From assembly GCA_944387505.1 (NCBI GenBank), contig CALXFG010000003.1, positions 751-64,750 on the forward strand: a stretch of DNA of 64,000 nucleotides, in the 5' to 3' direction. Below, piece after piece: positions 1-64,000 of the stretch; the stretch's first letter is position 1, and the number at the start of each line of letters is the position of its first letter. This DNA is from an uncultured Clostridia bacterium. GTDB taxonomy: Bacteria; Bacillota; Clostridia; TANB77; CAG-508. Both the position numbers and the translations under genes were made by a program. The notes under the pieces were generated by a model, which searched no databases, was not told the DNA's origin, and saw nothing but the letters and a program-made list of their open reading frames with translations.

Positions 1-1
1 T

Positions 2-1234
2 AATAAAGTAAAAATGAAAAAGCATTTTTATTGGAATAAAGAAGAATCTATTAACAAAAAGACAAAATCCAAATTAAAATATAATACTTCAAACGCAAAA
101 ACAAAAGATGGTAAAAAAGATGGTGCATTAGTATTTAATGAATATCATGCATACGAAGATGACAAACAAATAAAAGTATTTAAAAGTGGAGCAGGAAAAG
201 TAAGACATTTTAGGATATTTATTATTACTACAAATGGAGATGTTAGAGAAGGTCCTTTAGATAACTTATTAGATGTATGTGAAGGCGTTTTAAACGGAGA
301 AAGTAATGAATTAAGATATTTTCCTTTTATTTGTAAATTGGACAAAGAAGAGGAAGTAGATGATTTTGAAATGTGGGAAAAGGCAAATCCTAGCCTACCA
401 TTTTTACCTACTTTGCAACATGAAATGAAAATGGATTATTTAGAAATGAAAAAGATGCCTTCCAATGTTGCAGAATTTATGACCAAAAGAATGAATTTAC
501 CAAAACAAAATCAAGAACAAATAGTAACAGACTGGGAAAACATATTAAGAGCATCTTATTCTGATGTGAAGAAAAAAATAGAAAGACTATTTCCAGACCT
601 AGAAAATAATTCAGCAATCATTGGAATTGACCTAGCAACTTTAAATGATTTTGCAACAACAGGATTATTATTTAAAGTTAATGATGAGTATATTTGGAGA
701 CACAAGACCTGGATATGTAAACAAAATAAATTTTATGAAAATATTAAATTCCCTTTTGACAGAGCAGGTCAGAAGGGATTTACTGATTTCTGTGTTACAA
801 ATGAAGAAAGTATAGATGAAAATGATATTGTAGATTGGTGCATACAACAAATGCAAAAATATAATGTTAAAAAAATAATAATGGATATGTATAGATTTAA
901 ATTAATAAAAAAAGCATTTGCAGACAAAGGTATAACAGACATAGAAACAACCAAAAATCCAAACGGATTAATTAGAATGATTAGAAATCTTCCTTCTGTT
1001 GAATCTATAATAGCACCTAAAATAGAAATTGAATTTATAAAAGGAAACATAAATATTGGAGATAGTGCAATTATGAGATGGGCAATTAATAACACATGCA
1101 CTAAAAATAGAAAAGATGGGAATAAAGTATATGAAAAAATAGAGCCAAAATTAAGAAAGAACGATCCATTTATGGCTTTTGTTATGGCTATGTCTGGAAA
1201 TGAACTACTAGACGAACAATTCATATATGTTTAG
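2..1234 (+). CDS. terL: Phage terminase large subunit, N-terminus truncated by the window edge
   Basis: The frame is open to position 2. A Walker-B-like ALVFNEYHAYEDD lies only ~40 aa from the ORF start, so the Walker A part is missing. A nuclease-type C-terminal half is present, and the gene sits directly upstream of the portal. Confidence 0.85.
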   Translation, partial: NKVKMKKHFYWNKEESINKKTKSKLKYNTSNAKTKDGKKDGALVFNEYHAYEDDKQIKVFKSGAGKVRHFRIFIITTNGDVREGPLDNLLDVCEGVLNGESNELRYFPFICKLDKEEEVDDFEMWEKANPSLPFLPTLQHEMKMDYLEMKKMPSNVAEFMTKRMNLPKQNQEQIVTDWENILRASYSDVKKKIERLFPDLENNSAIIGIDLATLNDFATTGLLFKVNDEYIWRHKTWICKQNKFYENIKFPFDRAGQKGFTDFCVTNEESIDENDIVDWCIQQMQKYNVKKIIMDMYRFKLIKKAFADKGITDIETTKNPNGLIRMIRNLPSVESIIAPKIEIEFIKGNINIGDSAIMRWAINNTCTKNRKDGNKVYEKIEPKLRKNDPFMAFVMAMSGNELLDEQFIYV

Positions 1235-1295
1235 GAGGCAAAAATGATACTAGATAAAATATTTAAAAATTCAAATGGAGAATATGTAAGTATAT

Positions 1296-2420
1296 TTGAT
1301 GTGCTTTTTCGGAAAAGGAAATATGGAAAATTACGTATATACATTAGCTGAAGCACATGCAATTGATATAATAGCAAGAACCATAGCAAAATGCGAAATA
1401 CAAACATTTGAAATGAAAAATGAAAAGATACAAGAAAACAGAGGAGATTTATATTGGACTTTAAATATTCAACCCAATTATATAGAAACTGGAACTAAGT
1501 TTATTTATAAGCTAGTTACAAAATTACTTATGGACAAAACAGCTTTAGTTTTAATAAATCAAATACCTAATAAAAATTTATTGTATGTAGCAGATTCATA
1601 CAATACAGATCAAATGATTTTCACAGGTAAAACATTTAGAAATATCACAGTTGAAGATGATGAAGGAAATTCAATAAATCTAACTAAAACATATAATTCA
1701 GAAAATACAATTTACTATTCTTTAAAAAATACTAAATTAAAAACGGCAAGTGAAAGTTTTAAAATTAACACAGCAAAACTATTAAAAGCAAGTCAAAAGA
1801 ATTTTATAAGATCAAATACAGCAAAATGGAGGCTAAAGTCTCCAGGACAACAACCAACTTTAATAGATGCAACAACTAAGAAACCAATCAGCAGAGAAGA
1901 ATATAAAGAAAAAATAACAGAAGGTTTAATGAGTGAAGAAGAAGCGATTGTATTACTATCTGAACAATTCGATTTAGAAAATTTAATGCAAAATAATAGT
2001 AAAAGTCTAACGGATTTTGATGGTATCTTTAAAAAAATCGGAGATACTGTAGCTCAAAATTGGAATATACCGTTAGATATTTTTTATGCTTCTAAAACAG
2101 AAAAATCAACAGGAACAGATGATTTTGTAACAATGGCATTAGATGTATATTTTGAACTTTTAGAAGATGGATTTAATAGTTCTCTCGTAGGAAAACAAGA
2201 TTTCTTAAAAGGGGAGTATATTAAATTTAATAGATTAAATATCAATCATAGAGATTTGATAGACAAAGCCAGTGGCTGGGATAAGTTAATTTCTAATGGA
2301 TTTAGTTTTAATCAATTATCTAAGTTTTTAGGTTTACCGACAATCGATGAAGATTGGGCAAATGAACATTATATAACTAAAAATTATGCAAATGTGAAGG
2401 GAGGTGGAGAAGGTGAATAA
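1296..2420 (+). CDS. Phage portal protein (HK97-type). The true N-terminus is probably at ATG 1244, in another frame (see finding).
   Basis: 374-aa ORF between terminase and prohead protease. An AGGAGG-ATG 1244 mini-ORF (MILDKIFKNSNGEYVSIFDVLF...) looks like the missing portal N-terminus. Confidence 0.8.
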   Translation: MMCFFGKGNMENYVYTLAEAHAIDIIARTIAKCEIQTFEMKNEKIQENRGDLYWTLNIQPNYIETGTKFIYKLVTKLLMDKTALVLINQIPNKNLLYVADSYNTDQMIFTGKTFRNITVEDDEGNSINLTKTYNSENTIYYSLKNTKLKTASESFKINTAKLLKASQKNFIRSNTAKWRLKSPGQQPTLIDATTKKPISREEYKEKITEGLMSEEEAIVLLSEQFDLENLMQNNSKSLTDFDGIFKKIGDTVAQNWNIPLDIFYASKTEKSTGTDDFVTMALDVYFELLEDGFNSSLVGKQDFLKGEYIKFNRLNINHRDLIDKASGWDKLISNGFSFNQLSKFLGLPTIDEDWANEHYITKNYANVKGGGEGE

Positions 2421-3168
2421 AAAATACTTACAATTCGAAAAAACAGACGAGCAGAATACCAACCTTTATATATATGGTGATATAAGGAAACAAGATTTAA
2501 TTGATAAGTGGTTTGGAGATGATGAAACCAGAGTAGATGCGTTTTCATTTAAAGAAGCATTGGAAAATGTAGATACTCCAAATCTAACTGTAAGAATTAA
2601 TTCATATGGTGGTTCTGTATCAGAAGGATTAGCAATATATGGATTATTATCAGATTTTAAAGGGAATTTAAGAACAATAGTAGATGGATTTGCATGTAGT
2701 GCTGCATCAATAATTTTTATGGCAGGAAAAGAAAGAATAGTTCCTGAGAATGGACTTCTAATGATACATAATGCATGGAGTTCAGTAGAAGGAGATTCAA
2801 ATGCTATGAAAAAAGCAGCAGAAGATTTAGAAAAAATAACACAACCTTCTGTAAATATATATGTTGCAAAAACTGGGCTTCCAGAAAAAGAAATCAAAAA
2901 GATGATGGATGAAGAAAAATGGATTACATCACAAGAAGCATTTGACATGGGATTTTCTACTGCACAAGTCAAAAAAGACGATGCTCAACAGGCATTAGAA
3001 GCAAACTATATGTTTAATTTAGTGTTAAAGCTAAAAGAAAAGGACAAAGAAATTGAAAAACTAAAAAAAGAAATAGAACAAAAGACACCAAATGAAATCA
3101 GACAAGTAAATAATTTAAAACCGATTAAGGAAGACGCGTGGGCGTCTTTTTTTAATACAAAAAATTAG
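2404..3168 (+). CDS. ClpP-like prohead (head maturation) serine protease
   Basis: ClpP/S14-like motifs INSYGGSV, GFACSAASIIFMAG (Ser) and MIHNAW (His). Coiled-coil C-terminus. The start may be GTG 2413, after GGAGGTG. Confidence 0.85.
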   Translation: MEKVNKKYLQFEKTDEQNTNLYIYGDIRKQDLIDKWFGDDETRVDAFSFKEALENVDTPNLTVRINSYGGSVSEGLAIYGLLSDFKGNLRTIVDGFACSAASIIFMAGKERIVPENGLLMIHNAWSSVEGDSNAMKKAAEDLEKITQPSVNIYVAKTGLPEKEIKKMMDEEKWITSQEAFDMGFSTAQVKKDDAQQALEANYMFNLVLKLKEKDKEIEKLKKEIEQKTPNEIRQVNNLKPIKEDAWASFFNTKN

Positions 3169-3186
3169 AAAAGTGAGGTAAAAAAC

Positions 3187-4377
3187 ATGAAAATTAATCA
3201 AACAAAAATGAAACAAGCCCAAGAAGAGGCTTTAAAAATTCTTCAAGAAGGTGAAGATAAATCACAAGCAGTTTTAGATGCTATAGATAAAATAGCATCA
3301 GTTCAATATGAAGACTTAATAAAAGAAATTAAAGAAGAAGCAGAAGAATGTGAAAGTAATAAAGAATATGCAAAAAAACTAAAGATAAGAACACTATCTA
3401 AAGAAGAAAAAGATTTTTTACAAGCTTTAGTAAACGATCCAAAGCAAGCAGTAACAGCAAAACAAGTTGATGTTATTCCTACGACAATGATTGATATTAC
3501 ACTTGAAAATATAAAAGAAGAAGATCCGGATGGAATATTAAGTGATGTAGAATTTGCACCAGCTGATGTCAAGAAATGGATGACTGCAGATAAAACAGGA
3601 ACTTTTGCTTGGGGAGCTTTATTAGGAGCTATTGGTGGAGAATTAGGTGCATCATTTGAAGGATTAGACGTTGAAGTTAATAAATTAAGTGCTTATTTAA
3701 TAATTCCTAAAGCATTAAAAGATTTAGCATTACCTTTTGTTGATAAATATTTTATGGCAATATTAAAAGAAAATATTAGAGATGGACTTGAATACGGATA
3801 TTTACAAGGAAAAGGAAAAAATGAACCAATAGGAATTTATAAACAAATTGAGTCTGTTAATGAAGATGGAACTCATAAAGATAAAGTGATAAATAATACT
3901 TTAACCAAATTTACTCCAAAAGGATTAGCTGTAGCTAAAAAATATTTAAACAATGAAGGAAAAAGAGTTTTAAATCAACTTTCTTTATATTGTCATCCTA
4001 ATGACGAAGCGGACTATGTAGCTCCTGCTTTATATGATAGTGAAGGTAGATTAGTTAGCTCATACAAAAATTTAAAAGTAAAACAATCTACACAAAATCC
4101 TCAAGGAAAAGCAGCATTAGTAATACCAAAGAAATATGTATTAGGTCTAAAAGATATGGGAATTAAAGAATATGATCAAACAAAGGCATTAGATGATGCA
4201 GATGTAGTAATTGCAAAATGTTATGCAAATGGTAGAGCAGTAGATGACAATATTGCATTTGTATTTGATGTAACAAAACTTGAAGAATATGTTCAACCGG
4301 TCAAAGTTGTAGGAACAGTAGAAACAACAACTACTGTAAACGGAACTGTACAAACAGAAACAACACCAGGAGCTTAG
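3187..4377 (+). CDS. Major capsid protein (HK97-like)
   Basis: 396 aa, immediately after the protease, with an acidic/coiled N-terminal delta-like region. Followed by a hairpin at 4367-4392. Confidence 0.8.
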   Translation: MKINQTKMKQAQEEALKILQEGEDKSQAVLDAIDKIASVQYEDLIKEIKEEAEECESNKEYAKKLKIRTLSKEEKDFLQALVNDPKQAVTAKQVDVIPTTMIDITLENIKEEDPDGILSDVEFAPADVKKWMTADKTGTFAWGALLGAIGGELGASFEGLDVEVNKLSAYLIIPKALKDLALPFVDKYFMAILKENIRDGLEYGYLQGKGKNEPIGIYKQIESVNEDGTHKDKVINNTLTKFTPKGLAVAKKYLNNEGKRVLNQLSLYCHPNDEADYVAPALYDSEGRLVSSYKNLKVKQSTQNPQGKAALVIPKKYVLGLKDMGIKEYDQTKALDDADVVIAKCYANGRAVDDNIAFVFDVTKLEEYVQPVKVVGTVETTTTVNGTVQTETTPGA

Positions 4378-4418
4378 AAATAAGCTCCTTTAATATTTTT
4401 AAGGAGGTAAAAGAAAAA

Positions 4419-4619
4419 ATGGAAGAAAAATATGTAGTTATTTATAAAGCTTTCAAAGATTTGGAGGATGATAATTATCTTTACAAAAAAGGTGATACAT
4501 ATCCTCGTGAAGGATTAAAACCAACTAAAAAAAGAATTGCTGAATTATCTTCAAAGAAAAATAAAATCGGAGAAGTGCTTATTGAAGCCGTAAAAGTTGA
4601 AAAAGAAGATAAAGAATAG
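4419..4619 (+). CDS. Small phage head-associated hypothetical protein
   Basis: SD AAGGAGG 8 nt upstream. 66 aa, with coding-like composition. Confidence 0.5.
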   Translation: MEEKYVVIYKAFKDLEDDNYLYKKGDTYPREGLKPTKKRIAELSSKKNKIGEVLIEAVKVEKEDKE

Positions 4620-4628
4620 AGGTGTATT

Positions 4629-4916
4629 ATGGACAATACACAAATAAAAAGTTTAATAACTGAAATAAGAGGAGAACAGCACATATCTCCTTTTGAAGAG
4701 GACAAGGTATTAGAAGGTTATATAAAAGAAGCAGAATATGATATCAACAATCATGTAGGAACTGAAATTGATTTTGAAAAAGATTTAAAGGCAAGGAGTC
4801 TATTAAAAAATTATGTATTATATTCTAGATTCAAGCGATTAGCTGAATTTAAGCAATTGTACGCAGGTGAATATGCTAACTTACAAGCAGACTATTACAA
4901 GTCTTCCGACATATAA
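4629..4916 (+). CDS. Head-tail connector (gp6-like) protein
   Basis: 95 aa. Size and position match gp6-like DNA-packaging/connector proteins. Confidence 0.55.
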   Translation: MDNTQIKSLITEIRGEQHISPFEEDKVLEGYIKEAEYDINNHVGTEIDFEKDLKARSLLKNYVLYSRFKRLAEFKQLYAGEYANLQADYYKSSDI

Positions 4917-5256
4917 TGATGGAAAATTTAGACTCTTTGAAATAAAACAAACCGAAACAGATTTTCCAATTGAATATATAAAAAATACTGGAAAGGATAT
5001 ATGGTTTGAAGAATTATCAATTACAGACAAATTAAAATTTGAAGCTGAAGAAAGAAAGAAAAATATAACCTATAAACTTAGAATACCTCAAACAAAAGAA
5101 ATTACTTCTTTACATGTTGTTAAAATTGGAGACACATATCATAAAGTTTTTAATGCATATCACTTTACAAATAGTGATGGATATAAACAGACGGATTTGA
5201 CGTTGGAATTGTATCCAAGAGTGAAATTGGAGGAGGATATAAATGACAAAACCTGA
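4873..5256 (+). CDS. Head closure / head-tail adaptor protein
   Basis: About 127 aa in the connector module. ATG 4873 (GTG 4867 in the ORF track) overlaps the previous gene. Confidence 0.5.
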   Translation: MLTYKQTITSLPTYNDGKFRLFEIKQTETDFPIEYIKNTGKDIWFEELSITDKLKFEAEERKKNITYKLRIPQTKEITSLHVVKIGDTYHKVFNAYHFTNSDGYKQTDLTLELYPRVKLEEDINDKT

Positions 5257-5572
5257 ATTAGTAGAGTTGTTAAAAAAATTAAATATACCAGTCAATGAAG
5301 GAACGCCAAATGATAAAGTAATAGAAGACCCAGAAATAATATATTTCTGGGATTATTACTGGGAAGATTTAGTGGCAAGTGGAAAAGAATATAACACAAA
5401 TGTTACATATCAAATATCTTTTCTAGCAGAAGTTCCAAGAAGTAAAAATTTACTAGAACTTAAACATAATTTAAATAATTTAGGTTTGCATCCTTCAATC
5501 CAACATGAATACGATCCAGAAAAAAGAAGATGGCATTCGTATTTTGCATTAGAGGTGTTAGAAAATATCTAA
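5243..5572 (+). CDS. Phage connector/tail-completion hypothetical protein
   Basis: SD GGAGGAGG upstream of ATG 5243. 109 aa. Confidence 0.5.
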   Translation: MTKPELVELLKKLNIPVNEGTPNDKVIEDPEIIYFWDYYWEDLVASGKEYNTNVTYQISFLAEVPRSKNLLELKHNLNNLGLHPSIQHEYDPEKRRWHSYFALEVLENI

Positions 5573-5627
5573 TGAAGTTTATGGATATAGTGGTTTTCAA
5601 GCTTTATCAGATGTATTAGAAGGATAT

Positions 5628-5936
5628 ATGAAAAATGTAGAAAATCCTACAGAGATTTTAGAAGTAGGAGCTAAAGAATTTGTTAATGATTTATTAAAAT
5701 TAACAAAACCGATGTCACAAATAAGAAAATCGGGATATACACATTTAATTGATAGTTTTGCTTATAGAGTAAAAAAAGACGAGGTTGAAGCAGGATGGGG
5801 CAAGTATTATGGTCCAATGGTTGAACGTGGTACAACTAAAATGAACGAACAACCTCATCTATATCCTTTATGGAATAAAAACAAAGAAAAATATTATAAA
5901 TCAATGCTCACTAAACTAGGTTTAAAAACCTGGTAA
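5628..5936 (+). CDS. HK97 gp10-like tail-completion protein (N-terminus possibly frameshifted)
   Basis: 102 aa directly before the major tail gene. The same frame is open from 5562 (..YGYSGFQALSDVLEGY-M) with no start codon, while ATG 5572 lies in another frame. Confidence 0.55.
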   Translation: MKNVENPTEILEVGAKEFVNDLLKLTKPMSQIRKSGYTHLIDSFAYRVKKDEVEAGWGKYYGPMVERGTTKMNEQPHLYPLWNKNKEKYYKSMLTKLGLKTW

Positions 5937-5968
5937 TAGTGAGCATTTTTAGAAAGGAATGATTATAA

Positions 5969-6598
5969 ATGTCAATTACTACAAAGAAGCCTAAAATAAA
6001 AGAAACAGTTGGAGCATTATATTATGCATTTAATACCATGACAGAAGCAGGAGAGTTTGATCCAGAAGCTTATGAAACAACAAATAAGAGTGATGTTGTA
6101 AAAACCATAACAACTACAGATAATGCTACTACTACAACAGTCAGAGCTAGTGGACAAGATTATGAAACCGTAAATCAAAGTGCTAGTATTGAAAATGAAG
6201 TAGAAGTTATTGCATTAGATCCAGAAGATTTGGCAAAAATGAGAGGAGACGACATTCATGAAAATGGATTGATTTTAAGTGGAGCTCCAGGAAAAAGACC
6301 ATTTTTTGCATTTGGAAAAGTTGTTAAAAAATTAGGAGGAGCAGTAGAATATGTTTGGTATCCTAAATGTCAATTAACAGAAAATACTGATGAAGCTGCA
6401 ACTTCTGAAGAAGAATTTTCTGAGCAAACAGACACAGTAACCATTACAGCATATGCATTTGATGATGCAGGAAATAAAAGTGTAAGAGTAAATAGTGAAA
6501 TGACTAGTTTCCCAGAGGGATTAACAGAAGAAAAATTCTTTGAAGCACCAATTTTAGATGATGCGGGATTAACTGCTGCAACAGCACCAACAGCTTAG
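5969..6598 (+). CDS. Major tail protein
   Basis: 209 aa, Thr/Ala-rich, upstream of the tape measure and followed by a terminator hairpin. Confidence 0.7.
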   Translation: MSITTKKPKIKETVGALYYAFNTMTEAGEFDPEAYETTNKSDVVKTITTTDNATTTTVRASGQDYETVNQSASIENEVEVIALDPEDLAKMRGDDIHENGLILSGAPGKRPFFAFGKVVKKLGGAVEYVWYPKCQLTENTDEAATSEEEFSEQTDTVTITAYAFDDAGNKSVRVNSEMTSFPEGLTEEKFFEAPILDDAGLTAATAPTA

Positions 6599-6606
6599 AA
6601 AATACG

Positions 6607-6635
6607 AGGCTCTAAAATGGATTTAGAGCCTTTTA
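6607..6635 (+). terminator. Rho-independent terminator after the major tail gene
   Basis: Stem AGGCTCTAAA (6607-6616) / TTTAGAGCCT (6622-6631) followed by TTTT. Confidence 0.7.
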
Positions 6636-6678
6636 AAAAATTTAATAATTAAGTAGATGTCAAAATATTTGATTTTAG

Positions 6679-6713
6679 AAGTTACACAACACAGAGATAT
6701 GTTATGTAACTTG
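6679..6713. promoter_or_regulatory. 13-bp inverted repeat (operator-like) upstream of the moron promoter
   Basis: AAGTTACACAACA (6679-6691) pairs with TGTTATGTAACTT (6701-6713), 1 mismatch. Nested in a looser palindrome at 6661-6732. Confidence 0.4.
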
Positions 6714-6750
6714 TGAAATCGAATATATTTGGAAAAATTTTCAAATAACG

Positions 6751-6777
6751 TTGAAAATTGTAAAATATTGGTATATA
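6751..6777 (+). promoter_or_regulatory. Sigma-A-type promoter with extended -10
   Basis: TTGAAA (6751-6756), 15-nt spacer, then TGgTATAAT (6769-6777). Confidence 0.6.
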
Positions 6778-6809
6778 ATCCTCTTAGAAAATAAAGGGAG
6801 GATATGTTT

Positions 6810-7268
6810 ATGGAAGAAAATGAAGTAAAAAAAGAAAAAACGTTCTACAAGAAATGGTGGTTTTGGGTAATTGTTTTAGCAATAGTAGCAGTTATAGGGG
6901 TTACTATAGTAATGACAATAGCAGCAACAGGAGGAATAAATGAAATTGCATTATCAGTACAGAGTATTGACGATGAGGCAACTGTATATACTTCAACAGG
7001 AGGAAATACTATTATAGTAAGAATACCAAATTATTCAGAAGTTAGCATAAATGATTTAAATGAAATAAAAAACATAATAAAAAATAACTTAGAATCAGTT
7101 TTAATTAATTATTCAAGATTTATAATGATATCTGATTTAACAGATTATAATAATGACAAAATTATGAGTGTAGCTGTTTACAATCTTCCTGATATGGAAT
7201 TGAACATGAATGAGTCAAAAGCATATATTGATAGCAGTTCATCAACAATTGAGGATATTTTAGAATAA
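6810..7268 (+). CDS. Moron-like single-pass membrane protein inserted between major tail and tape measure
   Basis: Own promoter and its own terminator-like hairpin (7322-7358). SD GGGAGG lies 7 nt before ATG 6810. TM helix WWFWVIVLAIVAVIGVTIVMTIAA. Confidence 0.65.
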   Translation: MEENEVKKEKTFYKKWWFWVIVLAIVAVIGVTIVMTIAATGGINEIALSVQSIDDEATVYTSTGGNTIIVRIPNYSEVSINDLNEIKNIIKNNLESVLINYSRFIMISDLTDYNNDKIMSVAVYNLPDMELNMNESKAYIDSSSSTIEDILE

Positions 7269-7377
7269 AAAATACATAAAATACAGTATTCTTTAGAGTG
7301 CGCAAAATTATTTTAAATACAAAAAGCATCAGATTAATTTCTGGTGTTTTTATTTTTGCAAAAAAAGAGGTGTAAAA

Positions 7378-10300
7378 ATGGCAAATGAGTTACAAAAGGT
7401 AGGACTAGTTTTTACAGAAGAGGGAGCAGTAGATTTTAAGAAAACATTACAAGATATAAATTCAGAATTAAACAAAAACTATAATCAATTTAGATTAACA
7501 CAATCACAATGGGATAGTTCTACATCCAGTACGGAAAAATTAAGAGCATCACAAGAATATTTATCAAATGCTTATCAAATACAACAAGATAGAGTAAATA
7601 CTTTAAGAATGCAGTTAGAGGAGTTAGAAAATTCAGAAAACAAAAACACAACAGCTATAAACAAAAAAAGAAATGAATTAACAAAAGCAGAAATTAAATT
7701 ACAAGATTACAATAGTAAATTAAAAGAAGTAGATGCACAATTAAATGACAGTAATCAAAAATTACAACAATATGGTAAAAAAATTAGTGATGTAAGTGAA
7801 AAAATAAGTGATGTTGGAAATAAAGCATCTGTCATTTCTGCAGGAGTAGCTGCAGGTGGTACGATATTAGCAAACAATGCTATGAATTTAGAAAATGCAG
7901 TAGCTAAATATGTCAGCACTACAAATACAGCTGAAAATGAAACAGAAAAATATAAGCAAGTATTAGAAAACATTAATAAAAATAATTATGGCGAAGGATA
8001 TGAAGATATTGCAGATTCTATGGCACAAGTAACAATGCAATTAAAAGACTTAAATGAACAGGATTTGCAAAATATCACAGAAAAAGCAATAGCATTAAGA
8101 GATTTATTTGGATACGATGTATCAGAAAGTGTTAGAGCAGTAAAAGCAATGATGGATAATCTTAATGTTAGTGCAGACGAAGCTTTTAATTTAATTGCAG
8201 AAGGAAAAAAACAAGGATTAGATTTCTCGAATGAGTTACTAGACAATATTAATGAATACTCTGTACAATTTGGTAAGTTAGGACTATCAGCAGAAGATAT
8301 GTTCAACATATTCAAAGTTGGAGCTGATAATGGAGCATTTAACTTAGATAAAATAGGCGATGCAGTAAAAGAATTTTCAATAAGAGTAATTGATGGAAGC
8401 AATACAACAGTAGATGGATTCAAAAGAATAGGTTTAAATGCAGATAAGATGGCAAAAAAATTCGCTAACGGTGGAGAAGAAGCAAAACAGGCATTTATAG
8501 AAGTTGTAAATCGACTAGGAAGTATGGATGACAAAGTTTCTCAAAGTATTGCAGGGGTTGATCTATTTGGAACTATGTGGGAAGACTTAGGACCAACGGT
8601 TATTACAAGTTTTAGTAAAATGGATAACGGAATATCAAAAAGTAGTGACTCAATGCAAAAGTCTATTGATCAACTATATAACACAACAAAACAAAAAGCA
8701 GAGACACAATTAAAGAGATTACAAAGTCTTGGAGCAGACTTTGGAGACGAAATGTTACCAGTTTTAGAAGATTTAATAGATATGGCAGAAGGATTTATAG
8801 ATAAACTGGAAGGCATGAGCGATGCAGAAAAAGAGAATATTGTAAAAATAGGATTATTTGTAGCGGGAGTAGGACCATTAATAAAAACAATGGGAACAGC
8901 AGGACAAGTGATAGGTGGAGTTACTCAAGGAATTGGAACATTCACGCAAGCAATAGGTGTAGCAACAGGTAAAACAACCTCATCTGTTACAAGTGTAAAC
9001 AATTTAGCAAGTGTATTTGGAAAATTAAGTAATCCTATTAGTTTAACAACTATTATAATAGGAAGTCTGATTGCTGCATACACAGCGCATCATATAGCAG
9101 TAACACAAGAAAAAGCATCATTAGAAGGACTAAGAGAAGAGGTTGAAAATCAAAGTCAATCTTGGCAGTCATTAGCAGAAACTAGAAATGAAACATTATC
9201 TGGAAATTTATCTGAAATTGAAAATACATCTAGGTTAGCAGACGAATTAAAAAAAATAACAGAAGAAAATGGAAAAGTAAAACAGGGATATGAAGATAGG
9301 GCACAAGTTATTTTAAATCAATTAAATTCTGCATTAGGAACAGAATATACTTTAAATGGAAATATCATAAATCAATATCAAGAATTAAAAAACAATATAG
9401 ATCAAATAATTGAAAAGAAAAAAGCAGAAGCGGTATTAAATGCATATCAACAAGAATATGAAACAGCAATAAAAGAACAGGCGGAAGCTACAAAAACATT
9501 AGTAGGATTAAAACAACAATTAGCAGATGCAGCTAATCAAATGGCAACAGGCAATGCAAAAGAAAGAGCGGAAGCACAGTTACTATACAGTAGTATAGCT
9601 CAACATATAGGAGAACAAACAGAAATAATAGGACAATATGGAAAAACTATACAAGATTATGAGAATTTACAATCAGCAAGTGTTTCTGGAAATGCTCAAC
9701 AACTTCAAGAAGCAACTCAAAGTATGATGACATCTTATGAAGAAGTGAAACAAGCTTCGCAACAAACAATCGAAGAACAAATAAATACTCAAACTGAATA
9801 TATGTCAGTATTAAAAAATAGCTTAATAGAAGCTCAAAAGGCAAATGATGAATATCAGAGTAATATATTAAATTCACAATTAGAAACAGAAAAACAAAAG
9901 CTTAACAATTTAGTAAATAGTTTAGTAGAACAAACTTCTACAATACAAGAATTAACCCCTCAACAAATTGATGCTTGGAAAAAAATAGCCGATTCAAGTT
10001 ATATAGAGTATTCAAATGGATTAATGAGGTTACCAGAGGAAACAAGAAATAAAATACAAGAATCAACAGGAAAAATAGCTCATGATACTACAATGCCAAA
10101 TGCTGCAGGAAACAAAGCTACTGTAGTAACAGATGTGTTTGGAAGAAATTTAACTATAGCAGACAAAGCAAGAGAAGATATATCTAATACGTCTAACACT
10201 TTTAGTAGAGATACAACAGTCCAAAATGAAGCAGGAAAACTTGGAAGAGATGCATCAAATTCATTTAAAAATAGTGCAAAAGGAGAACAAACAGGAAAAA

Positions 10301-10716
10301 ATTTCTTACAAGGGTTATTAGCAGGAATAAGAAATGGTTATATACAAAACCAAATAATTAATACAGCAAATTCACTTGGAAATAAAGTAAGCTCCGCAGC
10401 AGCAAAAAGCAGAGTAAGTACTTCTTCATTACCAGGGCATAAATCAGGACTAGATTATGTACCTTATGATGACTATGTAGCAAGGCTACATAAGGGGGAG
10501 CGTGTATTAACTGCAAAAGAAAATAAACAATTAATGAATACAGAAAAAGCAATTAAAAACAATTCAAATAGTAGTGATTTAGGCGCAGTGACAATAGATA
10601 TTGATTATGACAAAATGGCAAATGCAATAACAAAAGCATTAACAAATTGCAAATTTACTTTAGATGAAGATGGATTTGCAAAAATAGTAAAGGACGAGTT
10701 ATATAAGGTGGTGTAA
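7378..10716 (+). CDS. Tail tape measure protein
   Basis: 1112 aa with long coiled-coil regions, a Gly/hydrophobic central segment, and a position before Dit. Confidence 0.9.
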   Translation: MANELQKVGLVFTEEGAVDFKKTLQDINSELNKNYNQFRLTQSQWDSSTSSTEKLRASQEYLSNAYQIQQDRVNTLRMQLEELENSENKNTTAINKKRNELTKAEIKLQDYNSKLKEVDAQLNDSNQKLQQYGKKISDVSEKISDVGNKASVISAGVAAGGTILANNAMNLENAVAKYVSTTNTAENETEKYKQVLENINKNNYGEGYEDIADSMAQVTMQLKDLNEQDLQNITEKAIALRDLFGYDVSESVRAVKAMMDNLNVSADEAFNLIAEGKKQGLDFSNELLDNINEYSVQFGKLGLSAEDMFNIFKVGADNGAFNLDKIGDAVKEFSIRVIDGSNTTVDGFKRIGLNADKMAKKFANGGEEAKQAFIEVVNRLGSMDDKVSQSIAGVDLFGTMWEDLGPTVITSFSKMDNGISKSSDSMQKSIDQLYNTTKQKAETQLKRLQSLGADFGDEMLPVLEDLIDMAEGFIDKLEGMSDAEKENIVKIGLFVAGVGPLIKTMGTAGQVIGGVTQGIGTFTQAIGVATGKTTSSVTSVNNLASVFGKLSNPISLTTIIIGSLIAAYTAHHIAVTQEKASLEGLREEVENQSQSWQSLAETRNETLSGNLSEIENTSRLADELKKITEENGKVKQGYEDRAQVILNQLNSALGTEYTLNGNIINQYQELKNNIDQIIEKKKAEAVLNAYQQEYETAIKEQAEATKTLVGLKQQLADAANQMATGNAKERAEAQLLYSSIAQHIGEQTEIIGQYGKTIQDYENLQSASVSGNAQQLQEATQSMMTSYEEVKQASQQTIEEQINTQTEYMSVLKNSLIEAQKANDEYQSNILNSQLETEKQKLNNLVNSLVEQTSTIQELTPQQIDAWKKIADSSYIEYSNGLMRLPEETRNKIQESTGKIAHDTTMPNAAGNKATVVTDVFGRNLTIADKAREDISNTSNTFSRDTTVQNEAGKLGRDASNSFKNSAKGEQTGKNFLQGLLAGIRNGYIQNQIINTANSLGNKVSSAAAKSRVSTSSLPGHKSGLDYVPYDDYVARLHKGERVLTAKENKQLMNTEKAIKNNSNSSDLGAVTIDIDYDKMANAITKALTNCKFTLDEDGFAKIVKDELYKVV

Positions 10717-10717
10717 C

Positions 10718-11389
10718 ATGTTTAAGTTTAAAGGAATATCTAGTACAGATATGCAAGTAATAATTGAAGAAGAAGAACATTTTATAGCAAGAGCAGCGAA
10801 AAGGTATGAAGTAACAGAAATAGAAGGGCGAGATGGAGCAATATTTGATGAACTAGGTTATTCTTATGTTGAGAGACCAATTTATGTACAATGCCTAAAT
10901 ATTGATAAAATAGACGATATTCTTTCTTGGCTAGATGGAGAAGGAGAGCTTGAATATAAAGGAAGAAAAACAATAGCAAGATTTTATAGTAAATTAGAGC
11001 CACAAAGAGATACAATTATAAGGATAATTGATACAAATTTTATACGAGATCCATTTTGGACGAAAATTGAGGATAATTTTGTTACAGCTACAAACAATAT
11101 TGAAAATACAGGCAATATATACAGTAGACCAATACTAAGATTAGAAAAAACTGATTATGAAGACGTTGATATTGAAATAGCAGGAATAAGATTTCAATAT
11201 ACTTTTGAGGATGATGAATATGTTGAAATAGATTGTGAAGAAAAGACGGCATTATATGAAGGTTTAAATCGAAATAGACAATTGACTATAGGGTATGAAT
11301 TTCCAAAATTAAGCCCAGGGAATAATGTAGTTACAATAAAGGAAGGAGAATGCACAATAAAAGCTAAAAGAAAGGATAGATGGCTATGA
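10718..11389 (+). CDS. Distal tail protein (Dit)
   Basis: 223 aa immediately after the TMP, the typical siphovirus arrangement. Confidence 0.7.
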   Translation: MFKFKGISSTDMQVIIEEEEHFIARAAKRYEVTEIEGRDGAIFDELGYSYVERPIYVQCLNIDKIDDILSWLDGEGELEYKGRKTIARFYSKLEPQRDTIIRIIDTNFIRDPFWTKIEDNFVTATNNIENTGNIYSRPILRLEKTDYEDVDIEIAGIRFQYTFEDDEYVEIDCEEKTALYEGLNRNRQLTIGYEFPKLSPGNNVVTIKEGECTIKAKRKDRWL

Positions 11390-14298
11390 TAAAAATATTT
11401 GATGCAAATGACAAAGATTTTACTACGGCAGGTAATATAGTTATTAATCCTACAAAATGCTTGGAATACAAGAAAAAGTCTTTAAATGGTTGGTATATTG
11501 AAGTTGAAATACCAATTAAGTATAAAGATTATATAGAAAAAGATAAATTATGTGTCGTAAAAACAAAATCAAAATTAAATCCACAAGCTTTTAGAATTGG
11601 AAACGATATAAAAAAGACAAATCGAAAAATAACCTTTACAGCGAATCATGTAATGTTTGATGCACAGGATTATTTCTTAGTAGATGTAAGACCAACAAAT
11701 CAAAATGGACTAAATGCTCTAAATTATATAAACGATAGGACTGATAATGTCAGTCCTTTTACTATATATTCGAATGTTGAAAATGTAAATACTGCCTATT
11801 TTATTAGAAAAAATCTGTTAGAAGCATGGGCAACAATAGAAGAAAGATGGAATGGTGTTTTTGATGCAGATAACTGGAATATTAGTTTTTTACAAAGTGT
11901 TGGACACGATAATGGAGAAAGCATTATATACGGAAAAAATATGCAATCTATGGAAATTTATGAAGATTGGTCTAGTGTTGTAACTAGATTATATCCTGTG
12001 GGTTCAAATGAATTAATGTTACCAGAAAAATATATAGAAAGCGATGTGCAATACGAAAAGCCATATACAAGAACAGTAGAATTTCAAACAAAATTAGAAC
12101 AAGAAGAACAAACAGAAGAAGCATTAATAGAAGAATTAAGAACAAATGCTGAGGCATATATAGAAGAAAACAAATATCCTAAAGTAAGTTATACAACCAC
12201 CTCTGATATAAATGACGATATGGAAATAGGAGATACTATTCAAGTATTACATCCACTCGTCACTATACAAACAGAAGTCTTAGAATATCAATATGACATT
12301 ATATCTAAAAAAGTAAAATCTTTAACTTTTGGAAACTTTACAAGAGATGTAAAAGCTAAATTTGATAATATAAAAAATACTATAAATCAAATTGGACAAA
12401 CAGTATCAAATCAAGAAACAGTTATACAACAACAAACAAATTTAATCAATTCTTTAAATAAAAATGGATATGTGTATATAGATGATAATGAAATACTGAT
12501 TTTAGATAAAATACCAAAAGAAGAAGCAGAAAATGTATGGAGATTTGGTTTAGGTGGTATAGGTTTTAGTTCTAATGGTTATGAAGGTCCTTTTGAAGTG
12601 GCAATAACAATGGACGGACAAATAAATGCAGATTTCGTTACGACAGGAACAATGAACGTTAGTAGGATAGAAGGGTTAGCAAATATTATTTCTGATTACA
12701 ATGCACAAATTGCAGCAATAACTTTACAGTTAGGACAAATACAACAACAGGTTTCCAGTATGGAAGAATTTAGCCGAGAAGTAACAGGAACAAACGAAAT
12801 ACATTTAGAGAATACTGTTGAAGGGCAAGAATATGTATTAAATTTTAAAATAAAAGGAGATAGTGATAAATTTATTTATCTAACTCCAAGCAATACACTA
12901 GTACCTAGTAACACTTTGGTTCCATTGGGAGATCATTTTACTCTAGTATCTGATAAGCAGAATAGAAATTCAATAAGTGATGATGCTCAAATAATAGATG
13001 TCATATTAAGTGAACCATTAAGGAGTTTGAATGATGTATATGATGAGTTAAACATAGTTAATGGTAAAACAACTGTCACAAGGAGAATAGGCGTAGACGA
13101 AAATTTAAATCTATATGAATTAGACAATGAAGTAATAGAAAATCTACAAGATATATCTTTAAAAACTTTTGACGAAGATACTTATATTTATATAAAAGAG
13201 TACGAAGGATTAGAATATTCTGTAAAATATATAATAAAAAATGATTATATAGATATATTAGCTACAAAAGTAGAAATGAATACTGCAATTACTCAAACAG
13301 CAAATAGTATTACCAGCTCTGTTTCGGAAACATATGAAACAAAAGAAAATGCTCAAACTCGATATTCACAAATAAAACAAACAACTGATAATATCAGTTT
13401 AGAAGTAGGTAAAAAAGTAGATGATGAAGAATTAACTGGAGCGAATATTGCATTAAGAATAAATGGAGATACTAGCGAAGCTGCAATCAATGCTGATAAG
13501 ATAAATATAAATGGAGTTATTTCTGCAAATGGAAATTTTAAAGTTAATACTAATGGAACGTTAACAGCCATAAATGCTTATCTTTCAGGACTTCTTATAA
13601 ATGGAGGAAATCCACTAGAAAATGAATCAGGAACAATGATAGATAAAAATGGAAATATGTATTGCAGCAATTTAAGAATATATTCTAATATTGGCTTTAA
13701 TGGATTGCAAGTATTTGCAACTAATAATAATTGTAGAACAATAATAATAAACAACGGATTGCAAATATATCCAAATAACAATTCTTCAGAACGAACATTT
13801 GAAGCATTATATAGTGAAAATAACGGATATTCATACATAAGAATGCAAAGCGGACGAATACAAATTCAGAATGGAATTATCTTTTTAAATAACGGAGAGC
13901 TAAATGTTGGACATATCAACGCTTCAGGATATGGATATTTCAATGATTATGTAAGAGCTACTCAATTTGTAAATGCATCTCAAAAAGAGAAAAAGGAAAA
14001 CATAAAAAAATTAAAAGAATTAAAAATAAAACGAAAAGCACTTGACATAGTAAAGAATACAGATATTTGCGAATATAATTTCAAAGGAAGTAAACATAAA
14101 CAAATAGGGGTAATCATAGGAGACGGATATAATGCACCTGACGAAATATTAAGCGAAGATAAAAATGGTATAGATTTGTATAGCATGATTTCTAATCTTT
14201 ATAGAGCATTTCAAGAATATATAGAGGAACAAGAAGAAAAAATAAATAAATTGGAAGAAAAGTTGAAAAATTATGGAATGGATAAAGAAAATAGTTAA
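11386..14298 (+). CDS. Tail-associated lysin/tail fibre (Tal) with a C-terminal intramolecular-chaperone (S74-like) domain
   Basis: ATGA overlap with Dit. About 970 aa. The C-terminus (...KHKQIGVIIGDGYNAPDEILSEDKNGIDLYSMISNLYRAFQE + coiled coil) resembles auto-cleaving chaperone domains of tail fibres. Confidence 0.7.
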   Translation: MIKIFDANDKDFTTAGNIVINPTKCLEYKKKSLNGWYIEVEIPIKYKDYIEKDKLCVVKTKSKLNPQAFRIGNDIKKTNRKITFTANHVMFDAQDYFLVDVRPTNQNGLNALNYINDRTDNVSPFTIYSNVENVNTAYFIRKNLLEAWATIEERWNGVFDADNWNISFLQSVGHDNGESIIYGKNMQSMEIYEDWSSVVTRLYPVGSNELMLPEKYIESDVQYEKPYTRTVEFQTKLEQEEQTEEALIEELRTNAEAYIEENKYPKVSYTTTSDINDDMEIGDTIQVLHPLVTIQTEVLEYQYDIISKKVKSLTFGNFTRDVKAKFDNIKNTINQIGQTVSNQETVIQQQTNLINSLNKNGYVYIDDNEILILDKIPKEEAENVWRFGLGGIGFSSNGYEGPFEVAITMDGQINADFVTTGTMNVSRIEGLANIISDYNAQIAAITLQLGQIQQQVSSMEEFSREVTGTNEIHLENTVEGQEYVLNFKIKGDSDKFIYLTPSNTLVPSNTLVPLGDHFTLVSDKQNRNSISDDAQIIDVILSEPLRSLNDVYDELNIVNGKTTVTRRIGVDENLNLYELDNEVIENLQDISLKTFDEDTYIYIKEYEGLEYSVKYIIKNDYIDILATKVEMNTAITQTANSITSSVSETYETKENAQTRYSQIKQTTDNISLEVGKKVDDEELTGANIALRINGDTSEAAINADKININGVISANGNFKVNTNGTLTAINAYLSGLLINGGNPLENESGTMIDKNGNMYCSNLRIYSNIGFNGLQVFATNNNCRTIIINNGLQIYPNNNSSERTFEALYSENNGYSYIRMQSGRIQIQNGIIFLNNGELNVGHINASGYGYFNDYVRATQFVNASQKEKKENIKKLKELKIKRKALDIVKNTDICEYNFKGSKHKQIGVIIGDGYNAPDEILSEDKNGIDLYSMISNLYRAFQEYIEEQEEKINKLEEKLKNYGMDKENS

Positions 14299-14369
14299 AA
14301 AGCTAATCAAAATAGCGATTAGTTTTTTTATTTTGTGGTTTTTATATTTTATAAGAATGAGGTGAGAAA

Positions 14370-14756
14370 GTGGAAGAAGATGTTTATATAGAATTTAAAA
14401 ATGGACAAGCACCGTATATTAGTGACATAAATTTAAAACAGATGCAAAAATTGATTAAATCTGATATAAAAGAAAAACAAGCATTTAAATATATATTAGA
14501 AATTACAGAAGACAAAACCGCAGGACAAGAAATAACATTACCTTGTTATTATAAGGTCGGAGAAGAAGTACTAGATGTTTATTTAAATGGAGAACGTTTA
14601 ATTAGAAGCACAGACGAATCTGGAACAGATGGACATTATTGTGAAATAGGAGATACAGGAAGTATAAGCAACAAAATAAAAACTACAACAGACTGGAATC
14701 TAGAAACTGGAGATGTACTAGATTTAGTAGTAAGGGGGGAATATAATGGTACCTAA
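14370..14756 (+). CDS. Phage hypothetical protein (tail-fibre accessory region)
   Basis: GTG start after GAGGTGAG. 128 aa. Confidence 0.5.
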   Translation: MEEDVYIEFKNGQAPYISDINLKQMQKLIKSDIKEKQAFKYILEITEDKTAGQEITLPCYYKVGEEVLDVYLNGERLIRSTDESGTDGHYCEIGDTGSISNKIKTTTDWNLETGDVLDLVVRGEYNGT

Positions 14757-15174
14757 TTCATTGGAAAAAAGTGCATTAAAAGTATCAATCAAAGAATCTG
14801 TTACAGTTTCAGGACAAAGTGAGGAAACTTTAATACCAATGACAAAAATTCAAGAGCAAAATGGCAATGGTTTAAAAGTTTTAGCAGATGGAACTATACA
14901 AGCAACAAGAGATATGAATGTTTTTGCTAATGCATTAATAAATATTTATGTTTTATCAACAAATTTAAATAATGCAACAAGATTGTCTATTCAGGTAAAT
15001 AATAAAATAATATCTTCTGATCAACATTCATATTCGGCAGGATTTCATGTTATTTCTTATATAAAACTGAAAAAAAATGATATTATAAAATTAACTTTTA
15101 TTGATTTTAATGACGATATATCAAAAACAGGTTCAAATTTAAATACTAATCACATCGATATATTTGAAATATAA
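14746..15174 (+). CDS. Phage hypothetical protein
   Basis: 142 aa, overlapping the previous gene by 11 nt. Confidence 0.5.
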   Translation: MVPNSLEKSALKVSIKESVTVSGQSEETLIPMTKIQEQNGNGLKVLADGTIQATRDMNVFANALINIYVLSTNLNNATRLSIQVNNKIISSDQHSYSAGFHVISYIKLKKNDIIKLTFIDFNDDISKTGSNLNTNHIDIFEI

Positions 15175-15192
15175 AAAATAAGGAGGATAAAA

Positions 15193-15255
15193 ATGAAAAC
15201 AATAAATCCTGAAAGCCTTACGGCTGTACACACACACACACACACACACTTATAA
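15193..15255 (+). CDS. Leader ORF 1 (20 codons, MKTINPESLTAVHTHTHTHL) containing the (CA)10 tract
   Basis: AGGAGG (15181-15186) lies 6 nt before ATG 15193, with TAA at 15253-15255. Confidence 0.5.
   Translation: MKTINPESLTAVHTHTHTHL
15229..15248. repeat. Perfect dinucleotide microsatellite (CA)10
   Basis: Read directly: cacacacacacacacacaca, flanked by gta...ctt. Confidence 0.98.
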
Positions 15256-15282
15256 TCTAAAAAAGAAAAGAGGTGTTATATA

Positions 15283-15606
15283 ATGATACCTCTTTGTAAA
15301 AAAGATAAAGAAAATCTAAATGATTTAGAACAAAAATATAATAGCATAAAACAATTTACAAACAGTATATATGCAAATAATGGAAAAATAGAAATATCTA
15401 CTACTAATGGAACATTTTTAGTTTGGATTGTAACATCAGGAGGAGGACAAACACCATCACTTGTATTAATAAGCGTAGAAAATAGTGGAAATATGCAATA
15501 TTGGGGACAAGGTGGCATGCATAATGCTCCTACATATTCAAATGGAAAAATAACAATAACAACAAAAAATCAGTATTTCCGTTACGGATATATAAAATTA
15601 AATTAA
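15283..15606 (+). CDS. Phage hypothetical protein (107 aa, MIPLCK N-terminus), cargo 1
   Basis: ORF with its SD GAGGTG buried in a stem 15267-15276/15286-15295. Confidence 0.65.
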   Translation: MIPLCKKDKENLNDLEQKYNSIKQFTNSIYANNGKIEISTTNGTFLVWIVTSGGGQTPSLVLISVENSGNMQYWGQGGMHNAPTYSNGKITITTKNQYFRYGYIKLN

Positions 15607-15625
15607 TAGATAAGGAGAAAGTAAA

Positions 15626-15691
15626 ATGAAAGAAAGACGTAAAATCCTTGATACTCTAAGAGAGAGAGAGAGCTACACTTTACTAAAATAA
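15626..15691 (+). CDS. Leader ORF 2 (21 codons, MKERRKILDTLRERESYTLLK) containing the (AG)7 tract
   Basis: AAGGAG (15612-15617) lies upstream of ATG 15626, with TAA at 15689-15691. Confidence 0.5.
   Translation: MKERRKILDTLRERESYTLLK
15659..15672. repeat. Perfect dinucleotide microsatellite (AG)7
   Basis: Read directly: agagagagagagag. Confidence 0.98.
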
Positions 15692-15713
15692 TAAAAAGCA
15701 AGGAGGTGTTGAG

Positions 15714-16061
15714 ATGATACCTCTTTGTAAACAAAATAAGTCAGAAAAAATCTTAGACACAACAAATGAAGAATATAATATCGAGATAAAAGCATATAAA
15801 TCTGGAAAAGTAATTATGGTAACATTATATACAATGAATTTAATTAAACAATTAAATCAAGGTGCAGTAAATGCTTTAATTGCACAATTAGGTGAAGAAA
15901 ATGGAGCAGTTGAAAGCTATAGAAAAATAATTCAATCATCAAGAGGAGAAATATTTAGTATTAGATGTGAATCTAATGGAAATATATATATAGCTTATGC
16001 ATATAATAATATTTCAAAATCAAGCCAAATAGCAGGAAATTTAACATACATAGCAAAATAA
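15714..16061 (+). CDS. Phage hypothetical protein (115 aa, MIPLCK N-terminus), cargo 2
   Basis: ORF with its SD GGAGGTG buried in a stem 15700-15709/15717-15726. A terminator hairpin follows at 16090-16125. Confidence 0.65.
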   Translation: MIPLCKQNKSEKILDTTNEEYNIEIKAYKSGKVIMVTLYTMNLIKQLNQGAVNALIAQLGEENGAVESYRKIIQSSRGEIFSIRCESNGNIYIAYAYNNISKSSQIAGNLTYIAK

Positions 16062-16139
16062 AAAAGGATAAAAAATAATATTAAAAATAATAGCATATAT
16101 GTTGCTATTATTTTTTTAGACTGTTTATAGGAGGATAAG

Positions 16140-16442
16140 ATGTTAGAGTCTATTGGAGTTTATATAGCAACAACAATTATAGGAGCAATATTAGGATTTA
16201 TTGCTGCTAAATACAAAAAAAACAAGAAAAAAGATTTAGCAATAGAGCAAGGGGTACAAGCTTTGCTCAGAAATGAAATAATACGAAGATATCGAGAATT
16301 TGAGAGTAAAGGTGAAATATCTATACTAGATCAAGAAAACTTAGATGAAATGTTTATACAGTATCAAAACCTTGGAGGAAATGGTACAGTTAAAAAAATG
16401 ATGAATGATTTATATGAATTAAAAACAAAAATTGTAAGATAG
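16140..16442 (+). CDS. Phage membrane protein of the lysis module (N-terminal TM, possible holin partner)
   Basis: SD AGGAGG. TM IGVYIATTIIGAILGFIAA followed by a basic stretch. Located directly before the holin. Confidence 0.5.
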   Translation: MLESIGVYIATTIIGAILGFIAAKYKKNKKKDLAIEQGVQALLRNEIIRRYREFESKGEISILDQENLDEMFIQYQNLGGNGTVKKMMNDLYELKTKIVR

Positions 16443-16454
16443 GAGGGATTAAAG

Positions 16455-16658
16455 ATGTCTAATAAAGTATATGATGTCTTAAAATGGATTACATTAGTAT
16501 TTTTACCAGCATTAACAACTTTAACAGGTGTAATTTTAAATTGTTTTAATGTAGGTTGTACAGATATAGTTTTAACAATTATGACAGCCGTAACAACTTT
16601 TATGGGAGCAATCTTAGGAATATCTAATATTAATTATAATAAAAACAAGGAGGAATAA
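16455..16658 (+). CDS. Holin (phi LC3 / Dp-1-like small two-TM type)
   Basis: 67 aa. The pattern YDVLKWITLVFLPALTTL...TAVTTFMGAILGIS is typical of this holin family, and it sits immediately upstream of the endolysin. Confidence 0.75.
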   Translation: MSNKVYDVLKWITLVFLPALTTLTGVILNCFNVGCTDIVLTIMTAVTTFMGAILGISNINYNKNKEE

Positions 16659-16661
16659 ACA

Positions 16662-17336
16662 GTGAATTACAGTGAATTTATCAATGAATATAATGGAAAA
16701 TCTTTTGATTATGATGGAGTTTCAGGAGTTCAATGCGTAGATTTAATCAAAATGTATTTGAATAAAGTATTTGGATTAAATCCAGGTGCTTGGGGAAATG
16801 CTAAAGATTACTATGAAAATTTTAATAATTTACCATTAAAAAATAGTTTTGATAGAATAGCAAATACTCCAGAATTTGTACCACAAAAAGGAGATATTGC
16901 AGTATGGGGTACAGGACTTGGTAATACATATGGACATGTAGCAATAGCTACAGGAGAAGGAAATACATCTAATTTCTATACATACGATTTAAATTGGAAT
17001 GGTAAAATAGTTCATAAAGTAAATCATACATATAAAGGATTTTTAGGAGTATTAAGACCAAAAGACCAATCTAAAATTGGTACAGAAACAGTAGTAGAAA
17101 ATAATTCTAATAAGGAGGAATTTGATATGCCAAAAACATGGAAAAATGGAAGTACAAATGAAGATGTTTACGCAGATACAGATATGACTAAAAAAATAGG
17201 AACTATATATCCAAGAGGAGAAGCAGATTGCTATGGAGTTGTAGACGGAAAATATTTAGTTTGCTATAATATCTATAGTGGAAATACAGTAGCAAATAGA
17301 AAAACTGGATTCGTTAAATATAACGGTGGTTTATAA
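16662..17336 (+). CDS. Endolysin: N-terminal CHAP domain plus a C-terminal SH3-like wall-binding domain
   Basis: CHAP catalytic context GVQCVDLIK (Cys) and YGHVAIATG (His). GTG start. Last gene before the terminator. Confidence 0.85.
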   Translation: MNYSEFINEYNGKSFDYDGVSGVQCVDLIKMYLNKVFGLNPGAWGNAKDYYENFNNLPLKNSFDRIANTPEFVPQKGDIAVWGTGLGNTYGHVAIATGEGNTSNFYTYDLNWNGKIVHKVNHTYKGFLGVLRPKDQSKIGTETVVENNSNKEEFDMPKTWKNGSTNEDVYADTDMTKKIGTIYPRGEADCYGVVDGKYLVCYNIYSGNTVANRKTGFVKYNGGL

Positions 17337-17342
17337 AATTCA

Positions 17343-17382
17343 AGAGCTAGATTAGATTAATTTCTAGTCTAGCTCTTTTTTG
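17343..17382 (+). terminator. Rho-independent terminator ending the lysis module
   Basis: AGAGCTAGATTAG ... CTAGTCTAGCTCT followed by TTTTTT. Confidence 0.8.
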
Positions 17383-17502
17383 CGTTATATGGCTAAAATC
17401 AAGGGATGTAAGTATATTGCTTAAAAATAAAAAAGGCTAAAAACGCAAAATAAAAGGTCGATTTTTGATTGATATTTCAAAGAAAAATAGGATTTTAAAA
17501 AT

Positions 17503-17531
17503 TTGCATTTTGTGAAAATTTGTGGTATAAT
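17503..17531 (+). promoter_or_regulatory. Promoter P1 (TTGCAT-17-TGgTATAAT)
   Basis: -35 at 17503-17508 and an extended -10 at 17523-17531. Confidence 0.5.
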
Positions 17532-17625
17532 ATTGACAGAAACAGGAAGAAATGTTACAATTCTATTACAAAAATATTACAAAAAGAGCATATATTACAG
17601 TTATATGAAGTCTTTGTAATATTTA

Positions 17626-17656
17626 TTGACACTAAAGAATAGATATTATATATAAT
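17626..17656 (+). promoter_or_regulatory. Promoter P2 (TTGACA ... TATATAAT), directed antisense into the 3' end of the small minus-strand ORF
   Basis: TTGACA at 17626-17631 and a TATATA/TATAAT box at 17649-17656. Confidence 0.5.
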
Positions 17657-17689
17657 ATTTAAATAAAAAAAGAATAAGAGCCGAAGCTC

Positions 17690-17851
17690 TTATTCGATGG
17701 TTGAATTATTGGATTGGTTGAGGTTAGTTACTGGACTGACTTCAACCTTTTCTTTGTTTATGAACAACTGATATCCGAAAATGCCAATTGTTCCAACCAG
17801 TATTGCTAAACAAAGAAACATGAATCCAATGCTTATGTACTTGTTTTCCAT
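17690..17851 (-). CDS. Small hydrophobic protein (53 aa), candidate type I toxin
   Basis: SD GGAGGTG before ATG 17851. One TM, ISIGFMFLCLAILVGTIGIFGY. The terminator stem 17672-17695 overlaps the stop. Confidence 0.6.
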   Translation of the reverse strand: MENKYISIGFMFLCLAILVGTIGIFGYQLFINKEKVEVSPVTNLNQSNNSTIE

Positions 17852-17987
17852 AAAGCACCTCCTTCTTTCGTATTTACACCTTGCAGTCAAAAGAAAGCCA
17901 GGTGCATAAAATAATATTCAAGTTAGACATAGAAATTAAATACTAATCTATGCACCTAACTTTGAAGGAGATATTCAACTGTTCATT

Positions 17988-18017
17988 ACTATATCAAAAA
18001 TTAGACTATCTAGTCAA
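17988..18017 (-). promoter_or_regulatory. Minus-strand promoter (TTGACT-18-TATAGT) for the small hydrophobic ORF
   Basis: The reverse complement of 18012-18017 is TTGACT, and of 17988-17993 is TATAGT. This implies a ~130-nt 5' UTR. Confidence 0.5.
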
Positions 18018-18224
18018 TACTTTAATCGACATAAAAACAAATAAATTTACTAAAAAATGCGGGCTGTTTTTATATGACAATATAATATATTAGTTTGAAT
18101 ATATTATATTATTAATTAGAATCAGATAAAATTTTCGTATAAGAAAATAGCACTTTTCCACCATAGTGAACGAAATGTATGTTATATAGAAATCTGGACA
18201 TACTAAAGTCAAAGGTGGAAATGT

Positions 18225-18426
18225 ATGAGAATAGAGATTTTACTAAGACAAATTAGAAAAGAAAAACGGATATAGTCTAGAACAATTAGCAAAAATGACA
18301 GGAATTTCAAAATCACATCTTAATTATATCGAAAAAGGAGAAAAAGAACCGTCATTGTCGATGGCTGTAAGAATAGCACAAGCATTAAATATAAAAATAG
18401 AAGAATTATATAAAGTAATACCATAG
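18225..18426 (+). pseudogene. XRE-family HTH regulator with a 1-nt frameshift in an A5 run
   Basis: MRIEILLRQIRKEK(stop at 18273) continues in the +1 frame from 18268 as GYSLEQLAKMTGISKSHLNYIEKGEKEPSLSMAVRIAQALNIKIEELYKVIP. Confidence 0.75.
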
Positions 18427-18547
18427 CACAATTTTAGTGCTATTTTATTTTTTGTAAATGAAAATGACACTTTCGTAAAATATCCACCATAGTGAACAAG
18501 GTTTATTATATCTATACCTTAAAGAGAAATGAAGAGGAGATAGATAT

Positions 18548-18685
18548 ATGAAAGATGTAGTATTAGATGAAGTAAAAAAAGAATTAAATTGGAGAGAAAG
18601 GATTATAGTAAAAATATTTAGTAATTTATTTTATTATGTTTATAGAAAAGGTATGATGGATTGCTTCAAATATTATAATAAATAG
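18548..18685 (+). CDS. Small hypothetical protein (45 aa)
   Basis: SD GAGGAG upstream of ATG 18548. Preceded by a copy of the same CCACCATAGTGAAC promoter-like repeat as the XRE gene. Confidence 0.4.
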   Translation: MKDVVLDEVKKELNWRERIIVKIFSNLFYYVYRKGMMDCFKYYNK

Positions 18686-18795
18686 TACTTTTTTTTATTA
18701 ACATCTGGTAAAGTGATGTCTAAATCAAATTGTTTTCCCCCAGATATAACACCATCAACATCCAAAATTTGACATGGCTTTTTATTATACTCCAT
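18673..18795 (-). pseudogene. Possible N-terminal remnant of a HAD (KdsC-like) phosphatase
   Basis: 40-codon ORF MEYNKKPCQILDVDGVISGGKQF... carries the HAD motif I DxDG and then terminates. Confidence 0.3.
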
Positions 18796-19028
18796 TTTAA
18801 AATCACCCTTTCTAAAGCAATTTAAGTTGCTTTATATATCATATGAAGAATTTTGTCGAAAGTGAAAGAAAAAAGAATAAAAACAAAAAAATAAAAAAAA
18901 GTTTACAATATATTTTTTTATGATATAATATAAAAGAGAGAAAATGATTATATGCAGAAAAATTTATTTGAGGTTTGAGATAAGAAAATAATTTTCTGAT
19001 ATCATAGAAAAACTAAGGAGGAAGTAAG

Positions 19029-19955
19029 ATGGGAGTATGGGAAAATTTTAAAGCAAGAAGACAAGCAAAAAAAGATGCAGAAATTAATGCAGAAATTCAA
19101 AGGATAGAAGATGAAAAAGGAAAAAGGTTAACACAAAAAGGAAGAGAAAAAGTAACTAAAAATGTTGAAACAAAAAGAAAAAGAAGAGGAATCATAGGTG
19201 CAATTGTAGCTGTATTGGGATCAGTAGGAATTACCACCTTTGCAGGACATGCCTTATTAACAAGTGGAAATCAACCTGAGGTAGGAGATAAAACCAATAT
19301 AGAAACAGAAACTGAAAATAAAGATAATACACCAACTAGTAAAAAGGATGAATATCTAAAACAATTACAGAATATGGATTTATATGACCAGACAGGTATT
19401 TCAAAAAATACCATCAGCAATACAGAGATTATTGATCAAATATTAGAAGCATATAATGAAAATTTATCAGAAGACAATAAGGAACAAATTGATGAAAATG
19501 ATTTAGGAATTATTTACCAAAATGCAGGAAGTGAAGGACAAATTATTGAAGATACATCAGGTGATGAAGTAACATATATAAAAGCGCCAAAATCAGTAGA
19601 TGAATTAGAAGATGGACAAACCCATGTAGATGATCAAATAAAAGGTGGATATTATTTAGTAAATAAAGAAAATGATGAAACAGTTACAGCTGTAATCGAA
19701 AAGGCAGATGGATATTATGAAATTAGAGCAGATTATGTAAGCATTAAAGATGCAAATGGTAATGAAACTGTATACACACGAAATCCAGATACCTATGTTG
19801 ATTTAGAGAATTTATTTGATGAACAATTAAAAAGTGGAGAAATCAGTTTGGATACAATAGGAGGAGCTTTTGAAAACTATTATGGTGAAAGGATAGATAA
19901 TTTAACAAGTAAAAATAATGAAAGTAAAACAAATGATGATGAATTAGAATTTTAA
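19029..19955 (+). CDS. Membrane-anchored acidic hypothetical protein
   Basis: SD AAGGAGG. Basic N-terminus, TM IIGAIVAVLGSVGITTFAG, then an acidic extracellular region. Upstream of the giant glucan-synthase-like gene. Confidence 0.7.
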   Translation: MGVWENFKARRQAKKDAEINAEIQRIEDEKGKRLTQKGREKVTKNVETKRKRRGIIGAIVAVLGSVGITTFAGHALLTSGNQPEVGDKTNIETETENKDNTPTSKKDEYLKQLQNMDLYDQTGISKNTISNTEIIDQILEAYNENLSEDNKEQIDENDLGIIYQNAGSEGQIIEDTSGDEVTYIKAPKSVDELEDGQTHVDDQIKGGYYLVNKENDETVTAVIEKADGYYEIRADYVSIKDANGNETVYTRNPDTYVDLENLFDEQLKSGEISLDTIGGAFENYYGERIDNLTSKNNESKTNDDELEF

Positions 19956-20061
19956 ATAAAAAGCCCAAAATTCTATACAATAAAAAATAACAGAAGAGTA
20001 TAAAAAATCCACTCTTTGCAAACAATATGTGTAAAACATATTTGCAAGGAGTGGAATTTTT

Positions 20062-23000
20062 TTGAAAACAAATAAAATATTAAAAATTGATGGAACAATA
20101 TTAGACAAAAAGCAATTAGAAAACCATTTACAAAAAATAGCATCAAACCATAACTTAATCAACAAACCATCAAAAGAAACATATCCAATTCCGCAATTAA
20201 TCGAAAATTATGAAACGATAAAAATGGTATATAACTTATTGAATGAACATGTAAAATTAGGAATGAATACACATCCAGCAGGTGAATGGTTGCTAGATAA
20301 TTTCTATATTATAGAAGAAACCGTAAAACAAATCCAAAAAGAATTAACACTAAAAAAATACATGAATTTTCTAGGAATTGCGAATGGAAAATACAAAGGA
20401 TTTGCTAGAATCTATGTATTGGCAGCAGAAATTGTAGCCTATACAGATAATAAAATTGAAAAAGAAGATTTAGAAGACTATCTGGCAAGTTACCAAGAAA
20501 AAAAGACATTAAGTATGGAAGAAATTTGGAATATTGGATTGTTTCTTCAAATAGCCATTATTGAAAATATTAGAGAAATTTGTGAAAAAATATATAGTAG
20601 TCAAATACAAAAAATGAAAGCAGAAAATATTGTACGAAAACGAATGGAAACACCTAAAGACAATAAAGATAATCCTATATATCCTCTAAAAAATATCAAA
20701 AAAGATATATTAAATGACGTCAAATATCCATTTATTGAATATATGTCATATATCCTAAAACGATATGGAAAAAAAGGATATCGCTATTTAAAAATATTAG
20801 ATGAAATTGTAGAAATGACAGGAACGACCGTACAAGAAGTTATCAAAAAAGAACATTTTGATATTGCTGTTAAAAAAGTATCTATTGGCAATAGTATTAC
20901 AAGCATAAAGACCATTCAAAGAATCAATTTTTTAGAAATTTTTGAAAAAATAAATGGGGTAGAAGAAATTTTAAAACAAGACCCAGCAGATGTGTATTCT
21001 AAAATGGACAATCCGACAAAAGAGAGTTATAGAAACAGCATTAAAGAAATATCGAAAAAAACAAAAATATCAGAAATTTATATAGCTAAAAAGATTTTAC
21101 AATTGGCAAAAGAAAATGAAAACAATGGAAAAAAAGCACATATAGGATATTATATCATTGATAAAGGAATTGACAAAGTTTATCAAGAATTACAGTGTAA
21201 AGCACCAAAACATATGGGAGAAAAAACAAAGCAAAAACTGTATATTACAAGCAATATCATTTTATCAATTGTATTGTCACTTGCATTTAGTAGTATTTTA
21301 AATCTATATACAAAAAATTTAGGAATATATCTATTGAGTTTTTTCATTTTATGGATTCCATCATCAGAAATTGTCACCCAAATCATACAATATATGTTAA
21401 GTAAAGTAGTAAAACCAAAACCAATTCCTAAAATAGATTTCTCAAAAGGAATTGATGAAAAACATGCTTGTATGGTAGTGATTCCCACCATATTGAAAGA
21501 CAAAGAAAAAGTAAAAGAATTGATGTACAAATTAGAAGTGTATTATATTGCAAATAAATCCAAGAATTTGTACTTTACTTTATTAGGTGACTGCTCAGAA
21601 AGTGGCATGAAAGAAGAAAAAAGTGATCATGAAGTGATTGAAGCAGGAATCCAATTAGCGGAAAACTTGAATAAAAAATATGCAACAGAAAATGCTTTTC
21701 CGATTTTTCATTTTATTTATAGAAAAAGAGAATGGAATGAAAAAGAAAATTGCTATTTAGGATGGGAAAGAAAAAGGGGAATGCTGACACAATTTAATGA
21801 ATATTTATTAGGACATGAAGAAAATGTATTTCGTGCCAATACCATAGAAGAATACAAAGATTGCATTCCTAAAATACAATATGTGATTACCTTAGATGCA
21901 GATACAGAGCTAATTTTAAATTCTGCATTTGAATTGGTAGGAGCAATGGCACATATCTTAAATAAGCCAGTCATGGATGAAGAGAAAAATGTTGTCATAG
22001 AAGGTCATGGAATCATTCAACCAAGAATAGGAATCAATTTAGATATTTCATATAAAACGATATTTACACAAATATTTGCAGGAGCAGGGGGGATAGACTC
22101 TTATACAAATGCGATTTCTGATTTATACCAAGACAATTTTGGAGAAGGAATTTTCACAGGAAAAGGCATTTATGATTTGAAAGTATTTTCAAAAGTATTA
22201 AAAAATGCGATTCCAGAAAACACCGTATTAAGTCATGATTTATTAGAAGGATGTTATTTACGTTGTGGATTGGCAACAGACATTATGCTAATGGATGGTT
22301 ACCCTACAAAATATAATAGTTTTATGAACCGATTATCTAGATGGATAAGAGGAGATTGGCAAATTATTAGTTGGCTGAAAAGTAAAATAAATAGCAAAGT
22401 AGGAGACATACCAAATCCATTAAATAATCTTTCAAAATATAAAATCTTTGATAATTTAAGAAGAAGTTTAATAGAAATAGCGGTTATCATTTCTTTGATT
22501 TTGTTTGCTATACTAGGAAAGCAATATCATTTTAAAACATATCCATTTATGGCGATAAGTCTCATCACAGTAGTCATGTCTTATATATTAGAAATTTTTA
22601 ACACTATGTTAGTAAAAAAAGAAGGGGAGCATAAGCAAAAAAAATTCTCTCCTAGAATATCAGGATATAAAGGAATTGGTTTAAGAATCTTAATAACCAT
22701 AGGCGTATTACCATATAAAGCATATATGTCCTTTATAGCTATAGTAAAAACATTGTATCGAAAATGGGTGAGCCACAAGAAACTATTAGAATGGATGACA
22801 TCTGAAGAGGCAGAAAAACAAGCCAAAAATGATGTGATGTCATATGTAAAACAAATGTGGTTTAATATCGCTTTGGGAATTTTAAGCCTAGGACTTGCAT
22901 TAACAAACAAAGGCTTTGGAGATTTTATTATTGAAACCATATTGGGAATTTTATGGATCGTTACACCGGTTATCATGTGGTATATTAGCAAGGAAAAGAA

Positions 23001-26000
23001 GGAACAAAAGACAATTGAAACATTAGATCAAACAGAAATAGAATATGTCCTAGAAATCGGAAGAAAAACATGGCAATTCTTTAAACAATACATCACAAAA
23101 GAAAACAATTATCTGATGCCAGACAATTACCAAGAAGATAGAAAACAAAAAATTGTTGCAAGGACATCTTCAACCAATATAGGATTGTCAATCTTAGCCA
23201 TTGTTTCAAGTTATGATTTACAATATGAAACATTACCAGATACCATAGATTTATTATATAAAGTTATAACTTCAGTGGATAGTTTGCAAAAATGGAATGG
23301 ACATTTATACAATTGGTATGATACCAAAACAAAAGAACCATTACGACCAAGATATATTTCAACAGTGGATAGTGGGAATTTCGTGGGATATTTGTATGTG
23401 ACAAAAGCCTTTTTAGAAGAAATACTAGAAACGTTACAGAACAATGATAATCAACGTTTTGAAAAAGATATGCAACATAAAAAAAACAAAGTAGAAAATG
23501 AAGAAAAAATGCTAACCTTACAAAATCAAATACGAGAAATGCTAGAAATCATTGAAAGAACCATTCATCAAACAGACTTTAGCTATTTATATAGTCAAGA
23601 ACATCAAATCTTTTCCATCGGATACAATATTGAAGAAAACAAACTAACAGATTCGTATTATGATTTATTAGCAACAGAAGCAAGACAAGCAAGTTTAGTT
23701 GCCATTGCGAAAAAAGATATTCCATCAAAACATTGGAATCATTTAAGTAGAACATTAACCGTTTTGGGAAAATATAAAGGATTAATTTCTTGGTCAGGAA
23801 CCGCATTTGAATACTTAATGCCAAATATCAATATTCCTAAATACAAAGGTAGCCTACTAGATGAATCTTGCAAATTTATGATGATGAGTCAAATGAAATA
23901 TGCAGAAGAAATGCATTTACCATTTGGAGTATCTGAATCTGCATTTAATTTAAAAGATTTACAATCTAATTATCAATATAAAGCATTTGGAATTCCTTGG
24001 CTGGGACTAAAAAGAGGGCTAGCAGATGAAATGGTGGTATCTTCTTATGGTAGTATATTAGCCATTACCGATATTCCAAAAGAAGTCGTTAAAAATTTAA
24101 AAGTATTAGAAAAATATGGTATGTATAACCAATATGGATTTTATGAGTCAATAGATTTTACACCAGAAAGAGTTAAAAAAGGAAAAGAAGCAGAAGTTGT
24201 CAAAACCTATATGGCACATCATCAGGGATTAATCTTATTATCGATTAATAACTTAATCAATCAACTGATTTTACAAAAACGATTTGTAAAAAATCCAGAA
24301 ATACAAGCAGTTACTATCCTACTTCAAGAAACCATGCCAGAAAAAGCCATTATCACAAAAGAAGATAAAGAAAAGGTAGAAAAACTAAAATACAAAGATT
24401 ATGAAGATTATATTGTAAGAAGTTATAACAAAATAGATGAAAGATTGATAACAGGAAATGTCATTTCTAATGAAAATTATATGATAGCAATGAATCAAAA
24501 AGGTGAGGGTGTTAGTCAATATAAAAATATGTATATCAATCATTTTAAGCGTACAGATGATAATACACAAGGAATGATATTTTATATCAAAAGTATTAAA
24601 AATAAACAAATCATGAGTTCAAGTTATTCACAAAATAGGGGAAATGCATATCAAATTCGATTTATGCCAGATAAGGATGAACAAGAGATAACAAGTGGAA
24701 ATATAAAAGCGAAGATAAAAACAACCGTTGCCTCAAATGAACCAGTAGAATTGAGAAGAATCCTATTAGAAAACTTAGGAAACGAAGAAGAAATTGTAGA
24801 ATTAACAGGATATTTTGAACCAATCTTAGTACCCAAAGAACGATATTATGCCCATCCAGCTTTTAATAATCTATTTTTGGTATATGAATATGATGAAAAA
24901 AGTGAAGCTTTAATTGTAAAAAGGAAGAAAAGAGAATTAGGAGAAAAAGAAATCTATTTAGCCACAACACTACATGCTAGTAGAGAAAATAGAATTGGTG
25001 ACTTAGAATATGAAATAGAAGAAGAAAAATTTATGGGAAGAGGGAATTTAACAATACCCAAAATGGTCAAAGACTCATTGCCATTTTCTAAAAAAATAGG
25101 ACTTGTAACAGAACCAGTAGTAGCATTGAAAAGAACTATCAAAATAAAAAGCCAGGAAAAAGTAGTTATTGATTTTATAGTATCTGTAGAAGAGGATAAA
25201 GAGCAAACTGTTCAAAATTTAGAAAAATATATGTCTTTCGAAAATGTAAAAAATGAATTTGACTTGTCAAAAGCCAGAGTAGAAGCAGAAACCAGATATT
25301 TAAATGTGAAAGGAAAAGATATAGAGAGTTTTCAAAAAATGTTGGCATATATTTTGTTTGACGATTCTATTAAAAGTGTAGAAAAAGAAAAAATAAAACA
25401 AATACAATCATTCAAACAAAGTGAACTATGGAAATATGGAATATCAGGAGATTTGCCAATTGTCTTGGTGAAAATGAAAAATGTAAACGATGCAGATGGA
25501 TTAAAGGAAGTTTTAAAAGCTTATGAATATTTTAGAACCAAAAATGTAGAAACAGAAATTGTCATTATAGATGAAGAAAAATATAGTTATGAAAATTATG
25601 TAAGAGAAGAAATAGAGTCAACCATATTAAACCAACACATGGGATATTTGAAAAATATAAAGGCAGGCATCTTTATACTAAATGAAGAGGAAATGGATAG
25701 ACAAGATATTACATTTTTAGAATTTATATCTGTCATCACAATTGATTGTGCAAAAGGAAATTTAGAAAATAATCTAAAAGAAATAGAAGAAACGTATTTA
25801 GAAAACTATAAAGAAATTAGTGAAGAAGAAAATACAAATCAATTTACAGAAGAAAATACAGAAGATATGGATATCTTAAAAAATACAGAAAATTTAAAAT
25901 ATTATAATGAGTATGGAGCTTTTTCAGAAGATGGAAAAGAATATTGGATATGTGTGAATAAAGGAAAAAGATTACCAACTGTCTGGTCACACATTATGGC

Positions 26001-28314
26001 AAATGAGAAGTTTGGAACCATTGTCACAGAAAATATGGGAGGATATAGTTGGTACAAAAATAGCCGATTAAATCGATTAACCAGTTGGAATAATAATCCA
26101 AGTTTAGATATGCCATCAGAAGTTATCTATGTAAAAGATATGGATACGAAACAAGCATGGTCATTGGGATTAAATCCAATGCCAGATAATCAAAACTATA
26201 ATGTTATCTATGGATTTGGTTATTGTAAATATATGCATAGCAACTTAGGGATTGAACAAGAATTAGAAGTCTTTGTTCCAAGAGAAGATAGTTGCAAAAT
26301 AGGTATTTTAAAATTAAGTAATAAAACACCAAATCGAAAACACCTAAAACTATATTATTATATCAAACCCGTGATGGGAGAAGATGAAATAAAAACATCT
26401 GGAAACATTTATATAAAATTTGATAGAAACAGTAATATATTAACAGCATGTAATGTATATGCTAGTGAAATAGATAATACTAAATTATATATGTCATCTA
26501 GTGAAAAAATAAAAAGCTATACAGGAGACAAAAAATTCTTCTTAGGAAAAAATGGATTAGCAAATCCAGATGGTATCAAGAAACTGAGACTAAATAATAG
26601 CAATGCGATTGGGCGTGATACTTGTATGGTATTAGAAATTGAAGTAGAGATTGAAAGTTTTTCAAATAAAGAAATTTCTTTTGTTTTAGGAGCAGAAGAA
26701 ACCATAATGGATTGCAAAAATATAGCTTATAAATATAGTAAATTACAGAATTGTAAACAAGAATTAGAACGTATAAAAAATGATTGGAAAGAACTATTAG
26801 GAAAACTTCAAGTATATACTCCATTAGAATCAAATAATATTTTGTTAAATGGTTGGTGTATTTATCAAACATTAGAAAGTAGGCTTCTAGGAAGAAGTGG
26901 CTATTACCAATCAGGAGGTGCTTTTGGATTTAGAGATCAATTACAAGATACCATTGCTTTAAAATATATTTCACCAGAATTTTTGAAACAGCAAATTATC
27001 AAACATAGTAAACATCAATTTGAAGAGGGAGATGTAGAACATTGGTGGCATGAAGAAACGGGTAGAGGAATTCGAACAAGATTTTCAGATGATTTATTAT
27101 GGTTACCATATCTTGTGCTACAATATATTCATTTTACAGGAGATAATACTATTTTAGAGATTGAAACACCATATTTAACAGGAGCAATCTTAGAAGAAGG
27201 TGTGGATGAAAGATATGACCAATATCTACAAAGTGAAAAGCAAGAAAGTATTTATTTACACTGTATCAGAGCAATCGAAAAAAGCTTCAACTTTGGAGAA
27301 AATGGATTACCGAAAATTGGTAGTGGTGATTGGAATGATGGATTTAGTACAGTAGGAAATAAAGGTAGAGGAGAAAGTGTTTGGTTAGGATTTTTCTTAT
27401 ATAATATCTTAGATGAATTTATTCCAATATGTGAAATGATGGAAAAGAAAGAAGATAAATTTCAAAAGGAGGAAGTTGAAAATCGAAGTGCAAAATGGAG
27501 AACAATTAAAATTCAATTGAAAAAAGCATTAAATACAAATGGATGGGATGGTAGATGGTATAAAAGAGCGTTTATGGATGATGGAAATGTATTAGGTAGT
27601 ATGGAAAATGATGAATGTAGAATTGATAGTATTGCACAAAGTTGGAGTATCATATCAAAGGCAGGGGATAATGACAAAAAATATATTTCGATGGAAAGTT
27701 TAGAAAATCATCTAGTGGATAAAGAAAATGGTATTATTAAATTATTAGATCCACCATTTGAAAAAGGACATTTAGAGCCAGGATATATCAAAGCTTATTT
27801 ACCAGGTGTTAGAGAAAATGGAGGACAATATACTCATGCAAGTTGTTGGGCAATTATTGCAGAAGCTCTATTAGGATTTGGCGATAAAGCCTTAGAATTC
27901 TATCGAATGATTAATCCAATCGAACATGAAAGAACAAAAGATGCTAGTAGTAAATATAAGGTAGAACCATATGCCATTGCAGCAGATATTTATGGGGCTG
28001 GCAATTTAGCTGGAAGAGGAGGTTGGACCTGGTATACTGGTTCAAGTAGTTGGTATTATACTGCTGGAATCGAATATATATTAGGTTTAAAAATAAAAGA
28101 AGGATATTTAACGATAGAACCATGCATTCCAAAAGATTGGAAGGAATATTTAATGAGATATAAATGGAAGGATAGTATTTATAATATAAAAGTAATGAAT
28201 CAAAATCAAAAAAATACGGGAGTAGAAAAGGTATTATTAAATGGAGAAGAGGTTGAGAATAAGATTAAATTAGATGGTGGTAATAAAGTATGTAATATAG
28301 AGGTGTATATGTAA
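20062..28314 (+). CDS. Cyclic beta-1,2-glucan synthase-like giant protein (GT84 glycosyltransferase, TM blocks, GH94-type phosphorylase domain)
   Basis: 2750 aa. GT motifs VITLDADTE, LSHDLLEG and RWIRGDWQ. Two TM clusters. C-terminal GH94 signatures GGAFGFRDQLQD, GDWNDG and RENGGQYTHA. Confidence 0.85.
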   Translation: MKTNKILKIDGTILDKKQLENHLQKIASNHNLINKPSKETYPIPQLIENYETIKMVYNLLNEHVKLGMNTHPAGEWLLDNFYIIEETVKQIQKELTLKKYMNFLGIANGKYKGFARIYVLAAEIVAYTDNKIEKEDLEDYLASYQEKKTLSMEEIWNIGLFLQIAIIENIREICEKIYSSQIQKMKAENIVRKRMETPKDNKDNPIYPLKNIKKDILNDVKYPFIEYMSYILKRYGKKGYRYLKILDEIVEMTGTTVQEVIKKEHFDIAVKKVSIGNSITSIKTIQRINFLEIFEKINGVEEILKQDPADVYSKMDNPTKESYRNSIKEISKKTKISEIYIAKKILQLAKENENNGKKAHIGYYIIDKGIDKVYQELQCKAPKHMGEKTKQKLYITSNIILSIVLSLAFSSILNLYTKNLGIYLLSFFILWIPSSEIVTQIIQYMLSKVVKPKPIPKIDFSKGIDEKHACMVVIPTILKDKEKVKELMYKLEVYYIANKSKNLYFTLLGDCSESGMKEEKSDHEVIEAGIQLAENLNKKYATENAFPIFHFIYRKREWNEKENCYLGWERKRGMLTQFNEYLLGHEENVFRANTIEEYKDCIPKIQYVITLDADTELILNSAFELVGAMAHILNKPVMDEEKNVVIEGHGIIQPRIGINLDISYKTIFTQIFAGAGGIDSYTNAISDLYQDNFGEGIFTGKGIYDLKVFSKVLKNAIPENTVLSHDLLEGCYLRCGLATDIMLMDGYPTKYNSFMNRLSRWIRGDWQIISWLKSKINSKVGDIPNPLNNLSKYKIFDNLRRSLIEIAVIISLILFAILGKQYHFKTYPFMAISLITVVMSYILEIFNTMLVKKEGEHKQKKFSPRISGYKGIGLRILITIGVLPYKAYMSFIAIVKTLYRKWVSHKKLLEWMTSEEAEKQAKNDVMSYVKQMWFNIALGILSLGLALTNKGFGDFIIETILGILWIVTPVIMWYISKEKKEQKTIETLDQTEIEYVLEIGRKTWQFFKQYITKENNYLMPDNYQEDRKQKIVARTSSTNIGLSILAIVSSYDLQYETLPDTIDLLYKVITSVDSLQKWNGHLYNWYDTKTKEPLRPRYISTVDSGNFVGYLYVTKAFLEEILETLQNNDNQRFEKDMQHKKNKVENEEKMLTLQNQIREMLEIIERTIHQTDFSYLYSQEHQIFSIGYNIEENKLTDSYYDLLATEARQASLVAIAKKDIPSKHWNHLSRTLTVLGKYKGLISWSGTAFEYLMPNINIPKYKGSLLDESCKFMMMSQMKYAEEMHLPFGVSESAFNLKDLQSNYQYKAFGIPWLGLKRGLADEMVVSSYGSILAITDIPKEVVKNLKVLEKYGMYNQYGFYESIDFTPERVKKGKEAEVVKTYMAHHQGLILLSINNLINQLILQKRFVKNPEIQAVTILLQETMPEKAIITKEDKEKVEKLKYKDYEDYIVRSYNKIDERLITGNVISNENYMIAMNQKGEGVSQYKNMYINHFKRTDDNTQGMIFYIKSIKNKQIMSSSYSQNRGNAYQIRFMPDKDEQEITSGNIKAKIKTTVASNEPVELRRILLENLGNEEEIVELTGYFEPILVPKERYYAHPAFNNLFLVYEYDEKSEALIVKRKKRELGEKEIYLATTLHASRENRIGDLEYEIEEEKFMGRGNLTIPKMVKDSLPFSKKIGLVTEPVVALKRTIKIKSQEKVVIDFIVSVEEDKEQTVQNLEKYMSFENVKNEFDLSKARVEAETRYLNVKGKDIESFQKMLAYILFDDSIKSVEKEKIKQIQSFKQSELWKYGISGDLPIVLVKMKNVNDADGLKEVLKAYEYFRTKNVETEIVIIDEEKYSYENYVREEIESTILNQHMGYLKNIKAGIFILNEEEMDRQDITFLEFISVITIDCAKGNLENNLKEIEETYLENYKEISEEENTNQFTEENTEDMDILKNTENLKYYNEYGAFSEDGKEYWICVNKGKRLPTVWSHIMANEKFGTIVTENMGGYSWYKNSRLNRLTSWNNNPSLDMPSEVIYVKDMDTKQAWSLGLNPMPDNQNYNVIYGFGYCKYMHSNLGIEQELEVFVPREDSCKIGILKLSNKTPNRKHLKLYYYIKPVMGEDEIKTSGNIYIKFDRNSNILTACNVYASEIDNTKLYMSSSEKIKSYTGDKKFFLGKNGLANPDGIKKLRLNNSNAIGRDTCMVLEIEVEIESFSNKEISFVLGAEETIMDCKNIAYKYSKLQNCKQELERIKNDWKELLGKLQVYTPLESNNILLNGWCIYQTLESRLLGRSGYYQSGGAFGFRDQLQDTIALKYISPEFLKQQIIKHSKHQFEEGDVEHWWHEETGRGIRTRFSDDLLWLPYLVLQYIHFTGDNTILEIETPYLTGAILEEGVDERYDQYLQSEKQESIYLHCIRAIEKSFNFGENGLPKIGSGDWNDGFSTVGNKGRGESVWLGFFLYNILDEFIPICEMMEKKEDKFQKEEVENRSAKWRTIKIQLKKALNTNGWDGRWYKRAFMDDGNVLGSMENDECRIDSIAQSWSIISKAGDNDKKYISMESLENHLVDKENGIIKLLDPPFEKGHLEPGYIKAYLPGVRENGGQYTHASCWAIIAEALLGFGDKALEFYRMINPIEHERTKDASSKYKVEPYAIAADIYGAGNLAGRGGWTWYTGSSSWYYTAGIEYILGLKIKEGYLTIEPCIPKDWKEYLMRYKWKDSIYNIKVMNQNQKNTGVEKVLLNGEEVENKIKLDGGNKVCNIEVYM

Positions 28315-28381
28315 TCTAACTTTGTCATATACCAAAAAATTTATTTATGGTCAGAATAGAAGTTGTTTTTTTCTATACAAT

Positions 28382-28415
28382 AAAAAACGGAGTGCCTGGA
28401 AAGGCACTCCGTTTG
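28382..28415. terminator. GC-rich bidirectional terminator hairpin
   Basis: ACGGAGTGCC (28387-28396) / GGCACTCCGT (28403-28412), with an A-run before and a T-run after. Confidence 0.7.
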
Positions 28416-28416
28416 C

Positions 28417-28665
28417 TCAAACAGCAGAAGAAAGTAAGCACTTCCCTGTGCTTGAGCGTATGGATAGACATTTTATCTGCCCTAAGGCAAGAAAATCATA
28501 CTTGAGTCTATCCAAGTAATATTTTCTAAGGAATTTTTCAATTTCAAAAATTCCTCCCTCTGCTTCCTCTGCCAGATATTGTGCTGCATCTTCGGAGATA
28601 GTCACCGATACCTCCTTTTTGCTGCTGTAGATGAGCACTGCTTTTGCTGACCTTGTTTTTTTCAT
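28417..28665 (-). CDS. Hypothetical protein (82 aa) in a locally GC-enriched patch
   Basis: ORF with visibly higher GC than its flanks. No family recognised. Confidence 0.4.
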   Translation of the reverse strand: MKKTRSAKAVLIYSSKKEVSVTISEDAAQYLAEEAEGGIFEIEKFLRKYYLDRLKYDFLALGQIKCLSIRSSTGKCLLSSAV

Positions 28666-29031
28666 CTTGTGTGTTCCTCCTATTCAATTTTTGTATCCTC
28701 CTGTGGAAGCGAGGATTGTTACAACGTAACTATTTATATTATACCATATTTTACATAAAAAGTAAATTTTTAAGATTATGCGATATATATTTTTACTGTA
28801 ACATAAGAAATATATGTACAAAGATGAAAAATTAGAAAAAATAGCATATGTGTGAAAATTGCACGCATGGATAATAAAGGAAAATAACAATATTTTACAA
28901 GCTATTATGATTTAAACATGATAATATCAATAGGATTTAGAGCGAATTTAAATTTTTGATATTTAAAAGTCACAAAAAAATAATTCTCTCATATATATAG
29001 TAATAAAAGCTATAAAGGGAGGATTATTTTT

Positions 29032-29712
29032 ATGGCAAAAATATTAGTGTTTAATAATGACACAGATAGAATGGAAACGTATTACAGAAATGAAGCTGAC
29101 CCAATGCCATATAATACAAATGGAACATTAAGAGTAAGAGAATTTAGAGGTTCAAGTAAAAGTAATATATTATGGACAACAAAAAGAACCATGCAAAGCT
29201 GGAATAGTCAAAGATATATATTTGGAGGACCAATACCAGTAGGTTTTGCTTTTAAAAGACCATATGAAGGTGGACATGGAAACCAAAGTCAACATTATGC
29301 GGGAGTAGCTTTTGACGTTGGGCAAACTTTGTCAGCAGAGAGAAGAAGAGTACTTTGGAATAGTGCCAATAATTCAGGGGTATGGACATATGTAGAGCCA
29401 ATTTCGTTAACACCAACATGGGTACATTTTGACAAAAGATTTGGAAGTCCTGCTTGTAGTACAGGAGGATTTCCACAATTAAAAAGAGGAAGTTTAAGTA
29501 ATTATGTATTAATTGCACAAGATGATTTAAATACATTAGGATATCGTACAAACGGATTAGATGGTATCTTTGGTTCAGCAACACAAAATGCTGTAAGAGA
29601 ATATCAACGAACAAGAGGATTAGCAGTAGATGGAATTGTTGGCTGTAATACATGGCGCTCACTTCAAGAAGAAGTGGTGGGAACAGGTGTAACGAGTACA
29701 ACAATTAATTAA
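29032..29712 (+). CDS. Zn D-Ala-D-Ala carboxypeptidase-type (M15/VanY-like) peptidoglycan hydrolase with a C-terminal PG_binding_1 domain
   Basis: Metal ligand context SQHYAGVAFD ... WVHFD. The C-terminus GLDGIFGSATQNAVREYQRTRGLAVDGIVGCNTWRSL is a classical PG-binding repeat. A terminator follows at 29718-29748. Confidence 0.8.
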   Translation: MAKILVFNNDTDRMETYYRNEADPMPYNTNGTLRVREFRGSSKSNILWTTKRTMQSWNSQRYIFGGPIPVGFAFKRPYEGGHGNQSQHYAGVAFDVGQTLSAERRRVLWNSANNSGVWTYVEPISLTPTWVHFDKRFGSPACSTGGFPQLKRGSLSNYVLIAQDDLNTLGYRTNGLDGIFGSATQNAVREYQRTRGLAVDGIVGCNTWRSLQEEVVGTGVTSTTIN

Positions 29713-29756
29713 TCAAAAAGACTATTTCTAACAAGGAAATAGTCTTTTATCATATA

Positions 29757-29994
29757 GGTAATATCTTTAAAGAACTAGAATTAGAACAAAATTCAGTTGT
29801 CAAAAATTATTTGACAACTGCTTCAGATAGAAAAAAATATAAAACAAATTACTATAATTTAGATGCAGCAATCTCTGTTGGATATAGAGTAAATACAGAT
29901 AGAGCAAAAGTACAGAGTTGTACAAGATAAATTATACAAATCTGACTTTGATAAATTAATGGAAAGTAGTGAAATTTATAGAATATTAAAATAA
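29757..29994 (+). pseudogene. RhuM-family gene remnant (two out-of-frame fragments, no start)
   Basis: The translation ...LEQNSVVKNYLTTASDRKKYKTNYYNLDAAISVGYRVNTDRAK... matches the conserved RhuM core. The second fragment ...SDFDKLMESSEIYRILK is in another frame. Confidence 0.6.
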
Positions 29995-30112
29995 AATTGG
30001 CGTAGTATATGAAGATTCATTTTGAAGAATTATTTGAGAAAAAAATTAATAGAAAATATAAAGGGGAAAGTGTATAAAAAATGAACCGAATGAATTTAAT
30101 TCGGTTCATTTT

Positions 30113-30493
30113 TTATGCATCTTTATAATTACCACTTTTTTCTTCTTGCATTTTCACAAGTTGTGTTGTCAATAAGTAAACAACTTCTTTATTATAATTA
30201 TTCAATTTTAAGTAAGCTTCTAAAAACTTATCATCTACTAAATCATTCAAAGAGGAAGCTTGATTGTCTATCAAATCATCAAAAAGAAAATTAGAACTAA
30301 TATTAAGTGCTTTACAAAGATTGATGATAGTTGTGGCACTTCCAAAAGCAATACCTCTTTCTAATTGACTGATATATCTTGTTGATAAAGAAAGTTTTTC
30401 TGCCAATTTTTCTTGTGTATAGTTTGTTCTAGATCTAGCTAATTTGATTTTTCTACCGATATTTTTTCTTAAATATTTTTCATTACTATCCAT
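30113..30493 (-). CDS. XRE-family HTH transcriptional regulator
   Basis: HTH YTQEKLAEKLSLSTRYISQLERG. 126 aa. Confidence 0.85.
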   Translation of the reverse strand: MDSNEKYLRKNIGRKIKLARSRTNYTQEKLAEKLSLSTRYISQLERGIAFGSATTIINLCKALNISSNFLFDDLIDNQASSLNDLVDDKFLEAYLKLNNYNKEVVYLLTTQLVKMQEEKSGNYKDA

Positions 30494-30694
30494 AGACTTT
30501 GCTCCATACTAATTTGTATAAAAGTATATCAATTAGAAAAACAAAATAGAACGAACTTATAATAAGATAAAATAGACAAAAAAGAACTAATCGTTCATGA
30601 AAAATAATACAAAATAAATAAAAAATTGAAAAAAATATAAAAAAATTTGAAAAAAGTATTGCAAAATCAAAAAAGTTATATTAGAATTTAGGTG

Positions 30695-30720
30695 AAGTGG
30701 AGAGAAGTGGTACAAAGTGG
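30695..30720 (+). promoter_or_regulatory. Putative MraZ operator: three direct AAGTGG boxes at 10-bp spacing
   Basis: AAGTGG at 30695-30700, 30705-30710 and 30715-30720, about 30 nt upstream of the mraZ start. Confidence 0.6.
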
Positions 30721-30748
30721 TGGAAAAAGGAAATGAGGTGGAAGACCA

Positions 30749-31174
30749 TTGCTAATTGGTGAATATGAGCATTCTCTAGACGCTAAAGGCAGATTAATCA
30801 TGCCAGTAAAATTAAGACAAGATATGGGAGAAAAGTTCATCGTAACAAAAGGGTTAGATGGATGTTTATTTGCTTTTTCACAAGAAGAATGGTTAAACTT
30901 TGAAACAAAATTAAAAGCATTACCTCTTTCTGATAAAAATGCCAGAAACTTTGTAAGATTTTTCTTATCAGGTGCAACAGAATGTGAAATAGACAAACAA
31001 GGAAGATTTTTAATACCAAACAATTTAAGAAATGCAGCAAATTTAGAAAAAGAAGTTGTAATCATCGGTGTTGGGACAAGACTAGAAATATGGGATAAAG
31101 GCATTTGGGAAAAATGCGATGAAGATATATCAGCAGATGAAATTGCTGAAAACATGGCAAACTTAGGTATATAA
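30749..31174 (+). CDS. mraZ: Transcriptional regulator MraZ
   Basis: TTG start after GAGGTGG. The protein has two SpoVT/AbrB-like halves with ...[10 protein letters not shown]... and ...[10 protein letters not shown]... Confidence 0.95.
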
Positions 31175-31193
31175 CTTGAAAAAAGTTTATATA

Positions 31194-31380
31194 GATACAA
31201 AAGACAAACATACAAAAGATAAATATAAAAGATACAAAAGATAAAGTGAGAAGAAAACAAAAGATAACTATACAAAAGATAAAAATACAAAAGCTTTAAA
31301 AAATACAAAAGATAAATTTTTTAAAGTCTAGGATACAAGTCGAAAAATAGTAAGATACAAAAGCAAATATGAACAAAAGA
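31194..31380 (+). repeat. Array of about 10 irregularly spaced ATACAAAAGATAA motifs in the mraZ-rsmH spacer
   Basis: Copies start near 31195, 31210, 31232, 31257, 31270, 31285, 31303, 31333, 31355 and 31372, all in the same orientation. Confidence 0.9.
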
Positions 31381-31436
31381 ATTCGTGAAAACAATTTGAA
31401 ACCCAAAAGAAAAAAGACAATATACAACGATAAAGA

Positions 31437-31467
31437 CAACTGGTAGTTTTCTAATTACCAGTTGTTT
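31437..31467 (+). terminator. Hairpin (weak terminator or attenuator) upstream of rsmH
   Basis: CAACTGGTA (31437-31445) / TACCAGTTG (31456-31464) followed by TTT. Confidence 0.4.
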
Positions 31468-31495
31468 AAGCATAATAAAAGTAAGAGGTGTAAAA

Positions 31496-32425
31496 TTGAA
31501 ATTTGAACATAAACCAGTCTTGCTACAAGAATGTATAGAAGGATTACAGATAAAACCAGATGGAATATATGTAGATGGCACAATGGGAGGAGCAGGACAT
31601 AGTATAGAAATTGTAAAAAGATTATCAAGTGAAGGAAAATTAATTGGAATTGATAGAGATGAAGAAGCTTTAAAAGCTTCAAAAGAAAGATTAGCTGAAT
31701 ATACAAATGTAACCTATGTCCATGATAATCATGATAATATAAAAGAAATATTACAAAAACTTGGAATCAATCAAGTGGATGGAATTTTATTAGATTTAGG
31801 CGTTTCTTCATATCAATTAGATGAAAGAAATAGAGGTTTTAGCTATTTAGGTGAAAATGAACTAGATATGAGGATGGATAAAAGCCAAGAGCTAACAGCT
31901 AAAAAGATTGTAAACTATTATTCTGAAAAGGAATTAGCAAATATCATTTATGAATATGGAGAAGAACGATTCTCAAGACAAATTGCTAAAAATATTTGCA
32001 ATTACAGGAAAGAAAAGACAATTAATACGACAAAAGAATTGGTAGATATTATTGAAAAATCTATTCCAAAATCAAAACAAAATGATGGACATCCAGCCAA
32101 AAGAACATTTCAAGCAATTAGAATAGAAGTTAATAATGAAATTAAACCATTATATAACACAGTAAAAGATTGTATTGATTGCTTAAAACCACAAGGAAGA
32201 TTATGCATAATTACCTTTCATTCTTTAGAAGATAGAGCAGTCAAAAATGCTTATATAGAAGCAAAAGGAAAATGCACTTGCCCACCAGATTTACCATATT
32301 GTGTATGTGGAGCAAAAACATTAGGAAAAATAATAACTAAAAAACCAATTATAGCAACAAAAGAAGAGCAGGAAGAAAATTCTAGAAGCAAAAGTGCAAA
32401 ATTAAGAATTTTTGAGAAGATATAA
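31496..32425 (+). CDS. rsmH: 16S rRNA (cytosine1402-N4)-methyltransferase RsmH
   Basis: [17 protein letters not shown] and [10 protein letters not shown] motifs. TTG start. Confidence 0.95.
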
Positions 32426-32457
32426 TGAACAAAAGTAAAGAGGAGGTGAGATAACCT

Positions 32458-32955
32458 ATGGCGACAAGATATCAATATGAAACAAGTCCAAGAAAGCTAG
32501 AGCCAGAATATAAAAGAGAAAAGAAAAGACAAAATATTAAAGTTGTAAAAGATTTGCCAAAACAAGATATCAAATTATCAAAAGAACAAAAGAAAAAACA
32601 TAGAAAAGCAACTTTATTAGTTATGGCTATATTTGCTGTATTGTTTACTATAAGTTATCGAAATACTCAAATTAATGAAAAATTTAATGAAGTTCAAAAT
32701 CTAAGAACTGAGCTATCTTCATTACAAAAAGAAAATGAACAATTACAAGTAACCATAGAAAATAGCTTAAATTTAAGCAATATAGAAAAACAAGCAAAAG
32801 AAAAATTAGGTATGCAAAAATTAACCAATAAACAAACAGTATATGTTAGTTTACCAAAGAAAGATTACATAGAATCTGCAACAGAAAAAGTAGAGATTAG
32901 TGATAATAATGAAAATTGGTTTGAAAAATTAGTTGATAAGATTTTTAATAGATAA
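32458..32955 (+). CDS. ftsL: Cell division protein FtsL-like (septum formation initiator)
   Basis: Basic N-terminus, a single TM (LLVMAIFAVLFTISY), a coiled coil, and the canonical position after rsmH. Confidence 0.75.
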   Translation: MATRYQYETSPRKLEPEYKREKKRQNIKVVKDLPKQDIKLSKEQKKKHRKATLLVMAIFAVLFTISYRNTQINEKFNEVQNLRTELSSLQKENEQLQVTIENSLNLSNIEKQAKEKLGMQKLTNKQTVYVSLPKKDYIESATEKVEISDNNENWFEKLVDKIFNR

Positions 32956-33042
32956 TTGTAAGCAAGGCAGTTATCTATTTTTTATTTATTTCTATTGGAA
33001 TAAAAACAAACACCTCTAATACATATTATTAGAGGTGTTTTT

Positions 33043-35034
33043 ATGAATGAAATCAAACTATCAAGCAAGAAAAAAATGAAAAATATTTTATTTATATCAT
33101 TTTTAATCATCATATGTTTAATTGTAAGATTAGGATATATACAATTAATACAAGGAAAAGAATTGGCGAAGTTAGCCTATGAACAACAAACATTAGATAG
33201 AAAAATTAATCCTAAAAGAGGAACCATTTATGATGCAACAGGAAAAAACATATTAGCTGTCAGTAGTACAGTAGAAACAGTGACAGTCAATCCAGGTAAT
33301 ATTTCTGCTGAAAATAAAGAAAAAGTTGCCAAAGCTTTGTCAGAAATATTTGAATTAGATTATGAAACGGTATTAAAAAAAGTAAAGAAAAGAAGTTCTA
33401 TTGAAACCATTGTGAAAAAAGTAGAAAAGGAAAAAACAGATGAATTAAGAAAATGGATAGAAGAAAATAATATGACAAGTGGAATTAATATTGATGAAGA
33501 TACAAAACGATATTATCCATATAACAATTTTGCATCACAAATTATTGGATTTTGTGGAAGTGATAATCAAGGTTTAGATGGAATAGAAGCAAAATATGAA
33601 GAAGAATTAAAAGGAGAGCAAGGTGCTATTCAAAAACATACAGATGCAAAAGGAGGAGAAATCGGAGAAGAAGGAGAAAATTATGTACCTGCCATAGATG
33701 GAAATGATTTAGTATTAACCATTGATTTAACGATTCAATCCATTGTTGAAAAATATTTAAAAGAAGCTTGTATTGATAATGTTTGTACAGATGGTGGAAG
33801 TATTATTGTTATGAATCCACAAAATGGAGATATTCTAGCTATGGCAAATTATCCAAACTATAACTTAAATGAGCCATATGAACCATATACAGAAGAACTA
33901 AAAGCAACATGGGATTCTTTAGAACAAGCAGAGAAAACAACATATTTACAAGTCGTATGGAGAAATAAAGCCATTGCAGATACCTATGAGCCAGGTTCTG
34001 TATTTAAATTAATTACAGCTTCTGCAGCACTAGAAGAAGGAATTACAGATACGGATAATGAAGGAGAATTTTGTTGTACTGGAGGAATTGAAGTAGCAGG
34101 TGTCAGAATAAAGTGTTGGAGATATTATAGGCCTCATGGATCAGAAAGTTTAAGGCAAGCTTTGATGAATTCTTGTAATCCTGTTTTTATTGGATTAGGA
34201 CAAAAAATGGGAGTAACCAAATATTATGAATATTTAGAAAAATTCAAGTTATTACAAACAACAGGGATTGATTTACCAGGAGAAGCAGGAAGTATCTTCC
34301 TAGCAAAAGAAAAAGCAGGACCAGTAGAATTGGCAACTATCAGTTTTGGGCAAAGATTTGAAATTACGCCAATACAATTGGCAACAGCAGTATCTAGTAT
34401 TGCTAATGGAGGAACCAGTATAAAACCAAGAGTGGTAAAGCAAATTATTGATAGTGAAACAAAAGAAGTAACAGATATTCCAGTACAAAAGGGAGATACG
34501 GTTATTTCCAAAGAAACTTCTGAAAAAGTATTAAGTATGATGGAAAGTGTTGTATCAGAAGGAACTGGTAAAAATGCAAAAGTGGCAGGATATAGAATTG
34601 GAGGAAAAACAGGAACCTCAGAAGATGGTGTAAACACCAACAAATATGTCACATCTTTTTGTGGAGTAGCACCAATTGATAATCCACAAGTGGTGGTATT
34701 GGTTACTTTATATAATCCAACAGGTGAAGGGGGACACCAAGGGGGTGGTGTAGCAGCACCAGTAGGTGGGCAGATATTTAGTGAAATCTTGCCATATTTA
34801 GAAGTAAATAAACAAGTATTAGAAGAAGATGATGAAGAAGTGATTCATCAAATACAAGTACCAAATATTATGGGAAAATCGTTAGAAGAAGCAAAACAGA
34901 TTTTAAAAGAGAACAATTTAGAAATGTATTTAGAAAATGAAGAAGTAGATATGGAAAATACCTATGTAAAAAATCAAATTCCAAGTTCAGGAATCACTGT
35001 AAATGAACAAAGTAAAGTAGTTGTGGAATATTAA
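33043..35034 (+). CDS. Class B penicillin-binding protein (FtsI/SpoVD-like) with one PASTA domain
   Basis: SxxK (SVFK), SxN (SCN) and KTG (KTGT) motifs. N-terminal TM, C-terminal PASTA. Confidence 0.92.
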   Translation: MNEIKLSSKKKMKNILFISFLIIICLIVRLGYIQLIQGKELAKLAYEQQTLDRKINPKRGTIYDATGKNILAVSSTVETVTVNPGNISAENKEKVAKALSEIFELDYETVLKKVKKRSSIETIVKKVEKEKTDELRKWIEENNMTSGINIDEDTKRYYPYNNFASQIIGFCGSDNQGLDGIEAKYEEELKGEQGAIQKHTDAKGGEIGEEGENYVPAIDGNDLVLTIDLTIQSIVEKYLKEACIDNVCTDGGSIIVMNPQNGDILAMANYPNYNLNEPYEPYTEELKATWDSLEQAEKTTYLQVVWRNKAIADTYEPGSVFKLITASAALEEGITDTDNEGEFCCTGGIEVAGVRIKCWRYYRPHGSESLRQALMNSCNPVFIGLGQKMGVTKYYEYLEKFKLLQTTGIDLPGEAGSIFLAKEKAGPVELATISFGQRFEITPIQLATAVSSIANGGTSIKPRVVKQIIDSETKEVTDIPVQKGDTVISKETSEKVLSMMESVVSEGTGKNAKVAGYRIGGKTGTSEDGVNTNKYVTSFCGVAPIDNPQVVVLVTLYNPTGEGGHQGGGVAAPVGGQIFSEILPYLEVNKQVLEEDDEEVIHQIQVPNIMGKSLEEAKQILKENNLEMYLENEEVDMENTYVKNQIPSSGITVNEQSKVVVEY

Positions 35035-35068
35035 AAAAACCAAGGATAAATATTTATCTTGTATAAGA

Positions 35069-35143
35069 AGTTACAATTCACAGTTTATATTAATATGAAT
35101 CTATATGCATTCTATAGAATATTTTTTGCTGTGAATTGTAACT
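35069..35143. repeat. Palindromic element G (15-bp perfect arms)
   Basis: AGTTACAATTCACAG (35069-35083) / CTGTGAATTGTAACT (35129-35143). Confidence 0.8.
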
Positions 35144-35252
35144 ATAGGAAAAAATATGAAAAATTTTTCCTAATAAAAATATTGTAATAAAATAACGAAT
35201 ATTATATAATAAAAAAGATAAATATAATAAACAAAAGAAAGGAAGATACGAT

Positions 35253-38200
35253 TTGAAAAAGAACATTAAAAACAAAAGTAAAGTCATCATTAGTATCATT
35301 TTTATCGTGATATTAGTAGTAGGAATGTTATCAATGTATTTAAAAAGTAATACAGAAAAGATATCTTTAGCAGGGAATTGGTTAAATGCAATGAATGCCA
35401 ATGTGGAACAAAGAACAGTAGGAAGTGGACTAGAATCTGCATACATTGAATGGGAAAATGTTGATGGAGCCACAGGATATAATGTATATATATGTAATGA
35501 GGCATCTGGTAACTATGAGCAACTAGATAATGAATTAATCAGACAATATAAAGATGGAGCAGCTTCTTATTGGAGAGCAGATGCTGTAGGATTAAAAGCA
35601 GGAAAATATCATTTTAGAATTGTACCAATCATAAATGGTCAAAACGATAGTAGCAAACAATTTGATTCAGATGTCATAACTGTACAAGCACATGATAGAA
35701 CAGGATTTGCATGGGTAGATGGAGAAACAACAGGTGCATATAATATAGATGGTACATTAAAAGAAAATGCGAATGTTTTATATGTTACAGAAGAAACTAA
35801 AGATACTGTTTCTTTAGAAGTACAAACAAGTTCAAATGGAAAAACAGAAACAGCACAAGGATTACAAAATATTTTAGATTTATATAAAAAAGGATATGAT
35901 GCCACACCACTTGTTATCAGATTTATTGGTAAAGTAACTGACCCAAGTACATTAGATGGTGGAGATATTGTCATTAGTGGAAGTGGTTCAGATAAAAGAA
36001 TCAATTGTGGAATCACATTAGAAGGAATTGGAGAAGATGCCACATTATATGGATATGGTATTAGAATCAAAAATGCGACAAATGTAGAAATTAGAAATAT
36101 AGCAGTTATGCTAACAGATAGTGATGAAGGAGATAGTATTGGACTTCAACAAGAAAATGATCATGTATGGGTACATAATTGTGACTTCTTCTATGGAGAG
36201 CCAGGAAGCGATTCAGATCAAGTAAAAGGTGACGGCGCATTAGATTGTAAGAAATCAACTTATGTAACATTTTCATATAATCATTTCTTTGACACAGGAA
36301 AGAGTAATCTTTTAGGCTTAAGTGAAGATACAACAGATGGATTATATATTACGTATCATCATAATTGGTATGACCATTCTGATTCAAGACATCCAAGAAT
36401 TAGATTTTACTCTGCACATGTATACAATAATTATTATGATGGAAATTCAAAATATGGTGTAGGAGCATGTTTGGGTTCATCTGTTTTAGTAGAAGGAAAC
36501 TACTTTAGAAATTGTAAAGATCCTATGATGATTTCTATGCAAGGTTCTGATACAAGTGGAACATTTTCTAAAGAAGATGGAGGAATGATAAAAGCATATA
36601 ATAATTATATGACAGGACAAAAATCATATATACCATATTCACAAGATAATAAAAGTTTTGATGCTTATGAAGTATCAAACATTGATGAAACAATACCTAG
36701 TTCAGTAAAATCATTGCAAGGGGGAAATACATATAATAATTTTGATACCTCAAGTATTATGTATAAATATGAAGCAGATAGCCCAGATGTAGCAAAACAA
36801 AAAGTAGAAACATATGCTGGTCGTTTAAATGGAGGAGACTTTAAATGGGAATTTAATGATTCTGAAGATGATGAATCAGATAAATTAAATACAGAATTAA
36901 AAGAGGCTTTAGAAAATTATGAAACCAATTTGTTGTCAGTCGGTGGAAATTCTATTGATTCACCAGAAGAGCCAGAAGAGCCAGAGCCAGAAGAACCAGA
37001 GAAGCCACAAGTGATTCCAGTAGAAGGTATAGCATTGAATATGCAAGAAGTTACATTAGAAATAGGAGAATCAACAACATTGGAAGCAACCATAACACCA
37101 GATAATGCAACAAATAAAAATGTAACTTGGAGTTCAAAAGATAGTGATATAGCAAGTGTGAATGATGGTGGACAAGTAATAGCTAAAGAAGAAGGAGAAA
37201 CAACGATAACCGTAACGACAGAAGATGGAGAAAAAACAGCAACTTGTAGTGTTACAGTACTTCCAAATGAAGAGCCAGAACCTGAACCAGAGCCAGAAGT
37301 AATTCCAGTAGAAAATGTAGTATTAAATCAAAATAATGTCACTTTAAATGTTGGAGAAACAGCTAATTTAGAAGCAACCATAACACCAGATAATGCAACA
37401 AACAAAAATGTAACTTGGAGTTCAGAAGATAGTGATATAGCAAGGGTAGATAATAATGGACAAGTAACAGCAATAAGTTCAGGTGAGACAACAATAATGG
37501 TAACCACAGAAGATGGAGAAAAAACAGCAGCTTGTAGTGTTACAGTACTTCCAAATGAAGAGCCAGAACCTGAACCTGAGCCTGAGCCTGAACCAGAACC
37601 TGAACCAGATCCAGATCCAGAAGAAATTCACGTAGAAAAAGTTGATTTGAATTTACAAAATGTTTCGTTAGAAATTGGAGAAAAAGCAACATTAGTAGCC
37701 ATTATCACACCAAATGATGCTACAAATAAAAATGTAACTTGGGCATCTGAAGATGAAAATATAGCAAGTGTAGATGATGGAATTGTAACAGCAATCGGAC
37801 CAGGAGAAACAACGATAACTGTAACGACGGAAGATGGAGAAAAAACAGCAACATGCAGAATTACGGTTACAGAAGAAGTGGAAGAGTTGATATCAACCAT
37901 TTCTTATGATTATACTGAACGAACAAATCAAAATGTTACAGCAACCATTACATTTAATAGAGATGATGTTACTATAACCAATAACGAAGGAAGTAATGAA
38001 TATGTTTTTGAAGAAAATGGAACATTTACTTTTGAATATATCGATAGTGAAGGAAATGTTTCTCAAAACATAGCAAGAGTTATTTGGATAGATAAAGAAG
38101 GACCACAAATCAATGTAAATTATGAAACAATCAATAATGGACAAGCGGTACAAGTAACCATACAAGCAAATGAAGAATTAAAACCAATAGAAGGCTGGAC

Positions 38201-38528
38201 ATTATCAGAAGATAGATTGTCAATAAGCAAGACTTTTGATGAAAACCAAATAGAAACCATTCAATTAAGTGATTTAGCAGGAAATATCGTTGAAACAACT
38301 ATCACTGTCCAAAATATAGAACAACCAGGAGATGGAAATCAAAATAATAGTAGTACAACAAATACGATTACAGGAAATACAAATAACTATAAAGATGATA
38401 CAGTAGCAAATACTATTTTACCAAGTGCCGGATTTTCAACGATGATAAAAGTTCTTATTGCAATCGTATTACTAGGAACAATTGGTTTCTATATTCGTTA
38501 TAGATATTTGAAAAACATATTTAAATAA
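35253..38528 (+). CDS. Cell-surface pectate-lyase-like (PL1 fold) protein with three Big_2 repeats, Pro-Glu linkers and a C-terminal membrane/sortase-like anchor
   Basis: PL1-like WVHNCDF, GDGALDCKK and HHNWYDHSDSRHPRIRF. Three repeats of ...ATITPDNATNKNVTWSS.D..IA... Anchor LPSAGFSTMIKVLIAIVLLGTIGFYIRYRY. Confidence 0.8.
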   Translation: MKKNIKNKSKVIISIIFIVILVVGMLSMYLKSNTEKISLAGNWLNAMNANVEQRTVGSGLESAYIEWENVDGATGYNVYICNEASGNYEQLDNELIRQYKDGAASYWRADAVGLKAGKYHFRIVPIINGQNDSSKQFDSDVITVQAHDRTGFAWVDGETTGAYNIDGTLKENANVLYVTEETKDTVSLEVQTSSNGKTETAQGLQNILDLYKKGYDATPLVIRFIGKVTDPSTLDGGDIVISGSGSDKRINCGITLEGIGEDATLYGYGIRIKNATNVEIRNIAVMLTDSDEGDSIGLQQENDHVWVHNCDFFYGEPGSDSDQVKGDGALDCKKSTYVTFSYNHFFDTGKSNLLGLSEDTTDGLYITYHHNWYDHSDSRHPRIRFYSAHVYNNYYDGNSKYGVGACLGSSVLVEGNYFRNCKDPMMISMQGSDTSGTFSKEDGGMIKAYNNYMTGQKSYIPYSQDNKSFDAYEVSNIDETIPSSVKSLQGGNTYNNFDTSSIMYKYEADSPDVAKQKVETYAGRLNGGDFKWEFNDSEDDESDKLNTELKEALENYETNLLSVGGNSIDSPEEPEEPEPEEPEKPQVIPVEGIALNMQEVTLEIGESTTLEATITPDNATNKNVTWSSKDSDIASVNDGGQVIAKEEGETTITVTTEDGEKTATCSVTVLPNEEPEPEPEPEVIPVENVVLNQNNVTLNVGETANLEATITPDNATNKNVTWSSEDSDIARVDNNGQVTAISSGETTIMVTTEDGEKTAACSVTVLPNEEPEPEPEPEPEPEPEPDPDPEEIHVEKVDLNLQNVSLEIGEKATLVAIITPNDATNKNVTWASEDENIASVDDGIVTAIGPGETTITVTTEDGEKTATCRITVTEEVEELISTISYDYTERTNQNVTATITFNRDDVTITNNEGSNEYVFEENGTFTFEYIDSEGNVSQNIARVIWIDKEGPQINVNYETINNGQAVQVTIQANEELKPIEGWTLSEDRLSISKTFDENQIETIQLSDLAGNIVETTITVQNIEQPGDGNQNNSSTTNTITGNTNNYKDDTVANTILPSAGFSTMIKVLIAIVLLGTIGFYIRYRYLKNIFK
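37014..37870 (+). repeat. Three tandem ~290-320-bp coding repeats (Big_2 domains) separated by (GAR CCW)n Pro-Glu linkers
   Basis: Units start near 37014, 37302 and 37624. The longest PE-coding tract is 37559-37622. Confidence 0.85.
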
Positions 38529-38625
38529 GCATATATGATAAAAAAAGAAGGGATAAACAAGATTTACATCTGTTTATCCCTTCTCCTAGCTACAGGATAT
38601 TACCCTGTAGCTAAAAAAGATTTTT

Positions 38626-38994
38626 TTATAACTGTGAGAGTGCTTCATAGAAGCTGAAGTCACTCAGGAAGTCTCTGCTAATATCCATAGAGTTTCTGTG
38701 GTTGTCTAACCACATTCGACACTCGGGTGTGTCATAGGTAAGCCCATCAGGGTTATACTTCCCGTTGGAAGTGATAGGGGTATACCCACCTCTGTGAGCA
38801 ATTTCACTTGCTGCTGTTTCAGCCAGGCCAACAAGTTGCGTTATCGTCTCCTCAGAAGACATAATAATCAAGATATTGGCCTTGGCTTCGTGAACTTTGT
38901 TCCTTAACTCTTCGTTAAGGATATAAAGCTCTGCGTCTGACAGATTCTTCAGCCGTTCCAAATCCCTCTCATTAAAAAAAATCTTTTTTGACAT
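38626..38994 (-). CDS. Hypothetical protein (122 aa), GC-enriched orphan
   Basis: Clean ORF with clearly higher GC than its neighbours. Own terminator hairpin TAGCTACAGG/CCTGTAGCTA (38591-38616). Confidence 0.55.
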   Translation of the reverse strand: MSKKIFFNERDLERLKNLSDAELYILNEELRNKVHEAKANILIIMSSEETITQLVGLAETAASEIAHRGGYTPITSNGKYNPDGLTYDTPECRMWLDNHRNSMDISRDFLSDFSFYEALSQL

Positions 38995-39097
38995 AATATA
39001 GTCCTCCTTTGCTGTTTTATATCATAATTCATTATACCATAAATAGATGACATAATCAATTTATATGCGTGATATAGAGGAAAAAGAAAGACAAACT

Positions 39098-39328
39098 GTT
39101 ATTGTTCATACATCCCACTCTAAGAGGAATGATAGGGTATCTTTTTAAAGTTCTCGGCTCCCCTCCGATTTCCGTTTAAGAAATTCTAATATTTAAATCG
39201 TAACGATACCCGGAAACAGGACCCTTTACGACTTAAATATAAGAATTTCTAAAACGACTCCGGTCGCATTCGAACATTTAAAAATATACCATATCATTCC
39301 TCTTAGAGTGGGATGTATGAACAGTAAC
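39098..39328. repeat. Long nested palindromic element A (~230 bp; 32-bp perfect terminal arms)
   Basis: Arms 39103-39134 and 39292-39323 are perfect reverse complements. The interior folds back imperfectly around 39210. Confidence 0.9.
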
Positions 39329-39461
39329 GATAAACTTAGAATTTAAAAGTAAAAAAATATAAAAACTCTATACAAAAAACAATTTTCGTTATATAATATG
39401 AGAGATTAAATGGAATAATTTGCATATAATTAAGTATTAATAATCGAAAGGACTGAAAAAA

Positions 39462-40958
39462 ATGAAATTAAAAGAAATGTTAGTAGGTTTAGAAAATTTA
39501 AAAGTAAAAGGAGATTTAGATATTGAAATATCTGGAATTGAAAATAATTCAAAAAATGTAAAACAAGGAGATTTATTTGTAGCAATACAAGGATTTTCAA
39601 CAGATGGTCATCAATATGTGGAAAATGCCATAGAAAATGGTGCAGTTGCCATCATGATACAAGAAGGTTGTAACTTAAAAGGTGCTAAAATACCAGATAA
39701 TATAACTGTTGTCATGGCAAAAGATACAAGAGAAGGATTAGCTATTGCATCAGATAATTTTTATGATCATCCATCAAGAAAATTTAAATTAATTGGTGTT
39801 ACAGGAACAAAAGGTAAAACAACAACAACTTTTATGATAAAAGAAATATTTGAAAAAGCAGGAAAAAAAGTAGGCTTAATTGGAACAATTGCAACATATA
39901 TTAATGGGAAAAAAGTAAAAGATAGTGATAGAACAACACCAGAAAGTTTAGAATTACAACAAACATTTAATGAAATGGTAAAACAAGGTGTTGAAATTGT
40001 GGTTATGGAAGTTTCATCACAAAGTTTAAAATTAAATAGAGTAGAAGGATGTAATTTTGATATTGTCGTATTTACAAACTTTTCAGAAGATCATATCAGT
40101 CCTAAAGAGCATCCAGATATGGAAGATTACTTTAACTCAAAATTAAAATTGTTTAAAATGTGCAAAACAGGAATCACAAATGCAGATGATTTGCATGGAG
40201 CAAAAATACCAAGATTATTCCCAGATAGCAATATCACAACATATGGAATTGATAATTATGCAAATCTTTTAGCAAAAGATATCACGATTACAAATTCTTA
40301 TGTAGATTTTAAAGTAAAATTAAAAGATAGAAATGAAAGAGTAAAAACAGGAATACCTGGAAGGTTTAGTGTATATAATTCATTAGCGGCTATTTGTGTT
40401 GCACAAAAATTTGGAATTGCTCCTGAACCGATAAAAGAAGCTTTGGCAGAGGTGAGAGTGCCAGGAAGATCTGAATTAGTAGATAATAAAAGAGAAATAC
40501 CAATTATGATAGATTATGCACATTCACCAGAAAGTCTAGAAAATATATTACAAGCAACAAAAAGTTATACAAGAGGAAAAGTCATATCTGTATTTGGTTG
40601 TGGTGGAGATAGAGATGCAGGTAAAAGACCAATCATGGGAGAAATATCAGGAAGAATTGCTGATTTTACTTTTATTACATCTGACAACCCAAGAACAGAA
40701 GATCCTAATAAAATTGTAGAACAAATAGAAGAAGGTATGAAAAAAACAAATGGAAAGTACAAAGTGATTGTAGATAGAACAGAAGCAATCAAAGAAGCTA
40801 TCAAAATGGCAACTAAGAGAGACATTGTTATTCTAGCAGGAAAAGGACATGAGCCATATCAAGAAATTAATGGAGAAAAATATCCATTTGATGAGAGAGT
40901 GATTGTTAGAGATATCATAGATGAATTAGAAAATGAATCAAAGAATAAGAAAAAATAA
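39462..40958 (+). CDS. murE: UDP-N-acetylmuramoyl-L-alanyl-D-glutamate--2,6-diaminopimelate ligase
   Basis: P-loop GVTGTKGKTTT. The DNPR motif (SDNPRTEDP) is typical of meso-DAP-adding MurE. Confidence 0.95.
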   Translation: MKLKEMLVGLENLKVKGDLDIEISGIENNSKNVKQGDLFVAIQGFSTDGHQYVENAIENGAVAIMIQEGCNLKGAKIPDNITVVMAKDTREGLAIASDNFYDHPSRKFKLIGVTGTKGKTTTTFMIKEIFEKAGKKVGLIGTIATYINGKKVKDSDRTTPESLELQQTFNEMVKQGVEIVVMEVSSQSLKLNRVEGCNFDIVVFTNFSEDHISPKEHPDMEDYFNSKLKLFKMCKTGITNADDLHGAKIPRLFPDSNITTYGIDNYANLLAKDITITNSYVDFKVKLKDRNERVKTGIPGRFSVYNSLAAICVAQKFGIAPEPIKEALAEVRVPGRSELVDNKREIPIMIDYAHSPESLENILQATKSYTRGKVISVFGCGGDRDAGKRPIMGEISGRIADFTFITSDNPRTEDPNKIVEQIEEGMKKTNGKYKVIVDRTEAIKEAIKMATKRDIVILAGKGHEPYQEINGEKYPFDERVIVRDIIDELENESKNKKK

Positions 40959-40981
40959 AACAAAAGAAAGGTTGGATTAAA

Positions 40982-41962
40982 TTGATATTCGAGGCAAAAG
41001 TATTGATAATCTCATTTATCGTATCCATTATTATGGGATTTATCATTATTCCGATATTGAAAAAAAGAAAAGTAGGGCAAATAGAAAGAGATGACGGACC
41101 ACAATCTCATTTGAAAAAACAAGGAACTCCAACAATGGGAGGAATTATTATCATTATTACCATGACTTTGGTGGTAATAGGAACATATATCTATTTATCC
41201 ATTATAGGAGAAACAGATATAGCGCATAAATTGTTACCAATATTATTATTAACCATTGGATTTGGATTGATTGGATTTATAGATGATTTCAAAAAATTAG
41301 TATTAAAAAATACAGAAGGTTTAAAACCAAGTTATAAAATGATAGGCTTACTGATTATTTCAGTAGCATATGTGATTTATTTAGTATATGGATTAAAAAT
41401 TGAAACACAAACCTATATACCAATTATAAAAACATATATCAATATGCCTGTTTTTGTATATATTCCATTTGCGATTGTTGTTATATTAGGAGCAACAAAT
41501 GCAGTCAATTTAACAGATGGAATTGATGGCTTATCATCTAGTATATGTGCGATTATTATTACCACTTTAGCGATTATAGGAATTAGTTTACAATTATATG
41601 AAGTATCTATATTTGCAAGTATTGTCATAGGTGCAGTTTTAGGATTTTTAATGTTTAATATTCATCCAGCGAAAGTGTTTATGGGAGATACAGGATCTCT
41701 TATGTTAGGAGGCGTTATATCAGGATTAGCACTATACCTAGAAATGCCATTATTATTACTTGTCATTGCATTAATACCAGTATTAGAAACCATATCTGTT
41801 ATGATACAAGTAGTATATTTTAAAAAGACAGGAAAACGATTTTTCAAAATGGCACCATTACATCACCACTTTGAATTATCCGGTTGGAAAGAAAATAAAG
41901 TAGTGGTTGTATTTAGTGTAGCAACATTATTATTATGTATCATTGGACTAAAGATAATATAA
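40982..41962 (+). CDS. mraY: Phospho-N-acetylmuramoyl-pentapeptide transferase
   Basis: Polytopic. NAVNLTDGIDGL and MGDTGSL motifs. TTG start. Confidence 0.95.
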   Translation: MIFEAKVLIISFIVSIIMGFIIIPILKKRKVGQIERDDGPQSHLKKQGTPTMGGIIIIITMTLVVIGTYIYLSIIGETDIAHKLLPILLLTIGFGLIGFIDDFKKLVLKNTEGLKPSYKMIGLLIISVAYVIYLVYGLKIETQTYIPIIKTYINMPVFVYIPFAIVVILGATNAVNLTDGIDGLSSSICAIIITTLAIIGISLQLYEVSIFASIVIGAVLGFLMFNIHPAKVFMGDTGSLMLGGVISGLALYLEMPLLLLVIALIPVLETISVMIQVVYFKKTGKRFFKMAPLHHHFELSGWKENKVVVVFSVATLLLCIIGLKII

Positions 41963-41982
41963 TTTAAGGAAGGAAGAAAGTA

Positions 41983-43116
41983 ATGTCAAAGAAGAAAGGG
42001 AAGAGTTTTTCAAGCTTTCTAAAAAACCCAATTGATTTTACATTATTGATAACAATATTATTATTGTTATCAATAGGACTAATTATGGTACTTTCAGCAA
42101 GTTCACCATCAGCACTTTCTGAAAGTGGAAATAGTTACTCATATTTTTTTAGACAGGCAATTTTTGCAATAGCTGGACTATTTATGATGTGGGTAATTTC
42201 TAACATTGATTATCGATTTTATCAAAAATATTATAAATTAGCATATATTATAGCTTTCTTATTGCTATTAGCAGTACCACTTATAGGTAGAGAAGTAAAT
42301 GGTGCAAAAAGATGGATATATATTACAGAATCACTTTCATTTCAACCATCTGAAATTGTAAAATTATTAATGATATTATTTTATGCGGGAATATTGGTGA
42401 AAAATAGAGATGAACTAAATAAATATGGTAAAGGATTTGTTAAACATATATTATTAGTAGTGCCAATCATTGCATTATTATTAATAGAACCACATTTTAG
42501 TGCTTCAATGATTATTATTGGAATTATAGCTATCATGATGATTATTGCAGGATGTAAATTTTGGCATTTCCTTGTATCAGGTTTAGTTGTGGGGGTACCA
42601 GGAATTATAGGCTTAATTCTTTTAGAACCATATAGATTACAAAGAGTTATGACCTTTTTAAACCCATGGAGTGATCCAACAGGAGATGGATGGCAAGTCA
42701 TCCAAAGTTTATATGCCATTGGATCAGGAGGATTATTCGGAGCAGGATTAGGAGAAAGTAAACAAAAATATTTGTATATCCCAGAACCACATAATGATTT
42801 TATATTCTCAATATTAGCAGAAGAATTAGGATTTATAGGATGTGCAGTAGTTATCATATTATTTGCTATATTTATATGGAGAGGCATATTAATTGCAATG
42901 AAATCACCAGATATGTTTGGAAGTTTAGTGGCTATAGGAATTACTGCACAAGTAGCAATACAAGTGATTATTAATATAGCAGTTGTTACATCATCCATGC
43001 CAGCAACAGGAATGCCATTACCATTCTTTAGTTATGGAGGAACATCACTATTTATCTTGCTGTGTGAGATGGGCGTGCTGTTAAACATATCGAAAGCAGG
43101 AGCAAAAAAAGAATAG
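41983..43116 (+). CDS. ftsW: SEDS-family peptidoglycan glycosyltransferase FtsW/SpoVE
   Basis: 10-TM SEDS pattern with FQPSEIVKL and PLPFFSYGGTS. Confidence 0.92.
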   Translation: MSKKKGKSFSSFLKNPIDFTLLITILLLLSIGLIMVLSASSPSALSESGNSYSYFFRQAIFAIAGLFMMWVISNIDYRFYQKYYKLAYIIAFLLLLAVPLIGREVNGAKRWIYITESLSFQPSEIVKLLMILFYAGILVKNRDELNKYGKGFVKHILLVVPIIALLLIEPHFSASMIIIGIIAIMMIIAGCKFWHFLVSGLVVGVPGIIGLILLEPYRLQRVMTFLNPWSDPTGDGWQVIQSLYAIGSGGLFGAGLGESKQKYLYIPEPHNDFIFSILAEELGFIGCAVVIILFAIFIWRGILIAMKSPDMFGSLVAIGITAQVAIQVIINIAVVTSSMPATGMPLPFFSYGGTSLFILLCEMGVLLNISKAGAKKE

Positions 43117-43117
43117 A

Positions 43118-43202
43118 GGTTGCCAAAGGGGACGGGTTAAAATGGCAACTTTTTAATAAAAAATAAAAAAGTTGCCATTTTAACCCGTCCCCTTTGGCAA
43201 CC
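43118..43202. repeat. Palindromic element B (85 bp; 37-bp perfect stem, GGGGACG word)
   Basis: GGTTGCCAAAGGGGACGGGTTAAAATGGCAACTTTTT and its exact reverse complement around an A/T loop. Each arm also contains GTTGCC...GGCAAC. Confidence 0.95.
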
Positions 43203-43229
43203 AGGTAGAATTTAAGAAAGGAAGAAAAC

Positions 43230-44363
43230 ATGAAAGTAGTTATTGCAGCAGCAGGAACAGCAGGTCATATCAATCCAGGATTAGCGATAGCTAAAAAAAT
43301 ACAAGAAGAAGAAAAAGATTCTAAAATTATTTTTATAGGAACAACAAGAGGATTGGAAAATGATTTGGTTCCACGAGCTGGATATGAGTTAAAAACCATT
43401 GATGCATATGGATTAAGTAAAAAAATATCTATTGAAAATATAAAAAAGATGATAAAAACATTAAAAGGATTTGGAGAAGCAAAAAAATTATTAAAAGAAA
43501 TCAAACCAGATATTGTGATAGGAACTGGAGGATATATTTGTGGTGCAACGATTTCAGCAGCTCATCAATTAAAAATTCCAACAGTATTACATGAAAGTAA
43601 TGCTTTTCCAGGAAAAGCAGTAAAAATGCTAGCAAAAAAAACAGATACGATTTTAGTATCTTTTAAAGATGCGATTGATAGAATAAAACATGCTAAAAAA
43701 ATTGTATACACAGGAACACCTGTAAAAATAAAAAAACAAAATTATACAGAGGAACAAAAAGAAGAAATTATAAAAAAATCTGGATTAAAAAAAGGAATGC
43801 CAATTACTTTAGTGTTTGGAGGAAGCCAAGGAGCAAGAAGAATTAATAATGCCATAATGGAAATTATAAAATTAGGGTTAAATGAACAGTACCAAATGAT
43901 TTGGGCAACAGGACCAAAGCAATATGACATTGTAAAAGAAGAACTAGAAAATCATCATAAAAATATTAATCATATAAAAAATATGAAAATTCTTCCATAT
44001 ATTTATAATATGGAAGAAATCATGAATGTAGTAGATGTCATTGTTGCAAGAAGTGGAGCTATGACGATTACAGAAATCGCAAATTTAGGAAAACCATCGA
44101 TATTAGTGCCTTTACCAAATGTCAGCCATGACCATCAATTATATAATGCAAAAGTATTACAAAATATCGGAGCAGCTGATATTATATTAGATAATGAATT
44201 AACTGGCGAAAAATTAAATACAAATATAGAAAAAATCGTATTAGACCAAAATAAGTGTAAAGAGATGGGAGAAAAAGCGTTAACTGTTGCAACTGACGAT
44301 GTAGAAAACAAAATATATGCACAAATTGTAAAAACCATAAGAGAACAACAGAGGCATGATTAA
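43230..44363 (+). CDS. murG: Undecaprenyldiphospho-muramoylpentapeptide beta-N-acetylglucosaminyltransferase
   Basis: AAGTAGHINPGLAIA N-terminal motif and GGSQGA. 377 aa. Confidence 0.95.
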   Translation: MKVVIAAAGTAGHINPGLAIAKKIQEEEKDSKIIFIGTTRGLENDLVPRAGYELKTIDAYGLSKKISIENIKKMIKTLKGFGEAKKLLKEIKPDIVIGTGGYICGATISAAHQLKIPTVLHESNAFPGKAVKMLAKKTDTILVSFKDAIDRIKHAKKIVYTGTPVKIKKQNYTEEQKEEIIKKSGLKKGMPITLVFGGSQGARRINNAIMEIIKLGLNEQYQMIWATGPKQYDIVKEELENHHKNINHIKNMKILPYIYNMEEIMNVVDVIVARSGAMTITEIANLGKPSILVPLPNVSHDHQLYNAKVLQNIGAADIILDNELTGEKLNTNIEKIVLDQNKCKEMGEKALTVATDDVENKIYAQIVKTIREQQRHD

Positions 44364-44415
44364 AATATTTGAAGATGTTTCTATAGCAGAATAGAAATGG
44401 ATGAGAGGGAATAGA

Positions 44416-45900
44416 ATGTTTAGGAGTATTCAATTTAAAATAATTGTTGTATTTTTTTTAATAGGTATTATTGTCATTACAGGTTTAGGTCTTGTATATA
44501 TACAATCAATTAATCATTTAGAAATGAATCTTGGCAATAATGAAATTGGAAATATAGAGGAATTAGCCCAATATATAGAACAGATGCGAAATACCAATAT
44601 TACAGCACTAATTGTAGCAGGAATTGCATTTTTGATAAGTGGCATCTTGATAGCTGTTGTTTTATCTAGATTTGTAATTTATCCGATTAATAAATTAATA
44701 AAAAGTGCTGAAAAAATAACAGAGGAAGAAAAGAAAAAAGATAAAACTAATTCAACTAAGGAAGAAGTAAAAAAATCTAAAACTAAAAAAGACATGATGA
44801 ATATTGAAAATGTATTAGGAACTATGACAACAGAATTAAAGGAAAAATTAAGTGAAGTTTCTACACAAAAAAATCAAATAGAAACCATTCTTTTACATAT
44901 GACAGATGGAATTATTGCTTTTAATATGGAAGGAGAAATTATCTTAATTAATCCAGCTGCAAAAAAATTCTTAAGTATAGGACCAGAAGATATTACCTTT
45001 GATGATATTTTTGCAAAATTTAAATTAGGAATTAATATGGAAAAAATCATTTATTTAGAGAACTGGACATCAACAGAGCAAAGAATTCAAGTAGAAGATA
45101 ACTATGTAAATGTATTTTTTGCACCTTTTAAAAATGAATCAGATAGACCAAATGGTGTTATTGCAGTTATCCAAGATATAACAGAACATGTAAAATTGGA
45201 TAACATGCAAAAAGAATTTGTAGCAGATGTATCTCATGAATTAAAAACGCCAATTACATCCATTATGGGATATGCTGATACGCTATTAGAAGGTGAATAT
45301 GATAAAGAAACACAGGACAAGTTCTTAAATGTGATTGCATCAGAAGCTAGAAGAATGGCAAGACTTGTTACAGATTTATTAACTTTATCAAGATATGATA
45401 ATAATAAAAATAGAGTAAGAAAAGTATCTTTTGATTTAGGAGAATTAGTAAAAAAATGCCAAGATAAATTGGCAATAGAAATCAAAAAGAAAAATCATAC
45501 AGTCAATTCTTTTGTGACGGCAGATGTTCCACCAGTTTATGCAGATAAAGATGATATAGAAAGAGTGATTTTAAATATTTTAACAAATAGTATCAAATAT
45601 ACACCAGAAGGTGGAGAAATCAAAATATATGTAGGATTTGTATATAATGATGCCTATATAAAAATTTTTGATAATGGAATTGGAATACCAGAAGAAGATT
45701 TATCTAGAATATTTGACAGATTTTATCGAGTAGATAAAGCGCGTACAAGAGAAATGGGAGGTACAGGTCTAGGGCTTTCTATTGCAAAAGAGATACTTGA
45801 TAAAAATGGGGGAAGTATTGATATCAAAAGTACGGTAGGAAAAGGAACTGAAGTAGTGATTAGAATTCCTACCAAAGAAGCAAAAGAAGTACTTAGCTAA
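44416..45900 (+). CDS. Sensor histidine kinase (TM-HAMP-PAS-HisKA-HATPase; WalK/VicK-like)
   Basis: H-box VSHELKTPITSI, N-box ILTNSIKYTP, G-boxes DNGIGIP and GGTGLGLSI. ATG 44416 is preferred over 44401. Confidence 0.9.
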   Translation: MFRSIQFKIIVVFFLIGIIVITGLGLVYIQSINHLEMNLGNNEIGNIEELAQYIEQMRNTNITALIVAGIAFLISGILIAVVLSRFVIYPINKLIKSAEKITEEEKKKDKTNSTKEEVKKSKTKKDMMNIENVLGTMTTELKEKLSEVSTQKNQIETILLHMTDGIIAFNMEGEIILINPAAKKFLSIGPEDITFDDIFAKFKLGINMEKIIYLENWTSTEQRIQVEDNYVNVFFAPFKNESDRPNGVIAVIQDITEHVKLDNMQKEFVADVSHELKTPITSIMGYADTLLEGEYDKETQDKFLNVIASEARRMARLVTDLLTLSRYDNNKNRVRKVSFDLGELVKKCQDKLAIEIKKKNHTVNSFVTADVPPVYADKDDIERVILNILTNSIKYTPEGGEIKIYVGFVYNDAYIKIFDNGIGIPEEDLSRIFDRFYRVDKARTREMGGTGLGLSIAKEILDKNGGSIDIKSTVGKGTEVVIRIPTKEAKEVLS

Positions 45901-46021
45901 ATTATACATAATTGTTACAAGTCAATGATTTTTAAAATTATTTATATATCAACTGTTTCTATAGTTAATTTAAAAGAACCATTAATTTGTAATAAATAAT
46001 TAAAAAAAGTGAATCATTAGA

Positions 46022-46050
46022 TTGAAAAATAGAAAGAATTCATGTATAAT
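46022..46050 (+). promoter_or_regulatory. Consensus-like promoter (TTGAAA-17-TATAAT) for lepB
   Basis: -35 at 46022-46027 and -10 at 46045-46050. This places the ORF-track ATG 46042 inside the -10 box. Confidence 0.6.
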
Positions 46051-46086
46051 AAATTAGATTTTTTTAAGTTAAAGGAGAGAGAAAAA

Positions 46087-46725
46087 TTGAATCCAAAGAT
46101 AAAAGAAGCATTAGAGTGGGTATATTGTATCATTATAGCAATCGTATTAGCTTTATTATTTAGATATTTTATAGGAACGCCAACCATTGTACAACAAGTA
46201 TCAATGAAGCCAACATTAGTAGAAGGACAGAGATTATGGCTAAATAGATGGTCAAGAACGACAAAAACATTACCTGAAAGAGGACAAATTATTACATTTG
46301 AGGCACCAACAGAGAAATTTTATACCAGTTCAGAAATAGATGAAAATAACCCAGTGGCAAAATATGAAAATGAACCAACCAATATATTTGGTAAATTTGT
46401 GAAATATGTATTAGAAATTGGAAAAGAAAGTTATATAAAAAGAGTGATTGCTTTACCAGGGGAACATGTAGAGATTAAAGAAGGAAAAGTGTATATAAAC
46501 GGAGAAGAACTAGATGAACCATATTTACAAGATGGTGTTGTAACAGATGTAGAAGGTCCTGGTTTCTCAGATTTTGTTGTTCCAGAAAATACAGTGTTTG
46601 CAATGGGAGATAACAGACCACATAGTACAGATTGTAGAGCATTTGGATGTATACCGTTAGAGAAAATAGAAAGTACTGTAGCGATAAGAATATGGCCATT
46701 AAATAAATGGGGACATGTAGACTAA
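46087..46725 (+). CDS. lepB: Signal peptidase I
   Basis: TTG 46087 after AAGGAGAGAG. Catalytic SMKPTL and box E GDNRPHSTDCR. Confidence 0.9.
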   Translation: MNPKIKEALEWVYCIIIAIVLALLFRYFIGTPTIVQQVSMKPTLVEGQRLWLNRWSRTTKTLPERGQIITFEAPTEKFYTSSEIDENNPVAKYENEPTNIFGKFVKYVLEIGKESYIKRVIALPGEHVEIKEGKVYINGEELDEPYLQDGVVTDVEGPGFSDFVVPENTVFAMGDNRPHSTDCRAFGCIPLEKIESTVAIRIWPLNKWGHVD

Positions 46726-46728
46726 AAG

Positions 46729-46757
46729 ATAGAGATTTTAGGTCTCTATTTTTTTTG
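46729..46757 (+). terminator. Rho-independent terminator after lepB
   Basis: ATAGAGA / TCTCTAT stem followed by a T8 run. Confidence 0.7.
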
Positions 46758-46782
46758 CATTTTAATCCATATTTTTCAAGTT

Positions 46783-47164
46783 CTGTTTTTTCAAAATGAG
46801 GGCGGGGATGTTTATATTTTTTTATGATTTTCTTGTGGTATAGGAAAAATGGCTTTTCCTATACCACAAAAAACAGCGTTGCACAGAAAAATTGCTACGC
46901 AATTTTTCGCGTCGACAAATCTTAACGCTTCTTCGAGAACTTAAATATATATAGTTAAGTTAGAAAAGTAGAGAAAAGTTCTCGCGAAGCGATATTTGTC
47001 CGTTTGCTCAATAGATGATAACTTCTAAATTTTCAATAAATGAGTCTCTCGCTGCTCGCGCTTCCTCATTTATTAAAAATTAAGAATTTATACATCTATT
47101 TCACGGCACATTCGTCAATACATAAAAAAATATAAACATCCCCGCCCTCATCTTGAAAAAACAG
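46783..47164. repeat. Long nested palindromic element C (382 bp; ~42-bp terminal arms closing four internal hairpins)
   Basis: Arms 46783-46824 / 47123-47164 (1 mismatch). Internal hairpins include 47035-47074, which carries the conserved loop TCTCTCGCTGCTCGCGCTTC. Confidence 0.9.
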
Positions 47165-47244
47165 AAAACTTAATCTCTTTTTTATTGAAAAATCAATTGT
47201 TTTAGTATATAATAATAAAGGTAAGAAAAAGGAGCGAAACATTG

Positions 47245-48138
47245 ATGTTTGATGAGATTATTGGAAATGAGCAAATAAAAAAAGAATTAGAAAGATCAAT
47301 ACTTGAAAACAAAATATCACATAGCTATATGTTTGTAGGTATAGAAGGTATTGGAAAACAAATGATAGCTAAAGAGTTTGCTCGAGTTGCATTATGCACA
47401 AATGAACAAGAAAAAGGCTGTCAGCAATGTAAATCTTGTATTGAATTTATGTCTCATAACCATCCTGATTTTTTATACATAGAACCAGATGGGAATAGTA
47501 TCAAAATTGAACAAATCCGATATTTACAAAGAAAGATACAAGAAAAACCAATTATTTCTGATAAAAAAGTTTATATCATCAATGATGCTGATAAAATGAC
47601 AACAGAGGCACAAAACTGTCTACTAAAAACACTAGAAGAACCACCAGAATATGGTATCATCATATTAATTGGTAGTAACGAAAATGCTTTTTTAAATACA
47701 ATAAAATCAAGATGCATGAAAATTGCCTTTCAACCTATTGGAGAAAAAGAGATAAAACAATATATGGAAAAAACTTATGGAATGACAAATATTAGTCCCA
47801 ATATGTTAGAAGCATTTCAAGGAAGTATTGGAAAAGCTATTTTGCTAAAAGATAAAAAAGAACAATATAAAAGTATAGAAGATATGATAGAAAAGTTAGA
47901 CAAAACAGATATGACAGAATTGATGAAATTAGGAGAACCATTATATCAATCTAAAGATGAAATTATGAATATATTAGATTATATAAATATAATATTGTTG
48001 AAATTAGCAAAACAAAACACACAATATGCAAATTGTATTGATGTCATAGAAAATACGAAAAAAAGGTTGAATCAAAATGCAAATTATGATATGTGTATAG
48101 ATAACATGATATTTAATATGTGGGAGGAAGTAAATTGA
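47245..48138 (+). CDS. holB: DNA polymerase III delta' subunit
   Basis: HSYMFVGIEGIGK, Zn module CQQCKSC, and LKTLEEPP. Confidence 0.9.
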   Translation: MFDEIIGNEQIKKELERSILENKISHSYMFVGIEGIGKQMIAKEFARVALCTNEQEKGCQQCKSCIEFMSHNHPDFLYIEPDGNSIKIEQIRYLQRKIQEKPIISDKKVYIINDADKMTTEAQNCLLKTLEEPPEYGIIILIGSNENAFLNTIKSRCMKIAFQPIGEKEIKQYMEKTYGMTNISPNMLEAFQGSIGKAILLKDKKEQYKSIEDMIEKLDKTDMTELMKLGEPLYQSKDEIMNILDYINIILLKLAKQNTQYANCIDVIENTKKRLNQNANYDMCIDNMIFNMWEEVN

Positions 48139-49046
48139 AAGATATTGTAGGCGTAAGATTTAAGAAATTAGGAAAAATCTATTTCTTTAACCCAAAAAAA
48201 TGGAGACTAAAAAAAGGAGATAAAGTTATTGTAGAAACAGCCCAAGGAGAAGAATTTGGTGAGGTCATGATTCCCAATAGAGCTGTTCCAGAAGATAAGA
48301 TTGTAGAACCCTTAAAGGTTGTTATTAGAATTGCCAATGGAAAAGATTATAAACGTTATGACGAATGTAAAGCTTTAGAGAAAAAAGCATTTGAAGTATG
48401 TAAAAAGAAAATAAAAGAACATGGATTAGGAATGACATTAACAGATGTAGAAGTAAAATTTGATAATAGTAAAATTTTATTCTATTTTACAGCAGATGGA
48501 AGAATTGATTTTAGAGAATTGGTAAAAGACTTAGCGGCAGTATATAAAACAAGAATAGAACTAAGACAAATTGGTGTCAGAGATGAAGTTAGAAAAATTG
48601 GCGGAAATGGTGTATGTGGAAGAGAATTATGCTGTTGTACATTTTTAAATGATTTCGAAGCTGTATCTATTAAAATGGCAAAAGAGCAAAATATTTCTTT
48701 AAATCCTTCAAAAATATCAGGAAACTGTGGAAGATTAATGTGTTGTTTGAAATATGAAAGTGAAGTTTATGAAGAAAAATTAAGAAATTTACCACATATA
48801 GGAGCTATTGTCAAAACAGAAGAAGGAGAGGGAGAAGTAGATTCAATAGAAACCCTAAAAGAAAGAGTTAGAGTAAAAATTAAAAATGGAGATACCTATA
48901 TTTATAGAAAATATGATGTGAAAGATATTGAGGTCATAAAAGATGCAGAAAAAGAAAGATTAGATCAAGAAGAAATAGAACATCAAAAAGAATTAGAAGA
49001 GTTAGAAAAATTAGAAAAAGAAGAAGAAGGCATGAGAGAAGAATAG
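48135..49046 (+). CDS. yaaT: PSP1-domain protein YaaT/RicT
   Basis: VGVRFKKLGKIYFF N-terminus and Cys cluster GVCGRELCCC...CGRLMCCLKYE. Canonical position after holB. TTG 48135 after GGGAGG. Confidence 0.9.
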   Translation: MKDIVGVRFKKLGKIYFFNPKKWRLKKGDKVIVETAQGEEFGEVMIPNRAVPEDKIVEPLKVVIRIANGKDYKRYDECKALEKKAFEVCKKKIKEHGLGMTLTDVEVKFDNSKILFYFTADGRIDFRELVKDLAAVYKTRIELRQIGVRDEVRKIGGNGVCGRELCCCTFLNDFEAVSIKMAKEQNISLNPSKISGNCGRLMCCLKYESEVYEEKLRNLPHIGAIVKTEEGEGEVDSIETLKERVRVKIKNGDTYIYRKYDVKDIEVIKDAEKERLDQEEIEHQKELEELEKLEKEEEGMREE

Positions 49047-49139
49047 AAAAAAGCAAGACCAATCGTAAATAGAAAAAATAAAAGAAGAATCAAAACATAG
49101 AAACAATAGAGAAACAAGAAGTTAAAGGAGGTGAATATA

Positions 49140-49310
49140 ATGGCATATAAAATAACAGATAAATGTATATCATGCGGAGCTTGTGCTGCTGAATGTCCAG
49201 TACAATGTATATCACAAGGAGATGATAAATTTGTAATTGATCAATCTGCTTGTATAAGCTGTGGAACTTGTGCAGGTGTTTGCCCAGTAGAAGCACCAGA
49301 AGAAGAATAA
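49140..49310 (+). CDS. fdx: 2x[4Fe-4S] clostridial-type ferredoxin (56 aa; below the ORF-track cutoff)
   Basis: Translation MAYKITDKCISCGACAAECPVQCI...CISCGTCAGVCPVEAPEEE has two CxxCxxCxxxCP motifs. SD AAAGGAGG upstream, terminator hairpin at 49335-49375. Confidence 0.9.
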   Translation: MAYKITDKCISCGACAAECPVQCISQGDDKFVIDQSACISCGTCAGVCPVEAPEEE

Positions 49311-49467
49311 GATTACATAGCCAAGAGAAGAAAAAAGCCATGATGCATTTCTATATAGAATTAATCATGGTTTTTCTATTATATAGGAAAAAATCAGCTC
49401 ATATTTGATTCAATCTAATGTAAAGTTTAGTATATGATAAAAATTGTTAGAAAAAGGAGAAATAGAA

Positions 49468-50116
49468 ATGGAAACATTAATCGTATCAGGTGGAGATATC
49501 AATATGGAACAATTAAAAAGGTATTGTGAGGAATATGTACGGTCAAAATATAATAGCAGGAGATAGAGGATTAGAGGCATTATACCAACTAAAAATCATA
49601 CCAAATCATGTAGTAGGAGATTTTGACTCTGTTTCTCCTGAAATTCTAAAATTTTATAAAAAACAGTCTCAAATTATTTTTCATACATATAATGCTGAAA
49701 AAGATAACACAGATACAGATATTGCTTTACAGTTAGCCATTCGTTTAAAAAGTTCAAAAATTACGATTATGGGAGCATTAGGGAAGAGAATGGATCATGC
49801 AATTGCCAATATTCATATATTAAAAGCTGCATTAGAAGCCAATATTCCATGCCAGATGATAGATGAGCATAATCGAATTTACTTAATAAATAAAGAAATG
49901 ACATTAGAGAAAGAAAAAATTTATGGAAAATACGTTTCTTTAATTTCTTTGACGAGTACAGTAGAAGGACTAACTTTAACTGGTTTTAAATACCCTTTAC
50001 ATGATTATACTTTACCGATAGGAACCAGTTTGGGGATTAGTAATGAAATCATAGCAGATACAGCAAGTATCGAGATGAAGAATGGAATTTTGATTGTGAT
50101 AGAGAGTAGAGATTAA
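49468..50116 (+). pseudogene. thiN: Thiamine pyrophosphokinase with an apparent 1-nt frameshift near codon 25
   Basis: METLIVSGGDINMEQLKRYCEEYVRS.. (frame of ATG 49468, stop at 49564) continues in the next frame as ..NIIAGDRGLEAL...VVGDFDS (ORF 49526-50116). Confidence 0.75.
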
Positions 50117-50318
50117 AAAGCAGTAACAGTATGTAGCGTGTCGGTTCCCACGAAACCCGCTTCAAATATAATATATATACCTTGGGTGCATTCTATAATG
50201 AACTGTTGCAAAAGCTGATTAAACTATGTGTTTAAGGGATAAACGAGTTGACTGATGGTATAAAACATGATAAAATTCATATAACTTTTAAATAGTAGAA
50301 TATAGGAGGAGTTACAGC

Positions 50319-50762
50319 ATGGGGATATTTAGCAAATTTTGCAAAAAAAGTCAGAAATCTGAGCCTTCTGATAATAAGAATGAAATTAGTAATCGGAGAA
50401 TACATTATGGAGAGATGATTCCTGAAAAGCTAGGATATTTCAGAGAAGATGGTGTATGGGAAATAGAATTAGAGTGTACATCAGAGCATGTTCCGTATGT
50501 AGGATTTACATGGGGATGTGGTTTAAGAGAACCAATATCAGAATATGATATTGATGGAAAGTGTGGAATTTTCACATGGTCGTGTAGATTATGTGGAAAA
50601 TGCCATGCCATATCACCATGTATCGAAATTCCAGAAGTAGTTAAAGAAAGAATTCAGTATAGGACTGCACTGAAAGGAGGAAAAAATCCGGTTATTATTG
50701 ATTTCAGAGAGTATAAACGGAAGAGAAGTAAAAGAGGTGATGCAAAAAACTCCAACGAATAA
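50319..50762 (+). CDS. Cys-rich hypothetical protein (147 aa)
   Basis: SD AGGAGG. Own promoter TTGACT-17-TAAAAT (50256-50284) and terminator. Slightly GC-enriched. Confidence 0.6.
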   Translation: MGIFSKFCKKSQKSEPSDNKNEISNRRIHYGEMIPEKLGYFREDGVWEIELECTSEHVPYVGFTWGCGLREPISEYDIDGKCGIFTWSCRLCGKCHAISPCIEIPEVVKERIQYRTALKGGKNPVIIDFREYKRKRSKRGDAKNSNE

Positions 50763-50776
50763 GTTGGAGTTTTTTG
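50745..50776 (+). terminator. Rho-independent terminator
   Basis: AAAAACTCCAAC / GTTGGAGTTTTT stem overlapping the stop codon, followed by a T-run. Confidence 0.75.
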
Positions 50777-50801
50777 TTACAGAAAATTTTGAGAATAATA
50801 A

Positions 50802-50838
50802 AAAAGGGAATTTTGAGTCCGTCCCCAAAATCCCTTTT
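50802..50838 (-). terminator. Terminator of the oxidoreductase operon (its loop contains the GGGGACG word)
   Basis: AAAAGGGAATTTT / AAAATCCCTTTT stem. On the minus strand it is followed by a T-run. Confidence 0.7.
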
Positions 50839-50841
50839 TTG

Positions 50842-51798
50842 TTAGTTATTTTTATTTGTCATTTCTTCTAAATCTAATAATTCTTGCCATCTTTCATCAA
50901 CAATTTTTTGGAAATCTTCAATCATCCACTCATTTCCAGGTTTAAACATATGTCTAAATCTTTTTTGTGGTTTTAAGAATTCTTCAATTGGTAATTTTTT
51001 AGCTGGTTTATATGAAATATGATATACACCATTTATAACTTCATATAATGGCCAATAACATGTTTCAACAGCAAGTTTATTAATTTTCATTAAATCTTCT
51101 GTTGGATATCCCCATCCTCTAGGACATGGTGACATGACATTTAAGAATGCTGGTCCTTCTGTGTAAATGGCTTTTTCAGCTTTTTCATATAAATCTTTGA
51201 AATTCATATAAGCAAGTGTTTGACCTACATATGGAATATGATGTCCTACCATGATTTTACTTAAATCTTTTCTACATTGTGTTTTTCCAGGGATAACGGT
51301 TCCAGCAGGTGAGGTAGTGGTATCTGCATATTTTGGTGTTGCAGAAGAACGTTGAATACCTGTATTCATGTATGCACCATTATCATAACATACATATACC
51401 ATATCATGTCCTCTTTCCATAGCACCTGATAAAGATTGTAATCCAATATCATATGTTCCACCATCTCCACCAAAGGCGATGAATTTTGTATCACCATCAG
51501 CTGGTAATTTTCCTTGTTTTTTCATAGAAACATAAGCGGCTTCTGCTCCTGCAAGTGTCGCACCTGCACATTCAAATGCTGTGTGAACAAATGAATCTGT
51601 CCAAGCTGTATATGGATAGATAAAAGTAGAAACTTCCATACATCCAGTAGCATTGGCAATAACAGCATGATCTTCTGGTTTTAAAGCTCTTAATATGTGT
51701 CTTGCAACAGGAGGAGCTCCACAACCAGCACACATTCTGTGTCCAGAAGTAAATCTTGAAGGTTTATTGGCAACGATTTCTTTTACATTATAAGGCAT
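50842..51798 (-). CDS. porB: 2-oxoacid (pyruvate-type):ferredoxin oxidoreductase, beta (TPP-binding) subunit
   Basis: CAGCG N-terminal Cys motif and TPP motif GGDGGTYDIG. Confidence 0.9.
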   Translation of the reverse strand: MPYNVKEIVANKPSRFTSGHRMCAGCGAPPVARHILRALKPEDHAVIANATGCMEVSTFIYPYTAWTDSFVHTAFECAGATLAGAEAAYVSMKKQGKLPADGDTKFIAFGGDGGTYDIGLQSLSGAMERGHDMVYVCYDNGAYMNTGIQRSSATPKYADTTTSPAGTVIPGKTQCRKDLSKIMVGHHIPYVGQTLAYMNFKDLYEKAEKAIYTEGPAFLNVMSPCPRGWGYPTEDLMKINKLAVETCYWPLYEVINGVYHISYKPAKKLPIEEFLKPQKRFRHMFKPGNEWMIEDFQKIVDERWQELLDLEEMTNKNN

Positions 51799-52991
51799 TA
51801 TTTGTCACCTTCCTTTCTTAATCCTAAATAACGATAAGGATTATCTATTTTTCCAGTTTTTACGATTTCTGATAAATCTGTATAGACACTTTCGATGTCA
51901 TCAGCTTTTGTATCTCTACCACCAATACCATATACATAGTTAACTGCAGGTACATGAATATTGTTTACATACATTGCAGATGTAACATCTTCAAATAAAG
52001 CACCACCAGCAGCATTTAAAGAATCTGCTTTATCTAATACAGCAATTGCTTTTAGATGTGATAATGCTTTTGCAATTTCTTCTACTGGGAATGGTCTAAA
52101 TACACGAACTTTTAATAAACCTGCTTTTACACCTTGTTCTCTTAATTTATCAACAACAAATTTGGTTGTACCAGCTGTTGAGTTCATACAAACAATGGCG
52201 ATTTCTGCATCATCTAATTTATATTCTTCAAAAAGACCATATTTTCTACCAGTCATTTTTTCAAAATCTTTTGCTACATCTAAAATAACTTGTTTAGCAT
52301 TTCTCATAGCTTCTGCTTGTTGTGCCTTGTGTTCAAATAAATAGCTTTGTAAATCTAATGGTCCAACAGCAATTGGCTCATTTCTATTTAATAAATAATG
52401 TTCTGGTTTATATGTTCCAACAAATTCTTTTACTTTATCATCTTCAAGAAGTTCTATATTTTCAATAGAATGAGAAGTGATAAATCCATCTTGACAAACC
52501 ATTAATGGAAGCATAACATTTTTGTTTTCAGCAATTCTATGTGCCATTAAAAGATTGTCATAAGCTTCTTGGTTACTTTCAGAAAATAACATAATCCAAC
52601 CAGCATCCCTAACACCCATAGCATCTGAATGATCATTATGAATGTTTAAAGGTCCTGATACAGCTCTGTTTACTAAAGACATAACAATAGGTAAACGTAA
52701 GCTAGAAGCAATATAGATCATTTCCCACATTAAAGATAGACCATTTGCAGATGTTGCTGTCATAGCTCTTGCGCCTGCTGCTTCTGCACCAATACAAGCA
52801 CTCATAGCACTGTGTTCACTTTCAACAGCAACAAATTCTGTATCTACAAGACCATTATCAACAAAAGTTGAAAAGTATTGTGGAATTTCTGTTGAAGGGG
52901 TAATAGGGAAGGCTGCGACTACATCTGGATTAATTTGTTTCATAGCAGTTGCTGCTGCTTCATTACCACTTAATCTTTCTCTAATACTCAT
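51798..52991 (-). CDS. porA: 2-oxoacid:ferredoxin oxidoreductase, alpha subunit
   Basis: About 397 aa starting at ATG 52991 after GAGGAAGGTG. Typical alpha N-terminus LSGNEAAA...AFPITPSTEI. Confidence 0.9.
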   Translation of the reverse strand: MSIRERLSGNEAAATAMKQINPDVVAAFPITPSTEIPQYFSTFVDNGLVDTEFVAVESEHSAMSACIGAEAAGARAMTATSANGLSLMWEMIYIASSLRLPIVMSLVNRAVSGPLNIHNDHSDAMGVRDAGWIMLFSESNQEAYDNLLMAHRIAENKNVMLPLMVCQDGFITSHSIENIELLEDDKVKEFVGTYKPEHYLLNRNEPIAVGPLDLQSYLFEHKAQQAEAMRNAKQVILDVAKDFEKMTGRKYGLFEEYKLDDAEIAIVCMNSTAGTTKFVVDKLREQGVKAGLLKVRVFRPFPVEEIAKALSHLKAIAVLDKADSLNAAGGALFEDVTSAMYVNNIHVPAVNYVYGIGGRDTKADDIESVYTDLSEIVKTGKIDNPYRYLGLRKEGDK

Positions 52992-52992
52992 A

Positions 52993-53295
52993 TTATTCAA
53001 CACCTTCCTCTCTCATTTCAATCGCACCGAAAGGGCATACTTTGGCACATACACCGCAACCTTTACAGTAATCATAATTGAAATCTTTTCTTTTTAAATC
53101 TTCTTTTCCTACTGGAATAGCATCTTCAGGGCAAACAGGGAAGCATAAACCACATTGTTTGCATTTATCAGATAGAAATACAGGATAAGAACTTCTCCAA
53201 TCGCCTGTTTTAAAATCTCTTGCATTTCCAGCAGTATAAATATCTCCACCAGGAGTTAATTTCTCCATAGGTGTGTTTGCATTTATATCTGTCAT
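52993..53295 (-). CDS. porD: 2-oxoacid:ferredoxin oxidoreductase, delta (2x[4Fe-4S]) subunit
   Basis: CKQCGLCFPVCP and CKGCGVCAKVCP. Confidence 0.9.
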   Translation of the reverse strand: MTDINANTPMEKLTPGGDIYTAGNARDFKTGDWRSSYPVFLSDKCKQCGLCFPVCPEDAIPVGKEDLKRKDFNYDYCKGCGVCAKVCPFGAIEMREEGVE

Positions 53296-53410
53296 TTTTT
53301 ACATCATCCTTTCTTAATAATTAAACCTAATTGGAAAAAAATTAAATTTTAGCAAGAAAAAATCAATTTCACCACTACGTATAGCTAAAAGTGTAATTAT
53401 TTTTCAATTA

Positions 53411-53992
53411 TTATTGAACTTTCTTAACTTCTTTTAAAGCCATTTCTAATGCTTTCATATTTCCGTCTATAACCTCAGGCTTTTTAGCAAATTTATGTTT
53501 AAAAGAACCTTTCATATCTTCTAATAATTCATCATCAGTCATAATTTTACTTACTTTTACAATGGCAGCTAGCATAGGTGTATTTGGAAAATATCTTCCT
53601 AAAGCTTCCTCTGAAATTTTTCTAGCATCAATTGTGTACACTTCTCCAGAATATCCTTTTAATTCTTTTTTTAGTTGTTCAGCAGATTTTGTTGTGTTAA
53701 TCACAATAGCGCCTGTTTCTTTTAAACCAGAAGTAACATCAACTGATTCTAAAAGCGTGTCATCTACAACTACCACATAATCTGGTTCATAAATATTACT
53801 ATGAATTGTGATAGGTGTTTCACTAATTCTGTTATATGCAGTGATAGGGGCACCCATTCTTTCAGGACCATATTCAGGAAATCCTTGAATATATTTACCA
53901 GTATTAAAAGCTGCATCAGCTAATAATAAAGATGCTGTTTTGGCACCTTGTCCGCCTCTACCATGCCATCTAATTTCTATCATGTTATCCAT
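53411..53992 (-). CDS. porG: 2-oxoacid:ferredoxin oxidoreductase, gamma subunit
   Basis: IRWHGRGGQGAKTAS motif. First gene of the gamma-delta-alpha-beta operon. Confidence 0.9.
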   Translation of the reverse strand: MDNMIEIRWHGRGGQGAKTASLLLADAAFNTGKYIQGFPEYGPERMGAPITAYNRISETPITIHSNIYEPDYVVVVDDTLLESVDVTSGLKETGAIVINTTKSAEQLKKELKGYSGEVYTIDARKISEEALGRYFPNTPMLAAIVKVSKIMTDDELLEDMKGSFKHKFAKKPEVIDGNMKALEMALKEVKKVQ

Positions 53993-54079
53993 TCTTAAAT
54001 TGCCTCCTTTTATTAAAATTTTACGACTTTAGTATATGACTAAATAGTTTTAATGTCAATACATTTGACGAAAAATGAA

Positions 54080-54198
54080 ACGTTGGGGACGTGTCAAAAT
54101 GGACAAAAAATGGTCAAAAGGGACAGGTCTAAATTGTATGCCAAAGGGGACGTGCCTTTTTGGCAACTTTCGGAATGATTTGGTATGTCCCCAACGTA
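54080..54198. repeat. Palindromic element D (119 bp) built from GNCAAANGGGACR words
   Basis: ACGTTGGGGAC (54080-54090) / GTCCCCAACGT (54188-54198). The interior carries GTCAAAATGGACA, GTCAAAAGGGACA and GCCAAAGGGGACG. Confidence 0.85.
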
Positions 54199-54588
54199 AC
54201 TACTCAGTTGTAAAGATATTTGATATTAAACGAGTTCATGTATATTTATTTCTCACAAATTCCTCGGTTCAATACGTGCTCTAGCCTTTCTAACTATAAA
54301 AGAAACGAGCCTCTCGCTATTCCCGCTTCCTCATTTCTTTTTATATATTAGAAAAGTCATACTGACTTTCTAATATATAAACTCAATGCACACAAATTTT
54401 ACTAAAGTAAAATTTGGCGCTGAACAATGACGCGAGCTTTAAAATGTCATAAATAGAGAAAATGTTCAAAAAAGCTCGCTATTGTTCTAATCAGAAAGGC
54501 TACAAGCACTCCAATTACATTCGTCATTTGTGAGAAATAAATATACATGAACTCGTAATTAGAAATTTTATGCAACTGAATAGTTACG
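54195..54588. repeat. Long nested palindromic element E (~392 bp), homologous to element C
   Basis: About 64-bp imperfect arms: 54196-54259 pairs with 54524-54587. An internal hairpin at 54298-54341 carries the loop CCTCTCGCTATTCCCGCTTC (16/20 identical to the C loop). Confidence 0.9.
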
Positions 54589-54687
54589 CCTCAACAAGAT
54601 TTTTTAACAAATTACTTGTATAATGAAAATAATTGTGATATAAATATAAGTATAAAAATAAAGCTAAGGAAGAAAGGCGGAGTTTTT

Positions 54688-55422
54688 GTGGAAGAAGAAA
54701 TAGATAGAGATCAAAAAACAATTTTAATTGTTGATGATGAACAACCAATAAGAGAAATATTAGTATATAATTTAAAAAAAGAGGGATATAATGTCATCGA
54801 AGCAAGCGATGGAGTAACAGCATTAAATATCGCATTAGAGCAATACCCAGACTTAATTTTGCTAGACATCATGCTTCCAAAAATGGATGGATTATCAGTA
54901 TGTAAAAGAATCAAAAATTCTTATAATGTACCAATTTTGATGTTAACCGCAAAAGATAGTGAAATTGATAAAATATTGGGATTAGAATTAGGAGCAGATG
55001 ACTATATTACAAAACCATTTAGTGTTAGAGAATTGATAGCAAGGGTAAAAGCGAATTTAAGAAAAGTTGAAAATATGTCTATGGCAAGATTAGATAATGA
55101 CAATTCAAAAAAGAAAGAAAATAAAATTGTTGTTAATGATTTGGAATTAGATTTAGACAAATTTGAAGTAAAAATCAGAGGAGAAGTCATAGATTTAACC
55201 GTAAGAGAATTTGAAGTTATCAAATTTTTAGCATCACAACCAGGACAAGTTGTTACAAGAGAAACATTGCTAGAAAAAGTTTGGGGATATGAATATTATG
55301 GAGACATTAGAACAGTAGATGTAACTGTAAGAAGAATTAGAGAAAAAATTGAAAAAGATACATCATCACCAAAAATACTAATCACCAAAAGGGGAGTCGG
55401 ATATTATATAGCTTCAAAATAG
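54688..55422 (+). CDS. OmpR-family response regulator (WalR/YycF-like)
   Basis: GTG 54688 after GGCGGAG. Receiver ILIVDDEQP...LILLDIMLP...LTAKD and a winged-helix C-terminus. Confidence 0.9.
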   Translation: MEEEIDRDQKTILIVDDEQPIREILVYNLKKEGYNVIEASDGVTALNIALEQYPDLILLDIMLPKMDGLSVCKRIKNSYNVPILMLTAKDSEIDKILGLELGADDYITKPFSVRELIARVKANLRKVENMSMARLDNDNSKKKENKIVVNDLELDLDKFEVKIRGEVIDLTVREFEVIKFLASQPGQVVTRETLLEKVWGYEYYGDIRTVDVTVRRIREKIEKDTSSPKILITKRGVGYYIASK

Positions 55423-55621
55423 TGTCCAATTGGGGACGTTTCTGTTTGGGACATTTTTATTTAAAATGCATTTTTTAATAAAAGCAAATGTATTAAATTT
55501 TAGAATTTTTTATTTTTATTCTGCAATATTCGTCTAAAAAAATAAATAAATTTAATACATTTGCTTTAATTAAATAGATATATTATAAAATGTCCCAAAC
55601 AGAAACGTCCCCAATTGGACA
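55423..55621. repeat. Long palindromic element F (199 bp; 35-bp perfect arms with GGGGACG)
   Basis: TGTCCAATTGGGGACGTTTCTGTTTGGGACATTTT (55423-55457) and its exact reverse complement (55587-55621). Starts 1 nt after the regulator's stop codon. Confidence 0.95.
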
Positions 55622-55648
55622 AAAAGAGAAAAAAGAAAGGAATTATAA

Positions 55649-56704
55649 ATGAACAGAACAAAAACAAGAAAAATTATGGTAGGAAATGTACAAATAGGTG
55701 CACAAAATAAAGTGGTTATTCAATCTATGTGTAATACGAAAACAAAAGATATAAAAGCGACTGTAAAACAAATATTGGATTTGGAAAAAGCAGGTTGTGA
55801 AATGATAAGAGTAGCGGCATTAGATATGGATGATGCGAAAGCGATAAAAGAAATAAAAAAACAAATTCATATTCCTATTGTTGCAGATATACATTTTGAT
55901 TATAAGATTGCTCTAGAGGCAATAAAAGCAGGTGTTGATAAAGTTAGAATTAACCCAGGAAATATTGGAAGTGAAGATAAAGTCAGAGCAGTTGTAGACC
56001 AATGTAAAGAACATCATATTCCTATTAGAATCGGAGTGAATGCAGGTTCTTTAGAGAAAGATTTGCTAGAACAATATGGAAAGCCAACAGCAAAGGCAAT
56101 GGTTGAGAGTGCAAGAAGACATATAGAAATATTAGAAAAATTAGATTTTAAAGATTATTTGATTTCTTTAAAAGCTTCTAATTTAGATTTATGTATAGAA
56201 AGCTATGAGGAGGCTGCAAAGGCTTTTGATTGTCCATTACATTTAGGAATTACAGAAAGTGGCACAGAATTTAGTGGAACTGTCAAATCTAGTATTGGGT
56301 TAGGCTATATGTTAAGAAATGGAATAGGAGATACGATGAGGGTATCTCTTTCAGATGATCCAGTCAAAGAAATTAGAGTGGCTAAAGAAATCTTAAAAGA
56401 TTGTAATTTGTATCACAAAGTACCAACATTAGTAGCTTGTCCTACTTGTGGAAGAACACAAATTGATTTAATTCCAATAGCGAAAGAGGTGGAAGAATTT
56501 TTAGGAACCATAGAATCAGACATTACAGTTGCAGTAATGGGATGTGCAGTGAATGGACCAGGAGAAGCGAGAGAAGCAGATATTGGGATTGCAGGTGGTG
56601 TGAAAGAAGGTTTGCTATTTAAAAAAGGTGAAATCATCAAAAAAGTGCCACAGGAAAAGATTGTAGAAGTATTAAAAGAAGAAATTTTAGAGATGGTAAA
56701 ATAG
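55649..56704 (+). CDS. ispG: 4-hydroxy-3-methylbut-2-en-1-yl diphosphate synthase
   Basis: 351 aa. Conserved VQSMCNT, ADIHFD and Cys ligands CPTCGRT ... GCAVNGPGE. Confidence 0.93.
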
Positions 56705-56818
56705 GATATAAGAAGCTTAACCTTGTTGTACACGAAAAAATCTTATATAAGATCAAGATAAAAGATGATGTTTTCTGTACAATAAACTAGATATTGTAGA
56801 ATGGAGAGAAGTAGGAAT

Positions 56819-57679
56819 ATGGAATTAATCGTGGGAAAAACAGCTGGTTTTTGTTATGGTGTAAAAAGAGCAGTAGAAGGTGCAAAAAAAATATTAGAAA
56901 CAGAAAAAAATATATATGGTTTAGGAGAAATCGTAAATAATAAAGAAGTCATTAAAGAATTAGAACAATTGGGTATGAAGTTTGCTAATAACATAAATGA
57001 AGTCAAAAATAAAGTGATTATACGAGCACATGGAGTATCTAAAGAAATTTATAAATTGGCAAAAGGAAAAAGAATAGAATTAATAGATTATACTTGTCCT
57101 AAAGTGATAAAAATACATGGAATCGTAAAAGAATATGCTAATCAAGAATATTATATATTTCTTTTAGGTGCAAAAGAACATCCAGAAAATATAGGGACAA
57201 TTAGCTATTGTAAACAACATATTGCCATTATAGAACAGGAAGAGGATGTAAATAAAGCATTAGAAAACTTGAAAGCATCAAAGATAAAAAAAGTATTACT
57301 GATATCCCAAACGACATATAGTTTAGAAAAATTTTCTATTATAGAAGAAATGATAAAAAATAAATTACCTAAAAATGTAGAATTGGTTGTAAAGAATACT
57401 ATATGCCAAGCAACGGAAATTAGGCAAAAAGAAACAGAAAAGATAGCTAAAAAAGCAAATGCTATGATTATTATTGGTGGAAAAAATAGTTCCAATACCA
57501 AAAAATTATATGAAATTGCAAAACAGCATTGTCAAATGGTTTTATGGGTGGAAAATGAAACAGAATTAGAACTTGATAAAATCAAACCGACAGATAAAGT
57601 TGGAATTATGGCAGGAGCTTCAACACCAAAAGAAAGTATCACAAAAGTGATTGAAGAAATAAAAAAGGTTTCTTCTTAA
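56819..57679 (+). CDS. ispH: 4-hydroxy-3-methylbut-2-enyl diphosphate reductase
   Basis: GFCYGVKRAV, TCPKV, NTICQAT and GGKNSSNT motifs. ATG 56819 preferred. Confidence 0.93.
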   Translation: MELIVGKTAGFCYGVKRAVEGAKKILETEKNIYGLGEIVNNKEVIKELEQLGMKFANNINEVKNKVIIRAHGVSKEIYKLAKGKRIELIDYTCPKVIKIHGIVKEYANQEYYIFLLGAKEHPENIGTISYCKQHIAIIEQEEDVNKALENLKASKIKKVLLISQTTYSLEKFSIIEEMIKNKLPKNVELVVKNTICQATEIRQKETEKIAKKANAMIIIGGKNSSNTKKLYEIAKQHCQMVLWVENETELELDKIKPTDKVGIMAGASTPKESITKVIEEIKKVSS

Positions 57680-57744
57680 CTTTTAGGTGAAAAGGAAACA
57701 TGAAATATTTGTCGAATTTTGCGATGAAAAATAGAAAAAGATAA

Positions 57745-57772
57745 AAAGAACTTGTTGACAAGTTCTTTTTTT
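57745..57772 (+). terminator. Rho-independent terminator after ispH
   Basis: AGAACTTG / CAAGTTCT stem followed by a T7 run. Confidence 0.8.
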
Positions 57773-57800
57773 GACAGTATACTAGAAGAAATTATATAAT
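57771..57800 (+). promoter_or_regulatory. Promoter TTGACA-18-TATAAT
   Basis: -35 at 57771-57776 and -10 at 57795-57800. Confidence 0.55.
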
Positions 57801-57808
57801 TTTTATTC

Positions 57809-57824
57809 AATAGAAATTTCTATT
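57809..57824. promoter_or_regulatory. Perfect 16-bp palindrome (operator-like) just downstream of the promoter
   Basis: AATAGAAATTTCTATT is its own reverse complement. Confidence 0.5.
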
Positions 57825-57876
57825 TATTTATTCATTTAATGATTAATGTTTCTATATGTTATAAACTTAAATCTTT

Positions 57877-58070
57877 GATCCAATAAAAATCTATCGTTGG
57901 GCAAAAATGATCCAACAAAAAGTCCATAATGATTTAAAGTGTTAATCAAAAATCTATAGTTGGTCAAAAAAATGATCAAAATTCCATATCTGATCAAAAA
58001 TAATTGATCAAAATTCCATGTTTGGTAAAAAATAAATAACGCAAAATTCCGCATTTCGAAAGAAATATAT
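57877..58070 (+). repeat. Six degenerate ~30-35-nt tandem repeats (GATCAAAAWTCYATNKTTGGTCAAAAA-like)
   Basis: Units start near 57877, 57909, 57944, 57974, 58006 and 58041. Confidence 0.75.
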
Positions 58071-58102
58071 CAAAGGAGGTTTTATTTTAGTGCACTAAAA
58101 TC

Positions 58103-58738
58103 ATGTATATGAATCGAAAATTTGTTGCAAAAAGTAATTTTGTACTAAGGAGAGTGTTAAACACAGAAGAAAATACAGATATATTAAAAGAATTTATAGA
58201 GGTGATGTTAAACTTAGAAATAAAAGAAGCAAAAATAAATCCATACTTAGAAAAATTAAAAGAACTTTTACCAGCTGAAGAAAATTTTGGCATTGCAGAT
58301 TTACGAATCAAGACAGCTCAAAACCAAGAACAAAATATAGGTATACAAATGATTGATGGAGAACATATTTTAGTAAAGATGTTGTTATATTATGTACAAA
58401 TTCACGCAAATCAATTAGAATATGATGAACATAGAGAAGTTGTAAAAACAACAACCATTAATATTTTAGATTTTGTTTTGAACAAAGAATTAGAATATCA
58501 TAGCAAAATGGTAGTAAAAGAAGGAAATATGACAAACATTATTGATAATTATCCAGAAATTCATATTTTGCAATTACCCAAATTTAGCCTTAAAGATAGT
58601 AGAAATATGACTTTAAAACAAGCATGGATAAGCTATTTAAAAGGAGAAAATACAGAAGAAGCAATCAAACAAAGTGAGAAGATAAAAAAGTTGGATAATC
58701 TACTTGAAAAATATTGGAGGGAGGAGATAATGGAATAA
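58103..58738 (+). CDS. PD-(D/E)XK nuclease-family (Rpn/YhgA-like putative transposase) protein
   Basis: N-terminal pattern SNFVLRRVLNTEENTDILKEFIEVMLNL...ADLRIKT...IGIQMID resembles this family. The SD is poorly placed. Confidence 0.6.
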   Translation: MYMNRKFVAKSNFVLRRVLNTEENTDILKEFIEVMLNLEIKEAKINPYLEKLKELLPAEENFGIADLRIKTAQNQEQNIGIQMIDGEHILVKMLLYYVQIHANQLEYDEHREVVKTTTINILDFVLNKELEYHSKMVVKEGNMTNIIDNYPEIHILQLPKFSLKDSRNMTLKQAWISYLKGENTEEAIKQSEKIKKLDNLLEKYWREEIME

Positions 58739-58781
58739 AAAAACGTGCGTAAACGAAATCAAAGATTTCGACGCACGTTTT
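58739..58781. terminator. Bidirectional terminator between convergent genes
   Basis: AAAACGTGCGT...CGAAATC/GATTTCG...ACGCACGTTTT. Confidence 0.8.
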
Positions 58782-58796
58782 AAATTTGTATAGGAA

Positions 58797-61331
58797 TTAA
58801 TGCGCATCTGTTAAAGTTGGTTTTAAGTTGACACTAATAATCGTTCCTTCTTGTACAAGTTCACCTGCTGCATAGTCTTGAGTGGTTACAATACCAGAAC
58901 CAGTAACACTAATATTTAAGTTTTTCGCTTTTAAAGCATTAGTTGCTTGTGATAAATTCATATTTGATAAATCAGGAACACTAACAGATGTAGCAACTGT
59001 ATCACCTTCACCATATAACATGATGATAGAATTAGCAGCTAACTTAGCACCTGGCTTTGGATTTTGGTCTGCAACTAATGTTGCGTTTTCATCTCCAGAA
59101 GAAACCGATTTACAATCAAATCCTGCTTCAGTAAGTACTTTCTTAGCTTCTGTGATTGTTTTATTTCTAACATCAGGAACTGTAATTAGATTTTCAGAGC
59201 TATTATCTGTTTCAGTTGTATCTGATGGCACACCTAAATATGGTAATATTTCAGATAACATTTGTGAAACAACAGGAGCAGCAACAGAACCTCCTTGATA
59301 ACCATATTGTTTGTTTTGAGGATCATATAAAGTAAGTAATATGACAACTTGTGTATCTTCAATAGGAGAGATAGCAACAAATGATGAAACATAACCATCA
59401 TCTTTATTGGCTTCTGTAGGTTCAGAAGTTCCAGATTTTCCGCCAATAGAATATCCAGAAACTTGAACATTTTTACCGGTACCATATAATACAACAGATT
59501 CCATCATAGATTTTACTTTTGAAGATGTTGATTTAGATAAAACTTGTCTTACTTCTGTTGGTTGTGTTTCAGTCACAGCACCAGTATCTGTATTGGTAAT
59601 TGATTTGATAATATTTGGCTTCATCAAAACACCATCATTAGCTACACATGAAATAGCAGTTATCATTTGAAGAGGTGTTACTTGAAATCTTTGACCAAAT
59701 GCATATGTCGCAAGTTCAACTGGTCCGACTTCATCTAAATTATGGAAAATACTAGTTTGTTCTCCATATAATCCAGAATTGGTTGATTCAAATAATCCAA
59801 AAGCTTGGTAATATTTATATAAAGTAGAAGCACCAATTCTTTGTGCCAATTGGATAAAAGCAGGGTTACATGAATTTTGAAGAGCTTGTCTTAATGTCTG
59901 AGAACCGTGTGGGTTATATTTCCTCCAACAATCAATTGTTCTATCTTCAACAACTTGAGAGCCTGAACAATAAAAGTCTCCTGCTTTATCTGTTGTGGTA
60001 ATTCCTTCTTCTAAAGCAACACTAGAAGTAATAATTTTAAAGGTAGAACCTGGCTCATAACTATCTGCAACAGATTTATTAGACCACATTTTGTATAAAG
60101 CTTCACTTTTTTCCTCAGTAGATAAAGAATCATAGGTTTGGGATAATGTAGAATTTGGTGTATAAGGTGAGTTCAAATCATAGTCTGGATAACAAGCCAT
60201 TCCCAAAATGTCACCAGTTTGTGGATTCATAACAATAACATTTCCGCCATCCTTGCATTCATATTTTTCAACAGCTTGTTGTAAGTATTTTTCAATCGTA
60301 GTTTGTATATTAAAATCAATCGTAAGAGCAATATCACTACCATTTTCAGCAGAAATATAGGTTTCTTCTGCGTTTGGAATTTCTTTTTGACTACTATCTT
60401 GTGAACTAACGATTTTTCCAGGAGTACCAGTCAAAACAGAATCCCACTTAGACTCAATTCCACTTAATCCTTGATTATCACTTCCGCAAAAACCAATAAC
60501 ACTAGATGCAAGATCACCATAAGGATAATATCTCTTTGTATCTTCATCTATGTTGATACCAATAGATATGTCATTTTCATCCATCCAAGCTTTTAATTCA
60601 TCTACTTTTTCTTGTTCTACTTTTTTGATGATGGTTTCTACTTGTGATTTACTGTTTACTTTTTCTAATGTTTCATTATAATCTAATGCAAATATATCAG
60701 AAAGCCCCTTAGCGACAGTTTCTTTTAATGTTTTCGTTTCTTCATCAGTGTCTCCTACAATTCTATTAGGATTAATCGTGATGGTATCTACTTGTGCACT
60801 AATGGCTAAAGGCATTCCAGTAGAGTCATAAATATTTCCTCTTTTAGGACTAAGAATTTGATTAATAGCTTGTTGTTGATAGGCCATTTCTGTTAAATCA
60901 GCACCATCAACAAATTGTAGATAGCTAATTCTTCCTATAAGCAAAATAAAAATGATAAGAATCACAATAAAGGTATTACGTAATTTGGCGGTATAAATTA
61001 AATTTTTAGAATCAAATTTACGATTCAAGTTAATGACATTAGAGTCTTTTTCTTTCTTTATTTTTGTAAGGCTTTTGTTTTTCTCATTTTTAATCATTGC
61101 TGTACTATTAGTTTTATGGCCAGTACTTTTTACTGTATTTTTATTTTTTTCTTTATCGATTTTTTTAGGAGTTTTTTCATTCTGCTTTTCTATTTTTGCA
61201 GGTGTCTTATGATTTTTCTTCGCATCCTTCGTATCTTTTGTGGATAGACCTATGTAAATATTTTTGTATTGTACATCATTTTTATCTTTCTTATTTTTCT
61301 TATTGGTTTTATTTGTTTTTTTTGTACTCAT
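58797..61331 (-). CDS. Class B penicillin-binding protein with two PASTA domains and a Lys-rich N-terminal extension
   Basis: STFK, SCN and KSGT motifs. Paralogue of 33043-35034. ATG 61331 (MSTKKTNKTNKK...) after GAGGCGAAG. Confidence 0.9.
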   Translation of the reverse strand: MSTKKTNKTNKKNKKDKNDVQYKNIYIGLSTKDTKDAKKNHKTPAKIEKQNEKTPKKIDKEKNKNTVKSTGHKTNSTAMIKNEKNKSLTKIKKEKDSNVINLNRKFDSKNLIYTAKLRNTFIVILIIFILLIGRISYLQFVDGADLTEMAYQQQAINQILSPKRGNIYDSTGMPLAISAQVDTITINPNRIVGDTDEETKTLKETVAKGLSDIFALDYNETLEKVNSKSQVETIIKKVEQEKVDELKAWMDENDISIGINIDEDTKRYYPYGDLASSVIGFCGSDNQGLSGIESKWDSVLTGTPGKIVSSQDSSQKEIPNAEETYISAENGSDIALTIDFNIQTTIEKYLQQAVEKYECKDGGNVIVMNPQTGDILGMACYPDYDLNSPYTPNSTLSQTYDSLSTEEKSEALYKMWSNKSVADSYEPGSTFKIITSSVALEEGITTTDKAGDFYCSGSQVVEDRTIDCWRKYNPHGSQTLRQALQNSCNPAFIQLAQRIGASTLYKYYQAFGLFESTNSGLYGEQTSIFHNLDEVGPVELATYAFGQRFQVTPLQMITAISCVANDGVLMKPNIIKSITNTDTGAVTETQPTEVRQVLSKSTSSKVKSMMESVVLYGTGKNVQVSGYSIGGKSGTSEPTEANKDDGYVSSFVAISPIEDTQVVILLTLYDPQNKQYGYQGGSVAAPVVSQMLSEILPYLGVPSDTTETDNSSENLITVPDVRNKTITEAKKVLTEAGFDCKSVSSGDENATLVADQNPKPGAKLAANSIIMLYGEGDTVATSVSVPDLSNMNLSQATNALKAKNLNISVTGSGIVTTQDYAAGELVQEGTIISVNLKPTLTDAH

Positions 61332-61598
61332 AGCTTCGCCTCTTTTGTTAAAAATTTGCAATTATATTCTATCTTAAAAATACATAAAAAGCAATAAAGG
61401 ACACAGAAATTTTACAAAGATTCCTCCAAGTACATTCAAAATTTAATCAATATTAATATATCAACATTTTAGACATTAATTTTTTTGACTGTAAATTGTA
61501 ACGATGACTTTGGAGACGAAACAAAAAATGTATAACAATATTGAAAAAGAGAACAATTTAGAATATAATAAATAGGAAAAAATGAAAGGAAATAAAAG

Positions 61599-62492
61599 AT
61601 GAGTAATATTCTAGAAGATACCAAATTTATTATGAAAAAATATAAAATTAGAGCCAATAAAGCATTAGGACAAAATTTTTTAATAAATCAACATGTGGTG
61701 GATAAAATTGTAGAAAATAGCCATATTACAAAAGAGGACTTGGTGATTGAAATCGGACCTGGATTAGGAACATTAACCAAGGATTTATTAGAAAAAGCAG
61801 GAAAAGTCATTTGTATTGAATTAGACAAAAAGATGATAAAAATTCTAACAGATAGATTTTCTTTATATGATAATTTTGAACTGATTCATGGAGATGTGTT
61901 AAAGGTCAGATTAAATAAAATCATAAAAGAAGAAAAAGAAAAAAATGGTTTCAAGTCTGCGAAAATTGTAGCAAACCTACCATACTATATAACCACACCA
62001 ATTATCATGAAACTATTAGAAGATCGATTAGATTTAGAAAGCATTACCGTTATGATACAAAAAGAAGTGGCAGATAGATTAATAGCGATTCCAGGAGAAA
62101 AAGAAACAGGAGCCATTACGTATTCTGTGTATTATTATGCAACAGCGGAAGGAATTATGGAAGTACCAAATGATTCATTTATACCAGAACCAGAAGTGAC
62201 TTCAAAAGTAATCAAATTAACATTAAGAAAAGAACCACCAGTAGAAGTAAAAAGTAGAGGGGTTATGTTTAAAATTATCAAAAGTGCTTTTATGCAAAGA
62301 AGAAAGACTTTGCTAAATGCATTGACAAATACAAAAGTGTTTATGTCTAAAGAAGAAGGTTTAAGAATTTTAAAAGAATTACATTTAGATGAAAATGTAA
62401 GAGCAGAAAAATTGACATTACAAGATTTTGCTGAAATAACCAATAAAATATTGGTAGACGAATCAGAAGAGAAGAATAACGCAAAACAGTAA
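61599..62492 (+). CDS. rsmA: 16S rRNA (adenine1518/1519-N6)-dimethyltransferase
   Basis: LGQNFL, EIGPGLGTLT and NLPYYITTPI motifs. Confidence 0.95.
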   Translation: MSNILEDTKFIMKKYKIRANKALGQNFLINQHVVDKIVENSHITKEDLVIEIGPGLGTLTKDLLEKAGKVICIELDKKMIKILTDRFSLYDNFELIHGDVLKVRLNKIIKEEKEKNGFKSAKIVANLPYYITTPIIMKLLEDRLDLESITVMIQKEVADRLIAIPGEKETGAITYSVYYYATAEGIMEVPNDSFIPEPEVTSKVIKLTLRKEPPVEVKSRGVMFKIIKSAFMQRRKTLLNALTNTKVFMSKEEGLRILKELHLDENVRAEKLTLQDFAEITNKILVDESEEKNNAKQ

Positions 62493-62589
62493 AAGAAGAA
62501 AAGAGTAAACATGCTATAGGAAAAATCTCTTAAAAATAAAGGTTAAAATTTTGAATATAAAATAAAAAAACATAAGCGTTGGAGGAAAT

Positions 62590-63105
62590 ATGGAGGAAAG
62601 AGACTTTGTAGACAAAAATAGAAAGCCAATAGGAGAAACAACAACAGAAGAAAGCAATATAGCAGAAGGAAAATATATCCAAATAGTCATTATCTGTATG
62701 GAAAATCATAAAAAAGAGTTTCTAATACAAAAAAGGGCACAAAAGAAAAATGGAAAATGGGCATTAACAGGTGGTCATGTTATTTCAGGAGAAGAAAGTG
62801 TACATGCCATTTTAAGAGAAGTAGAAGAAGAATTAGGATTACGATTACAAGGAAGAGAAATAGAATTGGTATTTTCTAAAAGAGCATATGACTGTTTTGT
62901 AGATGTCTATTATGCGAAAAAAGATGTAGAAATATCAAATTTAAAATTAGAAAAAGAAGAAGTAGAAACTGTAAAATGGATGACACTAGAAGAAATAAAA
63001 AAATTAAGAGAAAAGAATTTGTTTTTAGAATATCATTATGATGCTTTGCAAGAATGTATATATTTTTTAGAAAAATTACAAGAAAAGGAGAAGGAAAATG
63101 TATAA
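62590..63105 (+). CDS. NUDIX hydrolase
   Basis: Nudix box GGHVISGEESVHAILREVEEELGL. Confidence 0.9.
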   Translation: MEERDFVDKNRKPIGETTTEESNIAEGKYIQIVIICMENHKKEFLIQKRAQKKNGKWALTGGHVISGEESVHAILREVEEELGLRLQGREIELVFSKRAYDCFVDVYYAKKDVEISNLKLEKEEVETVKWMTLEEIKKLREKNLFLEYHYDALQECIYFLEKLQEKEKENV

Positions 63106-63919
63106 ATTAGTAGCAATTGATATAGATGGAACATTGATAACAGACAACAAAGAAGTAACCCCAAGAACAATAGAAACAATAAAAGAGGCATCAAGAAAGG
63201 GGATAAAAGTTATCATTTGTAGTGGAAGATCATTTTACCGATTAGAAAAATATGTAGAGGAAGTCGGATTAAAAAAAGAAAATCAATGTTCAATTTGTTT
63301 TAATGGGGGAATGATTGTAGAAAACAAAACGAAAAACATTATATATTCCCAACATTTAGATACTGAAGAAGTAAAAGAATTAATACAATTGGGAAAAATA
63401 CTAGAATTGCCAATGATGATATATGCAAAAGATACACATTATACAGAAAAAATACCAGATATCATAAAGCAAAATGATAAAAATTTAGAAGGATTAAATT
63501 TAAAAGTGGTTCATTTTGATGAGATAAATTTTAATAAAGAAGAAAATTATATTTATAAAGTTTGCTTTATTGATAAACCAGAAAAAATTAAAGAAAAAAG
63601 AAAAGAAATTCCAAAAGAACTAGTAGAAAAATATGAAGTAACCAGTAGTGTTCCAGAATATATAGAAATTGTCAAAAAAGGAATCAAAAAATCAGAAGGC
63701 ATAAAAGCCGTTATGCAAATATATGGTATCAAACAAGAAGAAGTTATGGCAATTGGTGATGGGGAAAATGATGTGGAGATGTTAAAATTTGCAGGTTTAG
63801 GAGTGGCTATGGAAAATGCGAGTGACTATGTAAAGGAATTTGCAGATGTGATAACTACATCCAATAATAATGATGGAGTTGCCAATGCCATTGAAAAGTA
63901 TATTTTAAGAGGAGAATAA
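63098..63919 (+). CDS. Cof-type HAD-IIB phosphatase
   Basis: Motif I DIDGTL and motif IV GDGENDVEM. 273 aa. Confidence 0.9.
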   Translation: MYKLVAIDIDGTLITDNKEVTPRTIETIKEASRKGIKVIICSGRSFYRLEKYVEEVGLKKENQCSICFNGGMIVENKTKNIIYSQHLDTEEVKELIQLGKILELPMMIYAKDTHYTEKIPDIIKQNDKNLEGLNLKVVHFDEINFNKEENYIYKVCFIDKPEKIKEKRKEIPKELVEKYEVTSSVPEYIEIVKKGIKKSEGIKAVMQIYGIKQEEVMAIGDGENDVEMLKFAGLGVAMENASDYVKEFADVITTSNNNDGVANAIEKYILRGE

Positions 63920-64000
63920 GTGAAGAGGTATATAACGAGGAGTGATAGCCATGAATAAAAAATATTATGCATAAGGGAGATTTTTGATAGCTAATTCAAT

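What the first reader, a model, noticed from the sequence alone, without database searches (positions are those of the whole stretch)
15181..15300. Switch module 1: a (CA)10 tract in a 20-codon leader ORF, with one alternative frame ending as TAATG on the start codon of a hairpin-masked phage gene
Seen in sequence: AGGAGG (15181-15186) and ATG 15193 open a 20-codon ORF, MKTINPESLTAV(HT)3HL. Its codons 13-19 are a perfect (CA)10 tract (15229-15248). As assembled, the ORF stops at TAA 15253-15255, 28 nt before the next gene. That gene's SD (GAGGTG, 15270-15275) is paired in a 10-bp stem, AAAGAGGUGU (15267-15276) with AUACCUCUUU (15286-15295), and AUG 15283 sits at the loop edge. The frame with coordinate mod 3 = 2 is open from 15206 to TAA 15281-15283, and the last A of that stop is the A of ATG 15283. 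Gaining one CA unit (or losing two) puts the leader into this frame. Losing one unit stops it at 15258-15260. Inference: only one repeat-length class lets ribosomes melt the SD stem and terminate on the start codon (termination-reinitiation coupling). Slipped-strand mispairing would then switch the 107-aa ORF ON and OFF, and the assembled state is OFF. A microsatellite acting through a coupled leader ORF, rather than inside the gene or in a promoter spacer, is not a mechanism I know to be described.
Basis: partly seen in the sequence, partly recalled or inferred. Interest (0 to 1): 0.88.

Follow-up and report, generated by a model that had tools for sequence, protein, structure and literature searches.

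The report
Microsatellite leader switch for phage tail genes
A prophage of a gut Clostridia bacterium carries two small tail-fibre-type genes, each probably switched ON or OFF at random by a slippery dinucleotide repeat in a tiny upstream reading frame that must be translated in the right frame to unmask the gene's hidden ribosome-binding site; the same cassette occurs in over 100 related phage loci.

Summary
SD AGGAGG, ATG 15193 and a 20-codon leader hold a perfect (AC)11 tract (15228-15249). A 13-bp hairpin (15267-15295, -14.4 kcal/mol) buries the SD and AUG of the 107-aa gene. Only one post-repeat frame crosses it, ending as TAATG on that AUG.

A second module with (AG)7 follows at 15611-16061.

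- 64 modules with this hairpin type were found in 52 phage, prophage and MAG loci. In 62 of them exactly one frame reads through the hairpin, and almost all of these stop at -2, +1, +14 or +17 from the cargo ATG. The other frames stop 21-31 nt upstream.
- This layout holds in 30 of 32 distinct sequence variants, against 4.3 expected from shuffles.
- Among 54 locus pairs with at least 99% identical flanks, 39 differ in repeat number (range 5-18). Both ON and OFF frames occur.
- Homologues without a leader lack the hairpin and overlap the upstream gene by TAATG.

Cargo genes are very diverse small proteins, and several match C-terminal tips of tail fibres.

No reads or expression data were available. 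Three assemblies of the same clone all show AC11/AG7. I rate it a new variant of SSR phase variation, apparently undescribed.

The parts
14370..14756 (+). Conserved 128-aa gene ('X') that precedes the variable slots. Its N-terminus is of a tail-fibre anchor type.
   Evidence: Homologues lie upstream of the modules in about 40 related loci (tblastn). P0011 is a natural fusion of this N-terminus to the cargo-A domain. It follows the 972-aa Prophage_tail protein at 11380-14298.
14746..15174 (+). 142-aa 'default' variable gene. It starts ATGGTACCT (MVPNS...) and overlaps the end of X, so it is always coupled and has no switch.
   Evidence: ORF list. No homologue in any related locus. It occupies the same position as the leaderless cargo-A genes in L014 and L017, which overlap X by TAATG.
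15181..15186 (+). Shine-Dalgarno AGGAGG of leader ORF 1.
   Evidence: Sequence. An SD-like motif precedes the leader ATG in all complete modules.
15193..15255 (+). Leader ORF 1, 20 codons as assembled (MKTINPESLTAVHTHTHTHL). It is in an OFF frame and stops at TAA 15253-15255.
15228..15249 (+). (AC)11 microsatellite, the proposed slippage site.
   Evidence: TRF: period 2, 11.0 copies, 100% match. Related modules carry 5-18 units.
15258..15260 (+). TAA stop of the second OFF frame.
   Evidence: Frame table: stop at -25 from the cargo ATG.
15267..15295 (+). 13-bp hairpin that sequesters SD GAGGTG (15270-15275) and AUG 15283 of cargo A.
   Evidence: RNAfold -14.4 kcal/mol, z = -5.9. SD fully paired in all 32 variants of this hairpin type.
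15281..15283 (+). TAA stop of the single through-frame, overlapping the cargo start as TAATG. This is the proposed termination-reinitiation site.
15283..15606 (+). Cargo A, 107 aa: an N-terminal helix followed by an 8-strand beta sandwich.
   Evidence: AF2 model, pLDDT 84. BFVD matches at TM about 0.5 to tail-fibre and tail-spike domains. A 17-member family known only from metagenomes, with no Pfam or PHROG hit.
15611..15616 (+). Shine-Dalgarno AAGGAG of leader ORF 2.
   Evidence: Sequence.
15626..15691 (+). Leader ORF 2, 21 codons as assembled (MKERRKILDTLRERESYTLLK), in an OFF frame.
15659..15672 (+). (AG)7 microsatellite of module 2.
   Evidence: L180 and L182 have identical 50-62-nt flanks and (AG)6, which is the through-frame.
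15698..15728 (+). 13-bp hairpin that sequesters the SD (GGAGGTG) and AUG 15714 of cargo B.
   Evidence: RNAfold -17.0 kcal/mol, z = -6.8.
15715..15717 (+). TGA stop of the module 2 through-frame, overlapping the cargo start as ATGA.
   Evidence: Frame table: stop at +1.
15714..16061 (+). Cargo B, 115 aa.
   Evidence: In L001-L006 and L012 this cargo type sits behind the AC leader and cargo A behind the AG leader, so leaders and cargos are shuffled.

Best explanation
This is a contingency (phase-variation) switch that acts on translation.

Proposed mechanism:
1. The two small tail-module genes sit inside the late tail-to-lysis transcription unit.
2. Each cargo gene cannot recruit ribosomes on its own, because its SD and AUG are locked in a stable hairpin of -14 to -17 kcal/mol.
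3. Each is preceded by a mini-ORF that has a strong SD and contains a dinucleotide microsatellite.
4. Slipped-strand mispairing during replication changes the unit number, and therefore the frame in which ribosomes leave the tract.
5. In two frames they meet a stop 21-31 nt before the cargo ATG, and the hairpin stays closed (OFF).
6. In the third frame they translate through the hairpin's 5' arm (SD) up to the start codon, melt it, and terminate on or just past the start (TAATG, ATGA or +14). The cargo is then made by termination-reinitiation or by entry at the opened site (ON).

As assembled, both modules in the window are OFF. Module 1 would turn ON with +1 or -2 AC units. Module 2 would turn ON with -1 or +2 AG units.

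The cargos are most likely alternative receptor-binding tips that share a conserved N-terminal plug (MIPxxK...). If so, the switch gives a phage population stochastic, combinatorial host-range variants.

Shown: the anatomy, its conservation, tract hypervariability, and the existence of both frames in nature.
Inferred: the slippage rate, the dependence of cargo translation on leader frame, and the cargo's function.
For: 1. Anatomy in the window.
2. In 64 modules from 52 loci, 62 have exactly one through-frame. OFF-frame stops lie at -21 to -31.
3. 30 of 32 distinct post-repeat variants keep this layout, against 4.3 expected from shuffles. Stops are kept through TAA/TAG/TGA changes and through indels that move the open frame among all three frame indices.
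4. Hypermutability: 39 of 54 locus pairs with 5 or fewer mismatches in 500 nt of flank differ in unit number. For example, L028 has 18 units, L045 has 17 and L062 has 11, with 0 flank mismatches between L028 and either. L001 and L002 are identical over 1230 nt except for AG 8 versus 7. One class shows n = 9, 11, 11, 11, 14, 14, 15, 16, 16, 17, 17, 18.
5. Both states occur: 13 ON and 42 OFF. Module 2 itself is OFF with AG7 in the window and ON with AG6 in L180 and L182, with identical flanks.
6. The cargo start regions are the two most structured of 44 in the window.
7. Leaderless homologues (L014, L017) lack the hairpin and use a TAATG overlap with gene X.
8. Scans that used only the leader and the repeat, and so were not conditioned on the hairpin, found about 50 more loci with different SD-masking hairpins. 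These include a compensatory C-G to T-A change between the L123 and L139 classes. They also include an SD-less cargo that starts as TGAATG right after the through-frame stop.
9. Many contigs break exactly at the tract.
10. No terminator-like site, and no excess of promoter-like sites, lies in 14200-16700.
11. Cargo identity: other cargo families match Pfam Gp10_C (2.4e-27) and the C-terminal ends of tail-fibre PHROGs, for example phrog_2712 positions 582-699 of 700. Cargo A has a helix plus beta-sandwich fold.
Against: - There is no expression, ribosome or read-level data, so ON and OFF are assigned from sequence logic only.
- The three other assemblies of this exact prophage are 100% identical, with AC11 and AG7. 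No variation has therefore been seen at the window's own module 1.
- ON is somewhat under-represented (13 of 55 against one third expected). The loci are not independent, so this is uninformative.
- Some OFF stops lie only 21-22 nt before the ATG. A terminating ribosome there could fray the first pairs of the stem, so OFF may be leaky.
- Some sister classes (L016, L123, L127, L131) have two frames that reach the hairpin.
- The 64-module set was retrieved with a pattern that required both hairpin arms. Hairpin conservation inside that set is partly ascertainment.
- Cargo A itself has no significant sequence or PDB fold match.
Confidence: 0.75

Rival explanations
1. The tracts are hypervariable but functionally neutral microsatellites in an untranslated intergenic spacer. 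The 'leader ORF' and the stop layout are by-products of AT-rich sequence, and the cargo genes are expressed or silenced regardless of tract length.
For: Stops are frequent in AT-rich DNA. A single variant reaches the two-early-stops-plus-one-open-frame layout in about 13% of shuffles. No expression data exist.
Against: The layout holds in 30 of 32 distinct variants against 4.3 expected. The leader SD, ATG and open frame are kept in every complete module despite divergent leader sequences and lengths. The through-frame ends within -2 to +17 of the cargo ATG in all but one case. The leader and hairpin appear and disappear together.
Confidence: 0.07
2. The tract is a variable promoter spacer, as in classical SSR phase variation of transcription. 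TACACA at the tract start would act as -35 and TATAAT (15251-15256) as -10.
For: The consensus scan finds TACACA, an 18-nt spacer and TATAAT with 10 of 12 matches.
Against: - Promoter-like sites in the region are no more frequent than in shuffles (16 against 17.8).
- With this geometry the spacer is 2n-4. The observed 5-18 units give 6-32 nt, with no clustering at 16-18.
- The TATAAT is not conserved. Relatives have TTATAG, TTAATA, GGATAA, AAGTAG or ATGTAA, while the two stop codons it encodes are conserved.
- AG modules have no comparable hexamers.
- This model does not explain the conserved leader SD and ATG or the stops on the cargo ATG.
Confidence: 0.05
3. The leader is a sensory peptide of the attenuation type. 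His/Thr codons from (AC)n, or Arg/Glu codons from (AG)n, would stall ribosomes when the charged tRNA is scarce, and stalling would remodel the downstream structure as in erm, cat or his leaders. Unit number would only tune sensitivity.
For: (AC)n encodes (His-Thr)n and (AG)n encodes (Arg-Glu)n in every frame, and the leader is short with a strong SD.
Against: - The predicted folds show one simple stem-loop and no alternative pairing between the leader and a hairpin arm.
- In OFF frames the ribosome stops at least 21 nt before the ATG, so a stall inside the tract is too far away to open the stem.
- Leaders are read in different frames relative to the conserved nucleotides (L015 and L042 against the others), so the peptide is not conserved.
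- Two chemically unrelated repeats are used interchangeably with the same cargos.
Confidence: 0.03
4. The conserved leader, hairpin and MIP N-terminus are mainly cassette boundaries that allow homologous recombination to swap tail-tip genes between phages. The repeat variation would be incidental.
For: Leaders and cargos are clearly shuffled. The AC leader drives cargo A in the window but cargo B in L001-L006 and L012. At least 18 unrelated cargo families sit behind near-identical boundaries.
Against: This view is not exclusive with the switch. It does not explain perfect, long, hypervariable tracts, the conserved stop layout, or the SD-masking stem whose energy makes these the most occluded starts in the window.
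Confidence: 0.1

Closest known systems
Bacterial contingency loci: SSR phase variation by slipped-strand mispairing (H. influenzae lic and lgtC, Neisseria opa, Campylobacter polyG genes)
   Same: A perfect simple repeat whose unit number varies between otherwise identical sequences. Changes of unit number cycle through three frames, one ON and two OFF (ON/OFF tables for H. influenzae genes in PMC6479036).
   Different: In those systems the repeat lies inside the regulated ORF or in its promoter. Here it lies in a separate mini-ORF of about 20 codons, and the regulated gene keeps its frame. The output passes through an RBS-masking hairpin and termination on the start codon.
H. influenzae lex2A/lex2B
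   Same: The GCAA repeat lies in the upstream gene lex2A, while the glycosyltransferase is encoded by the downstream lex2B (PMC3116884; PMC6479036). This is the nearest case of an SSR in an upstream ORF governing a downstream gene.
   Different: That lex2B depends on lex2A translation is my recollection of Griffin 2003 and Deadman 2009, which I could not retrieve. I know of no dedicated SD/AUG-sequestering hairpin or portable cassette there. It is chromosomal and concerns LPS, not a phage.
Translational coupling through masked start sites (RNA phage MS2 coat-to-lysis and coat-to-replicase, ribosomal protein operons)
   Same: A downstream start buried in structure is used only when ribosomes translating an upstream frame open it and terminate nearby. 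In MS2, out-of-frame ribosomes that terminate near the lysis start reinitiate there (my knowledge: Kastelein et al. 1982; Adhin and van Duin 1990).
   Different: In those systems the coupling is constitutive or depends on rare ribosomal frameshifts. Here the frame is set heritably and reversibly in the DNA by a microsatellite.
Phage contingency loci: Campylobacter Fletchervirus polyG tracts (Sorensen et al. 2021, Cell Rep 35:109214, cited in PMC10877375) and T2/T4 homopolymer loci (Gomez et al. 2025, bioRxiv 10.1101/2025.10.21.683753)
   Same: Phage-encoded hypermutable repeats that create phenotypic heterogeneity in the progeny, including in receptor-binding functions.
   Different: Those are homopolymer tracts inside the coding sequence of lytic phages of Gram-negative hosts. 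Here dinucleotide tracts sit in leader ORFs of temperate phages of Clostridia, with translational coupling and multiple alternative cargo cassettes.
Phage tropism switches: Mu G-segment and P1 C-segment inversion, and Bordetella BPP-1 diversity-generating retroelement
   Same: A stochastic, heritable choice among alternative tail-fibre tips within one phage genome (if the cargo assignment is right).
   Different: There is no recombinase, invertible segment or reverse transcriptase. The alternatives are switched independently, so 0, 1 or 2 extra tips could be ON.
Small stand-alone receptor-binding proteins of Gram-positive siphophages (for example lactococcal TP901-1 BppL)
   Same: Size of about 110-160 aa, an N-terminal helix followed by a beta-sandwich head, and a gene position after the Tal and baseplate genes and before the holin. 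The BppL anatomy is from my knowledge.
   Different: No detectable sequence or significant PDB fold similarity. Attachment to the virion is untested.

Membership tests
SSR contingency locus (phase variation by slipped-strand mispairing) | A perfect simple-sequence tract long enough to slip | tested here: met
   (AC)11 with 100% matches and (AG)7.
SSR contingency locus (phase variation by slipped-strand mispairing) | Tract length is polymorphic between otherwise identical sequences | tested here: met
   39 of 54 pairs with at least 99% identical 500-nt flanks differ in unit number. Module 2 has AG7 in the window and AG6 in L180 and L182 with identical flanks. Not seen for the window's own module 1: three clonal assemblies all have AC11.
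SSR contingency locus (phase variation by slipped-strand mispairing) | Heterogeneous tract lengths within one population, with reversible switching | not testable with these tools
   No read data. Contig breaks at the tract are compatible with heterogeneity but not specific to it.
SSR contingency locus (phase variation by slipped-strand mispairing) | A length change alters expression of a defined gene | tested here: inconclusive
   Frame consequences are computed and conserved. Expression was not measured.
Translational coupling by termination-reinitiation | The upstream ORF's stop overlaps or abuts the downstream start | tested here: met
   In the through-frame only: TAATG in module 1 and ATGA in module 2. 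Stops lie at -2, +1, +14 or +17 in 65 of 66 through-frames.
Translational coupling by termination-reinitiation | The downstream SD and AUG are sequestered, so independent initiation is poor | tested here: met
   Hairpins of -14.4 and -17.0 kcal/mol with the SD fully paired. The mean of other genes is -2.6. The functional consequence is inferred from de Smit and van Duin type energetics (my knowledge).
Translational coupling by termination-reinitiation | Downstream translation depends on upstream translation | not testable with these tools
   This needs reporter or toeprint experiments.
SSR promoter-spacer phase variation | -35 and -10 hexamers flank the tract, with spacing near 17 bp in the ON state | tested here: not met
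   One 10-of-12 match with an 18-nt spacer. The -10 is not conserved, and tract lengths of 5-18 imply spacers of 6-32 nt.
Leader-peptide translational attenuation (erm/cat type) | Alternative pairing between the leader region and the SD-masking stem | tested here: not met
   The MFE and centroid folds of 135-nt regions show a single isolated stem-loop.
Phage receptor-binding / tail-fibre tip proteins (cargo) | The gene lies in the distal tail module | tested here: met
   It lies after the Prophage_tail protein and before the holin and CHAP endolysin. The arrangement is the same in relatives.
Phage receptor-binding / tail-fibre tip proteins (cargo) | Homology or fold similarity to known tail-fibre distal domains | tested here: inconclusive
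   Other cargo families hit Gp10_C and the C-terminal ends of tail-fibre PHROGs. Cargo A gives only TM about 0.5 to BFVD tail proteins and nothing significant in the PDB. Cargo B was not tested.
Phage receptor-binding / tail-fibre tip proteins (cargo) | Presence in virions and an effect on adsorption or host range | not testable with these tools
   Experimental.

The most novel reading that the evidence does not exclude
Temperate phages of uncultured gut Clostridia carry a portable leader-plus-microsatellite cassette that works as a general-purpose stochastic switch. Placed before an SD-masking hairpin, it gates alternative receptor-binding tail tips by termination-reinitiation. With 1-2 modules seen per phage, this would give combinatorial host-range bet-hedging without recombinases or DGRs. 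Fused directly to an ORF, the same leader gates DNA methyltransferases. This would be a previously undescribed regulatory architecture for phase variation and a new route to phage tropism switching.
Probability: 0.55. Interest if true: 0.88.

Novelty: new variant of a known kind. Interest (0 to 1): 0.8.

Why it matters
If the model is right, three things follow.

1. It adds a mechanism to the short list of ways bacteria and phages make heritable, reversible ON/OFF choices. The mutable element is separated from the regulated gene, so any cargo can be plugged in without carrying a repeat in its own coding sequence. The observed shuffling of at least 18 unrelated cargo families behind the same cassette shows that nature uses it this way.

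2. It would be a recombinase-free and DGR-free way for temperate gut phages to hedge host range. That bears on phage-host dynamics in the microbiome and on the design of switchable or broad-range phages.

3. It is a practical warning for metagenomics. These loci break assemblies, and gene callers ignore the 20-codon leaders, so the regulation is invisible in standard annotation.

The cassette is compact, at about 90 nt. It could be tested quickly, and reused as a synthetic stochastic switch.

Tried and rejected
- Megablast and blastn of 14300-16700 against INPHARED phages gave no match.
- Protein-pattern scans for cargo A in IMG/VR and in GTDB genomes gave no confirmed relative. DNA-pattern scans succeeded instead.
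- A metagenome scan for the window-specific hairpin loop gave 0 hits.
- Exact-protein look-ups of the window's own cargos found only 100% identical clones plus one phage lineage that is 93-95% identical (L180, L182). The window's module 1 tract could therefore not be shown to vary.
- The PDB fold search for cargo A found nothing at E <= 0.001. Pfam and PHROGs found nothing for cargo A, cargo B, X or Y.
- Promoter-spacer model: considered because TATAAT follows the tract. Rejected (plus the comparative data).
- Attenuation or alternative-pairing model: rejected.
- Pairing of (AC)n or (AG)n with a hairpin arm: considered from the sequence. It would mask the SD in one module type and free it in the other, it amounts to only 4-6 bp, and it is absent from the MFE folds. 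Rejected.
- Literature searches for an SSR-containing uORF coupled to a downstream gene, and for SSR switches in phage tail genes, found no direct precedent. The Deadman 2009 lex2B paper could not be retrieved.
- Most hits of the AG-leader pattern were unrelated sequences.
Full report
OBSERVATION.
- AGGAGG lies at 15181-15186 and ATG at 15193. The 20-codon ORF MKTINPESLTAVHTHTHTHL ends at TAA 15253-15255.
- TRF calls the tract (AC)11 at 15228-15249 with 100% matches. It is the only period-2 array reported in the 64-kb window.
- The next gene (ATG 15283, 107 aa) has its SD GAGGTG and its AUG inside a 13-bp stem-loop at 15267-15295. The stem-loop folds at -14.4 kcal/mol, z = -5.9, and none of 200 shuffles is as stable.
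- Of the three frames leaving the tract, the assembled one stops at -30 from the cargo ATG. A second stops at -25. The third runs through the stem and ends at TAA 15281-15283, which overlaps the start as TAATG.
- One unit more, or two fewer, puts the leader in that third frame.

A SECOND MODULE. A module with the same plan follows immediately.
- SD lies at 15611-15616 and the leader ORF at 15626-15691. The tract is (AG)7 at 15659-15672.
- The hairpin lies at 15698-15728 and folds at -17.0 kcal/mol.
- The through-frame ends as ATGA on ATG 15714 of a 115-aa gene.
- Among 44 SD-preceded ORFs in the window, these two start regions are the most structured: -17.0 and -14.4 kcal/mol, against -6.1 for the next one and a mean of -2.6.

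CONTEXT. Positions 1 to about 18,500 are the late region of a siphovirus-type prophage. The gene order is:
1. a 972-aa Prophage_tail protein;
2. a conserved 128-aa gene, here called X;
3. a unique 142-aa gene that overlaps X;
4. module 1, then module 2;
5. a 100-aa gene, a Dp-1-type holin and a CHAP endolysin.
The rest of the window is host chromosome (a giant GH94 protein, PBPs, MurE and a PFOR-type oxidoreductase). No terminator-like site lies in 14200-16700, and promoter-like sites are no more frequent there than in shuffles. The modules therefore probably lie inside the late transcript. Relatives found in genome assemblies are all MAGs of uncultured gut Clostridia.

RELATIVES OF THE CARGO. 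Cargo A belongs to a 17-member family known only from metagenomes. Contigs that encode its members show the same two module types.
- The unit numbers differ. In six loci that encode the identical protein P0001, AC is 12, 12, 14, 12, 14 and 14 or more, and AG is 8, 7, 7, 8, 7 and 7.
- L001 and L002 are identical over 1230 nt except for AG 8 versus 7. L003 differs from them by one SNP, by AC 14 versus 12, and from L001 also by AG 7 versus 8.
- Leaders and cargos are shuffled. In these phages the AC leader drives the 115-aa type and the AG leader drives the 107-aa type.
- Two homologues (L014, L017) have no leader, no tract and no hairpin. They overlap gene X directly by TAATG. The leader therefore replaces an upstream gene as the donor of coupled ribosomes.

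WIDER CENSUS WITH THE HAIRPIN PATTERN. A hairpin-pattern scan of IMG/VR and a pattern scan of GTDB genomes that required the hairpin together with a dinucleotide tract raised the set to 64 modules in 52 loci, with 32 distinct post-repeat sequences.
- In 62 of the 64 modules exactly one frame reads through.
- Through-frame stops lie at +1 (46 cases), +14 (14), -2 (3) and +17 (2).
- All OFF-frame stops lie at -21 to -31.
- The layout holds in 30 of the 32 variants, against 4.3 expected when the spacer is shuffled. The variants are related by descent, so this is not a probability. However, the stops are kept through TAA/TAG/TGA substitutions and through indels that move the open frame among all three frame indices.
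- Every module not cut by a contig end has a leader SD, an ATG and an open frame up to the tract. This holds even though leader peptides differ and are read in different frames relative to the conserved nucleotides.
- By frame, 13 modules are ON and 42 are OFF as assembled.

HYPERMUTABILITY. Among 54 locus pairs whose 2 x 250-nt flanks differ at 5 or fewer positions, 39 differ in unit number. Several of these have zero flank mismatches: 18 versus 17, 18 versus 11, 14 versus 9 and 9 versus 6. Many contigs start or end exactly in the tract.

THE WINDOW'S OWN PHAGE. Three other assemblies are 100% identical to the window, including AC11 and AG7, so they are clonal and uninformative. A phage lineage that is 93-95% identical (L180, L182) has module 2 with flanks identical over the 50-62 nt examined but (AG)6, which is the through-frame. 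Its module 1 has a compound (AC)10(AT)12 tract.

SCANS NOT CONDITIONED ON THE HAIRPIN. Searching only for the leader end plus the tract found about 50 more IMG/VR loci. They share the conserved AC leader (..GCCTTGnGGCTGT(AC)n) but have different downstream designs.
- Different SD-masking stems occur: GGAGGTGT/GCACTTCC with TAATG, GGGGGTGT/ATACCTTC, and GGAGGT/ACCTCT with TAATGA.
- A 15-20-bp stem shows a compensatory C-G to T-A change between the L123 and L139 classes.
- In one class the cargo (MIPKCK...) has no SD at all and starts as TGAATG directly after the through-frame stop.
- Some classes have two frames that reach the hairpin.
These findings independently support termination-reinitiation as the common logic.

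CARGO.
- At least 18 mutually unrelated cargo families sit behind the cassette. They are 84-152 aa, with one of 281 aa, and nearly all begin M-I-P.
- The M-I-P start is kept even where those codons are not part of the stem. It is therefore probably also a protein feature.
- One family matches Pfam Gp10_C at 2.4e-27. Others match the extreme C-termini of tail-fibre PHROGs.
- The cargo A model (pLDDT 84) is a 23-residue N-terminal helix plus an 8-strand beta sandwich. It gives weak BFVD matches to tail-fibre, spike and baseplate domains at TM about 0.5 and no significant PDB match.
- P0011 is a natural fusion of the X-type N-terminus to the cargo A domain.
- X is conserved in about 40 loci, while the slot after it is variable.
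- The most economical reading is that these are alternative receptor-binding tips that dock through a shared N-terminal plug. This is an inference.

MECHANISM. The anatomy, its conservation, tract hypervariability and the natural occurrence of both frames are shown. The slippage rate, the frame-dependence of cargo translation and the cargo's function are inferred. OFF may be leaky where stops lie only 21-22 nt before the ATG.

RIVALS.
- A promoter-spacer role is not supported. One search gives a TACACA-18-TATAAT match, but the TATAAT is simply two overlapping stop codons and is replaced in relatives by other stop-bearing sequences. Tract lengths would also imply spacers of 6-32 nt.
- erm-type attenuation is not supported, because no alternative pairing is predicted.
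- Neutral microsatellites do not explain the conserved leader and stop layout.
- A role of the conserved boundaries in cassette shuffling is likely real, but it is complementary to the switch.

COMPARISON AND NOVELTY.
- SSR phase variation is classical, and the layout of three frames with one ON is the same as in H. influenzae and Neisseria genes.
- The nearest architectural precedent I know is lex2A (with the GCAA tract) upstream of lex2B (the glycosyltransferase). The mechanism of their dependence is from my memory.
- Masked-start coupling is known from MS2 and from ribosomal protein operons (my knowledge).
- Phage contingency loci have been reported only for homopolymers inside ORFs: Sorensen 2021 (cited) and the Gomez 2025 preprint.
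- Seven of my full-text searches, four of them targeted at such precedents, found no description of a microsatellite-bearing leader ORF with an SD-masking hairpin, nor of this cassette in Clostridia phages.
- I therefore rate it a new variant of a known kind. It is widespread (over 100 loci in the scans) and of high interest. It still lacks any experimental or read-level confirmation.

Noticed in passing
L172:4147-4900 and L167:4305-5400 (IMG/VR UViG_3300045988_141871 and _150036): The same AG-type leader, ATGGAAAATAAAAACGCTAAAACCCTTGATGCTCTA(AG)n, has no stop and no hairpin after the tract here. In one frame it runs straight into a DNA methyltransferase ORF. In L172 this is an N6/N4 type with (AG)9, out of frame. 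In L167 it is a C5 type with an interrupted (AG)6AA(AG)6 tract, in frame. The leader-plus-SSR cassette therefore looks portable and is also used as a classical in-ORF switch.
   Followed up: partly
L180:1000-1045 and L182:1-45: In the lineage that is 93-95% identical to the window's phage, module 1 carries a compound microsatellite, (AC)10(AT)12, instead of (AC)11. Its module 2 has (AG)6, which is the through-frame (ON), against (AG)7 in the window.
   Followed up: partly
L116, L120, L130, L134, L143, L145, L153, L155: In this sister class the cargo (MIPKCK... or MIPNCK...) has no recognisable SD and starts as TGAATG immediately after the through-frame stop. A 9-bp GGAGGAAGTA/TACTTCCTC stem with a loop of about 22 nt lies upstream, and one OFF frame stops inside that loop.
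   Followed up: partly
L129, L147, L154, L136, L140, L114: Further AC-leader modules are followed by two consecutive strong hairpins, with total energies of -27 to -45 kcal/mol. The second hairpin masks a GGAGGTT-type SD. Their cargo starts and frame logic were not resolved.
   Followed up: no
Contig ends: L004, L006, L008, L010, L011, L013, L016, L018, L178, L182: Metagenome contigs repeatedly begin or end exactly in the AC or AG tract. This is compatible with length heterogeneity in the reads, or with tracts longer than the assembler's k-mer.
   Followed up: no
P0015, P0016, P0017; equivalent to window about 15435-15455: Three different 80-aa cargo-A variants share the same frameshift at the ...VTSGGGQTPS... 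position (read instead as ...TSRKWTNTITF...), at a GGAGGAGGA-like run. These could be recurrent or inherited pseudogenes, or a second slippery site. Not examined at the DNA level.
   Followed up: no
window 14746-14756: The unswitched 142-aa gene starts ATGGTACCT (MVPNS...), close to the ATGATACCT (MIP...) of the switched cargos, and overlaps the end of gene X. In the leaderless homologues L014 and L017 the cargo-A gene occupies this position with a TAATG overlap.
   Followed up: partly
L159 and L163: An (AC)8 tract lies inside a GC-rich C5-cytosine-methyltransferase-like ORF (..ENVKNLVGKKF..QNRERVF..). The genomic context is unrelated to the leader cassette.
   Followed up: no
window 20062-28314: The host gene next to the prophage end encodes a 2750-aa protein with GH94 catalytic and supersandwich domains plus a glucoamylase-like domain, resembling a cyclic beta-1,2-glucan synthase. 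Cell-wall synthesis genes follow (PBPs, MurE).
   Followed up: no

Follow-up and report, generated by a model that had tools for sequence, protein, structure and literature searches.

A repeat-length-dependent leader cassette with a start-masking hairpin as a candidate heritable translational switch of tail-tip genes in a Clostridia prophage

Introduction

Simple-repeat phase variation is textbook knowledge for bacterial surface genes, and dinucleotide tracts within open reading frames are well-known contingency loci, as exemplified by the CT repeats in outer-membrane protein genes of Helicobacter pylori. Hairpins that sequester a ribosome-binding site (RBS) are an equally familiar means of translational coupling or attenuation, and operate with the leader peptides of ermC and cat, between the coat and replicase genes of MS2 and in overlapping ATGA gene pairs. 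Phages diversify their receptor-binding proteins by other routes: the DGRs of Bordetella phages do so by mutagenic retrohoming, and the Rin shufflons of bifidobacterial prophages are another programmed variation of the same class of proteins (PMC6109161). Simple sequence repeat (SSR) phase variation has only recently been proposed for phages, with tracts inside ORFs, and a preprint on contingency loci of T2 and T4 argues that phages hedge their bets via such loci (bioRxiv 10.1101/2025.10.21.683753). The closest precedent for the locus described here is the leader-peptide/terminator switch of Streptococcus gallolyticus pil1; at pil1 and pil3 an SSR in the leader peptide sets the distance between the stop codon and a terminator hairpin (Danne et al. 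2014, PMC3894217).

The window analysed here, a 64-kb stretch of DNA (64,000 nucleotides) from an uncultured Clostridia bacterium, carries two modules in tandem, each combining a leader ORF, a dinucleotide tract and a hairpin. Modules 1 and 2 are probably heritable, reversible translational switches, located in the late tail-to-lysis block of a siphovirus-type prophage, that may hedge its tail-tip complement.

Anatomy and frame logic of the two modules

Module 2 opens with the Shine-Dalgarno (SD) sequence AAGGAG (15612-15617; all features lie on the forward strand), followed 8 nt further on by the ATG at 15626 of a 21-codon leader ORF (MKERRKILDTLRERESYTLLK, 15626-15691). In the present frame the leader ends at TAA 15689-15691, 25 nt upstream of the masked ATG of the gated gene at 15714, and it contains an (AG)7 slippage tract (15659-15672). 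On rechecking, the positions originally given for the SD, the leader, the tract and its stops all match the sequence. The number of AG units determines where the leader ends: n = 1 mod 3 leads to the stop at 15689, n = 2 mod 3 to the stop at 15684, and n = 0 mod 3 to run-through. The TAA at 15684-15686, 30 nt upstream of the masked ATG (-30), is kept across all AG modules and is where a leader that gains one unit indeed stops, as had been predicted. The run-through frame closes at TGA 15715-15717, which overlaps the start codon as ATGA and recurs at +1 in every AG module; its previous in-frame stop is TGA 15649-15651, hence the coupling frame is open from 15652. The upstream ORF thereby crosses the 5' arm of the hairpin to end beside the start codon in one frame only (ATGA 15714-15717, n = 0 mod 3). 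A fusion of leader and gated gene into an N-terminally extended product was considered as a separate outcome and is ruled out by a TAA at -30/-27 in the gene's own frame in every AG module.

Module 1, the upstream twin, has the SD AAGGAGG (15180-15186) and a leader ORF at 15193-15255 (MKTINPESLTAVHTHTHTHL) with an (AC)11 slippage tract (15228-15249), for which n = 0 mod 3 gives a run-through that closes as TAATG. A 13-bp hairpin (15267-15295; z -6.8, -14.4 kcal/mol for the hairpin alone) masks the SD and the ATG at 15283 of its gated gene. The frame logic bears out that the two modules need opposite changes in tract length to reach the presumptive ON frame. Module 2 had been thought of as a separate build; the AG and AC leaders turn out to be paralogues, two forms of a single portable cassette.

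The two tracts stand out from the background, being the only long non-AT dinucleotide tracts in the 64-kb window, where about 0.03 are expected, and the hairpin motif SD...ATGAnACCT occurs exactly twice in the window against an expectation of zero. The original prediction went further and held a chance arrangement to be unlikely from the frame pattern. That both modules share one logic stands, but the pattern of one run-through and two early frames occurs by itself at 2-3% of random sites, and a single instance is therefore weak evidence. The weight of the case rests on the comparative data and not on the frame pattern of the window.

The immediate surroundings of the AC tract have a feature that could be read differently. 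A promoter scan reports TACACA-18-TATAAT at 15227-15256, with the -10-like TATAAT directly 3' of the tract, and TATAAT or TATAGT follows most AC tracts, as if the tracts were promoter elements whose length tunes transcription initiation in the manner of spacer-type phase variation. The same bases, however, provide the conserved stops of the two early frames, and the -35 element lies inside a period-2 tract, so that spacing is independent of tract length. Promoter-like matches in the region are not above expectation (20 versus 22.7 by shuffle), one related locus (L165) has a post-tract sequence without such a -10, and a transcript initiated at that site would have the hairpin at its 5' end and no leader, and would stay masked permanently. 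A promoter role is thus hardly credible.

The masking hairpin

According to RNAfold, module 2 forms a 13-bp hairpin with a 5-nt loop (15698-15710 paired with 15716-15728) at -17.0 kcal/mol (z = -6.5 versus shuffles), which hides the SD GGAGG (15702-15706) and the AUG (15714-15716), the A and U of the latter lying in the loop and the G in the stem. Masking of both elements had been foreseen correctly, while the 10-bp stem and 7-nt loop originally drawn give way to this longer stem and smaller loop. The SD and start codon of the gated gene are base-paired within a stable stem that begins at -16 relative to the masked AUG, an arrangement conserved across modules, and the 3' arm forms the first ~6 codons of gated gene 2.

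Hairpins of -13 to -19 kcal/mol are present in all SSR-bearing modules of the related loci described below; the sole SSR-less derivative (L008) retains the hairpin in its weakest form (-9.6 kcal/mol). Pairing is kept in 93% of cells over 14 distinct sequences, and the changes are mostly between G-C and G-U. Covariation is weak, with double changes at one pair and a shuffle control that is not significant, the columns being too conserved to inform. The 5' arm, it may be added, is the SD and so conserved in any case.

A hairpin behind an SSR-bearing leader could also serve as a transcription attenuator of the pil1 type, with the same leader logic setting the level of mRNA. The precedent is direct, since the leader ORF in S. 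gallolyticus carries GCAGA repeats and can end nearer to or farther from a terminator hairpin (PMC3894217), and the 3' arm of the stem in module 2 ends in the somewhat U-rich CUCUUUGU. Yet no U-run follows the stem, the terminator scan made no call at the module 2 hairpin, and SD and AUG lie inside the hairpin with its 3' arm in coding sequence, unlike the arrangement at pil1. Termination here would moreover cut off the holin and endolysin genes, unless a separate promoter serves the lysis block, which is conceivable because an AT-rich hairpin with a U-run is found at 16083-16117. Attenuation of transcription is on these grounds unlikely, and masking of the translation start is the reading pursued below.

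Related loci and variation of the tracts

About 30 related metagenome loci carry the cassette with the same elements: a leader with its SD and ATG, a tract of AG or AC units, and a hairpin that buries the SD and AUG of the next gene. A metagenome scan with a hairpin pattern ending in ACCTYWTTT, one base stricter than ACCTYWTT, returned about 120 loci, mostly unrelated, and only L005 and L007 among them bear a tract. Among the hits of a genome scan, 19 were unrelated terminator-like hairpins and a single one, L147 in a MAG of uncultured Eubacteriales, was a genuine locus, and scans of IMG/VR with four cassette patterns gave nothing relevant, the hit L153 being an unrelated terminator-like hairpin. 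A blastn search of 14300-17400 against a phage GenBank collection found no match, and an Rfam search of 14000-17600 found no family.

An SD and ATG precede every leader in the related loci. The leader peptides themselves vary from locus to locus (MRNHKSLDAL.., MGIIKHVSLDTL.., MKKRITVDTL..), with the tract-containing ORF always there; leaders are 17-35 codons long and the cassette occupies about 90 nt. Tract lengths are diverse, with n = 5, 6, 7, 8, 10 and 12 for (AG)n, at least 14 in one incomplete tract, and 8-15 for (AC)n. Length polymorphism had been set beforehand as a test of the switch, and it is present: L002 and L004 both have (AG)6 where the window has (AG)7, and these natural alleles sit exactly in the ATGA-coupled frame that loss of one unit was predicted to give. 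Between the window and L002 this difference is the sole indel, accompanied by 1 mismatch in 939 nt. L005 and L007 differ by AC 12 versus 11 and are otherwise identical over ~1.3 kb; L165 and L166 differ by AC 13 versus 11 with 0 mismatches in 2000 nt; and L154 and L155 differ in both tracts, AC 12 versus 14 and AG 8 versus 7, with 4 mismatches in 892 nt, which bears out the expectation that the two tracts vary independently. The tract is thus the sole indel in four lineage pairs that are otherwise 99.5-100% identical, and the differences are whole repeat units.

Stutter during assembly or PCR could in principle produce such differences, and is unlikely as their source because the same ones recur in independent assemblies. 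Many contigs end exactly at tracts (L004, L006, L132, L158, L160, L162, L164, L169), and the scaffold of L147 has an N gap within its AG tract; both features are suggestive of frequent, reversible switching inside single populations.

The frame logic is shared as well. In all complete modules, which represent about 12 distinct cassettes, two frames close at a distance of 21-30 nt ahead of the masked AUG and the third runs through to a stop at -2 (TAATG), +1 (ATGA) or +14. The coupling frame, whose closure in homologous loci would have spoken against the original prediction, is closed in none of the recovered modules. A sole exception with two run-through frames is L160, the leader start of which is cut off, and the 2:1 logic is thus not absolute. 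The logic survives TAA-to-TAG changes, a 3-nt in-frame deletion, differing leader peptides and a 1-nt difference in the loop, upon which the stop of the through frame shifts from +14 to -2; it also holds in L165, where the sequence after the tract is quite different. Each of the three frame states is found in nature, and run-through makes up roughly a third of the cases (AG6 in L002, L004, L130 and L131; AC9, 12, 15 and 11 in L129, L005, L154, L163 and L159).

These comparisons bear on a more deflationary account, which takes the tracts for hypermutable neutral remnants, the leaders for incidental ORFs and the hairpin for a constitutive translational damper on poorly tolerated tail-tip genes. 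It would accommodate the chance frequency of the frame pattern (2-3% of random sites), the weak hairpin covariation and the persistence of the L008 hairpin in the absence of a tract, although that tract-less hairpin is the weakest of all. Against it, SD, ATG, tract and frame logic are kept over ~12 diverged, albeit descent-related, cassettes through stop-preserving substitutions and frame-preserving indels, and AC and AG tracts are held at 5-15 units in DNA of 29% GC, for which about 0.03 such tracts per 64 kb are expected. Neutrality is distinctly unlikely, and a maintained switch is the reading that we carry forward.

Putatively gated genes, their products and the prophage context

The gated genes lie between Tal and the holin, and the holin and endolysin genes follow downstream in the same operon. 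Immediately 3' of Tal are two small tail-tip genes (128 and 142 aa, 14370-15174); the 128-aa gene bears an N-terminal anchor motif (..NGQAPYISDINLKQMQ..), and the 142-aa gene is coupled directly to it via an ATG/stop overlap and cedes its position in other phages to genes of the 115- or 107-family. The AT-rich hairpin and U-run at 16083-16117 lie shortly beyond the second gated gene.

The putatively switch-controlled gene 2 (15714-16061) encodes 115 aa. Its AF2 model (pLDDT 74) has as top Foldseek matches in the PDB the receptor-binding protein (RBP) heads of the lactococcal phages TP901-1 (ORF49), p2 and bIL170 and Listeria PSA gp15 (TM 0.67-0.70, probability 1.0, best E-value 9e-4), and we assign the modelled product a beta-sandwich fold resembling a receptor-binding head with moderate confidence. 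Gene 1 (15283-15606), its putatively switch-controlled counterpart, encodes 107 aa, modelled with an N-terminal helix and a beta-sandwich (AF2 pLDDT 85); comparison with the PDB gave no confident match, and the structural resemblance to tail-spike and fibre proteins of phages is weak. Searches of Pfam and PHROGs assigned no family to the 107-, 115-, 128- or 142-aa proteins. In profile comparisons neither the 107- nor the 115-aa family resembles the 128- or 142-aa proteins, and the two families are unrelated to each other beyond their cassette-coded first ~11 residues.

The hairpin 3' arm thus endows two unrelated protein families with one N-terminus (MIPLCK/MTPFCK), and its own conservation must accordingly be at the level of RNA or DNA and not of protein. 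The 115-family begins with MIPLCKQ behind a hairpin and with MQPTHKE where it is coupled directly to an upstream gene. A reading of MIPLC as a lipobox was rejected, there being no signal peptide and the residues being dictated by the hairpin arm.

The 115-aa protein of the window begins with the cassette-coded MIPLCK and has no N-terminal attachment module. The gated proteins lack the N-terminal anchor of full fibre proteins, a point against the proposed switch of tail-tip proteins. The 115-family domain is C-terminal behind fibre-like N-termini in the longer homologues P0027, P0028, P0033, P0040, P0041 and P0045, and P0019 and P0022 join the 107-family domain to N-terminal modules of fibres. 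In P0019 a 28-residue anchor and a 107-family head are joined where the cassette-encoded N-terminus ends. Heads and cassettes are reshuffled between phages; in the window it is the 107 gene that follows the AC cassette, in L154 the 115 gene. The lineage of L165-L167 has a frameshifted copy of the 107-aa gene, which is therefore dispensable.

Both the junction in P0019 and the visible reshuffling are what one would see if anchor-less heads were silent donors, with the 5' cassette as recombination homology into the anchor-bearing gene after Tal and the tracts as by-products. Leader and head gene of each cassette, in contrast, have a consensus SD and ATG, and recombination homology does not require a conserved frame logic. 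No recombinase is seen beside the modules, and in L005 and L161 anchor-less heads are coupled directly to the upstream gene and plainly set for expression. Silent donation as the explanation of the cassettes is very unlikely; it is compatible with the translational switch and does not exclude it.

Proposed mechanism

In the translational switch that we propose, strand slippage at DNA replication would alter the number of AG or AC units within a short, efficiently initiated leader ORF, and the unit number modulo 3 would fix the reading frame of the leader. In two frames the ribosome would terminate 21-30 nt short of the AUG, just before the 13-bp hairpin, and the gene would be translated little or not at all. 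In the remaining frame the ribosome would pass the 5' arm and the loop and terminate on or just past the AUG (ATGA, TAATG, +14), melting the hairpin and allowing reinitiation or fresh 30S binding, by which the gated gene would be translated. Opening of the hairpin is accordingly the presumed point of translational control, the early-stop frames are the presumptive OFF states, and the frame logic is what leads us to expect that tract length alters gene expression.

The ribosomal helicase, in work by Takyar, Hickerson and Noller from 2005, reportedly has its site of action about 11 nt downstream of the first base in the P site; with a stem that starts at -16, a ribosome halted at -25 or -30 would leave it intact. 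With stops at -21/-22, as in some loci, a terminating ribosome would open 2-3 bp at the base of the stem, which may make OFF a leaky or graded state, and the two early-stop frames may differ in how silent they are.

Two such switches in tandem could generate subpopulations of lysogens and virions with differing tail-tip complements, in other words bet-hedging of adsorption or host range, which we take as the putative biological role. A broader formulation has, in our estimation, an even chance of being right: a portable phase-variation cassette that needs no enzyme and is found in one group of Clostridia prophages only would, in two or more tandem copies, determine heritably and combinatorially the choice among alternative receptor-binding heads. 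The phage would then hedge host range or adsorption by contingency at translation initiation, with the regulated protein never altered.

Should the switch be confirmed, translational coupling would become a third route of SSR control beside in-ORF frameshifting and promoter spacing, next to the single attenuation case of pil1, and temperate gut phages would have an enzyme-free means of diversifying their tail-tip proteins. The cassette is compact and naturally portable, fronting unrelated genes, and may offer a blueprint for switches that are both heritable and stochastic. Annotation pipelines would overlook it, given leaders of only 17-35 codons and gated genes without a family assignment.

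Comparison with known systems

The likeness to pil1 is one of layout. In both systems the SSR is housed in a dedicated leader-peptide ORF with its own SD and start, and lies outside the regulated gene and its promoter; the frame follows from the number of repeats and in turn fixes the distance of the leader stop from, or its place within, a hairpin (here -21 to -30, or -2/+1/+14). Arrival of the ribosome at the hairpin means ON, which for the present locus is a prediction, and two loci per genome have the same device. The differences are equally clear. The pil1 repeat is a pentanucleotide (GCAGA, x13-22) and the repeats here are dinucleotides; the pil1 hairpin is an intrinsic terminator upstream of the operon's RBS, whereas the hairpin here masks the RBS and AUG of the gated gene, with an ATGA or TAATG overlap; two of three frames are ON at pil1, and usually one of three is predicted to be so here. 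The present system belongs to a prophage late operon and has no sequence similarity to pil1.

With ermC/cat and MS2 the modules share an SD and AUG locked in a stem that only a ribosome on the upstream ORF would open, as well as the overlap of stop and start. Opening in those systems is constitutive or triggered by drug-induced stalling, whereas here a mutable DNA tract would decide, and the resulting state would be heritable and stochastic. In the contingency loci of H. pylori and of T2/T4, SSR slippage similarly shifts a frame and thereby switches a function in host interaction or at the surface. There the tract is part of the regulated ORF, and a truncated protein is what OFF amounts to; here only the frame of a separate leader shifts, and the regulated ORF is left intact. 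Like Mu Gin and P1 Cin inversion, the Rin shufflons and the Bordetella DGRs, the modules are proposed to give rise to temperate-phage subpopulations with alternative tail-tip modules; unlike those systems, in which inversion or retrohoming needs an enzyme, they have no dedicated enzyme and would act on translation. Taken against these systems, the cassette appears to be an on/off switch, both heritable and reversible, of a type so far undescribed in phages.

Prophage context and anatomy of the two modules

The first 17.4 kb of the window, which has a G+C content of 29.4%, make up the right arm of a prophage of the siphovirus type, in which the genes for a tape-measure protein (7378–10716), Dit (10718–11389) and Tal (11380–14298) are followed by four small genes, a phrog_4105 protein gene, a Dp-1-type holin gene (16455–16658) and a CHAP endolysin gene (16662–17336). 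The right end of the prophage adjoins host DNA (17340–46000) that includes the dcw cluster; here a giant 2750-aa protein with GH94/glucoamylase domains (20062–28314) comes first, followed by MraW, PBP, MurE, MraY and FtsW, and a pectate-lyase/Big_2 protein is encoded at 35253–38528. An integrase gene follows the endolysin gene in L002, a related prophage locus, and none was seen at the equivalent position of the window. An AT-rich 13-bp hairpin with a U-run (16083–16117), conserved in the related loci L005 and L129, lies between the second gated gene and the phrog_4105 and holin genes; it looks like a weak terminator within the late gene block and bears on the question of a separate promoter for the lysis genes. 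The anchor-bearing 128-aa gene is joined to the following gene by GTAAGGGGGGAATATAATG (14730–14748), a junction that is kept in the same two loci despite different downstream genes and is most likely the SD and start for the coupled gene; loss of one G from its G6 run would fuse the two ORFs.

Module 1 consists of a leader (15193–15255) with an (AC)11 tract (15228–15249), a hairpin (15267–15295) and the putatively gated 107-aa gene (15283–15606). Module 2 follows the same logic, as had been predicted, with leader, tract, hairpin and gated gene of the same build: an SD (AAGGAG, 15612–15617) precedes a leader ORF (15626–15691) with an (AG)7 tract (15659–15672), an alternative frame stays open between 15652 and a TGA (15715–15717) that overlaps ATG 15714 of the 115-aa gene as ATGA, and the third frame is closed by a TAA (15684–15686). 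The coordinates originally proposed for this module all proved correct against the sequence, and so did the existence of its hairpin, which is larger than the 10 bp described: 13 bp (15698–15710 paired with 15716–15728) take in the SD (GGAGG) and the last base of the AUG, with a folding energy of −17.0 kcal/mol (z = −6.5) that none of 200 shuffles equalled. Apart from AT repeats, the 64 kb contain no long dinucleotide tract other than these two, against an expectation of about 0.03, and the SD...ATGAnACCT hairpin motif occurs in the window only at these two sites (0 expected). The pattern of one run-through and two early-stop frames is found at 2–3% of random sites, so that a single instance proves little.

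A perfect TATAAT (15251–15256) directly after the AC tract, flagged as promoter-like with its −35 inside the tract, speaks for a switch that acts through promoter spacing, a reading that we regard as extremely improbable; the same bases supply early-frame stop codons. Immediately 5′ of the AC tract lies a 4-bp mini-hairpin (15214–15225, AGCC-UUAC-GGCU, −5.2 kcal/mol) that is conserved at the nucleotide level in most AC leaders and is replaced by AGCCTTGTGGCT in others, and AG leaders have a related GCCTTGATGCT. It may influence slippage or may only reflect common descent of both leader types.

Conservation of the frame logic in related prophages

Among 5.8 billion proteins the 115-aa and 107-aa products have few relatives, in 8 and 17 clusters, respectively, all of them metagenomic. 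The contigs of these clusters and one MAG (L147, from an uncultured Eubacteriales bacterium) provide about 30 related-prophage loci, all with the gene order Tal, an anchor-bearing gene of ~130 aa, two to four small genes and lysis genes. Nearly all carry, ahead of one or two of the small genes, the same cassette, made up of SD and ATG, an (AC)n or (AG)n leader, two close stops and a 12–14-bp hairpin that covers the SD and AUG of the following gene. When these loci were checked for a closed coupling frame, the frame logic was identical in every module with a complete leader: relative to the masked AUG, two early frames stop at −21 to −30, the stem begins at −16, and the third frame crosses the hairpin and stops at −2 (TAATG), +1 (ATGA) or +14. 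This logic is kept despite different leader peptides, TAA-to-TAG changes at early stops (L130, L163 and L002), a 3-nt in-frame deletion (AAAATAATAAAAAGC to AAAATAAAAAGC), a 1-nt difference in loop length and, in L165 and L166, an almost wholly different post-tract sequence. The sole exception is L160, where a 1-nt insertion after the AC tract deletes one early stop; here (L160:1-60, compared with L159:2447-2501) two of the three frames cross the hairpin, ending at a +1 TGA and a +14 TAA, before the same gated gene as in L159. That the repeats are neutral junk beside a hairpin serving as a constitutive damper is countered by the conservation of cassette and frame logic, and this disfavoured reading is quite unlikely.

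Hairpin energies lie between −13 and −19 kcal/mol in all tract-bearing modules. Over 14 distinct hairpins pairing is kept in 93% of cells, and because the changes are mostly one-sided (G-C/G-U), covariation support is weak. L008 (3337-3400) has lost leader and tract. Its upstream gene, of 112 aa, terminates at the former −30 stop, which leaves 30 nt to the following ATG. The hairpin is retained, with ATGAAACC where other loci have ATGAYACC, and at −9.6 kcal/mol it is weaker than any other; L008 could be a switch derivative that has become locked.

The cassettes are not tied to particular genes. The pairing in the window, of the AC module with the 107-aa gene and the AG module with the 115-aa gene, is reversed in L154–L158, and cassettes also precede other small genes (121, 109 and 136 aa in L005, L130 and L168). 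Behind a hairpin the 115-aa family begins with MIPLCKQ, MTPFCKQ or MIPRFKQ, as against MQPTHKE when directly coupled to the upstream gene, and the 107-aa family likewise with MIPLCKQ as against MYPIHKK. In a profile comparison the two families are alike only in their first ~11 residues, and conservation of the hairpin's 3′ arm is therefore at the nucleic-acid level. The leaders, too, are related between AC and AG modules (..GCCTTACGGCTGTA(CA)n and ..GCCTTGATGCTCTA(AG)n); the modules are thus paralogous copies and not independent inventions. That they represent silent recombination cassettes is very improbable.

Tract-length polymorphism

The predicted length polymorphism was found. Observed (AG)n tracts have 5, 6, 7, 8, 10, 12 or at least 14 units and (AC)n tracts 8, 9, 10, 11, 12, 13, 14 or 15, and in four near-identical sequence pairs from different samples whole repeat units are the sole indels: the window and L002 ((AG)7 vs (AG)6; 1 mismatch in 939 nt), L005 and L007 ((AC)12 vs (AC)11; no other difference over ~1.3 kb), L154 and L155 ((AC)12 vs 14 and (AG)8 vs 7; 4 mismatches in 892 nt), and L165 and L166 ((AC)13 vs 11; no mismatch in 2000 nt). 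All three frame states occur in nature, with run-through in roughly one third of modules, including AG6 in L002, L004, L130 and L131 and the AC modules of L005, L129, L154, L159 and L163. Both modules were in the run-through state in none of seven loci, which is not significant at an expected frequency of 1/9.

Compound tracts, (AC)10(AT)12 in L002 and L004 (L002:2500-2543, L004:1-44) and (TA)5(CA)5 in L168 (1960-1979), make it seem that an AC tract can convert into or gain an adjacent AT tract, which would place a second mutable element within the same leader. The (AT)5 tract of the 115-aa gene (15982–15991, codons NIYIAY) has the same length in L001–L004, L130 and L131 and is apparently not variable. 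Many contigs, most of them from Logan, have one end precisely at an AC or AG repeat (L004, L006, L132, L158, L160, L162, L164 and L169), and in the L147 scaffold the AG tract is interrupted by a stretch of Ns. Length heterogeneity within a sample could have broken the assembly graph in this way; an assembler artefact is another possible cause.

The putatively gated proteins

An AlphaFold model of the 115-aa family (pLDDT 74) is an eight-stranded beta-sandwich, whose best PDB matches (TM 0.67–0.70) are the heads of receptor-binding proteins from the lactococcal phages TP901-1 (ORF49), p2 and bIL170 as well as Listeria PSA gp15. The 107-aa model (pLDDT 85) combines a helix with a beta-sandwich; no convincing match was found in the PDB, and those in BFVD are weak, to phage tail-spike and fibre proteins. 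An exhaustive HMM search placed the 115-type domain at the extreme C-terminus of 160–295-aa proteins. One such protein, P0028, has an N-terminal module (MDKINFESGTKI...PAQYSGNTP...LNLLQTNIE) matching that of P0022, which bears a 107-type domain instead, and P0019 is a fusion of a 107-type domain with the N-terminal anchor, 28 residues long, that the 128-aa protein of the window carries. Judging from these matches and from the C-terminal or fused placement in homologues, the products of both gated genes are predicted to be head-like domains from the distal part of short tail fibres; they would be interchangeable, and in the window they lack the N-terminal anchor. T2 gp38 is a separately encoded tip adhesin, and by analogy the anchor-less proteins could possibly attach to the virion in such a manner.

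In the L165–L167 lineage a 1-nt insertion splits the 107-type gene, which is therefore dispensable. The insertion lies at a conserved TSGGGQTPS site (L165:2501-2825, L166 and L167; P0023–P0025; ACATCCCGGAAGTGGACAA vs ACATCTGGCGGTGGACAA) and leaves ORFs of 80 and 37 aa behind an AC module; the frameshifted reading recurs in three distinct clusters (with the DNA read for the P0023 loci) and is thus not a sequencing error.

Proposed mechanism and relation to known systems

The anatomy, conservation and polymorphism of the putative switch are well supported, and the locus is probably best explained by slippage at the DNA level that is read out by translational coupling. With n = 0 mod 3 in the modules of the window, the leader ribosome would pass the 5′ arm and the loop and terminate on the AUG, thereby freeing SD and AUG for reinitiation or fresh initiation; in the other two frames it would terminate 21–30 nt upstream. 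Takyar et al. (2005) reportedly placed the helicase boundary of the ribosome some 11 nt to the 3′ side of the first base in the P site, so that a stop at −25 or −30 would leave the stem untouched and one at −21/−22, as in some loci, would open just 2–3 bp at its foot. Slight differences in leakiness between the two early frames may follow. Both modules of the window are in early-stop frames, and they need opposite length changes to switch, as foreseen: one more AC unit and one AG unit fewer.

In the full-text literature searched, we found no description of SSR phase variation that works through translational coupling, nor of phage receptor-binding genes switched by an SSR, which is not proof of absence; in-ORF tracts have been described in T2 and T4 (10.1101/2025.10.21.683753). 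The closest known system is pil1/pil3 of S. gallolyticus, where the ORF for a leader peptide contains GCAGA repeats and a terminator is destabilised when the leader is longer (PMC3894217). Both systems place the SSR in a separate leader ORF, whose frame sets the distance between leader stop and hairpin. A transcription attenuator of this kind is unlikely and disfavoured here, given that the stem lacks a U-run, holds the SD and AUG and reaches into the coding sequence; the terminator that defines pil1 was looked for at this locus and not found, and the locus would work like pil1 yet is not a member of its type. Translational attenuation or coupling through RBS-masking hairpins is familiar from ermC and MS2, and the slippage switch proposed here would share their read-out but be triggered by a mutable tract.

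Follow-up and report, generated by a model that had tools for sequence, protein, structure and literature searches.

The defining features of bacterial MITEs are terminal inverted repeats, direct repeats that become less distinct with time, AT-rich intergenic sites, and stable stem-loops; examples include Correia/CREE in Neisseria, QMITE2 in Coxiella, and Chunjie in Geobacter (reviewed in PMC10969869). Here we analyzed element C, a hairpin-forming sequence between a signal peptidase gene and holB in 64,000 nucleotides of DNA from an uncultured Clostridia bacterium (this whole stretch is called the window, and all positions refer to it). Element C is most probably a non-autonomous transposable element, namely an old copy of a hairpin MITE superfamily with a second repeat inserted into it. 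This superfamily, which belongs to an uncultured low-GC gut Clostridia clade, is previously undescribed. Like bacterial MITEs, the family has units of ~230-250 bp with no ORF, terminal inverted repeats, and direct duplications that fade with age. Its copies are likewise numerous (truncated and partial ones included), lie in AT-rich intergenic sites, and form a very stable stem-loop of the whole unit. Unlike in bacterial MITEs, the arms are complementary over almost their full length and not just over 20-30 bp, and the best conserved part is not only the termini but the center, which is common to the subfamilies. The copies are also mostly old and vertically inherited, with no cognate IS among the sampled loci.

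The family shares further features with REPIN/REP sequences, which are also hairpin-forming intergenic repeats that are inherited vertically, kept at orthologous sites across species, slow to duplicate, and composed of halves that change in concert (PMC3116915; PMC3337134; bioRxiv 10.1101/2021.07.10.451892). However, REPINs are ~70-110 nt doublets of short REPs with a single-strand HUH enzyme, whereas the family unit is a single long hairpin flanked by 8-bp duplications. Moreover, the sampled loci contain no gene with family copies on both sides, the arrangement expected of a RAYT. Judging by what is known of the IS200/IS605 mechanism, the HUH enzyme of REPINs leaves no target duplication. The IS families with 8-bp duplications include, besides IS66, ISL3, IS6, IS256, and IS1595. 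The ends of IS66-family elements are described, in the part of PMC11946415 that cites TnCentral, as inverted repeats of 20-30 bp starting with GTAAGCG and flanked by 8-bp direct repeats. The family resembles IS66 in its 8-bp duplication and in the starts of its termini (GTAAC in the E2 subfamily, GTTAC in E1, and GTTAT in the G-type), but only 4-5 terminal bases agree, GTAAC occurs in E2 alone, and no IS66-type transposase was seen in the sampled loci. By these terminal sequences, an IS66 origin of the family may serve as a lead and not as an assignment.

The family was also compared with other hairpin systems. Like ERIC/IRU and BOX/RUP, the family consists of imperfect intergenic palindromes with variants that arise by internal insertion at fixed positions; unlike them, it has clear duplications and termini, and it has another host clade and no sequence relation to them. 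As in attC sites and in IS200/IS605 ends and PATEs, which are recognized as single-stranded hairpins (PMC7290912, PMC3597680), structure is kept above stem sequence, and unpaired or mismatched positions are conserved. In contrast to attC, the family lacks RYYYAAC...GTTRRRY core sites, cassette arrays, and intI, is ~2-4 times longer, and has termini that read GTT...AAC, the opposite of the attC R''/R' arrangement. In contrast to IS200/IS605, it is symmetric, with terminal repeats and duplications, neither of which IS200/IS605 has. Finally, element C is similar to OLE, ROOL, GOLLD, and HEARO/omega-RNA in size, multi-hairpin appearance, and covariation. Unlike these RNAs, it has no Rfam match, forms perfect DNA-like helices, and belongs to a multi-copy family with variable orientation and target duplications, while its extra hairpins are a separate mobile insertion.

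Structure and setting of element C

The initial annotation paired C with a second element of the window, element E, and its sequence statements on both all check out. The outer arms of C pair with a single mismatch over 46 nt, slightly more than the 42 nt claimed, and they do enclose four hairpins (Table 1). The inverted repeat extends to 46776/47173 if one indel is allowed. Within the species, either A or G is found at the mismatch site (46795/6), and copy L102 has perfect arms. The ends of C were set by alignment to the uninterrupted orthologous copies L042, L092, and L094, and its orientation was taken from the apical motif. The fold of positions 46781-47166 has an energy of -156.8 kcal/mol vs -69.1 +/- 5.3 kcal/mol for shuffles (z = -16.7), and z is -15.9 for the fold of E.

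The 20-nt apical loop of C (47045-47064), TCTCTCGCTGCTCGCGCTTC, is identical to its counterpart in E, CCTCTCGCTATTCCCGCTTC, at 16/20 positions, as previously noted, and ACATTCGTCA is present inside the right arm of both elements (47108-47117 and 54517-54526). The pattern CTCTCGCTNNTCNCGCTTCCTCATTT has two matches in the window (C and E) and none in 100 shuffles, and the 26-nt loop motif of C is, within the window, common to E only. Elsewhere, only ~52 bases of C and E are alignable, with 79% identity. The homology proposed for the two elements is supported by a profile of the family core, which scores C with E = 1.7e-30 (match 46996-47128) and element E with 2.4e-22.

Plus-strand genes lie downstream of both copies, as had been stated; these are holB (PF13177) for C and an OmpR-type response regulator for E. 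Because the holB promoter is located downstream of C, the element lies outside the holB transcript. Apart from this promoter, which lies outside the element, a promoter scan around C returned only one weak site in the left arm (9/12 matches), a score within shuffle expectation. A role as an intrinsic terminator was rejected, as neither strand has a T run after the hairpin.

Table 1. Coordinates of element C, its surroundings, and other family loci in the window
Feature	Positions	Strand	Remarks
Terminator-like hairpin and T run	46724..46756	+	3' of signal peptidase gene; repeat I10; upstream of C; kept in orthologous loci
Left flank 8-mer CATATTTT, putative eroded target-site duplication	46768..46775	.	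vs 47174-47181 TCTCTTTT, 5/8
Whole composite element C	46776..47173	+	C-type MITE copy of ~230 nt and nested insertion of ~170 nt
C left outer arm	46781..46826	.	terminal inverted repeat and variable G-rich stem segment; pairs with 47121-47166
Nested insertion, second repeat family F3	46831..47000	+	hairpins 46829-46873, 46886-46908, 46914-47000; ends +/- 2-3 nt
Remnant of C left internal loop, CGTTTGCTC	47001..47009	+	family motif TTTCCTCGGYT destroyed
Native inner hairpin of MITE core in C	47010..47100	+	stems 47010-47044 / 47065-47100; conserved apical loop 47045-47064
C right internal loop, TTCACGGCACATTCGTCAAT	47101..47120	+	includes ACATTCGTCA, common to E
C right outer arm	47121..47166	.	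pairs with 46781-46826, 46 nt, 98% complementary, 1 mismatch
holB promoter TTGAAA-17-TATAAT	47185..47213	+	downstream of C; 11/12 matches; kept in L042, L092, L094
Element E, E2-type, termini GTAACTACTCAG...CTGAATAGTTAC	54196..54587	+	nested module F4 in right side of inner stem
Third superfamily member, G-type	39098..39328	+	same plan; loop motifs TCTCGGCT / GCATTCGA; different apical loop
Relic of E1-type copy	35070..35142	.	both termini and one arm retained, core deleted
Relic, right half only	61434..61502	.	ATTCaAAAT to GTAAC terminus; full copy in L056 at same site

A second repeat is inserted in element C

At the SPase-holB site of sister species (L042, L092, and L094), we found an uninterrupted canonical element. 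Compared with L042 and L092, the window has the extra bases 46834-46998 (~165-170 nt). These bases are a copy of a second repeat family, F3, other copies of which (82-93% identical) occur standalone or in other hosts (L075, L068, L070, L032, L053, L089, and L010). The F3 insertion is present in the same orientation in 14/14 same-species contigs that reach the region. The "ornate" four-hairpin look of C, emphasized in the initial annotation, arises because this insertion supplies three of the hairpins, which are absent from the sister-species element. Element C is thus a canonical hairpin MITE with an inserted second repeat and not one designed structure.

The insertion lies in the left internal loop, which reads ATGATTTCCTCGGTTTG in the canonical unit and ATGATTTTC, followed by the insertion and CGTTTG, in the window. 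The CTCGG motif, present in 86/89 copies, was thereby removed from C, and GAGTC replaces the GAGCC of nearly all other copies. Contrary to the view that it is not a decaying repeat, C is therefore a decaying copy.

Element E carries another nested module than C, F4 (~54342-54487). In L010 and L070, whose arms and flanks are different, F4 occupies the identical place in the core.

Size and anatomy of the family

Collecting further copies, as the initial annotation had proposed, was done by a search with the loop motif, which yielded 87 more copies in 19 species-level Clostridia MAGs and ~44 locus groups. The family set comprises 89 exact-motif copies from these 19 MAGs and the window, in 44 locus groups. 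The canonical unit is a single hairpin of ~230-247 nt, without a conserved start codon or ORF. From the ends inward, its termini are conserved and are followed by a variable outer stem, conserved internal loops (CTCGGCT / CATTCG), an inner stem, and an apical loop that is again conserved. The spacing is fixed in nearly all copies, with CTCGG 50 nt 5' and CATTCG 37-38 nt 3' of the apical motif. Each subfamily has conserved termini, which are homologous from one subfamily to another (consensus ~GTWACWATTCA; TYAAGTTTCRG in the C-type), and the loop motifs are common to subfamilies that differ in termini and apical loops. The apical motif was exact in 6/8 copies found via a different motif. When metagenomes were scanned with the right-loop motif, only 8 copies were obtained, and every one came from a single sample.

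Orthologs are more alike than paralogs. The outer arms of paralogs are 62-80% identical, i.e., old, and only the E1 subfamily reaches 91-93%; this age counts against the MITE reading as regards current mobility. The copies are solitary and lie between housekeeping genes, mostly beside gene 5' ends in promoter-containing spacers. Divergent spacers are enriched (38% vs 18%) and convergent spacers depleted (3% vs 15%), a preference that could mark function instead of insertion bias. Two other explanations of the units were discarded. The arms are not copies of local target DNA, as arms of different copies are homologous, and a small peptide is not encoded, as ATG-like positions vary between copies.

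Target duplications and variable presence

Target-site duplications were investigated in 26 E1/E2 copies with regex-defined termini. The flanking 8-mers matched at 8/8 positions in 10/26 copies and at 7/8 in 8/26, i.e., at least 7/8 in 18/26, whereas shifted controls averaged 2.68 and reached at least 7/8 in 1/832. The duplications of C-type copies are eroded but still enriched, with at least 6/8 matches in 13/39 copies (33%) vs 6% of controls. The flanks of C itself match at 5/8 positions, those of its orthologs L042 and L092 (catattat / gatatttt) at 6/8, and those of E (TCCCCAAC / GCCTCAAC) at 6/8.

The presence of copies at a given site is variable. Filled sites have empty or reduced counterparts (L008/L080 vs L084, the L043 group vs L059, and L061 vs L100), L117 is a core-deleted copy, and L015 is a chimeric one. 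The relic at 35070-35142 corresponds to a full 235-nt copy with a perfect 8-bp duplication, ttcctata, at the same site in L007. G-type copies were also found in L047, L011, and L079, and an E2-type copy occupies the G-type site of the window in L034 and L096. For C-type copies, no exact empty site could be placed, with respect to either ends or duplications, because the flanks are too diverged. The initial annotation had set simple MITE behavior against its own reading of C, and the 8-bp duplications, variable presence, and deletion relics found here are such behavior.

Stem pairing and core inversion

In an alignment of 40 copies, 93.3% of cells were paired, and 337 cells showed double changes that keep the pairing. 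Shuffles gave 103.6 +/- 8.2 (0/500 reached 337), and slid controls gave 45-90. The earlier observation of conserved loops on differing stems that still pair therefore holds for the family. However, this covariation test cannot separate RNA constraint from DNA-level concerted evolution. Of the 3348 outer-stem pairs, 95.3% are Watson-Crick, with 36 G·T/T·G and 37 A·C/C·A mispairs, and an asymmetry of wobbles in the inner stem was traced to one position. Among the differences between orthologs, 153 are fully compensated and 74 uncompensated (26 G·T, 19 A·C, and 29 other).

The core is cleanly inverted between the arms in L085 vs L051, and orientation differs within at least 6 of ~20 multi-species loci. 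After collapsing to loci, the co-directional bias (14.9 vs 8.2) is not significant. The initial annotation had taken the covariation as a sign of selection on structure. Selection on RNA does not agree with the balance of G·U and A·C mispairs (36 vs 37), the flips of orientation, and the position of C between a terminator and the holB promoter. On the MITE reading, the covariation of the stems reflects concerted evolution of both arms of a copy as DNA, and selection on an RNA fold is not required for this. Template switching between inverted repeats is known to homogenize arms and invert the spacer (PMC8604942; see also PMC8794818). The arms of the family would likely be homogenized by template switching of this kind or by gene conversion between the inverted arms, and the same process may also invert the core in place.

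Search for a partner enzyme and known relatives

A co-occurring protein gene, which the initial annotation had suggested looking for, does not recur among the 167 neighboring proteins of the sampled loci. Their 90 clusters mirror synteny, and no recurrent neighbor (transposase, RAYT, and recombinase included) was found across non-orthologous loci. No multi-copy protein within a MAG was found in ~700 kb. Likewise, the ~760 kb of sampled loci contained no autonomous element with family termini, and pairs of termini were 235-447 bp apart. The absence of an autonomous partner in the sampled loci was counted against the MITE reading.

The Rfam scan that had been called for gave no known RNA family, as Rfam 15 had no gathering-threshold match in the whole window. 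Permissive scans of C, E, and two canonical copies produced only sub-threshold hairpins resembling miRNA precursors. A plasmid or phage origin was rejected, since blastn found no match in PLSDB or INPHARED, and the single IMG/VR pattern match was a chance one in DNA of 60% GC. The nested module was absent from IMG/VR.

Discussion

The initial annotation had left a choice between a structured RNA and a protein-recognized DNA hairpin. The second option, in the form of a protein-recognized DNA repeat, comes near the truth, whereas the RNA option is not supported. For element C as an old MITE copy, we propose that a trans-acting transposase, most likely one of the DDE type from an IS family with 8-bp duplications, made 8-bp staggered cuts and pasted copies into AT-rich intergenic spacers, mostly promoter-containing ones. 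The copies would then have been inherited vertically for a long time and would have decayed via internal deletion and nested insertion.

Between species, the core diverges at roughly half the rate of the flanks. Dead MITEs would not be expected to behave in this way, and the slow core was counted against the MITE reading.

A less probable explanation, which we consider unlikely, is that the MITE-borne core is kept by selection, and that it is recognized near promoters, whichever way it is oriented, by a protein of the host or the element that reads it as duplex DNA or as a folded single strand. REP/BIME and the long-lived REPIN populations would be comparable. Orthologs share 0.957 identity in the core, compared with 0.882 for adjacent intergenic DNA, 0.882 for the outer arms, and 0.895 for the mostly coding distal flanks; its identity is still ~0.945 without the bases used to find the copies. 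However, survivorship bias inflates this apparent conservation, because the copies were selected for an intact motif. Selection on the core would also agree with the greater similarity of orthologs than of paralogs, with loop motifs that persist in subfamilies with other termini and apical loops, and with the enrichment of copies in promoter-containing spacers. In addition, the inner stem keeps its mismatches at conserved positions, and the unpaired parts contain TTCCnC three times. A precedent is provided by REPIN populations, which persist and are inherited vertically (PMC3116915; bioRxiv 10.1101/2021.07.10.451892). On the other hand, the window loci, which are an unbiased sample, comprise 2/5 deletion relics and two interrupted copies, one of them interrupted in a conserved loop, so that single loci can be dispensed with. 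The neighborhoods of the sampled copies yielded no candidate reader protein. Equally unlikely is the stricter form of this explanation, in which the core is a functional hairpin read by a dedicated protein as folded ssDNA or RNA, selected over long periods at orthologous promoter-proximal sites, and flanked by a rapidly rewritten, perfectly paired "hypervariable" duplex. If true, this would make the functional core a new type of repeat system, domesticated or mutualistic, within uncultured gut Clostridia.

We regard it as highly unlikely that C is a structured non-coding or cis-regulatory RNA whose transcribed loops have ribosomes, mRNAs, or a protein as targets. Such an RNA would fit the strong covariation seen around unpaired motifs that are conserved, and also a position by the apical loop where a Watson-Crick pair alternates with C·A of the + strand, equivalent to U·G of the - strand. 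Some copies, such as L005, must be co-transcribed, because they end ~35 nt before a start codon. That the loops would act through UUCCUC-like sequences, which are anti-Shine-Dalgarno-like on the + strand (GAGGAA on the - strand), is just as improbable. Against an RNA, ~5600 pairs show no wobble excess on either strand when that position by the apical loop is excluded, and the helices of 45-52 bp are perfect. Species differ in core orientation at one and the same locus, and no orientation bias is left once the copies are collapsed to loci. A conserved internal promoter was not found (the best candidate in the core, TTGACG-20-TATAAA, has too long a spacer), nor was a terminator, and C is placed after a terminator and before the holB promoter. 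Rfam gave no match, and the target-site duplications account for the spread of the copies.

An invertible DNA switch, with the arms as invertase sites and the orientation of the core controlling neighboring genes, is the least probable explanation and very improbable indeed: both core orientations do occur at the same locus in different species, and copies mostly adjoin gene 5' ends, but a single orientation was found, at the assembly level, in 14/14 same-species contigs from different samples that reach C, no promoter is present in the core, no recombinase gene recurs beside the copies, the arms vary from copy to copy, and spacer inversion between long inverted repeats is expected without a dedicated enzyme (PMC8604942).

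With C read as a MITE copy, the main value of the analysis is a correction, as an RNA-like covarying structure turns out to be a transposon hairpin with a nested repeat. This is a warning for RNA discovery in AT-rich genomes, where covariation by itself is insufficient. We advise checking the strand asymmetry of wobbles, orientation, target duplications, and orthologous "before/after" sites. The analysis also adds a new MITE superfamily that comprises at least four subfamilies, together with two families of nested modules and a separate palindrome family. The family provides natural examples of spacer inversion and arm homogenization between long inverted repeats, and the slow evolution of the core and the block-wise rewriting of both arms merit follow-up. 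These repeats shape the intergenic DNA of a clade that is known from metagenomes only, and they break its short-read assemblies.

Results

Element C, located between the SPase gene and holB, probably belongs to a new superfamily of hairpin MITEs spread by a transposase; it carries a nested second repeat, and its arms probably evolve in concert as DNA. The initial annotation described this region accurately. The arms of C are 46 nt each and fall one position short of perfect complementarity, and the whole 386 nt have a folding energy of -156.8 kcal/mol compared to -69.1 ± 5.3 kcal/mol for dinucleotide shuffles (z = -16.7). Element E, upstream of the gene for an OmpR-type regulator, folds similarly (z = -15.9). 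The loop motif CTCTCGCTNNTCNCGCTTCCTCATTT, common to C and E, is present at exactly two places in the window and in none of 100 shuffles. BLAST aligned the two elements only over 52 nt (79% identity) and ACATTCGTCA.

To define the family, the pattern TCTCGCTNNTCNCGCTTCCTCA was scanned against one genome per species. The scan yielded 96 stretches, 9 of them chance matches in GC-rich genomes. The remaining 87 were found in 19 low-GC (25–32%) MAGs labeled as uncultured Clostridia, Eubacteriales or Bacillota, with 1–12 copies per MAG. The geometry of the family is rigid, with CTCGG located 50 nt 5′ and CATTCG 37–38 nt 3′ of the loop motif in nearly all copies. The canonical unit is a single long hairpin of ~230–247 nt. 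Its termini are conserved, and the middle of its ~45–55-bp outer stem varies among copies. Next come an A/T-rich proximal segment and an asymmetric internal loop that is conserved (left TTTCCTCGGCTYR, right CCACGGCACATTCGTCAAT or CAATCACATTCGWMAT), followed by an imperfect inner stem of ~35 bp and a conserved apical loop. The termini are approximately TYAAGTTTCRG in the C-type, GTTACAATTCACAG in E1 (unit of 242 nt), GTAACTATTCAGT in E2 (unit of 247 nt) and GTTATTGTTCAT in the G-type subfamily, which has a different apical loop. In all copies, the unpaired parts of the core, including the canonical left loop, contain TTCCnC(GGC) three times, always in the same direction; its opposite strand reads GnGGAA, which is Shine-Dalgarno-like. 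A 122-aa ORF without a Pfam match adjoins the G-type copy of the window, and at this site L034 and L096 hold only an E2-type copy in a 300–350-nt spacer.

The target duplications were assessed by locating the termini by pattern and comparing the 8-base flanks of the left and right ends. Among 26 E1 and E2 copies, the flanks matched at 8/8 positions in 10 and at 7/8 in 8 (e.g., ttcctata, tatttact, agcatagg, and gcattaaa), and two further copies matched with a 1-nt shift. The shifted controls gave a mean of 2.68, with at least 7/8 in 1 of 832. The duplications of C-type copies are eroded (at least 6/8 in 13 of 39 copies vs 6% of controls; 5/8 for C itself and 6/8 for its orthologues), which fits a greater age of these copies. 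The presence of the family differs between species at orthologous sites. Two E-type deletion relics were found in the window. The first retains the termini and a single arm, the second only the right half; L007 and L056, respectively, have a full copy at these sites. A core-deleted copy was found in L117. One chimeric copy combines a left end of E2 type with two right ends, of which the E1-type one is nested immediately within the E2-type one; this points to recombination between subfamilies. The initial annotation had set its structured element against MITEs with target-site duplications and variable presence, and the family displays both of these features. The defining features of prokaryotic MITEs, i.e., terminal inverted repeats, waning direct repeats, AT-rich intergenic sites and stable stem-loops, are present in it (PMC10969869).

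The superfamily was probably spread by a trans-acting transposase making 8-bp staggered cuts. C now carries the nested second repeat, and its two arms probably change together as DNA. The ~760 kb examined contained no autonomous partner. Since several other IS families besides IS66 yield 8-bp duplications, the likeness to IS66 is taken as a lead only. It consists of the 8-bp duplication and the GTAA/GTTA start, which are reminiscent of IS66-family ends (PMC11946415). A separate family of long perfect palindromes around GGGGACG motifs, with 35–40-nt arms, is unrelated to the MITE core. One of these palindromes abuts E, whose left duplication copy overlaps the palindrome end, and at the 43.1-kb site L092 carries a copy like the one at 55.4 kb.

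Positions of repeats, associated features and loci with rearranged stems or cores
Feature	Window	Other loci
SPase terminator	46724-46756	
C, left and right arms	46781-46826 / 47121-47166	
C, native hairpin	47010-47100	
TTCCnC(GGC)	47060-47068, 47101-47108	
holB promoter	47185-47213	
Extra DNA in C, BLAST extent	46834-46998	
F3	46831-47000 (approximate ends)	L075:5223-5394; L068:363-532; L070:2431-2566; L032:5920-6056; L053:4058-4176; L089:4720-4882; L010 (at 3′ end of F4)
E	54195-54590	
F4	54342-54487 (approximate)	L010:4754-4903; L070:1943-2096
G-type copy	39098-39328	
122-aa ORF	38626-38994 (minus strand)	
E-type relic, termini and one arm	35070-35142	L007 (full copy)
E-type relic, right half	61434-61502	L056 (full copy)
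Chimera		L015:4514-4767
GGGGACG palindromes	43118-43202, 54079-54197, 55423-55621	L092:2547-2759
Flipped core		L085 vs L051; L045/L047/L095 vs L005 group; L009/L048 vs L021 group; L034 vs L096; L036 vs L046/L081; L033/L058 vs L063/L100
Block replacement		L043/L093/L038 vs L085/L051; L009/L048/L021/L055/L022
Contigs ending at or inside C		L001-L004, L104, L107-L110

In three sister species with the same neighboring genes (L042, L092, and L094), the SPase-holB spacer contains a C-type unit that is not interrupted and has the outer-stem sequence of C. Compared to these, C of the window contains ~165–170 extra bases. They correspond to a separate repeat, F3, of ~165 nt, which comprises three hairpins, the first with a variable stem, and has conserved joints (TTGCACAG...GCAATTTTTCGCGTCGACAAATCTT...GAGATTTGTC). 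Elsewhere, F3 is found on its own or within other hosts at 82–93% identity. Therefore, of the four local hairpins originally ascribed to C, one is native and three are foreign. Two contigs break off inside F3, as expected of a high-copy repeat. F3 lacks a terminal inverted repeat, and two before/after comparisons revealed no target duplication and a loss of ~4–5 target bases. The insertion removed from C the CTCGG loop motif, present in 86 of 89 copies, and C carries GAGTC where nearly all other copies have GAGCC. C is thus a damaged copy, contrary to the earlier view that it is not a decaying repeat. This damaged form is fixed in the species, as all 14 same-species contigs reaching the region contain it at 99.4–100% identity and in one orientation. 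Among these contigs, which come from different samples, about half of the samples have a C/A variant at a variable apical-loop position (~47055), one sample has perfect arms owing to an A/G variant at left-arm position 46795/6, and the loop of F3 hairpin 1 (~46853) shows a 1-nt indel.

E is an E2-type copy interrupted by another module, F4, placed after CTCATTTCTTTT. F4 differs from F3 and is architecturally related to it. It occupies exactly the same core position at two unrelated loci, L010 (E2 arms) and L070 (E1 arms), which reflects either highly site-specific insertion or a composite copied as a unit. The three F4-bearing elements differ in outer arms and flanks.

Paralogues within one genome have outer arms 62–80% identical and cores 87–95% identical (E1 is the exception, at 91–93%) and, E1 excepted, are old. 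In same-orientation orthologue pairs (n = 29), the identity was 0.895 in distal flanks, 0.882 in both adjacent flanks and outer arms, and 0.957 in the core (~0.945 without ascertainment bases). When copies were retrieved by the right-loop motif instead, the exact apical motif was present in 6 of 8. The core therefore changes at about half the rate of its surroundings. Dead transposon copies would not be expected to do this, and it is the main argument for some retained function. However, 4 of the 5 superfamily loci in the window are interrupted or reduced to relics, which counts against such a function, and an exapted functional core is unlikely.

The consensus structure of 40 C-type copies comprises 65 pairs, with 93.3% of cells paired. 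Both sides were changed in 337 cells, compared to 103.6 ± 8.2 in shuffles (0 of 500 reached 337) and 45–90 in slid-partner controls. The covariation is therefore real and, like the C-E homology and the conserved loops, bears out the initial annotation. The structured RNA deduced from it is quite improbable. Watson-Crick pairs make up 95.3% of 3348 outer-stem pairs, and many copies are perfect over 45–52 bp. G·T/T·G (36) is as frequent as A·C/C·A (37), and stem differences between orthologues are fully compensated in 153 cases vs 74 uncompensated (26 G·T, 19 A·C, and 29 other mismatches). Such covariation is DNA-like, and the core is inverted between species. Only a single position, next to the apical loop, hints at a strand, being C·A on the plus strand and U·G on the minus strand. 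The Rfam scan proposed earlier, run with Rfam 15, gave no match in the whole window at gathering scores, and scanning C, E and two canonical relatives permissively gave none either. Moreover, C lies downstream of the SPase terminator and upstream of the holB promoter (TTGAAA-17-TATAAT), and thus outside both transcripts.

The core is cleanly inverted between L051 and L085, with the arms unchanged, and its orientation differs within at least 6 of ~20 multi-species loci. The arms of flipped orthologue pairs are 0.74 identical, compared to 0.88 in unflipped pairs. Template switching or gene conversion between inverted arms results in both arm homogenization and spacer inversion (PMC8604942), and can create and maintain hairpins without RNA selection (PMC8794818). 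We infer that the stems are kept paired by these processes and not by selection on an RNA fold. An invertase switch, to which core flipping could also be ascribed, is the least probable reading; same-species short-read metagenome contigs that stop at or inside C, e.g., exactly at the left-arm end (46825/6), are an artefact that assembly produces when inverted arms exceed k, and not evidence of inversion. In sister species, a central 14–20-bp block of the outer stem can be wholly different at one locus, with the partner arm changed to match, while termini, core and flanks are still ~90–95% identical.

The neighboring genes all have housekeeping functions (SPase, holB, PSP1, OmpR-type regulator, IspG, POR, Mur ligase, and PBP). 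Across 44 locus groups, the copies were distributed as 14.8 in divergent, 23.1 in co-directional and 1.2 in convergent spacers (background: 71, 273, and 60, respectively). The orientation bias among co-directional loci, collapsed to locus groups, was not significant (14.9 vs 8.2).

Overall, the initial observation is confirmed and its interpretation is partly supported. Element C and its relatives are chiefly of value as a cautionary case and for the inventory of repeats they provide for an uncultured clade.
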